DNA of 31,824 nucleotides from an uncultured Actinomycetes bacterium (GCA_963824995.1 CAWGRK010000007.1:124001-155824); one strand, 5' to 3'; numbered from the stretch's first letter, positions 1-31,824 are shown. The notes: generated by a model from the sequence alone, not told the origin. A program made the numbers and translations.

Positions 1-1811
1 ACCGGCCGATCAAGGTCTCCTACACGAACCGGTTCGGCAGACGACGCGAGTACACCACCAGCTACGAGGGTGTGCTTCCTTTCCTCCGTCGCCGCCACTC
101 GGACGCGGAGAGCGATTCCGCCCGCGAGTACTACCAGGAGTACATGCGCGAGGTCCCGTGCGACGCTTGTGAGGGGGCCCGGCTCAACCCGATCGCCCTG
201 GCGGTGACTGTCGGCGGGACAAACATCCACCACGTGTCCACGCTCTCTTTGAGCGCAACGGCACAGTTCTTCGACGAACTCGAACTCGACGAGCGGCAAC
301 GCCACATCGCCGAGCGGGTGCTCAAGGAGATACGGGCCCGCCTCCAGTTCCTGCTCGACGTCGGGTTGGAGTACCTGTCGCTCGCCAGGGGAGCCACCAC
401 GCTTGCCGGTGGCGAGGCGCAGCGGATCCGACTCGCCACCCAGATCGGGTCGGGTCTGGTGGGAGTGCTCTACATCCTCGACGAGCCGTCGATCGGGTTG
501 CACCAGCGCGACAACCAGCGGCTCATCGAGACCCTGGTCCGATTGCGCGACATGGGGAACACGCTGATCGTGGTCGAGCACGATGAGGACACCATCCGCA
601 TCGCCGATCACATCGTGGACATCGGTCCCGGCGCCGGGGAGCACGGTGGTCGGATCGTGGCCGAGGGAAGCCTCGAAGACCTCGTCAACGAACCGGAATC
701 GATCACCGGCGACTACCTGTCGGGGCGGCGCTCCATCCCGACGCCGCCGACACGCCGCATCGGGATCGGCGGCTCGCTCACCGTGGTGGGTGCCACGGAG
801 AACAACCTCAAGGGAATGGACGTGGAGTTCCCGTTGGGGATGCTGGTGGCGGTGACCGGAGTCTCGGGGAGCGGGAAGTCGTCATTGGTGAACGACATCC
901 TCTCCAAGGCCCTCCACCACCGCCTCCACCGTGCCCGGGACCTCCCCGGACGACACCGCCGGATCTTGGGAGTGGAGCGGCTCGACAAGGTGATCGACAT
1001 CGATCAGTCGCCGATCGGCCGGACCCCCCGGTCGAACCCGGCCACCTACACCGGCGTCTTCGACCAGGTACGCAGTCTGTTCGCCTCCACGCCCGAGGCC
1101 CGGGCACGGGGTTATCTGCCCGGCCGGTTCTCCTTCAACGTCAAGGGTGGGCGGTGTGAGGCGTGCATGGGCGACGGGACGATCAAGATCGAGATGCACT
1201 TCCTTCCCGACGTCTATGTGCCGTGCGAGGTGTGCGGAGGAAAGCGGTACAACCGCGACACCCTCCAGATCCTGTGGAAGGGCCACACCATCGCCGAGGT
1301 CCTGGCGATGTCGGTCGAGGAGGCACTGGGGTTCTTCGAGAACCAGCCGAAAATCGTGCGAATCCTCCAGACCATCTATGACGTCGGATTGGGCTACATC
1401 CGATTGGGCCAGCCAGCCACCACGCTTTCGGGTGGGGAGGCGCAGCGGATCAAGCTCGCCAGCGAGTTGGGGCGGCGGTCCACCGGCCGGACCTTCTACA
1501 TACTCGATGAACCCACCACCGGGCTGCACTTCGAGGACATCCGCAAGTTGCTGGGCGTTCTGCAGCGACTGGTCGATGCCGGGAACACGGTGGTGGTCAT
1601 CGAGCACAATCTCGATGTGGTCAAGTCGGCCGACTGGGTGATCGACCTCGGTCCCGAGGGCGGCGATGAGGGTGGCAATGTGGTGGCGGTCGGCACCCCC
1701 GAGCAGATCGGCGAGGTGCCCGACAGCTATACCGGCAAATTCCTCCGCGACGTGCTGGGGGACGCCCGGGGCCACACCGATCGCCAACCCAAGGTCGTCG
1801 CCGGGGTCTAG
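1..1811 (+). CDS. uvrA: Excinuclease ABC subunit A, 3' part (5' end outside window)
   Basis: Open frame from base 3. ABC signatures [12 protein letters not shown] and [12 protein letters not shown], Walker A GVSGSGKS, Walker B YILDEP twice, zinc-finger GRCEAC...PCEVC. Confidence 0.98.
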
Positions 1812-1842
1812 CCCCCGGCATCGCATCGAGCGCCGCCGGCCC

Positions 1843-2547
1843 ATGACCGAACCCTCCTGGGACCGCCTCGACTCCTGGTGGCGAGAGGAGGCTGAGCGCG
1901 ACCCCGAGTACCGATCGGAGATCTGGCCGCTGGTCATCGAACTGCTCGAGCCCGAGCCGGACCATCGCTATCTCGACCTGGGTTGCGGGTCGGGTGCGGT
2001 GATGGCGGCTCTGGTCGAGCGGGGGAGTCGGGTCGTCGGGACCGATATCTCGCTTCTGCTGCTCAGGGAGGCCGCGGCGCACGGTCCCGTGGTACAGGGA
2101 CGGCTGCCGGGTCTCGGTTGGGTGAAACCTGCCGGCTTCGACGGTGCCTGCATCTCCCTGGTGCTGGAGCACATCGAGGACGAAGTCGAACTGCTCGCCC
2201 AAACGGCGGCAGCGGTTCGCTCGGGCGGAGCGCTGGCGGCGGTACTCAACCACCCGGTCTGGACCGCACCCGGATCGTCACCGATGCTCGACGACGACGG
2301 CGAGGTGATGTGGCGTCCGGGTCGTTACTTCTCCCGCGGGTACTCCGATGACCTCGCCGGGGGAAACCCCGTTCGTTTCCACCACCGCACCATGGCGGAC
2401 CTACTCAATGCGGCGGCAGCCGCGGGGTGGATGTTGGAGCGGGTGGAAGAGCGCGGCCCCGCGCAGAGCGCGGCGAGCAACGACCCTCTGCTGGCCAAAC
2501 AGCGCCATTTCCCTCGACTGCTTGGGGTGAGGTGGCGCCGTCAATGA
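1843..2547 (+). CDS. Class I SAM-dependent methyltransferase
   Basis: Motif I YLDLGCGSG, post-I acidic GTDIS, LVLEH motif; ATG at 1843 shortly after the uvrA stop. Confidence 0.9.
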   Translation: MTEPSWDRLDSWWREEAERDPEYRSEIWPLVIELLEPEPDHRYLDLGCGSGAVMAALVERGSRVVGTDISLLLLREAAAHGPVVQGRLPGLGWVKPAGFDGACISLVLEHIEDEVELLAQTAAAVRSGGALAAVLNHPVWTAPGSSPMLDDDGEVMWRPGRYFSRGYSDDLAGGNPVRFHHRTMADLLNAAAAAGWMLERVEERGPAQSAASNDPLLAKQRHFPRLLGVRWRRQ

Positions 2548-2553
2548 CTCGGT

Positions 2554-2581
2554 ATACACCACGATGTGTAACGTGGTGTAT
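2554..2581. promoter_or_regulatory. Inverted repeat, probable VapBC autorepression operator
   Basis: Perfect 10-bp IR ATACACCACG-N8-CGTGGTGTAT ending 2 bp before the vapB ATG. Confidence 0.75.
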
Positions 2582-2583
2582 GC

Positions 2584-2832
2584 ATGGGTCGCACCAACAT
2601 CGAGATCGATGACGAATTGATCGCCCGCGTCATGCAGCGGTACGGATTACGGACCAAGCGGGAAGCGGTCGACCTGGCGCTGCGCAGAGCCGCCGGTGAG
2701 GCGATGAGCCGAGAGGAAGCACTGGCCATGCGAGGCACGGGCTGGGCGGGGGATCTCGATGCGATGCGGCAGGATCGGATGCAATGGCTCTGGGGCTGGG
2801 ACATCCCGCCTGAGCGGGAGGGGTCGTCTTGA
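2584..2832 (+). CDS. vapB: Type II TA antitoxin, VapB family
   Basis: N-terminus [15 protein letters not shown]...[11 protein letters not shown] and [12 protein letters not shown], typical of actinobacterial VapB; overlaps the vapC start (TTGA). Confidence 0.9.
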
Positions 2833-3224
2833 CCACCCTGATCGACACCTCTGCATGGATCGAGTATCTGCGCGATACGGGTTCGTCGATCTGCCTCCGG
2901 GTCGACGCACTCATAGGAGATGAGTCGCCTATCGCTACATGCGACCTTGTCATGCTGGAGTTGCTCGCTGGAGCGCGTACCCCCGGCGAGAATCGGACAC
3001 TGGCTCGGCTGCTCAACCGATGCCGGCTGTTGCCGGTCCGTCCGCTATTCGACTATGAGGCGGCAGCTCGCATCTACCAACGCTGCCGCCATTCGGGTGT
3101 CACACCGCGCACGCTGTCCGACTGCCTGGTTGCGGCGGTGGCAACGCGAGCCGAAGTCCCGCTGCTCCACGCCGACGCCGACTTCGATCGCATGGCCCCC
3201 GTGATCGGGTTGCAGCTGGCCTGA
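2829..3224 (+). CDS. vapC: Type II TA toxin, VapC PIN-domain ribonuclease
   Basis: PIN acidic residues in [21 protein letters not shown] and HADADFD. Confidence 0.93.
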
Positions 3225-3258
3225 GCAACCTTCACCAGCCAATACGCTCTTGATCGCG

Positions 3259-5082
3259 ATGCAGCGACCAGTCACCTCGACCATCCCCGATGCTCCGGGT
3301 GCCTATCTGTGGCGTGACCGTGACGGCCGGGTGCTCTATGTGGGCAAGGCGAATTCGCTCCGCAAGCGGATCATCTCCTACTTCACCCGCGACCTCGAGG
3401 TGAGGACCCAGGCGATGGTCGATGCCGCCACCAACGTGGACTGGATCGTGACCGACAGCGAGGTGTCGGCGGTCATGCTCGAATACTCGCTGATCAAGGA
3501 GCACCGCCCCAGATTCAACATCAGGCTCCGGGACGACAAGAGCTACCCCTATCTGGCGATCACCCGATCCGACCGGTGGCCCCGGGCCAGAGTGATGAGG
3601 GGCAGACGGCGCAGAGGCACCCAGTATTTCGGGCCATACGCCCACACCTACGCCATCCGGAAAACGCTCGATCAGCTCCTCCGCACCTTTCCGGTGCGCA
3701 CCTGCTCGGACAGCCTGTTCCGCCGTCAGGAGGCGATGGGGCGTCCTTGTCTCCTCTATCACATAGAGAAGTGCTCCGGCCCATGCATCGATGCGGTGAC
3801 CGATGAGGAGTATCAGGCCTACGTCGACGGGTTGGCCGCCTTCCTCCAGGGCGACACCGACGCGGTGATAGCCGAGATGCGGCGGGAGATGTTCGTTGCG
3901 GCCGACGTCCAGGAGTACGAAGTGGCGGCCCGGTTCCGCGACCGGATCATGGATGTGGAACGTGCCCTGGCCCGACAGGAGGTCGTGACCGACCGGTCCG
4001 AGGACCTCGACCTGGTAGCGCTCGAGGACGACCCGCTCGAGGCGTCACTCCAGGTGATCAAGGTCCGGCGTGGCCGGGTGGTGGGAAACCTGAGCACCGT
4101 GCTCGACCGGGTAGAAGACGTCACCCGCCCCGAGTTGTTCGGCTCGGTGCTGCGCGAGCTCTACGGGGAGGAGTCGCCACCCCGGACGGTGCTGGTAGAG
4201 GAGCTACCTCCCGATAACGACCTGTGGGAGGCGTGGCTCGCCGAAAGGCGAGGCGGCCCCGTGGAGCTCCGGGTGCCCCAGCGTGGCGCCAAGCGGCGGC
4301 TCATGGAGACCACCAGAGCGAACGCCGTCGAGGCTTTCGCTCGACACCGGATGCGCCGCCAGTCGGACCACAACGCCAGGGCGCAGGCGCTGCGCAGTCT
4401 GCAGGATGTACTCGACCTGCCCGATGCGCCGCTTCGGATAGAGGCCTATGACATCGCCACACTCCAAGGCGGTGACACGGTCGGCTCGATGGTGGTGCTC
4501 GAGGACGGTCTGCCGAAGCGTTCCGACTACCGCCGTTTCCGGGTCCGTTCCGTGGAAGGGCAGGACGACTTCGCCTCGATGGAAGAGGTGCTCCGCCGGC
4601 GCCTGCTCGCCTACCTGCGCGAGGTCGACCAGTCGGCGACCAGAAGAGGACGCTTTTCCTACCCGCCCTCATTGATCCTCGTGGACGGGGGTGCCGGTCA
4701 GCTCAGCCGGGCAGAGAAGGTCCTCGACGAACTCGGGCTGAACATACCGGCAGCGGGGCTGGCCAAGAGGATGGAGGAGGTGTACCTACCAGGCCGGCCC
4801 GAGCCGTTGCGGATTCCCCGCGATCAGGAAGCCCTTTACCTGCTGCAGAGGGTGCGCGACGAGGCCCACCGCTTCGCCAACACCTATCACCAGACACTCC
4901 GCTCCAAGTCGATGATCGACTCGGTACTCGACGAAGTTCCCGGGCTCGGCCCGGTCCGCAAGAAGGCGCTTCTCAGGAGGTTCGGTTCGCTCAAGCGGCT
5001 CCGTTCCGCCGAGATGGCCGAGTTGGCCGAGGTCGTCCCGGATGGGGTGGCGCAGTCGCTCTACGCTGCCCTCCATGGCTGA
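3259..5082 (+). CDS. uvrC: Excinuclease ABC subunit C
   Basis: GIY-YIG-like N-terminus (PGAYLW..LYVGKANSLRKR..RFNIRLRDDKSYPY), RNase H-like domain (RIEAYD, LVDGGAGQL, RVRDEAHRFA), HhH VPGLGP. Alternative TTG start at 3250. Confidence 0.97.
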   Translation: MQRPVTSTIPDAPGAYLWRDRDGRVLYVGKANSLRKRIISYFTRDLEVRTQAMVDAATNVDWIVTDSEVSAVMLEYSLIKEHRPRFNIRLRDDKSYPYLAITRSDRWPRARVMRGRRRRGTQYFGPYAHTYAIRKTLDQLLRTFPVRTCSDSLFRRQEAMGRPCLLYHIEKCSGPCIDAVTDEEYQAYVDGLAAFLQGDTDAVIAEMRREMFVAADVQEYEVAARFRDRIMDVERALARQEVVTDRSEDLDLVALEDDPLEASLQVIKVRRGRVVGNLSTVLDRVEDVTRPELFGSVLRELYGEESPPRTVLVEELPPDNDLWEAWLAERRGGPVELRVPQRGAKRRLMETTRANAVEAFARHRMRRQSDHNARAQALRSLQDVLDLPDAPLRIEAYDIATLQGGDTVGSMVVLEDGLPKRSDYRRFRVRSVEGQDDFASMEEVLRRRLLAYLREVDQSATRRGRFSYPPSLILVDGGAGQLSRAEKVLDELGLNIPAAGLAKRMEEVYLPGRPEPLRIPRDQEALYLLQRVRDEAHRFANTYHQTLRSKSMIDSVLDEVPGLGPVRKKALLRRFGSLKRLRSAEMAELAEVVPDGVAQSLYAALHG

Positions 5083-5983
5083 CGTCGTGATCCCGTCCAC
5101 GGAGCACACCGGGACAGCCGCCACCGCATCGCCGCCCAGGGTCATGGTCCTGACCGGGATGGCGGGTGCCGGGCGTTCGACGGTGGCCAAGGTGCTCGAG
5201 GATCTTGGCTTCTTCGTGATCGACAACCTTCCTCCGGGCCTGATGGGCGATGTCGTGGCGCTCAACGACGTGCCCGAGGGTCGGAGGCGGCTGGCGGTCG
5301 TGGTCGATTCCCGCGGTGGCCTCCCCTCCGACGAGCTACAGGACGTGGTCAACCGGCTGCGCGCCGCCGGGGTCGAAACCACCGTCCTCTTCGTGGACGC
5401 CGACGATGCCGCACTGGTGCGCCGCTACTCGGAGAGCCGTCGCCCCCACCCGGTGCCCGCCGCCACCATCACGGATTCGATCGCCGCCGAGCGCGCCCTC
5501 CTCGGTGAGATACGGGAGACCGCCGACCTGGTGATCGATACCACGGACACCAACGTCCATCAGCTGCGTCGGCAGGTGGAGGAGCGGTTCCGCGACCAAC
5601 CGGTCAGCCAGCCGATGCAGGTGGCGCTGGTCTCTTTCGGGTACAAGCACGGTATCCCCCGTGAGGCAGACCTCGTCTTCGATTGCCGGTTTCTCCCCAA
5701 TCCGCACTGGGTCCCGGAGCTGAGGCCGCAGACGGGTAAGGACGTCGCCGTGGCCGAGTACGTCATGGGAAACCCCGATGCGGTCGCATTCCTGGAACGC
5801 GTGGAGGATCTGCTCACCTTCCTGATACCCCGGTTCCGCGAGGAGGCGAAGTCGTATCTCACCATCGGCATCGGGTGCACCGGTGGCCGGCACCGCTCGG
5901 TCACTCTCGCCGAGGAGTTGCGCCGCTGGCTGGAGGAGCACGACATCGCCGCCACCATCCAGCACCGGGACATCGACAGGTGA
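5075..5983 (+). CDS. rapZ: RNase adapter RapZ / YvcJ P-loop protein
   Basis: TGMAGAGRS, IDNLPP, SFGYKHGIP, DCRFLPNPHW, IGCTGGRHRS; overlaps the uvrC stop. Confidence 0.96.
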   Translation: MADVVIPSTEHTGTAATASPPRVMVLTGMAGAGRSTVAKVLEDLGFFVIDNLPPGLMGDVVALNDVPEGRRRLAVVVDSRGGLPSDELQDVVNRLRAAGVETTVLFVDADDAALVRRYSESRRPHPVPAATITDSIAAERALLGEIRETADLVIDTTDTNVHQLRRQVEERFRDQPVSQPMQVALVSFGYKHGIPREADLVFDCRFLPNPHWVPELRPQTGKDVAVAEYVMGNPDAVAFLERVEDLLTFLIPRFREEAKSYLTIGIGCTGGRHRSVTLAEELRRWLEEHDIAATIQHRDIDR

Positions 5984-6966
5984 ACCAAGTCATCACCGAG
6001 TCCGAAGTCATGTTGGAACCGCTACGTCTCGACGAGAGCGGCCCTCGGGTGGTGGCTCTGGGGGGCGGTCATGGTTTGGCCAGAGCGCTCGAGGCGGTGC
6101 AGAGCTACGCCGGATCAATCACGGCTGTGGTGACGGTGAGCGATGACGGTGGATCTTCGGGGCGGCTCAGCGGCGACTTCGGCATCCCGCCGCCCGGTGA
6201 TATCAGGCGGTGTCTGCTGGCACTGAGCCCCGAGCCGACCGTGTGGGGCGAGGTATTCGCCCACCGCTTCGACACCGGCGATGTCGCCGGCCACTCGATG
6301 GGGAATCTCATCCTCGCCACGCTCAGCGAGCTCCTCGGCGGGTTCGACTCGGCCATTCGGGCCGCCGAGGCGTTGCTGGGAGCGGTGGGCCATGTCGTCC
6401 CTGTGGCATGTCAGCCGCTGGTGATGGAAGCGAAGATCGCTGGTGCCACCGTCGTCGGCCAGGCGGCGATCACCAAGGCCCGCGGTGGGATCGAATCACT
6501 GTCGCTCGTTCCCGGTGACGTGGCAGCCAACTCGCGCGCCCTCGAGGCGATAGCGGCCGCCGACCAGATCATCCTCGGCCCGGGGAGCCTCTATACGTCG
6601 GTGCTGTCGGTCCTGGTTGTCCCTGGAATCGCTGAGGCGGTCAACTCCTCGCCGGCCCAACGGGTGGCTGTGCTCAACCTCATCACCCAGGACGGTGAGA
6701 CCCTCGGGATGAAGGCTCTCGACCACCTCGACGTGCTCAGCAGGCTCGGAGGAATAGTCGGGGGGGCGGTCGTCGCCCAGGACGGACCGCTCGATATCCC
6801 GCCGGGGCATGATCAGCTGTTCCTGGATCGACATGAGGCGGCGGCCCTGGGTTGGGAGATGAAGGCGGCCCGGGTGCACGACCCAGAGGCCGAATGGCCC
6901 CAACACGACCCGATCCGGCTCGGCGAGGTACTGGCTGCGCTGGCGGCGGAGAGGAGAAGCCGTTGA
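5980..6966 (+). CDS. yvcK: YvcK/GlmR (CofD-like) UDP-GlcNAc-binding protein
   Basis: GGGHGL, TVSDDGGSSGRL, PPGDIR, GHSMGNL, GPGSLYTS; GTGA overlap with rapZ. Confidence 0.94.
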   Translation: MNQVITESEVMLEPLRLDESGPRVVALGGGHGLARALEAVQSYAGSITAVVTVSDDGGSSGRLSGDFGIPPPGDIRRCLLALSPEPTVWGEVFAHRFDTGDVAGHSMGNLILATLSELLGGFDSAIRAAEALLGAVGHVVPVACQPLVMEAKIAGATVVGQAAITKARGGIESLSLVPGDVAANSRALEAIAAADQIILGPGSLYTSVLSVLVVPGIAEAVNSSPAQRVAVLNLITQDGETLGMKALDHLDVLSRLGGIVGGAVVAQDGPLDIPPGHDQLFLDRHEAAALGWEMKAARVHDPEAEWPQHDPIRLGEVLAALAAERRSR

Positions 6967-8138
6967 GCGATGTGCCGGCACTCGACGATGTCGACATCCC
7001 AGGACGGGTCCTGGTACGAGCCGACCTGAACGTTCCGCTCGACGATGGGAAGGTGGTCGACGACTTCAGGATCGTCTCCAGCCTGCCCACCATCGAACGG
7101 CTCCGGTCGGAGGGGTCGGTGGTGACGGTTTGCAGCCATTTGGGACGGCCGAAAGGGCCGGATCCCGCCTTTCGGATGGACCCTGTCGCCGCTCGACTCT
7201 CCGAGCTTGGTGGTTTCCCGGTCACCAAGCTCGATGTCGTCGCCGGCGAGGCGGCGGAGCGGGCGGTGAGTGAGGCCTCACCGGGTGACGTCATCCTGTT
7301 GGAAAACACCCGGTTCGAGCCGGGGGAGACCAAGAACGACGCGGCGCTCGCCGAGCGGCTGGCACGACTGGGGGAGTTGTTCGTCCTCGACGCGTTCGGC
7401 TCGGCACACCGCGCACACGCCTCCACTGTCGGGGTGACGGATCACATCCGTTCCGTGGGTGGGCCGCTGCTCTTGGCCGAGGTCGAGGCATTCGGCCGGC
7501 TGCTCGACTCGCCTGACACTCCCTACATCGTCGTTCTGGGCGGCGCCAAGGTGTCGGACAAGCTCGGTGTGATTGGGTCGCTGCTGCCACGGGTGGACAT
7601 GCTGCTGATCGGCGGCGGGATGTGCTTCACCCTGCTGGCCGCGCAGGGCCACGAGGTGGGGAATTCGCTTCTCGAGGCGGACAGGATCGAAGAGGTGAAG
7701 GGAATCCTTCAGGGTGAGCACGGCGACAAGATCGTGCTCCCCACCGACATAGTGGTGGGAGACCGCTTCGAGGAGGGTGCGTCCCCTTCGGTCGTCAACA
7801 TCGAAGACCTTGCGAAAGTCGGGCTCGACATCGGGCCGGAGACCGCAGAGCGGTTCGCCGCCGAGATCGCATCCGCCGCCACCGTATTCTGGAATGGCCC
7901 CATGGGGGTGTTCGAGTGGGACTCCTTCGCCGCCGGTACCCGCCGAGTGGCCGAGGCGATCGCCGAGCATCCCGGGTTCACCGTGGTGGGTGGCGGCGAC
8001 TCCGTGGCCGCAATGCGACAGTTCGGGCTGGAGGGGCGGGTCTCGCATCTCTCCACGGGGGGAGGGGCCGGTCTCGAGATGCTCGAGGGAGCCACCCTGC
8101 CCGGCGTGACCGCCTTGGAGCGATGGGGAGAGAACTGA
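6963..8138 (+). CDS. pgk: Phosphoglycerate kinase
   Basis: RADLNVP, SHLGRPKG, LLENTRF, GGAKVSDK, WNGPMGVFE, GGGDS, HLSTGGGA; TTG start overlapping the yvcK stop. Confidence 0.98.
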   Translation: MSDVPALDDVDIPGRVLVRADLNVPLDDGKVVDDFRIVSSLPTIERLRSEGSVVTVCSHLGRPKGPDPAFRMDPVAARLSELGGFPVTKLDVVAGEAAERAVSEASPGDVILLENTRFEPGETKNDAALAERLARLGELFVLDAFGSAHRAHASTVGVTDHIRSVGGPLLLAEVEAFGRLLDSPDTPYIVVLGGAKVSDKLGVIGSLLPRVDMLLIGGGMCFTLLAAQGHEVGNSLLEADRIEEVKGILQGEHGDKIVLPTDIVVGDRFEEGASPSVVNIEDLAKVGLDIGPETAERFAAEIASAATVFWNGPMGVFEWDSFAAGTRRVAEAIAEHPGFTVVGGGDSVAAMRQFGLEGRVSHLSTGGGAGLEMLEGATLPGVTALERWGEN

Positions 8139-8911
8139 TGGACCGCAAACCGCTCATCGCCGGCAATTGGAAGATGCACGCCACGCATCTCCAGGCGATC
8201 CAGATGGTGCAGAAGCTCAGCTACCGGCTCGACCCCGACTGCTACGAGCGCGTCGATGTTGTCGTCTGCCCCCCGGCGACTGCGCTGCGCTCGGTGCAGA
8301 CCGTCATCGAGACCGACCACATGAGCATCGGCCTCGGTGCACAGAACTGCTACTGGGAGGAGAAGGGCGCATTCACCGGTGAGATCTCGCCGGCGATGCT
8401 GGCCAAGCTCGACGTCGGCCATGTCATCGCCGGCCATTCCGAGCGGCGCCAGCTTCTCGGAGAGACCGATGACATGGTGAACCGCAAGGTGAAGGCCATC
8501 CTGGCCCACTCGATGGGCGCCATCCTCTGTGTCGGTGAGACGCTGCAGCAACGCGAGGAAGAGCTCACCGCCGACGTTGTGACGAGTCAGGTCCAAGCGG
8601 GCCTGCGTGGGATCGGAGCCGAATCGGCAGGTTCGATCGCCATTGCCTACGAGCCGATCTGGGCGATCGGGACCGGCCGCAACGCATCGGCCGACGATGC
8701 CGCCGAGACCATCGACGTGATCCGGGCCAAGGTGGGGGGAATCTGGGGCGACGACGCCGCGGCGACCCTCCGGATCCTCTACGGAGGCTCGGTCAACCCG
8801 GGCAACATCGCCGGCTTCATGGCGAAACGCGGCATCGACGGAGCTCTGGTCGGCGGCGCCTCGCTCGAGCCCGACACCTTCGCCGCCGTTGTTCAGTATT
8901 GGAAGGGATAG
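8138..8911 (+). CDS. tpiA: Triosephosphate isomerase
   Basis: AGNWKM, GHSERR, AYEPIWAIGTG, LYGGSV, GALVGGASL; TGATG coupling with pgk. Confidence 0.98.
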   Translation: MDRKPLIAGNWKMHATHLQAIQMVQKLSYRLDPDCYERVDVVVCPPATALRSVQTVIETDHMSIGLGAQNCYWEEKGAFTGEISPAMLAKLDVGHVIAGHSERRQLLGETDDMVNRKVKAILAHSMGAILCVGETLQQREEELTADVVTSQVQAGLRGIGAESAGSIAIAYEPIWAIGTGRNASADDAAETIDVIRAKVGGIWGDDAAATLRILYGGSVNPGNIAGFMAKRGIDGALVGGASLEPDTFAAVVQYWKG

Positions 8912-8939
8912 ACGGAAGACGGAAGTAACTCCGTCTGAA

Positions 8940-8985
8940 TCATCAATCCTGACGATGACACCAGCGCGTCTGAGACGCAGGATTG
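8940..8985 (+). repeat. Copy 1 of a duplicated 46-47 bp element (promoter/operator or structured RNA)
   Basis: TCATCAATCCTGACGATGACACCAGCGCGTCTGAGACGCAGGATTG; matches 9681-9727. Confidence 0.85.
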
Positions 8986-9024
8986 AGGGATGAAACCACA
9001 CGACACCAAGGGGTTGAAGTCCTG

Positions 9025-9171
9025 ATGGCGTTGCGGAAACAGATTTCCCTGGTCTGGTACGACGGCCAATTTGGTATTGACGCAAACAGGATCGAGCGTC
9101 AGCCAAAGCCGGCGCGCCCGGTTCACCACCTCGCCGCTGTCTTGGCCAATGCGCACCTTGTTCGCTGGTAG
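9025..9171 (+). CDS. Putative 48-aa small protein
   Basis: ATG preceded by AAGGGG, just downstream of repeat copy 1; no recognisable motif. Confidence 0.35.
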   Translation: MALRKQISLVWYDGQFGIDANRIERQPKPARPVHHLAAVLANAHLVRW

Positions 9172-9294
9172 GCGTTCATCCCGCTGGCGCCGTCGTCGCA
9201 GGTTGGCTCGCGCTTGGCGAGGCGACGATCGCACCTACTCGTCGTCCCGCATGGGGCGGCGCTGCGGCTTGTCCCCCGTTGGAGCAACCTGAAA

Positions 9295-9561
9295 ATGGAT
9301 AAGAACCAAGCCGACAAGAATTTCAACCTGAAGGTATGGGCGATCATCCTGCGCTTCGTCCAAGCATCGCTCGCCCTATGGGTAGGCGTCGCCATCTCTT
9401 TGACGATCGACAGCTTGGACACCCGTAACGGCGAGTCCTCGAATTGGGTGGCGTGGATGCTGGTGATCGTCGCGTTCATGTGGATCGTGTGGATCCTTCA
9501 ACGACATGTCCATCATGCCCGCATCGACCAACAGACTGAGCACGAACCCATCAACTCCTGA
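9295..9561 (+). CDS. Hypothetical small membrane protein (2 predicted TM helices)
   Basis: GGAG upstream of the ATG; two hydrophobic segments (WAIILRFVQASLALWVGVAISL; WVAWMLVIVAFMWIVWIL). Confidence 0.6.
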   Translation: MDKNQADKNFNLKVWAIILRFVQASLALWVGVAISLTIDSLDTRNGESSNWVAWMLVIVAFMWIVWILQRHVHHARIDQQTEHEPINS

Positions 9562-9680
9562 GGTCCGCCCGCGTTCCTCCGCGGCAGGCTCCTCCTAGAA
9601 CACTACGAACCGGTGAAGGTCTCTCGATTGATCGCGGACGCCATTTTGCTCGTCCCAGCTAACCCAAAGGCGTTTCAAAC

Positions 9681-9727
9681 TCATCAATCCTGATGATGAC
9701 ACCAGCGGGCCTGTCGAGGCAGGATTG
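9681..9727 (+). repeat. Copy 2 of the duplicated element
   Basis: TCATCAATCCTGATGATGACACCAGCGGGCCTGTCGAGGCAGGATTG; matches 8940-8985. Confidence 0.85.
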
Positions 9728-9773
9728 CTCGGAGGTACACCGCTCGACCAGCAGAAATGGAGAAGGTACAACC

Positions 9774-10196
9774 GTGAAGAGGATCATCGCCGGACTTGTG
9801 ATCGCCGCATCGTTCGTCACGCCCATGGTCGTCAACCAGGCCGCGGCACAGGCTGTCACACCATGGAGCACCTACGCCACGCTCCGCTCGACCGACATGG
9901 GTTGGGCCTCGGCGGACGCCGGTGTGTACGTCCGCAACCCCTACAGCTTCCGCGTCAAGGTGAAGGCCAGCCCCCAGCAGAAGGTCAAGGTGTCGTGGTC
10001 GTACTACTGCGAGAACGGCAGCCGGAGCCAGAGCTACACCGTCACCGCTGGGAACAGCTCATGGGTCACAACGAACCTGCCCCGGCCCTCCAACCCCGGT
10101 GACTACTGCTCCGTCAGCATCTACGTGAGCCTCCCCAATCAGGACTACGACGAGGTGGGGACGGTGCGGGCGCAGCTTCAGGCGCAAACCCGCTGA
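9774..10196 (+). CDS. Hypothetical secreted beta-rich protein with two cysteines
   Basis: GGAGAAGG RBS, GTG start, signal peptide MKRIIAGLVIAASFVTPMVVNQAAA, strong GC3 codon bias, followed by a terminator. Confidence 0.8.
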   Translation: MKRIIAGLVIAASFVTPMVVNQAAAQAVTPWSTYATLRSTDMGWASADAGVYVRNPYSFRVKVKASPQQKVKVSWSYYCENGSRSQSYTVTAGNSSWVTTNLPRPSNPGDYCSVSIYVSLPNQDYDEVGTVRAQLQAQTR

Positions 10197-10220
10197 GCGC
10201 CATTGCCCGTCGATGACAAG

Positions 10221-10249
10221 GAAGGCCCGGCCACACCGCCGGGCCTTTC
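10221..10249 (+). terminator. Intrinsic terminator-like hairpin
   Basis: AAGGCCCGGC-CACACC-GCCGGGCCTT followed by TCATATT; lies between convergent genes. Confidence 0.75.
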
Positions 10250-10267
10250 ATATTGAGCCCTCAGGCT

Positions 10268-10361
10268 GCTTCTTTCGTCGCCCCCGCACCCCCTCTTCTT
10301 CGTCGCCCCGCAGGGGGGAAGGGACCCGCTGCGGAGCAGCGGGTAAGGGGGCTGGCGACCC
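10268..10361. repeat. REP-like palindromic intergenic element
   Basis: TTCGTCGCCCC twice, C-rich and G-rich complementary tracts, hairpin ACCCGCTGC-GGA-GCAGCGGGT (10324-10344). Confidence 0.45.
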
Positions 10362-10376
10362 CTACGAGTGCTCGGC

Positions 10377-10931
10377 TTACTCCTCGGGTGTGTCCACCTC
10401 GGTCTCAATCTCGGTCTCCACGAGGGCGGCGGCTTCCTGGTCGAGCATGGCGCCGACATCGGATGAGATCCCGCGGACCACCACCCGCCTCACCTCCAGC
10501 TCTTCGAGAAGGCGCCGCGCCCTCTCCACGTCATCGGCGGCGATGTTCGCCACCAACGCCGACTCGCCAGGGGCCAGGTCTTCGCCGAGCGCCCTGAGAT
10601 CGTCGTCCTCATAACCTTTGTCGCGGAGCTTGGCGACGAGGGCCCCGATGCCAGCGCCTATCGGAGCGCCCAGTAGGGCAACGGGACCAAGCATGATGCC
10701 CAGCAGGCCGGCCACCGCCCCGAACCCGAACCCGACCACGGCTCCCTCTGCAGTGCCGGCATCGTGGGTCTCCGCCCAATGGACCGCTCCATCCTGCTCC
10801 CTGCGGATCACTGCAGCCATGGTGATGCCGTTATCGCCCAGCGCCGGGACCAACGTCGCCAGAGCCCGGGTGGCCCCCTCGGATCCGCCGAAGGTCGCCG
10901 CCAGCAGTTGCAAGTCGCCTTCGCTCATCAT
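10377..10931 (-). CDS. DUF1269-like membrane-associated protein
   Basis: Glycine-rich hydrophobic hairpin [16 protein letters not shown]...GAGIGAL followed by [28 protein letters not shown] before ATG 10931. Confidence 0.75.
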
Positions 10932-11020
10932 CTGCTCCATCTCGCGAGGCAATCACGCTAACGAGATCGGCACGGTCCCATCTCCTTGTAGTGCCCATGG
11001 GATGGGTGTGGGTGCCTGTC

Positions 11021-11026
11021 TATTCT
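11021..11026 (+). promoter_or_regulatory. Probable -10 box of a leaderless gpmA transcript
   Basis: TATTCT located 6 nt before ATG 11033; no Shine-Dalgarno sequence. Confidence 0.5.
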
Positions 11027-11032
11027 CGGCCC

Positions 11033-11776
11033 ATGACGACCACCCTGGTGATGATCCGCCATGGCCAGTCCACGTGGAACCTGGAGAACCTGTTCACCGG
11101 TTGGACCGACGTCGAACTCACCGAGCGCGGTATCGCCGAGGCAGAGACTGCCGGGTCGGTGCTCGCTGCCGAGGGTTATGACTTCGACGTCGTACACACC
11201 TCGGTGTTGGTGCGGGCGATCCGGACCGCGGAGATCGTTCTCCACCGGATGGGTCTCTCGTGGATCGATGTTCGTCGCCATTGGAGACTGAATGAGCGGC
11301 ACTACGGCGCCCTCCAAGGACTCAACAAGAAGGAGACGGCCGACCGCCACGGTGCCGAGCAGGTCCGCTTGTGGAGGCGGAGCTACGACGTCCCGCCGCC
11401 GCCTCTCGAGCCCGACGACGAGAGGCATCCGCGGCATGACCCGCGCTACGCCTGGCTGCCGCCCGACGCCATACCCGCCACCGAGTGCCTGGCCGATGTC
11501 GTGGATCGGATGCTGCCCTATTGGTACGACCAGGTCGTCCCAGATCTGAGATCCGGCCGCCGGGTGGTGCTGGTAGCTCACGGCAACAGCATGCGGGCGC
11601 TGGTCAAACACCTCGACGGAATCGGCGACGAGGAGATCGTTGGAGTCAACATCCCTACAGGCGTTCCGCTGGTGTATCACCTCGATGACGAGTTGGCCCG
11701 GATCGAGAGCTTCTATCTAGGTGATCCCGATGCGGTTGCGGCGGCGTCCGAGGCGGTGGCGCGCCAGGCCGGATGA
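11033..11776 (+). CDS. gpmA: 2,3-bisphosphoglycerate-dependent phosphoglycerate mutase
   Basis: [56 protein letters not shown]. Confidence 0.97.
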
Positions 11777-11857
11777 AGCTCCCAACTGTGAATTGACCAC
11801 CTGGAGTGGCATACTTGTCCTCTCCTCGCCCCTGAATGAGCGGCCCGGGCAGTCACC

Positions 11858-12094
11858 ATGAATGTTGTAACCATCGTCATCATCGTCCTCCAGGTGATCG
11901 TTGCGATCGCCCTCATCGTGCTGATCCTGCTTCATGCCGGGCGGGGCGGTGGTCTCTCCGACATGTTCGGTGGCGGGATGGGACCCCTACAGAGCGGTTC
12001 CACTGTGGTGGAAAGGAACCTCGACCGGATCACAGTTGTCGTGGGTGTCGCGTTCGGGATCACCACGATGCTCCTCGCCTGGCTTCTCGGCTGA
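11858..12094 (+). CDS. secG: Preprotein translocase subunit SecG
   Basis: Two TM helices with LILLHAGRGGGLSDMFGGG and VERNLDRIT. Confidence 0.95.
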   Translation: MNVVTIVIIVLQVIVAIALIVLILLHAGRGGGLSDMFGGGMGPLQSGSTVVERNLDRITVVVGVAFGITTMLLAWLLG

Positions 12095-12106
12095 GCTTCT
12101 CCTCAC

Positions 12107-13825
12107 ATGGCTTTGTTCCGACGCGTCCTCTGCTTGTTGATGATCGCCCTGATGGCGGCTTCCCCGGCCTTGGCGACGACTGACACCACGACAGACCTCT
12201 CCGGTGGGCGCGCCACCGTCGCCATCGTCGGAGGCCCGATGTCGCTCAATCCGCTCATCGACCGCTCGGACGCGACCATGCAACTTGGGCCAATGCTGTG
12301 GGCGGGTCCTTTCCGCCTCGACCCGGAAACGCTCCGGCCCGAGCCGTGGCTGGTGCTCCGCCTCCCGACCCGCGAGAGCGGCGACCTCCGTGTGATGGCA
12401 GATGGCACGTTGCGCGTCGTGCTCCGCATCCGACCCGAGGCCGTTTGGGATGACGGGACCCCGGTAACCGCCGACGACTTCGTGTTCACCCACGAGGTGT
12501 TGACCGACCCGTCGGCAACGGTGGCCGATGACCTGAGAGCGGCGCATGCAGAGGTCGTCCCGGGTTCGGTCATAGGGAGTGCGAAGAGAGTCGAGTTCCG
12601 GCTAGCCAGCCCTTCGCTGGATTGGCTCGAAGCGTTCCCGTTCCTGTTACCGGCCCATGCACTGTCCGACAGCGACGCGCTCGCCGATTGGAGCACTTGG
12701 CCGAGCGCCGCACCATTCCGTGTCGAGGCGAACGTGCCCGGTAGTCATCTGCTCTTGGAGAGGAACCCGAGATATTGGGAGCAGGACGAGGCGGGTCGGT
12801 CGCTGCCCTACCTCTCCCAACTCGATCTCGTCTTTGCGGGAGACAGCGTGGATCTGGAGGATGGGTTTCGTCGAGGACAGTTCGACGTGATTGGAATCGA
12901 TCCGAGCTCGGGTGTCCGCCTGGCGACACTCCCCGGGGCGGCCACGTACGCGATGCCGGGCAAGGACTGGGAGCAGCTCGCCTTTGAGGTCGGTCCCGGA
13001 AGCGAGGTCCGAAATCCCGAGTCGCTGGTGGATGAGCTCGAGTTCCGAAAGGCGATCGCCATGGCGCTCGACCGGTCCCGGATCGCTGAGGCTGCCGGTG
13101 TCTCGAGCAACGAGGTTGCCTCTTCGGCGGTCACACAGAGCATGGGTCCTGAGGGACCCTGGAGCATGTACCACCACGACCCGGCCGCCGCCCGCGACCA
13201 GTTGAGGGCGCTGCAGCGCAGGCTCGGTCCCGGCACCGAACTGTCGCTGGTGCTCTCGGTCGGCGACTCGCCGGCACGCCGCCGTGTGGCGGCTGCCATC
13301 GAGCGTCAACTCGAAGCGGTGGGGATAGAGGTCACGGTGGAGAGGCTGGATGTGACCAGCCTCTTCGCCGACCGGGTGATACCGGGCGAGTTCGAAACCG
13401 CCACTTGGGCATGGGTGACGACACCGGGTGCGGCCGGCTCGGTGGATGACGCCCTCGAGTGGTTCTTCACCGCCCCCGAGGACGGCGGATACCAGTTCGC
13501 CGGTTGGGGGATCGACGGTGTCGGCGGTACCGAACTCGCATCATCCAGCGGGGATCTGACCGAGGTGTTCGACCTGAGCGACGCCGTCGCCGCACTCGAC
13601 GATGTGGACGTGGCTCTGGCCGAGCAAGCGCTGCTCATACCGCTCTATCGCTCCGTCGATGCCGCGGTGGTCCGCACCTCCCGCATATATGGATTCACCC
13701 CCGGGCACGGGCTTCTCAGCGGCGCCGCCCGGTGGTTCATCCCCGAGGGAGCACGCGGCCTCGAACGGTATACTTTCCTCCTCGGGCCGCCTCCGGCCCG
13801 TACCCACGTCGGAGTGGCGGAATAG
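12107..13825 (+). CDS. ABC transporter family 5 (peptide/nickel-type) solute-binding protein
   Basis: Signal peptide ending ALA; SLNPL, WDDGTPVTADDFVFT, LERNPRYW, RKAIAMALDR, LIPLY. The stop codon lies 18 bp inside the tRNA. Confidence 0.85.
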   Translation: MALFRRVLCLLMIALMAASPALATTDTTTDLSGGRATVAIVGGPMSLNPLIDRSDATMQLGPMLWAGPFRLDPETLRPEPWLVLRLPTRESGDLRVMADGTLRVVLRIRPEAVWDDGTPVTADDFVFTHEVLTDPSATVADDLRAAHAEVVPGSVIGSAKRVEFRLASPSLDWLEAFPFLLPAHALSDSDALADWSTWPSAAPFRVEANVPGSHLLLERNPRYWEQDEAGRSLPYLSQLDLVFAGDSVDLEDGFRRGQFDVIGIDPSSGVRLATLPGAATYAMPGKDWEQLAFEVGPGSEVRNPESLVDELEFRKAIAMALDRSRIAEAAGVSSNEVASSAVTQSMGPEGPWSMYHHDPAAARDQLRALQRRLGPGTELSLVLSVGDSPARRRVAAAIERQLEAVGIEVTVERLDVTSLFADRVIPGEFETATWAWVTTPGAAGSVDDALEWFFTAPEDGGYQFAGWGIDGVGGTELASSSGDLTEVFDLSDAVAALDDVDVALAEQALLIPLYRSVDAAVVRTSRIYGFTPGHGLLSGAARWFIPEGARGLERYTFLLGPPPARTHVGVAE

Positions 13826-13891
13826 GCAGACGCGCTAGGTTGAGGGCCTAGTGTCCTTAGGGACGTGGGGGTTCAAGTCCCCCCTCCGACA
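13808..13891 (+). tRNA. tRNA-Leu (anticodon GAG)
   Basis: Acceptor GTCGGAG/CTCCGAC, D arm with AGGCAGACGC, anticodon arm CTAGG-TTGAGGG-CCTAG, long variable arm, T-loop GTTCAAGTC; CCA not encoded. Confidence 0.97.
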
Positions 13892-13907
13892 CCGAGTTGA
13901 ACCCCCA
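13877..13907 (+). repeat. att-like site A (tRNA-Leu 3' end plus right arm)
   Basis: GTCCCCCCTCCGACACCGAGTTGAACCCCCA; 28/31 identical to 19321-19351. Confidence 0.85.
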
Positions 13908-14049
13908 GGTCAGAACCGGTTTCCGGCGCTGCTGGTGCATTCTGCTGTTCGGGGTGGCCGGCGGGAATGGCCACGGCGACGCCCGGCCGGAGCTACCCTC
14001 CGCGCCCCAACCCGAGTCGCGCCGGGGGTTAGGCAGCAGGCATCACTCG

Positions 14050-14679
14050 ATGCAAGTCGTTCACCTGGTCCGCCATGGCCGCACCGCGTGGAACGTGCAG
14101 CGGCGGGTAATCGGCTGGCTCGACGAGGGCGTGGAGCCCGTTGCTCGCCGCGACGCGCAGGCCGTGGCCGACGCGCTGGCGGGCGAGGCCGTGGCGGCGA
14201 TCGTGTCGAGCCCGCTGCGCCGGGCACTGCAGACGTCAGGTCCCTTGGCGAATCGGGTCGGTATCGAGCCGCGCCTCGACGACCGCATCGGCGAACTGCG
14301 GATGGGCCTTTGGGAGGGGCTCACCGAGGACGAGATCGCTGAACGATGGCCCGAGGAGTGGCGCCGATGGCGGACCGAGCCGCACACTCTGGCCCTCGAG
14401 GGTCGCGAGACGCTGGGCGAACTGAACGCCCGGGTCGCCGCGGTTCTGGACGAGCTCACATGTAGCTCAGTCGCCTCTGGCGCGACCGTGGTGTTCACCC
14501 ACGATGCCGTGGTGCGGGCCGCGGTCGCCTGGGCGCTCGGGACGGGACCCGAGGTCTACCGGCACGTCGAGGTCGCCAACTGCTCCATCACGACGGTACG
14601 CGTCCTCGACGGCGTGCGCCGGCTGGTGCGGACCAACCAGGTCGGCCACCTCGAACGGCGCGGTCGCGAGGGCTGCTAA
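14050..14679 (+). CDS. Histidine phosphatase family protein
   Basis: LVRHGRTAWN, SSPLRRALQT, ELRMGLWEG, FTHDAVVR, NCSIT. Confidence 0.9.
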   Translation: MQVVHLVRHGRTAWNVQRRVIGWLDEGVEPVARRDAQAVADALAGEAVAAIVSSPLRRALQTSGPLANRVGIEPRLDDRIGELRMGLWEGLTEDEIAERWPEEWRRWRTEPHTLALEGRETLGELNARVAAVLDELTCSSVASGATVVFTHDAVVRAAVAWALGTGPEVYRHVEVANCSITTVRVLDGVRRLVRTNQVGHLERRGREGC

Positions 14680-16771
14680 CGGCTCGGGGGCGGACGGGCC
14701 GACCTCGCCAGCCAGGATCGTGACGGTCACCGGCGACCGGCGGGCGAACGCGACGAGCCGGGCGAGGTCTATAAGCGACGTCACCACGGGGAGGCCACTC
14801 CCCGCGAACGCGTCTAGGTGGCCGGGCCGAGAGAGCCCGACGAAGCGGACGCCCGCGGCACGGGCGATGGCAGCGTCGCGCAGGGCGTCGCCGACGAACA
14901 GGACGTCGTTGGGAGCGACGCCGATCGCGGCCGCCCAGGACCGGAGCTGCCCCACCTTGGGACGGTACGGCCGCCAGCCGTCGACCGCAGCTGCGCGCTG
15001 GGCCAGCCCGTGGCGACGGCAAAACTCCTGGACGAGCTCGGCGCGAGTGCTGCTGCAGATGAGGGCGGGGACGTCGGCGCGCCCAAGGCGATCGATGGCC
15101 GCACCTGCGTCCGCGAACGGTCGGCAGCCTTCCATGAGGCCTTCCTTGGCGGATTCGAAATCGGCGGCGATGTCGTCGAGGCTCGGGTGGCCGTAGGCGA
15201 TGGCATCTAGCTGGGTCCGGAAGTCGTCGCCCGCGGTGCCGAGGTAGCGGCTCGTGGCCTCGTCGCGCGGCATGCCGCACCCGCTCGAGAGCAGCTCGGC
15301 CGCGAGCTTCGCGAGCGTCCCCATGGAATCTGCCACGGTGCCGTCGAAGTCGAACGCCACGGCACGCACCCCCATGTAATCGGCACCCGGACCGCCAGCC
15401 CACCAGGACGCCCGCAGCCGCACGATCACGATCCCCCCACAGAGGACCCCCAGGACGGCGAGCGCGGCCAGCAGCGAGCTGGCATGTCACTGCTGCGCCC
15501 AAGGCGCCGAGGGTCAGGATCAGCAGTCGCAGGTCGCGCCCGCGGCCGCCCGCGAGGAGGACACCGTGGTACCTGTGGCCGAGGTCGACGGCCGCCTTGG
15601 CCGTGGTGTAGCTGACGAGTAGGTGCCCGACGAGCGCCAGGCCGGCGATGGCTATCACGACCGGCACCTGCGCCGACCCAAGATGGCCGGCGACGTCCGC
15701 CGAGGTCGCGAGGTAGATGGCCGCGCCGGTAAAGAGCAGGCCGTCCGCCGCCCGGTCGAGGACCGCATCGAAGAACGAACCGAAGCGCGACGAGCGGTGC
15801 GCTAGGCGGGCGATCTCCCCGTCGCTGCCATCGAGGACGCTTGCCGCCGTGACGAAGACCGCGGCTACCACCGGGGCGTGGGCGACGAAGGCCGCCGCGG
15901 CGGCGATCGCGACGGCGAACGCGGCAATCGTGATCTGGTTCGGGGTGATCGTGGGGAAGACACCGAGCAGTACCGGGGTCACGAAGCGCTGCGAAACCGC
16001 GCGGTTCAGGCGCGTCGCCACGGCGCCGTCGAGCGCCTTACCGGTGCTTCGGAACAGGAACCGGCTGCCGCGGCGGCGGTCGGTCGGGGTGTCGACGTCA
16101 AACCACCATTCGTCGGCCTCGAGCGGCAGCCCGCGGGCCGTGCCGAGGCTGGCGAGCAATTGCATGGCAGCCGCGAACGCTGTGTCGCCGCATGCGGCGA
16201 CCTCCTCGACCGCGTCGAACACCGCAGCGCTGCAGACGAAGGCGCCCACGTCGAACGCGTCGTAAGCGGGCAGCATCTTGCCGACGGCCTCGACGCGGTC
16301 GCCGTTGAGTCGAACCTTCATAGCGTCGGCCGGGTCGACACCGGCGGCCCGTCCGAGCGAGCGGTCCACAGCGACGACGACCTCACCCGGTCGCACCGAC
16401 GTCGCCCGGAGCCGGCGCAACAGTGCCGGCGCGAAGACGTGATCGGCCATCACCAGCGCGAACGGTGCGTCGCCGACGATTTCCTTCGCGGCGAGAACGG
16501 AGAGTCCGTTGCCCTCCCGATAGCGCCCGTTGTGGACGATGGCAACGCGCAGCCCTCGGCGACGGCTCACGTCGACGGCCTCCCGGGCGACACGTTCGGG
16601 TTCATGTCCAGTGACAACTACGACGTCGTCGAAGCCGGCCTCGCCCGCCGCGACGATTGACCGTTCCAGGAGTGTCATACCCCCGACCCGCACCAGCGGT
16701 TTCGCACCCACCTTTGGCTCGAGGCGGGACCCAATGCCGGCGGCAAGCACGACAAGCCGGGACGTTTGCAT
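14467..16771 (-). pseudogene. IPCT/DIPPS-like nucleotidyltransferase-CDP-alcohol phosphotransferase fused to a HAD phosphatase; one frameshift at ~15487 (real or sequencing error)
   Basis: AAGGAG RBS and ATG 16771; LAAGIGSRL..KPL, GNGLS, MADH, WFDVDT; TPNQIT, LDGSDGEIAR..FGSFFDAVLDR, SYT, RDLR. Removing one base at 15487 restores the last TM helix and reads into HAD motifs FDFDGT, CSST, PK and FVGDALRD. Confidence 0.85.
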
Positions 16772-16805
16772 TCTTCGCGATACTCCTTCTTGCCGTAGCC
16801 CCGAG

Positions 16806-17000
16806 TGAGCCGACCTGGGATTGACACATTGCGGGCTAATTGGTCCCGCCCGTGGTGGCCAGGTTGTGACCGTACCAGTGGGCGCCCCCAGGACATGGGG
16901 TGTCGTACTCAACGCGTGGGATGTGCCAATCTCGCCGAGGAGGTGGATTGCGTTGTACCAGTCGATCCATTCGGCGGCGGTGAGTCGCACGGTCATTCTG
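16806..17000 (-). mobile_element. IS3-family 3' remnant
   Basis: Minus-strand peptide LTAAEWIDWYN..LGEIG/IPRVEYD resembles the IS3 transposase C-terminus; terminal TGAGCCGACCTGG at 16806 resembles IS6110-type TGAACCGCCCCGG ends. Confidence 0.6.
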
Positions 17001-17086
17001 CAGTTCCGAGCACCCGACTCCGACCAGCGACACGCCTTTGCGTAGCCGTGACCGAATTTCTCTTGTCCCCTCGGCGTGACTTTGAT

Positions 17087-17285
17087 GGCGCTTCGGAAAT
17101 GAGCGGGGTGTAGGGGGTCCTGGGAGGCTGACAGGGGCCCTGCCAATCTGATGGATGTAGGCCGTCAGATGGAAGGTCCCCGGTGGCGACGAACCCTATT
17201 CGCATGTGCAAGTTGCTCGTTGGATTACCCGACATCAACGTGCTTGGGGTGACGCATCCAGTGGCTGGGCCGGTGCGGGTGGGAG
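17087..17285 (+). mobile_element. ISL3-family 5' remnant
   Basis: GGCGCTTCG...GGTGTAG left end resembles IS1096-type ends; GTG 17183 starts MATNPIRMCKLLVGLPDINVLGV, an ISL3 transposase-like N-terminus, truncated after ~30 codons. Confidence 0.65.
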
Positions 17286-17344
17286 GTCTGCATGATGATC
17301 GGCAGCTGACCAGTCCGGCGCTGCTGGGGATGCGAAAATGTAGC

Positions 17345-17605
17345 TTCGGACTGGAGGTGGCAGGGCAGATCGCCTCGGCGACCGGGCCTTTGGCTCGTGC
17401 TGGTGGCCACGTTCGGAATCGGAAACGCGGCCGTCCTCGTGGCGGGCGGGATCGCGGCCTTGTCGCTGGGAGAGCGTGTGGCCGGCGCCCTCGTCGGAAG
17501 GCGACGTCTCCACCTGGGTGGGTTTACGAGCCTGTTGCCGCCGGCATTGGTCGTGTTGAACGGAGCGGTGCTCTCTCGGCTGGGCTGCCATCCAGAGCCT
17601 CGGAT
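17345..17605 (+). pseudogene. Fragment of a membrane protein, possibly the C-terminus of an RcnA/NiCoT-like transporter
   Basis: Frameshifted hydrophobic run LVLVATFGIGNAAVLVAGGIAAL...LLPPALVVLNGAVLS; family call tentative. Confidence 0.3.
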
Positions 17606-17681
17606 ACCACTGACCGGTTTGCTCGCCGGGTCGTCACGACGTCGGTGCTGTGGGCTTTAGCCCAGCGGCCCATCGCTGCTC

Positions 17682-17862
17682 ATGCCGATCGGAGCTTTCT
17701 CACCATTGTCAAGGCAAGAGAGGAAAGGGATGGCCGTAGAAACCGGTACCAGATCCAGAAACATCTGCCGCTGAGAGAAGCCCTCAGCCGGGAACGCACC
17801 CATCGGCAAGGTGCTAAACCTCCTGGTCGACGCCAACACACTCACCGGAGGAACGTGGCTGA
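17682..17862 (+). pseudogene. Winged-HTH regulator remnant (internal deletion and frameshift)
   Basis: SFLT joined directly to ERDGRRNRYQIQKHLPLREALSRERT/IGKVLNLL, the termini of a common actinobacterial small HTH family; the HTH core is missing. Confidence 0.6.
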
Positions 17863-18641
17863 CTCCGGGAGAGAGGGCCCCAAGCCGTCCCCGTCCCCCG
17901 GCCCTAAAAGAAGTTCGATGTCACGGGACAGGGCGGCAGCGGCGGTGGCCACGCATTCCCGCCGACGATGCGGTGAAGGCGACCGAACTCCAGGTGCCGA
18001 CCACGAGGGGGCAGCGCCCCAAGGGCGATTCCGCTCTGGAGATTCTGATATCGGACAGGTTTAGCACGGACCACAACCGACCTTGGCGTCCGGTTCGAGC
18101 TGGACGACCGCGAGCGGCCAGGGCGGTCGATTCTTGCCGCGTCGTTGACGGCTCCACGTTTCGTGAGCGGCATCGAACGAAGCGTGGGGGTTCGTCTCAC
18201 CGACGCAGTCCGCCGACCACATGTAGCGAGCTCGCGGTCACCCTGCGGTCGGCTCGAAGTTGTACGCCGCCTGGGTGACTCGCCGGCGGCGAGGATCAGC
18301 GCCCGCCGTCGGGAGCAGTCGAGCACGACCCCGGCGTAGTGGGCGGCGAGCAACACAGCCGGTGTGGTCGGCGGGTCGGCCGGCATCAGCACGGCAGGTT
18401 CCCGCAGCCGGTGGATCAGCACAGGCTCGTCCAGCGCGCCGACTTCTGCGTGAAGTTCTCGAGGATCGCCGAGGCGATGTGCTGGGTGGCCGTGTTTGTT
18501 CCCGTGGGCCCGCGGTGTAGAGAGCCGTTCGTAAAGGGGTAAGGCCGACCGCACCCGCGCAGTAGTGGCTGCCGAGGGGTGACGGCGACGCCGGTCGGCC
18601 GCTTGATCTGTCCCGCCAGGCGCGGACGGCGCGCTTTCGGA

Positions 18642-19217
18642 TCAGCTGGGCGTGATCGTCGTACGCATCACTCGGTGGTTCTTGCCCTTGGGCCGCTCTA
18701 GCTCGAGCCGAACTAGTTCGAAGCGGCTCGGGTCACGTTGTATGAGGAACGAAGCCGAGATCCTCTTTCCTGGGTGCTTGCGGGTACCCTCCTCTACGAG
18801 GCGACCACCGGCCTTTGCGATCAGGTCCAGCGCACCCTGGAGGGCGGCCGCTGATACACCTCCGCGCCGGTAATCCCGGTCGACGAAGAAGCAGGGGAGC
18901 CGGTAGTCCCGCGGCTCGACTAGCCCGTTCTCGTACTCCTTGCGGTGATAGATACGCGGCAGCTGCTCCGGGGTGTCTTACCGGCACCACCCGACGGCGC
19001 GATCACCGTCGAAGACCGAGCGCGGCGTGTGACTGTCCCTCGTTGACCAGACGTCGCTTCAGGGCGCGGTTGCCTCGGGGCCTCTGCCCCCTCTTCGGGG
19101 AACTTCGGGTGGAACGAGAGGCACTAGCGGCCTCCCCACACGCCGTCGTGCCGCTCGACGAACTGGGCAAAGGCATCCCAGGTGTCGGGCTGAAGCGGTT
19201 TGATGGTGTACGGCGAT
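18642..19217 (-). pseudogene. GNAT family N-acetyltransferase pseudogene
   Basis: YTIKPLQPDTWDAFAQFVERHDGVWGG, LPRIYHRKEYE, CFFVDRDYRRGGVSAAALQGAL, RPKGKNHRVMR; in-frame stops at 19124-19126 and 18978-18980 plus frameshifts. Confidence 0.85.
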
Positions 19218-19292
19218 GCGGGCAGCGTAGGACCCGATTGCGGACGGTAGGCGTCCGCTGTCGAGTTACGCGGCCACTCGACGTTGTGCCTT

Positions 19293-19351
19293 CCAGACCT
19301 GCCGTGTACTCAGGGTGTGTGTCGCCCCTCCGACACCGAGTGCAACCCCCA
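19293..19351 (+). repeat. att-like site B (left arm, core, right arm)
   Basis: Left 44 bp are 40/44 identical to 23518-23561; right 31 bp are 28/31 identical to 13877-13907; core GTGTC-N8-GACAC. Confidence 0.9.
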
Positions 19352-19710
19352 CGAGCCGGTGTATCTGCGCAGGTCACAGTGGGTAAGCGGCCGGTGGGGG
19401 TTGACTCGCGGTGATCCGGATCGAGGACGTCATCTGCGGTTCTGTCAACATTGCCGGCTTGGGTGGCCCGCCTCGCCTTCCACGCCACGCTGCCGGTTGA
19501 TCAGCGCCCTCGACGACAAGGCGTAGACCTACCGCCGGTCGAGCCATCGGTTGGCGGGCGTGCGGTGCCCTGCCCGGCTCGCTCCACGACGCCCGGGGTC
19601 GGCGACTCAAGGCGTGGCGCTTGCCGACTGCCGTCAGAACCCGACCTAGAGGAAACGGAGACCTATCGGCGGGCGCTGCGCTTGAATGAGGGGGTGGGCG
19701 GAGGTCCTCC

Positions 19711-22700
19711 TTGGTGACCTGTGGCGCTTGTGGCGGGGAGAATCCTTCAGACGACCTTTTCTGCAACCACTGCGGTTCGCAGCTGAGTTTGTCCTGCCCC
19801 GGATGTGACTCTCCGGTTTCTGCGGGCCAGCGCTTCTGCGGTAAGTGTGGCCATTCCTTGACGGAGACTGCGGAGACAGAGGCGGACCCCGCTCCTCAGT
19901 CCCTTTCAGGCGAGCTCCGTCTCGTGTCGGTGCTCTTCTGCGACCTGGTGGGGTCGACGGCGCTTGCTGAGCGTCACGAAGACGATGAGGTTCGTGACCT
20001 GCTCGAGGGCTACTACGAGACGGCTAAGGAGGTGGTGGCCGGCTACGGGGGCGTCATTCAGAAGTTCATCGGCGATGCGGTCGTGTCGGTGTGGGGAGTA
20101 CCCCGTGCGCTGGAGGATGACGCCGGCCGCGCGGTGCGCGCCGCCCTGGAGTTGGTCGACGCGGTGGCCGCCTTTGGGCGACGGGTGGGGAAGCCAGAGC
20201 TGGCGGTCCGCGCCGGGGTGGTGACGGGTCGGGCGGCTTCGGTCGATGACTCCGATGTGATCGTGGTGGGGGACCGGGTCAATACCGCCTCCCGAGTGCA
20301 GTCGGTGGCGTCTCCCGGAAGTGTGCTGGTCGACGACGTCACCTTCGAGGCCACTCGGGCCTCGGTGGCTTACCGCGACGCTGGCATCTTCGAGTTGAAA
20401 GGAAAGGCCGACCCGGAGCACCTGTGGACTGCGGAGCGGGTAGTAGCCGGGACCGCCGGGCTCGATCGGCTCGACGGGCTCGAGGCCCGGTTCGTGGGCC
20501 GGGAGTCTGAGTTGCGGCAGGTCAAGGAGCTGTTCCATACCGTGATGGAGCGGGGCTCGGCCCGTCTGGTGTCGGTTGTAGGTCCGGCAGGCAGCGGGAA
20601 GTCCCGGCTGCGCTCGGAGTTCTACCGCTACATCGACGGTTTGGTCCAGACCGTGTACTGGCACGGGGGCCGCTGTCTGCACTACGGGGAGGGGGTTGCC
20701 TTCTGGGCCCTGGCGGAGATGGTGCGCCAGCGCTTCGGGGTGGCAGAGGACGACCCGTCGGAGACCGCCGCGGCCAGGCTATCCGCCGGCCTTGAGGAAC
20801 TGGTGGCCGACCCGGGGGACCGGGAGTTCGTCGAGCCCCGGCTGGCCCACCTGCTCGGTTTCGGCGGGGGAGAGCGGTCCCGGGAGGACCTCTTCGCCGG
20901 GTGGCGGCTCCTCCTCGAGCGCCTGGCGGACCAGAACCCGGTGGTGCTGGCGGTAGAGGACCTGCAATGGGCGGACGAGGGGCTGTTGGACTTCCTGGAC
21001 TCGCTGTTGGACTGGTCGGCCTCCCACCCCATCCTGGTGCTCACCCTGGCCCGGCCCGAGCTGGGGGAGCGGCGCCCGGGCTGGGGCAATAGGCGCAACG
21101 GCACAATCATTAATTTGCAGCCGTTGGACGCAGCCTCGATGCGCATCCTGCTGTCTGATCTAGTGGAAGATCTGCCGAACGAGTTGGCGAGTCAGATCGT
21201 CCGGCAATCCGACGGTGTGCCCCTATATGCCGTCGAGACAATCCGCGGCCTGGTCGACCGGGACCTGGTACAGCCGAGAGAAGGCGTCTACCGGCTGGTC
21301 GGCGAGGTGGACCGGCTCCAGGTGCCGGCAACGCTGACCGCACTATTGGCGGCTCGTCTCGACGCGCTCAATGCCGAAGAGCGGAGGTTGGTCAAGGATC
21401 TCTCCGTACTCGGTGCCAGCTTCCCCCGTGAGTCGTTGCGCGGAGTTACGGACCTTGAGCCGGAACATATTGAACGGCTCATCGCATCGCTGGTCGAGAA
21501 GGAGATCCTGGCGGTGCGCAGCGACCGGCTCTCCCCCGAGCGGGGCCAGCTCCAGTTCACGCAAAACCTGTTGCGCTCGGTGGCCTACGACACCCTGACC
21601 CGTCGGGAGAAGCGGGCCCGGCACCTCGCCGCGGCCGCCCAGCTGCGGGCCGAGTTCCCCTACGACGGCGCTGAGGTGGCCGACGTGATCGCCGCCCACT
21701 ACCAGACCGTGCTCGACCTGGACCCCGACGCCCCCGACGCCGCCACGGTGCGCTCCGAGGCGGCGGCAGCATATCGGCAGGCCGGCGACCGCTCTGCCGA
21801 CCTGGGGGCTCCCGCCGCCGCCTTCGTGGCCTACCGCAAGGCGGCCCAGTTGCTCGAGGGGAGCGGCGACGACCTCGACGTGATCGCAGCTGCCGGGAGG
21901 ATGGCCTCAAGGGCGGCCCGCTGGGCAGAGGCGGTGGATCTGCTGGGGAAAGCGGTCACCCGACTGGAAGCGGAGGGACGCGACGATGAGGCCCGCGCCG
22001 TCATGGCCGAGCTCGCCAACGCTCACACTCAGTGGGGCCATCCCGACGAGGCCATCACGTTGGCACGTCGGGCCCTGGAACGCACCCCTCCGGATGCCGT
22101 CGGCCCCGGTACCGCAGATCTCTTGCGGCGGCTGGGAAAGAACCTCGCTTTCGCGGGCGAAATCGCCGAGGCGGCGCCCCTGATCGAGCGGGCGATCGGG
22201 ATCGGGGAAGAGCTCGACGACCAAAGGCTCCTCGCCGATTCGCTCGATGCAGAGGCGGTCAGGTTGTGGTTCTCCGGCCGTATGGTCATGGCGCGATCGG
22301 TTGGCGAGGCGGCGGTAGAGGCGGCCCGGGCCAGCGGTCTGCTCGATCAGCTGCATCGGAACTTGAGCAACCTGGGTGACGCGCTTCTCAGCTCCGATCG
22401 GCCTGCAGTCGACGTGCTCCGTGAGGCGGTCGACATCGCTCGCCGGATGGGCGACCCGGCCGCGGTGGCGATCAGCACGGCCAACGTGGTCAACGCGCTC
22501 ATCTACATCGGAGCGTGGGACGAGGCCGCCGCTCTCACCGCTGGGACGATCGAGGAAGGCGTCGAATTCAAGGGGTCAGGCGGCGGCTTATTGCACGATC
22601 GGCTCGTTCTGATCAACGCCCTTCGGGGAGACCTTGCCGCCGCCCACCATCACCTCGACATTGCCAAGGAGATGCTGGCGCCCGAGGACCTCCTAGATGT

Positions 22701-23232
22701 AGAAATCTACGCTGCAGCCGAGGCGGCGGTGAGACTCGTTGAGGGAGACTTCTCCAGCATCCTGTCCGAGGCGCCGGAGCGGCTCACATCCATGGCACAA
22801 ACGTTCGGCTGGTTCCAAGAGTCCGCCCGTCAGTTGTGGCCCGACGCAGTTGAAGCGGCGCTGCGCGCCGGTGACGGTGCCGCGGCCGACAGTCTGGTCG
22901 CCATGCTGGAGGCCGTCCCGCCCGGTGGATTGTCTCCCTATCTGCGGGCCCAACTCGCCCGCACCCGGGCCCGACTAGCCGCCGCCCGGGGCGAGCATGA
23001 GGACGTGGAACCCGGCCTCCGCCACGCAACCGAACGCTTCGCAGCCATGAGCTACCCCTACTGGGAGGCCATGGCCAGTCTCGACCTCGCTGAATGGCTC
23101 TCGGATCAAGGCAGGAACGATGAAGCGAAGGCGCCCCGCGACGCAGCCGCCCAGACTTTCGACCGGCTCGGCGCAGCACCCGATCTCGCCCACGCACGGA
23201 GGCTCGGTGGCATTAGGGAAGTAGCTGGCTGA
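19711..23232 (+). CDS. Double zinc-ribbon, class III adenylate/guanylate cyclase, AAA/STAND ATPase and TPR-like protein
   Basis: Four CxxC pairs; LFCDLVGST, KFIGDAV, GDRVNTASR; Walker A GPAGSGKS, Walker B VEDLQWAD, GVPLY; helical C-terminus. Confidence 0.92.
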   Translation: MVTCGACGGENPSDDLFCNHCGSQLSLSCPGCDSPVSAGQRFCGKCGHSLTETAETEADPAPQSLSGELRLVSVLFCDLVGSTALAERHEDDEVRDLLEGYYETAKEVVAGYGGVIQKFIGDAVVSVWGVPRALEDDAGRAVRAALELVDAVAAFGRRVGKPELAVRAGVVTGRAASVDDSDVIVVGDRVNTASRVQSVASPGSVLVDDVTFEATRASVAYRDAGIFELKGKADPEHLWTAERVVAGTAGLDRLDGLEARFVGRESELRQVKELFHTVMERGSARLVSVVGPAGSGKSRLRSEFYRYIDGLVQTVYWHGGRCLHYGEGVAFWALAEMVRQRFGVAEDDPSETAAARLSAGLEELVADPGDREFVEPRLAHLLGFGGGERSREDLFAGWRLLLERLADQNPVVLAVEDLQWADEGLLDFLDSLLDWSASHPILVLTLARPELGERRPGWGNRRNGTIINLQPLDAASMRILLSDLVEDLPNELASQIVRQSDGVPLYAVETIRGLVDRDLVQPREGVYRLVGEVDRLQVPATLTALLAARLDALNAEERRLVKDLSVLGASFPRESLRGVTDLEPEHIERLIASLVEKEILAVRSDRLSPERGQLQFTQNLLRSVAYDTLTRREKRARHLAAAAQLRAEFPYDGAEVADVIAAHYQTVLDLDPDAPDAATVRSEAAAAYRQAGDRSADLGAPAAAFVAYRKAAQLLEGSGDDLDVIAAAGRMASRAARWAEAVDLLGKAVTRLEAEGRDDEARAVMAELANAHTQWGHPDEAITLARRALERTPPDAVGPGTADLLRRLGKNLAFAGEIAEAAPLIERAIGIGEELDDQRLLADSLDAEAVRLWFSGRMVMARSVGEAAVEAARASGLLDQLHRNLSNLGDALLSSDRPAVDVLREAVDIARRMGDPAAVAISTANVVNALIYIGAWDEAAALTAGTIEEGVEFKGSGGGLLHDRLVLINALRGDLAAAHHHLDIAKEMLAPEDLLDVEIYAAAEAAVRLVEGDFSSILSEAPERLTSMAQTFGWFQESARQLWPDAVEAALRAGDGAAADSLVAMLEAVPPGGLSPYLRAQLARTRARLAAARGEHEDVEPGLRHATERFAAMSYPYWEAMASLDLAEWLSDQGRNDEAKAPRDAAAQTFDRLGAAPDLAHARRLGGIREVAG

Positions 23233-23517
23233 TTGACCCGCGTGTTTCAAACTGCGTTCGGCCGGTGGTCCCAAATGTGGAGGTGCGATGGATCCCTACG
23301 ATCCTGCATCTCGCGGCCAGGCGGGACATACACGTCTTTGCTCCTGGTGATCTACGACCCCTTGTTCCGGATTCATGACCCGGGTGGTATGCCGGTGCCC
23401 ATCGCACCCATACCTGGACAGCTACCGCCGCCACTTGGGACGCAGTGTCTCTCACAGAGGGTGTCATCCCCGCTTCGAGGCCGATGCGGGTGGCGAGGTC
23501 AACGGAACGACTGTCTC

Positions 23518-23561
23518 CCAGACCTGCCGTGTACTCAGGGTTTGTGTCCGTCCTCCGACAC
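23518..23561 (+). repeat. att-like site C
   Basis: CCAGACCTGCCGTGTACTCAGGGTTTGTGTCCGTCCTCCGACAC; 40/44 identical to 19293-19336. Confidence 0.9.
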
Positions 23562-23564
23562 GAT

Positions 23565-23590
23565 CTGACCAGCACGAAAGTGCTGGTCAG
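23565..23590. other. Perfect 11-bp hairpin with GAAA loop (displaced tRNA terminator or att arm)
   Basis: CTGACCAGCAC-GAAA-GTGCTGGTCAG, starting 3 bp after core C. Confidence 0.7.
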
Positions 23591-23856
23591 CGCAGTTTTC
23601 GGTGGCGGTCGAGCGGCTCGGATCGGACCCTTGTCATTGGTTTGTCATCATCGCCACGGCGACCCTGCTAGCGGCCCCTGCACGATCAGCCGGCGACCTC
23701 TCCAGGTTCGCCGGGGTTCATCCCCGAACGGCACCTCGGTGGCAATGGCCCAGGTCGTTAAGGCTGCGCGTTCTGGGACAGTCGACGGCGCTGGTGATGC
23801 AACCCGAGCCGTCGTTCCGTCGCGAGGCGACGGCCAATGTGCCAGGACAAATCACG

Positions 23857-24425
23857 TCAAGCCGTAACTCGCGTGGGCCGGTATCGCAGGGCGACCGCCC
23901 CCGACCCGAACTCATGGCGATCCACGAGCTCGAGGTGGATGCGCTCGCTCAGACCGGCGAGCAACGTCGGCCCGTGTCCGGCAAGGACCGCTGCACAAGG
24001 AACTCGTACTCGTCGATCAGTCCGAGATCTGCCAACGCCAGGGGAAGCGTCACGCCACCCACAAACAGGCCCTCGCCTGGCTCCTGCTTGAGCCGCTGAA
24101 CCGCTTGCCCCAAGTCGCCTCGCACCAGCTCGGCATTCCAATCGACCCCGCTCAGCGTGCTCGACACGACGTACTTCTTCGCCCGGTCGATGGTCTCGGC
24201 GAACGGAATCTCCCACTCATCCATCCAGTCAGGCCACGTGCCCGTGGCCGGCTGCCGCCACGCCGACTCCATCATCTCGTAGGTCACCCGGCCGAATAGC
24301 AGGGCATCGGCTCGATCCATCTCAGCGGTCCAGTAGCGCATCGACTCCTCGTCCGGCGGGAGCCCTGCCTCGTGATGGCAGCAGCCGTCGAGCGTGACGT
24401 TGATCGAGTATCGAAGTGGTCTCAT
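23857..24425 (-). pseudogene. Dihydrofolate reductase / RibD C-terminal family protein, one frameshift at ~23990
   Basis: INVTLDG, LLFGRVTYEMM, KYVVSSTL, GLIDEYEFLVQ, continuing in another frame as VLAGHGPTLL...GAVALRY. Confidence 0.85.
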
Positions 24426-24645
24426 CTCGTTGCTCTCCCCCTTGATGCCGCGCCCGCGTCCACCGGACCGTACTCAGACGACTGCCGGCGCCACTTCCCA
24501 TCGGCGCCCCCGATCGCACCTACCCAACATCGTCGTGGTGCGAACCAGACCGCAGACCGAAGCGCGCGACCGATTCGGCGATCTGCTCGCATGTGAGACC
24601 GTCACGGCGGTGTCACAGAACGCGCATCGCCGAGTCACGGCGAGA

Positions 24646-25212
24646 ATGCCCTCCAACGCCGGCTGTGCGACGCTGCGGGGCGTGGAGGGTCCTGTTCGGG
24701 TAGGCGACACGGTGAGGCGACCTCAAGGTCCCGGCACGGCGTTTGTTCACTCGGTGCTCCACCGTCTCGAGGGGGCCGGCGTGACGTGGGCGCCGCGCTC
24801 CACTCGGGATCGATGAGCTCGGTCGCGAGGTCCAGTCTTGGATCCCTGGCGTCACGCCTTCGACGGGTGACGATGTCGACCCGCTCGCGCTGATTGAGAT
24901 CGTGCGGGTCACGACCTGACCGCTGACACGGTCGTTGACGCCGAGTGTGTTGTGCATGACGACATCCAGCCGCGGAACGTCGTGGTCTTGCGTCAGACCC
25001 CGGTGGGACTGATTGATTGGGAGCAGGCTCGCTCAGGACGGCGAGTAGAGGACGTGGCCAAGGTTGTTGGGCCTACATCGAGCCTGGCAAGGACAAGACG
25101 CCGTCGAGGTCGTACGTCGATGGCGTCCAGGCAGCAGAGACAACCAGGCCGATTCGAGCGCTCAGCTCGATCGAAGCTGAGACCGTTGAACACTCGCCTC
25201 GGTGAGAGGTGA
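24646..25212 (+). pseudogene. Aminoglycoside-phosphotransferase-like kinase pseudogene
   Basis: VRVGDTVRRP, GIDELGREVQSWIPG, HDDIQPRNVV and LIDWEQA..VEDVA distributed over different frames. Confidence 0.75.
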
Positions 25213-25407
25213 GGATCACAGGGAAAGAAACCGAACCGACGAAGCAGGTCACGCGATCCTTGATGCCGAATCTCGCTGATCAACTAGACAATTCGTCCTG
25301 ATTCTCGGCGTCCGATCGCTTCGCTTGCTCGAGGCTTTGTCGATTGGGTGCTGAGCAGCCGATGCCCGAGCAGAATGTGCTCCGATGAGACTGTTGTGGG
25401 GGATGAG

Positions 25408-28400
25408 GTGAGTTTGGGCTCGGTTCCGGCCGAAAGCCGCCTGGAGCAGTTGATCGGTCGGCTCCTTGTCGCCGCGGAGACGTCGCTGGCGGAGGGTGAC
25501 TTCGAGGCGGCTCGGGCCACCGCAGAAGAGGTCCGGGCGGTGAGCCCGGAAGAGCGCCGGGCTGCTGACATCCTGGAGCGGGTGACCCGCTCGCAGCGCG
25601 CTCCGGAGGGTGAGCGCGCCTTGATGACCGTTCTGTTCGCCGACCTCGCCAACTCAACGGCTCTGGCGGGACGGGTCGAGCCGGAGGTGATGCGGGACCT
25701 GCTCGCGGCCTATAGGGGGGCGGCGAGCCGGTCGGTGGAGAGGTTCGGCGGCCATGTGCTCCAATGGCTCGGCGACGGGGTGCTTGCGGTGTTCGGCTAC
25801 CGCCGGGTGTTCGAGGATGATGCCAGGAGGGCGGTGTCCGCCGCACTGGATCTGGTTGCGGCAATCACCGAGGCCGGCCCGGACATGAGGATCCGTTTCG
25901 GTGTGGAGCTTGAGGTGCGGGCCGGCGTCCACACCGGCTTGGTGGTAGTCGCCGAGGTGGGGGATCAGACCGCCCGGGGGGAGCGAGACTCGATCGTCGG
26001 CGCCGCCCCGAACCTGGCCGCTCGAATCCAGGGCGAAACGGCGCCGGGCACGGTGGTGATCAGCGACGTCACCCAGCAGCTTGTCGACCCCGACTTCCAT
26101 CTCAGATCGCTGGGGCTGCGCCAATTGAAGGGTGTTGTCCGGCCGGTGGAGTTGTTCGCCGTGCAGGGACCGCGTCATCCCGGGGCACGGCTCGACGCGG
26201 ATCGCTTCCGTCGAACGCGCTTGGTTGGCCGGGACCAGCCCCGAGCCCTCCTGGCAGGAGCGTGGGAGCAGGTCAGCGCCACAGCCGACAGCACAGCCGG
26301 TGGGGGACAGGCGGTCCTCATCGCTGGAGAGGCGGGGATCGGCAAGTCACGGGTTGCCGCCGACATCCGCCAGCGCGTCGCCCGTAGCGGGGGGGCCACG
26401 CTCGAAGCGGGATGTCTGGCCTACCACACCAACATCCCGCTGTGGCCGGTTGCCCGCATGATGGAGCGGGTCCTCGACAGCGGCGTGCCGGCCGATCTTC
26501 TGGCAAGTCTGGTCGGACATCTCCAAGTGTTGGAGATAGACGTCGCCGAGGTGGCGCCGCTCTTTGCCCCGCTGTTGGGGATCGCCCAGCCCGAGGGCTA
26601 TCCGGCCCCCGAGCTCGAGCCGACGGCCCTTCTCGATCGGACCCTGGACCGCTTGATCGACTGGCTGAGCCGGCTGCCGCAGCGGCGACCCACGCTCCTC
26701 GTCTTCGAGGATCTGCATTGGGCCGACCCGACGACCATCGAGCTGCTCGGTCGTGTCGTCAGGCGGGTGCCAACCGGCCTGCTGCTGGTGATGACCACCC
26801 GCGACCCGGAGGCACTCGGGTGGCGCGACCGGGTCCTCGACGTCTCCCTCGACCACCTTCCTAGTGAGGCCGCAGCCTCGCTGGTGGAACAGCTGGTAGG
26901 CACGACCGACCTGGCGGAGGAGACGCGGGCATCGATCATCGATAGAGGGGAAGGCATCCCTCTCTTCATCGAAGAGCTGACCCGGTCGGCTTTGGCCGCC
27001 GGGGAATCCGAACCTCTCCCGCTCCGACTCCACGAGCTGCTGGCGGGTCGGTTGAAGGCGCCGGGACTCGACCTGCGAGTCGCACAGGTTGCCGCCACCG
27101 TGGGCTCCAGCTTCGACCTGGCGACAGTGGCAGCCGTGATCGACGACCGAGACCGAGTCATCGGCTCGCTCGCTCAGCTCGCCGAAGTAGGCATCATCGA
27201 GTCGACCGGGGACCTTCTCGACGGTGTTGGCTACCGATTCGGCCATGCGCTCCTCCGAGATGCCGCGTACGAAACCCAGGTCCTCGAAACACGGCTCCAA
27301 ACCCACGCCGGCGTCGCCCACGAACTCGAGCGGACCGGAGCCGATCCGGCTTTGGTAGCTCAGCATCTCGACCTGGCGGACCTTCCCGACCGCGCCATTC
27401 CTTTTTATATGGCCGCGGCACAGGGAGCCCAGGCACGGGGCGCCCACGCAGAAGCGATCCAACTTCTGACTCGGGTGGTTGAGCTGGTCAAGCTCATCCC
27501 GGCGAGCGACGACCGGGACGTAAGCCTTCTCACCGCCCGCATGCTGCGGGCGCTCAGTATCAGCGCCACGGAGGGCTACGCCGCCCCCGGGGTCAGAGCC
27601 GACCACCGCAAGGCGGAAATCATCACCGAGCGCCTCGGTGACCGACCCGAGGTTATGCCGGCGCTGCTCGCCATCTGGGTCACCGGGCTGACCAGCAGTG
27701 AACTCCGCACCTCAGGTCGTCTCATCGCCCGCCTCCTCCAGATGGCATCCGACCCGATGTTCGCCTGGTTCGAGCCCGAGGCGCGAGCCGGCGCCGGTTT
27801 TCAAAGCCTCCACCAAGGAGACCTCGCCGAGGCACGTTTCCACCTGGAGCGCGCCGTGGAGGGATTCGCTCAGCGGCCCGCCGACCAGGTCGTGTCATGG
27901 TTCTGGCCCCTGCCCCATGACCCGGTCGCCATCACCAAGACCGGCCTGGCCTGCGTCTCCAACCTCGAAGGGAACGCGGTCGAGGCGCAGCGCTGGGAAA
28001 GGGAAGCGATCGGTCGCGCCGAGGGTGTCGGGTTCCCCGGTCGCCCCATCAGCCTGGCTTTCATCAAGGGCTACGGCGCCTGGGGTCGCCGACTCCTCGG
28101 CGACATCACCGCCATGCGCGCCCTTGGCGCCGAGATCGTGGCCATCGGGCAGGAACACGGTTCCAGCTACTGGGAGAGGCTCGGATCGCTGTACGTCGGC
28201 GCCCCGAGCCTCGACCTCGACCCCGACCCCGAATTCGTCGAACAGACCATCGGCTTCCTCCGAGCGATGGGCCACGAAGCACTGATCGCCTCCGACCTCG
28301 CCTACCTGGCGAAGCTGCGCACCCTCAGCGGACGAACCGACTTAGCCGTCGAGACCATCGAATCTGCGATCCGGATCGTCCACAACACAGGGGAGAGCCT

Positions 28401-28689
28401 CCACCTCCCAGAGCTGCTCCGATTGAGGGCGCTCTACGAGAGCCAGCTCATCCCCGAGGGTGGCCGAAGGGTCGTGGATCTCCTCGAAGCGCTCCGAGTG
28501 GCGCAAAGCCAGAACAGCAACCTGGTCGCGCTGCGCGTTGCCATGGACCTCGCCAGACTTCCCGAGCGGGAGCGACCCGAAAACTGGCAACAACATCTGA
28601 AAGATGCACGAAAGCGGTTTCCCCCAACCGCCCGTTACCCGGAGCTCACCGAGGCCGAGTCACTCTCCGCCATCGATCCCTCCAATTAA
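25408..28689 (+). CDS. Class III cyclase, AAA/STAND ATPase and TPR-like protein
   Basis: LFADLANST, QWLGDGV, GAAPNLAAR; Walker A GEAGIGKS, Walker B FEDLHWAD, GIPLFIEEL, YRFGHALLRDAAY. Start uncertain (25348-25408). Confidence 0.9.
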   Translation: MSLGSVPAESRLEQLIGRLLVAAETSLAEGDFEAARATAEEVRAVSPEERRAADILERVTRSQRAPEGERALMTVLFADLANSTALAGRVEPEVMRDLLAAYRGAASRSVERFGGHVLQWLGDGVLAVFGYRRVFEDDARRAVSAALDLVAAITEAGPDMRIRFGVELEVRAGVHTGLVVVAEVGDQTARGERDSIVGAAPNLAARIQGETAPGTVVISDVTQQLVDPDFHLRSLGLRQLKGVVRPVELFAVQGPRHPGARLDADRFRRTRLVGRDQPRALLAGAWEQVSATADSTAGGGQAVLIAGEAGIGKSRVAADIRQRVARSGGATLEAGCLAYHTNIPLWPVARMMERVLDSGVPADLLASLVGHLQVLEIDVAEVAPLFAPLLGIAQPEGYPAPELEPTALLDRTLDRLIDWLSRLPQRRPTLLVFEDLHWADPTTIELLGRVVRRVPTGLLLVMTTRDPEALGWRDRVLDVSLDHLPSEAAASLVEQLVGTTDLAEETRASIIDRGEGIPLFIEELTRSALAAGESEPLPLRLHELLAGRLKAPGLDLRVAQVAATVGSSFDLATVAAVIDDRDRVIGSLAQLAEVGIIESTGDLLDGVGYRFGHALLRDAAYETQVLETRLQTHAGVAHELERTGADPALVAQHLDLADLPDRAIPFYMAAAQGAQARGAHAEAIQLLTRVVELVKLIPASDDRDVSLLTARMLRALSISATEGYAAPGVRADHRKAEIITERLGDRPEVMPALLAIWVTGLTSSELRTSGRLIARLLQMASDPMFAWFEPEARAGAGFQSLHQGDLAEARFHLERAVEGFAQRPADQVVSWFWPLPHDPVAITKTGLACVSNLEGNAVEAQRWEREAIGRAEGVGFPGRPISLAFIKGYGAWGRRLLGDITAMRALGAEIVAIGQEHGSSYWERLGSLYVGAPSLDLDPDPEFVEQTIGFLRAMGHEALIASDLAYLAKLRTLSGRTDLAVETIESAIRIVHNTGESLHLPELLRLRALYESQLIPEGGRRVVDLLEALRVAQSQNSNLVALRVAMDLARLPERERPENWQQHLKDARKRFPPTARYPELTEAESLSAIDPSN

Positions 28690-28876
28690 CGCCACGCCTT
28701 AGGGTGTGCGATGCCCCCGTCTCCCACTTGGATAGTGGGGGCGGCAGTTGGCTTCGTCTGCTTCAGCCCCGCCGTACGCCGAGCCGAAGCAATCACACGT
28801 GCCCGAGTAGCCGTAAGGGATACGACCGAGAGTCAGCCAACCCGGCGACGGCAAGCCGAGAGCGAGAGAGGCTGAG

Positions 28877-29161
28877 ATGCAATCGACCCCACATGGACCT
28901 CGCCTCGTCGGCGCCATCGTTTGCCTCGGTCTCGCTGCCGGTCTCGCCGTCGTCAGCACGCTGTTCGTGGTGCAGGCGGTGGGGGAATACGGGCGGAGCG
29001 GGGCGCGGGCGCCGTTGCCGGGCAGAGCCTTCCCCTTTGCCATTGTCGGGTTGTGGTCGCTGCGATGCTCGCTCGACTGTGATCCGTCTTCTCAAGAAGA
29101 GCCGGTAGGAGCAATCTTCGCCGCAGTCGGCGCGGACCTATCAGGAAACCTGAAGTGCTGA
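28877..29161 (+). CDS. Hypothetical membrane protein, possibly degraded; paralogous to 31089-31230
   Basis: GAGG RBS; hydrophobic segments AIVCLGLAAGLAVVSTLFVV and FPFAIVGLW. Confidence 0.4.
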   Translation: MQSTPHGPRLVGAIVCLGLAAGLAVVSTLFVVQAVGEYGRSGARAPLPGRAFPFAIVGLWSLRCSLDCDPSSQEEPVGAIFAAVGADLSGNLKC

Positions 29162-29278
29162 CGGACGAGCCCGAGACGCCGCACCCGCACATCTGACCCG
29201 AAGCGAGGCGTAGGCTCCTACCGGAGCGAGATGTCGCCCACGAGCCGGAGCAACTCGCAGCCGGCGAAGGGAGGGACC

Positions 29279-30849
29279 ATGCGTAGAACCACCGCGTTCC
29301 TCGCCGTAGCGCTCGTGTTGGCGATCGCCGCCCCGCTGCCCGGCAGAGGCGGCCCCCCACCCGTCGCGGCTGCGCTGGCAGGCGTGCCACGCCGACATCG
29401 CGCCCAATCTCGAGATGTCGCCACGTTCTGGGTACCGCTCGACTACGACCGCCCGCGGGGGCCGAAGATCGACCTGGCGTTGATCCGGATTCCGGCCGGC
29501 GATCCCGAGCGGAGGATCGGGTCAATCTCATCAACCCGGGGGGTCCGGGCACCTCGGGGGTGGACATGGTCCTGAGGGCTGCCGGGTCGGACGACCCCCC
29601 CTACTCGGACGAGGTGCGGGCCCGCTTCGATCTGGTCGGGTTCGACCCGAGGGGCATCCACCGGAGCACCCCGCTGCTCTGTTTCCGATCGCTCGAGCAG
29701 GCGCTCAGCGTCGTCCCGCCGGTTCCCTTCCCGATGACTGCCGAGGACGAGGCGATGTTCGAGCGGGCCGACCGGGCGCTCAACCGGGCCTGCCAGCGGC
29801 GGGGCGGCCCCATCGTCGACCACATGGCAACCGGCAACGTGGCCCGGGACCTCGACCTACTGCGGCAAGCGGTGGGCGACCGCCGGCTCACATATGCCGG
29901 ATACTCCTACGGCACCCTTCTCGGGATCACCTACGCCAACCTCTTCCCCCGCCGAGTGCGGGCGCTGGTGCTCGACAGTGTGGTCGATCCCATCGCCTGG
30001 ACCACGGGCCGGGGCGACGGCGGAGGCGGAACCGGTCTACAACCGCCTGGGCAACCCCGCCGGCGCCCAGGCGACCCTGGAGGAGTTCTTCCGGCTGTGC
30101 GACGCCGCCAGGCCTGTGGGCTGTGCCTTCGCCGGGGATTCGGCAGCCCGGTTTGCCGCCCTCGCCGAGCGGCTGCGGTCGGAGCCGTTCGAGTACTTCG
30201 ACCCCGAGACTGGGGAGACGGTCATCTTCACCTACGCCCACCTGATCTGGATGACCTGGTTCGCCTTGAACACTGCCTCTGATTGGCCCGATTTGGCCGA
30301 GTTCCTCGCCGAGCTGGAAGGACCCTGAACCCTGAATCGATGACCGAGGCAGCGGAGGCCCTCACGGAAGGCACTCAGCGGCGCCCGACAACGCCTCGCT
30401 ATCCCAATATCGTGGAGGGCCATTACGGCGTGCTCTGCTCGGACAGCGACAACCCCGACGACCATCAGTACTGGTCGGCGGCGGGCGCCGAGGCCGACCG
30501 CCGCTTCGGCTACTTCGGCCGGATGTGGACCTGGTTCTCCAGTCCCTCCGCGGTGTGGGAGGGCTTCGGACGCCGACCGCTACATCGGACCCTTCGACCG
30601 CTCCACGGCCAACCCGGTGCTCTTGGTGGGGATCCGCTTCGATCCGGCGTCGGCCTATGAGAACGCCGTGGTGGTGAACGACTTGATGCCGGACTCGGCC
30701 CTGCTCACGGTGGAAGGGTGGGGCCACACCTCCGTCGAGATTCCCTCACAATGCACCGAGGATGTCGTCTCTCGGTATCTGCTGGAGGGGGTCACCCCGG
30801 TCGAGGGCGCCACGTGTTCGTCGATTTCGGGCCGTTCGGCGTGCCGTAG
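29279..30849 (+). pseudogene. Secreted alpha/beta hydrolase (TAP-like peptidase) with about 5 frameshifts
   Basis: GGGAGG RBS and signal peptide; VPLDYDRP, NPGGPG, GFDPRG, nucleophile GYSYG, FDPA, GWGH; frame changes near 29530, 30015, 30325, 30570 and 30820. Confidence 0.88.
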
Positions 30850-31088
30850 CCACGCTTCTGCGAAGAGCGCTCTCTTACGCTCGATCGTGGCGCGGCGTAT
30901 CCCGACCCAGCGGGCGACCTCCGGGCACAACCGCCGGCGTGCATGACCGACCCGAGCCCATCATCCGTGCTCCGGAAAGCCGGCATGGGGCATGCCAGAT
31001 CGTGAGCACCACCCCGGACCGGCCGGAACCCGCTGTAGGCGAGGGCGGTGCTGACACCAGCCAACATTGCACCGAGCAGCCTTCCGCT

Positions 31089-31230
31089 GCCTTCGTCTGC
31101 TTCGCCTTCGCCTTGGGCGGCGCCGTCAGCAGGCGCTCTTCGTGGTTCGCACGGTGGGGGAGTACGGACCGATCGAGGCGCGGGCACCGTGGTCATTCCG
31201 GCCCAGCCTCCCTTTACCATCGCTGGGCTG
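31089..31230 (+). pseudogene. Degraded paralog of the 28877-29161 ORF
   Basis: AFVCFAFA / LFVVRTVGEYGPIEARAP / PFTIAGL versus AIVCLGLA / LFVVQAVGEYGRSGARAP / PFAIVGL. Confidence 0.55.
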
Positions 31231-31824
31231 GGTGTCACTGCAGTTTAGCCCGGGCCCGCACGCCACCTTCTGCAAAGGTCGCGGCATCACCCCCGAGGCT
31301 GTCCAGAAGACCCCGGTTGAGATCAGATGCGTTGGTCGGTGATCCGCACGTCACCGAACAGCGTGTAGCTCGAAATGGTCGCCTCGGGACCGTCACCCTG
31401 GGCGACATCGATCACATCGTCGCCAAAGAGGGAGAACCGTCGGTTCGCACTCGACAACCCGTGGGAACGCGGATGACGAGATCACCTGCAATCCCGATGA
31501 ATGTGAGCCGGGCACCGGAACCTATCCCTCTTGAAGCGTCGATGAGCACATCCCCGCCAGAGCCACCGCTGTTTCCTCGTTCCAGTCCGGCGCAACAGTT
31601 GCTCGCTGATCACCGAAGACGGCCACCTGCATCGGATCCCTCGAGTCTCTGGTTCCTTCGCGACCATAGATGACCGTTGGCTGCGATGCCGCTGTGAATT
31701 GGAGGTCGACAACCTGGCGGTCCCCTCGGGTCCTACGCTTCCAAGGTTGCCTCTCGGAAGCCTCGGCGCTGAGGTGGGGAACCACGACCTCTGCCTATCA
31801 GCGACGACCAGAAGGAGGTTTGGT

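Follow-up and report, generated by a model that had tools for sequence, protein, structure and literature searches.

How did the DNA behind one tRNA-Leu(GAG) gene of an uncultured Actinomycetes bacterium come to be divided into segments by repeats that end in the 3' bases of the tRNA itself, and what would be needed to move such segments? The locus lies in a stretch of 31,824 nucleotides, referred to here as the window. An earlier note on this DNA had proposed an integron-like capture array of integrase-less cassettes mobilised in trans, or alternatively two related elements that had each lost their integrase. The reading that we favour, with a probability of about 0.65, is tandem site-specific integration at a tRNA hotspot, in which islets without an integrase, similar to cis-mobilizable elements, have kept their attachment sites. 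Two related MAG contigs found by a contig scan, L001 and L002, 82-86 % identical upstream, were used as the comparison sample; each was read for 10 kb behind the tRNA, and the array of L002 continues beyond that locus.

Repeated sites behind the tRNA gene

The tRNA-Leu(GAG) gene is intact (13808-13893, plus strand; ARAGORN, an Rfam tRNA match of 52.8 bits and the sequence). The core, CCTCCGACAC, lies within its last bases (site A, 13883-13892), and the window contains exactly three exact copies of this 10-mer, at 13883, 19327 and 23552, all on the plus strand. The two recurrences named in the earlier note are therefore exact, and its values for the core-to-core spacing, 5,444 and 4,225 bp, hold. 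When one mismatch was permitted the 10-mer gave 10 matches against 5.1 expected, which is not above chance.

Both recurrences are preceded by a left block of about 48 nt, the 5' part of which does not resemble the tRNA. At site B (19287-19336, plus strand; sequence, repeat and profile searches) the block comprises a 24-mer, a tRNA-like last 24 nt and the core (19327-19336). Site C (23512-23561, plus strand) has the same block and core (23552-23561), and no right arm of the type found at site B follows it. Over these 50 nt sites B and C are 88 % identical, and along the stretch for which the earlier note had given 40/44 the same figure was counted from the sequence, the block itself extending further, to about 48 nt. 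The 24-mer occurs only at 19293 and 23518, even with up to three mismatches permitted, and was not matched in any of 100 shuffles. Four full copies of the left block were found in three genomes of three species, at 19288 and 23513 in the window, at 14193 in the reverse complement of L001 (L001rc) and at 15798 in L002, all of them in direct orientation with the tRNA and adjoining unrelated DNA. Conservation begins sharply 2-3 nt ahead of the 24-mer with no likeness further left, and in each of the three genomes its final 24 positions agree with the 3' end of the tRNA, so that the left arm described earlier holds up as a discrete, conserved unit.

The common right arm of sites A and B, given as 28/31, was also recovered (13877-13907 against 19321-19351, 90.3 %, E 1.4e-4). 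That of site B, here called type 1, is part of a longer unit of about 125-130 nt (19337-19468, plus strand; blastn, nhmmer, fold and motif searches), which blastn matched at 85 % to L002 10054-10179 and at 80 % to L002 15798-15926. In total three copies of about 125 nt, 79-85 % alike, begin at 19337 in the window and at 10054 and 15846 in L002. The site B arm contains two T-arm-like motifs, one inverted (19344-19352, minus strand) and one direct (19394-19402, plus strand), which can pair with the tRNA or with one another, in the latter case as a long hairpin. For this hairpin no compensating changes were seen among the copies, and the L002_B copy folds no better than shuffled sequences. A dyad also surrounds site A (13866-13907, plus strand), with a T-arm half TGGGGGTTCAAGTC at 13866-13879, a 14-nt spacer that holds the core, and an inverted copy GAGTTGAACCCCCA at 13894-13907; pairing is seen in the DNA fold of 13870-13990, and the minus-strand match of the dyad to the tRNA 3' part, score 26, is inside the shuffle range.

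Folding placed a hairpin behind every junction. The one behind site C (23565-23599, plus strand; fold and consensus scan) resembles a terminator, with an 11-bp stem CTGACCAGCAC / GTGCTGGTCAG, the loop GAAA and a following TTTT; its fold z is -3.5, and none of 200 shuffles was as stable. A hairpin also stands at this offset behind the L001 site, and the one behind site C is possibly the original downstream flank of the tRNA.

A profile search of the window and of the L001 and L002 loci returned no additional left block or right arm, indicating that there is no fourth site within the window, and the attachment unit had no match in phage or plasmid collections. Left block and right arm repeats occur only behind tRNA-Leu(GAG), in every case direct and with the 3' bases of the tRNA itself at their end. 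A direct repeat of a tRNA 3' end that bounds a piece of DNA is the trace classically left when an element integrates into a tRNA gene. It is very improbable that the architecture arose from repeats collapsed or misjoined in a metagenome-assembled contig. Several window genes do have broken frames, which counts in favour of such an error; however, two independent contigs of other assemblies show this site architecture too, the left block in both arguing against an artefact, and repeats of 50 nt are far shorter than what usually misleads assemblers.

Turnover between related genomes

In L001 and L002 the left block lies 4.2 and 5.8 kb behind the tRNA-Leu gene, respectively, around unrelated genes. 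These two contigs are 94 % identical to each other up to the tRNA 3' end, and downstream of it only the 48-nt block is common to both. In blastn comparisons the window up to 13907 matched L002 up to 10068, and window 19337-19462 matched L002 10054-10179. The tRNA of L002 is thus joined directly to the counterpart of the window's site B right arm, which makes segment 1 (5,443 bp, 13894-19336), absent from L002 exactly at the direct repeat, an insertion or deletion difference bounded by the repeat. Such presence and absence was seen for segment 1 only and not for segment 2 (4,225 bp, 19337-23561, delimited by the core and repeat positions). A fully empty site, in which the tRNA would be followed by the flank of site C, was not seen in the window or the two relatives, and what lies right of site C in the window has no homology to the DNA right of the L001 site.

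Variation of the cargo between the sites, which the earlier note had named as something to look for in relatives, was found in both L001 and L002. Within the L001 segment is a second copy, at 82 % identity, of a gene of the chromosome. The region 28784-31686 of the window (plus strand) is 86 % identical to the cargo of the first L002 segment (L002 10424-13388) by blastn and by blastp of ORFs; it lies 5.2 kb right of site C, outside the window's array, and 86 % is an ordinary ortholog-level identity. This placement is not predicted by a simple history of clean cassette insertions. Comparison of the three loci by tblastx gave only high-G+C noise and was not used.

The ortholog-level copy of L002 cargo elsewhere in the window would fit a reading in which the repeats are native, either a tRNA-like signal for processing or termination or anchor points of homologous exchange, and the variable DNA between them came by ordinary recombination or duplication. 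The hairpin after every junction and the pairing potential of the right-arm T-arm-like motifs point the same way. We consider this improbable. In 13-26 kb Rfam matched no family besides the tRNA; the repeats are confined to the 3' side of this tRNA, direct and ending in its 3' bases; segment 1 is missing from L002 exactly at a repeat; and the pattern as a whole is the footprint of tRNA-gene integration described above.

Cargo of the segments and the search for a recombinase

Segment 1 carries three genes, on both strands, and about 2.5 kb with no coding signal or a weak one. A histidine-phosphatase-family gene (13897-14676, plus strand; Pfam His_Phos_1, E 4.6e-49, with a codon-position G+C signal), the true start of which is probably later than 13897, is followed on the minus strand by a HAD-family phosphatase gene (14470-15429; Pfam HAD_2 and Hydrolase, coding signal) and by a gene resembling a bifunctional inositol-1-phosphate cytidylyltransferase / CDP-inositol transferase (15430-16800, the approximate coding part of ORF 14591-17146). 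The latter matches Pfam NTP_transf_3 and CDP-OH_P_transf, and also NCBIfam NF041135 with E 1.3e-61, which is under the cut-off of that family; its coding signal stops near 16800. The stretch 16800-19286 has no family match. In frames at 17-18.6 kb an Atlas lead to DnaB-N was set aside, as its score of 0.84 is below the tool's 0.9 line and it had no Pfam support, and a second Atlas query frame there gave no match. The sole database match of the stretch is the frame 17907-18554 (minus strand), in which long blocks of identity are interrupted by shifted blocks; we took this to mean that another contig contains almost the same DNA, which does not prove a gene, and the plus-strand frame across it has several stops.

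Segment 2 encodes a protein with a zinc ribbon, an adenylate/guanylate cyclase domain, an AAA_16 NTPase and TPRs (19711-23232, plus strand; Pfam, strong coding signal). A recent duplication linking this gene to a second cyclase gene at 25348-28689 was rejected, the two being just 30 % identical along the longest aligned stretch. By blastp of ORFs the segments have no protein in common. G+C is 0.71-0.73 at 14.0-16.5 kb compared with about 0.60-0.68 upstream of the tRNA and about 0.66 nearby, and the G+C of segment 2 and the third-position G+C of the cargo genes are host-like. Frames are broken in the HAD and transferase genes and in a hydrolase at 29287-30943, reflecting indel errors or pseudogenes in the sequence.

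A T-arm 9-mer is also present inside segments, at 18184 in the window and at 7925-7933 in L001, and these copies were considered as candidate decayed tRNA 3' fragments. Scanning by local alignment gave the L001 copy a score of 24 and left the window copy below the listing threshold of 24, while 5 of 10 shuffled strands scored 23 to 34 in the same scan; neither copy therefore stands out.

The claim that both window segments are without a recognisable recombinase was borne out by the family searches of ORFs and frames. Pfam searches of 109 ORFs (at least 100 aa) from the 31.8-kb window and of 85 ORFs (at least 90 aa) from L001 and L002, within 10 kb behind each tRNA, returned no family of recombinases, transposases or phage integration proteins. 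The same was true of 72 ORFs compared with PHROGs and, with E up to 1, of 75 stop-to-stop frames (at least 45 aa) adjoining the sites. Neither Phage_integrase nor any other recombinase was found in the 13.8 kb upstream and 17.9 kb downstream of the tRNA.

We propose that the DNA behind tRNA-Leu(GAG) is an integration hotspot, where circular DNA with an attP-like unit would recombine with the tRNA 3' end. This unit would consist of the left block of about 48 nt, of which the last 24 nt appear to mimic the T-arm and acceptor end, the core, and the right arm with its T-arm-like motifs. The crossover would fall within CCTCCGACAC(C), and integration would rebuild the tRNA. Repeated events would stack segments, so that each junction would combine the left block of one segment with the right arm of the next. 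The segments would then be islets of the cis-mobilizable type, with metabolic and signalling genes, which kept attL and attR and have lost, or never carried, integration genes; further movement would require a recombinase from elsewhere, for instance from a complete element joining the array. As no recombinase acting on these sites was found, we infer from the geometry alone that a site-specific recombinase made the junctions; its type, the order of events and any present-day mobility are likewise putative.

Could the array instead be an active platform, in which a dedicated recombinase encoded elsewhere moves integrase-less circles with an attachment unit of about 175 nt and the tRNA serves as the primary site? 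Such a platform, the principal proposal of the earlier note, would amount to an integron analogue with large cassettes and a tRNA as its base. None of the four complete segments (two in the window, one each in L001 and L002) has a recognisable recombinase, nor has the visible 4.2 kb of a fifth, the second segment of L002. Both arms stop sharply at unrelated DNA in every copy, which would be expected of a minimal functional site more than of larger elements that decayed independently; the window 24-mers are identical despite differences at 4 of 10 positions in the neighbouring spacer; and some cargo comes from relatives of the host, as with the second gene copy in L001. However, binding-site selection in decaying elements, or gene conversion, would also yield sharp limits, and no such recombinase was found in the DNA examined. 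The segments are multi-gene units of 4-6 kb with genes on both strands, segment 1 includes about 2.5 kb of non-coding or decayed DNA, and the sample is just three genomes. In addition, look-alike systems, in the part of their description considered here, have integrase-bearing members in the same arrays (PMC3146451). We thus regard an active platform as unlikely, and it is similarly doubtful that tRNA-Leu(GAG) is a gene-capture entry site through which related bacteria trade ordinary chromosomal genes in the form of multi-gene cassettes.

Comparison with known systems

Islands, integrative elements and prophages that target tRNA genes integrate at the 3' end, have att sites that mimic the T-arm and acceptor end, are bounded by a direct repeat and carry an integrase by the att site. 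The present locus resembles them in the 3'-end site, the mimicry, the direct repeat at the far boundary and the intact tRNA-Leu(GAG), and differs in that an integrase next to the att site is missing from every segment examined.

Integrons have intI and attI by the array, mostly single promoterless ORFs in one orientation, and an attC crossover in the GTT of the R' box. Like an integron or an integrase-less attC cluster, the locus is an array of unrelated cargo split by a repeated site, and the right arm forms an imperfect palindrome that has AAC ... GTT in its arms. Unlike in integrons, neither intI nor attI adjoins the array, the units span 4-6 kb and carry several genes on both strands, the shared junction, CCTCCGACAC, is located 5' of the palindrome and not in the GTT box of the attC consensus, the palindrome is not kept in L002_B, and the first site is a tRNA gene. 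The integron reading was rejected on intI/attI, the position of the attC crossover and the form of the cassettes. Of the interpretation in the earlier note, direct-repeat-bounded units with varying cargo stacked at a tRNA 3' end are supported, whereas the integron-like label is not. Both its main idea and its lost-integrase alternative would fall within one known category, cis-mobilizable elements (CIMEs) in tandem accretion.

CIMEs and tandem accretion were reportedly first described for ICESt1-related elements of Streptococcus thermophilus in 2004. According to the part of a later account used here (PMC5704250), a CIME is a deletion derivative of an ICE or IME and is mobilised once an ICE has integrated next to it. 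The present segments share with these elements the attL and attR flanks, the tandem position at the 3' end of a target gene and, within the limits of Pfam and PHROGs, the lack of integration and transfer genes. In contrast to CIMEs as described there, no parent element, conjugation gene or integrase remnant was detectable in the DNA examined, and descent by deletion is thus assumed here.

The ssrA islands of Dehalococcoides are similar in several respects, as far as the consulted part of their description goes (PMC3146451): several stand in tandem behind one small RNA gene, a direct repeat of the 3' end of that gene bounds each island, each repeat is closely preceded by a short conserved motif that cannot be aligned with the gene, and the region is highly variable between strains. 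Fifteen of them, about half, are without an integration module and were proposed to be cis-mobilizable elements, whereas 16 carry a large serine-recombinase (DsiB) module by attL; no recombinase was found in the segments examined here, and the Resolvase and Recombinase families had no match in the window or the L001 and L002 loci. The target here is a tRNA-Leu and not tmRNA, the host is an uncultured actinomycete, and the conserved left motif covers about 38 nt before the core compared with 15 bp in Dehalococcoides.

The locus is therefore a hotspot of gene swapping, of which other bacteria already provide described examples. If the blocks are relics, it adds one more example of island decay and accretion; if an enzyme encoded elsewhere does move them, it would offer a tractable case of trade in housekeeping-type genes without a classical mobile element. 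What is new is the attachment site behind tRNA-Leu(GAG) in this uncultured actinomycete lineage, which had not been described before, and the complete turnover of the DNA behind the tRNA between genomes with 94 % identity beside it.

Att-like sites at tRNA-Leu(GAG)

The sole tRNA gene in the window, tRNA-Leu(GAG) (13808-13893, + strand), ends in the first of three related sites. Its 3' bases CCTCCGACAC (the core of site A, 13883) occur as exact further copies at 19327 (site B) and 23552 (site C), both on the + strand. The 10-mer CCTCCGACAC alone is weak evidence, with 10 matches compared to 5.1 expected when one mismatch is allowed, whereas its longer context is strong evidence. The non-tRNA 24-mer that precedes both recurrences was found in the window only at 19293 and 23518 (up to 3 mismatches), and 0 of 100 shuffles matched. 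Sites B and C are 88 % identical over 50 nt, and 40 of 44 positions agree over the stretch named in the earlier note; sites A and B share 28 of 31 positions (13877-13907 compared to 19321-19351). The earlier note had described these repeats, the 24-mer and the shared right-hand sequence, and had put the two segments between the sites at 5,444 and 4,225 bp, all of which the present analysis reproduces.

The core closes a left block of about 48 nt, the limits of which were set by aligning the two window copies with copies from two related contigs, L001 and L002. In this alignment the conserved sequence starts abruptly, 2-3 nt ahead of the 24-mer, with no likeness further left. Searched with a 50-nt profile of the block, the window, L001 and L002 sequences contain exactly four full copies. 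As profile positions 27-50 also fit the 3' end of the tRNA of each of the three genomes, the block consists of about 24 nt of non-tRNA sequence and a diverged copy of the tRNA T-arm and acceptor end. In the T-loop, and in the three bases preceding CCTCCGACAC, the copies are unlike the tRNA, and because of this divergence any crossover would be confined to the 10-13 bases common to all copies.

The right arm of site B (type 1, about 125-130 nt, 19337-19468) lies to the right of the core and has two further copies in L002. Two copies of the T-arm motif GTGGGGGTT are present in it, an inverted one immediately behind the core and a direct one about 50 nt further on, and the two could pair. The motif occurs four times in the window (0.21 expected) and five times in L002 (0.10 expected). 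At site A, the tRNA T-arm makes up a 14-nt dyad with the 14 nt that follow the tRNA, and the 14-nt spacer between them holds the core. Because the pairing in the right arms is not kept by compensating changes, and the stem of the L002 B-like site has three mismatches and folds no better than shuffles, the motifs are better regarded as possible protein-binding sites than as a conserved fold. Site C has the left block and the core, and its right flank (23565-23599) differs from the arm of site B, consisting of an 11-bp hairpin followed by TTTT (z -3.5; 0 of 200 shuffles as stable).

Further copies of the GTGGGGGTT 9-mer, followed by loosely tRNA-3'-like sequence, are present within segment 1 (18183-18208) and the L001 segment (7905-7935, - strand). 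Neither rises above shuffled sequence; they may be older, decayed att scars.

The locus in related genomes

A scan of genome contigs anchored on the 3'-terminal 53 nt of the tRNA returned the two relatives, L001 and L002. Both are from uncultured actinomycete MAGs (contigs CAVTEU010000007.1 and CAVWWM010000006.1), and neither is the contig from which the window was taken. In the conserved genes that precede the tRNA, their identity is 82-86 % with the window and 94 % between themselves; past the tRNA 3' end L001 and L002 have only the 48-nt left block in common. L001 has one segment of 4.19 kb, which runs from the tRNA to a C-like site that has the left block, with 2 mismatches in the 24-mer, and a hairpin flank after it. 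In L002 a type-1 right arm lies directly behind the tRNA and a B-like site with both arms 5.8 kb further on, after which the array leaves the locus.

L002 corresponds to the window up to 13907 and then continues with the sequence found after site B (window 19337-19462, 85 %). It looks like the window minus segment 1, the difference falling exactly at the direct repeat, and this presence or absence at the repeat is the footprint expected of site-specific insertion or excision. Variation of cargo between the sites had been among the things to look for in relatives, and it was found. When 399 frames of at least 60 aa from the variable regions of all three sequences were compared to one another by blastp, no proteins were common to the segments apart from two cyclases, an alcohol dehydrogenase pair (28 %) and the hydrolase region of L002 and the window. 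The sites are a conserved feature of the locus in three species, beside unrelated cargo.

Window 28784-31686 has 86 % identity to the cargo of the first L002 segment (10424-13388); in the window this stretch lies 5.2 kb past site C, on its right, and outside the array as it had been drawn earlier. Past the last visible sites, the flanks of the window and L001 have no homology beyond the similar hairpin. The L001 segment contains a second copy (82 %) of a chromosomal gene found upstream of the tRNA, so at least some cargo derives from related genomes. For these reasons the history of the array is no simple pile of clean cassettes.

Cargo and neighbouring genes

Segment 1 (13894-19336) has three genes, namely a histidine-phosphatase family gene, a HAD phosphatase gene and a bifunctional inositol-1-phosphate cytidylyltransferase/CDP-inositol transferase-like gene, and a stretch of about 2.5 kb in which the coding signal is weak and no family matched. 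G+C is 0.71-0.73 at 14.0-16.5 kb compared to about 0.66 nearby. The cytidylyltransferase and CDP-alcohol transferase ORF (14591-17146, - strand) does not reach a stop until it has overlapped the HAD gene (14470-15429), read in another frame, by 840 nt, and within 14470-17146 (- strand) the coding signal changes frame near 15430-15500; a frameshift may have interrupted a three-domain fusion, a stop may have been lost, or the assembly may contain an indel error. The frame at 17907-18554 (- strand) has a sole database relative, P0001, with identical runs of at least 60 residues interrupted by unrelated shifted blocks, which suggests that another contig carries nearly identical DNA with small indels and that this is not the true frame.

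Segment 2 (19337-23561) contains a single large gene, the domains of which are zinc ribbon, cyclase, AAA_16 and TPR. Beyond site C, on its right, there are a RibD_C gene, an APH-type kinase fragment, a second cyclase/AAA_16 gene (30 % identical to that of segment 2 over the longest aligned stretch) and the hydrolase region. The isolated APH-type phosphotransferase fragment (24898-25209, + strand) covers Pfam positions 163-230 of 239 (E 7.9e-10) amid weak coding signal and is probably a gene remnant. Four overlapping frames at 29287-30943 (+ strand) are together the homologue of a single 456-aa hydrolase frame in L002 (11179-12546), each piece with 86-96 % amino-acid identity, reflecting either a pseudogene or indel errors. 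The region common to the window and L002 also contains two diverged direct copies of a sequence of about 120 nt (28945-29063 and 31118-31241, 73 %), with a matching pair in L002 (10584-10748 and 12821-12977, 72 %).

Upstream of the tRNA, a PIN-domain protein (2829-3221, + strand, E 7.8e-15), encoded between methyltransferase and uvrC genes, is probably the toxin of a toxin-antitoxin pair. Many actinobacteria have whiA and gap between the CofD/YvcK-like and phosphoglycerate kinase genes; here the latter directly follows the former (5875-8135), and no whiA- or gap-like families were found among window ORFs of at least 100 aa. A 47-nt repeat (87 %; 8940-8985 and 9681-9727) precedes a 167-aa gene without family match (9663-10196), of which L001 has two copies (8618-9189 and 13554-14115), one syntenic and one (82 % alike) in the segment behind the tRNA.

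Recombinases and comparison with known systems

Integrase, resolvase, transposase and excisionase families were found neither among the 109 window ORFs of at least 100 aa (Pfam) nor in 75 stop-to-stop frames of at least 45 aa from 16.9-19.7 kb and 23.2-25.35 kb (E up to 1), and PHROGs gave no recombinase-type family in 36 window frames. From the relatives 93 ORFs of at least 90 aa were listed; all but 8, which are located upstream of the tRNA, were compared to Pfam, and these 85 gave no match to a recombinase family. The 36 ORFs of the relatives compared to PHROGs gave only a weak HNH match (E 1.3e-3) and one family of unknown function. No recombinase was thus found in the four complete segments or in the visible part of a fifth (18 kb of the window and 10 kb of each relative behind the tRNA), in line with the earlier statement that neither window segment has a recognisable one. 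The att unit had no match in phage or plasmid collections.

The most economical reading is that circles with an attP-like unit would have integrated repeatedly and site-specifically into the tRNA 3' end, leaving junctions of left block, core and the right arm of the next segment, in segments now without recombinases. That both arms end abruptly where unrelated DNA begins, and that the two 24-mers of the window are identical, would also agree with a platform that depends on a recombinase encoded elsewhere, akin to the mobilisation in trans proposed in the earlier note; we consider such a platform rather unlikely. Repeated integration of circles remains the reading we prefer. The array itself, in which integrase-less islets lie in tandem at a tRNA hotspot, is real and well defined, and its site is conserved in at least three species.

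In the attC consensus of integrons the crossover lies within the GTT box of the folded site. The crossover here would not, no intI adjoins the array and the cassettes are not single ORFs in one orientation, and the label integron-like is therefore dropped. The array would instead match cis-mobilizable elements in tandem accretion, as these are defined in PMC5704250. Of the ssrA islands of Dehalococcoides (PMC3146451), 16 have a serine-recombinase module, whereas none was found in the four complete segments here or in the visible part of the fifth. The resemblance to these islands is close: the Dehalococcoides islands are also in tandem with a repeat of the gene 3' end and, directly before each repeat, a conserved motif that is not part of the gene, they vary strongly from strain to strain, and 15 of them are without the integration module (PMC3146451).
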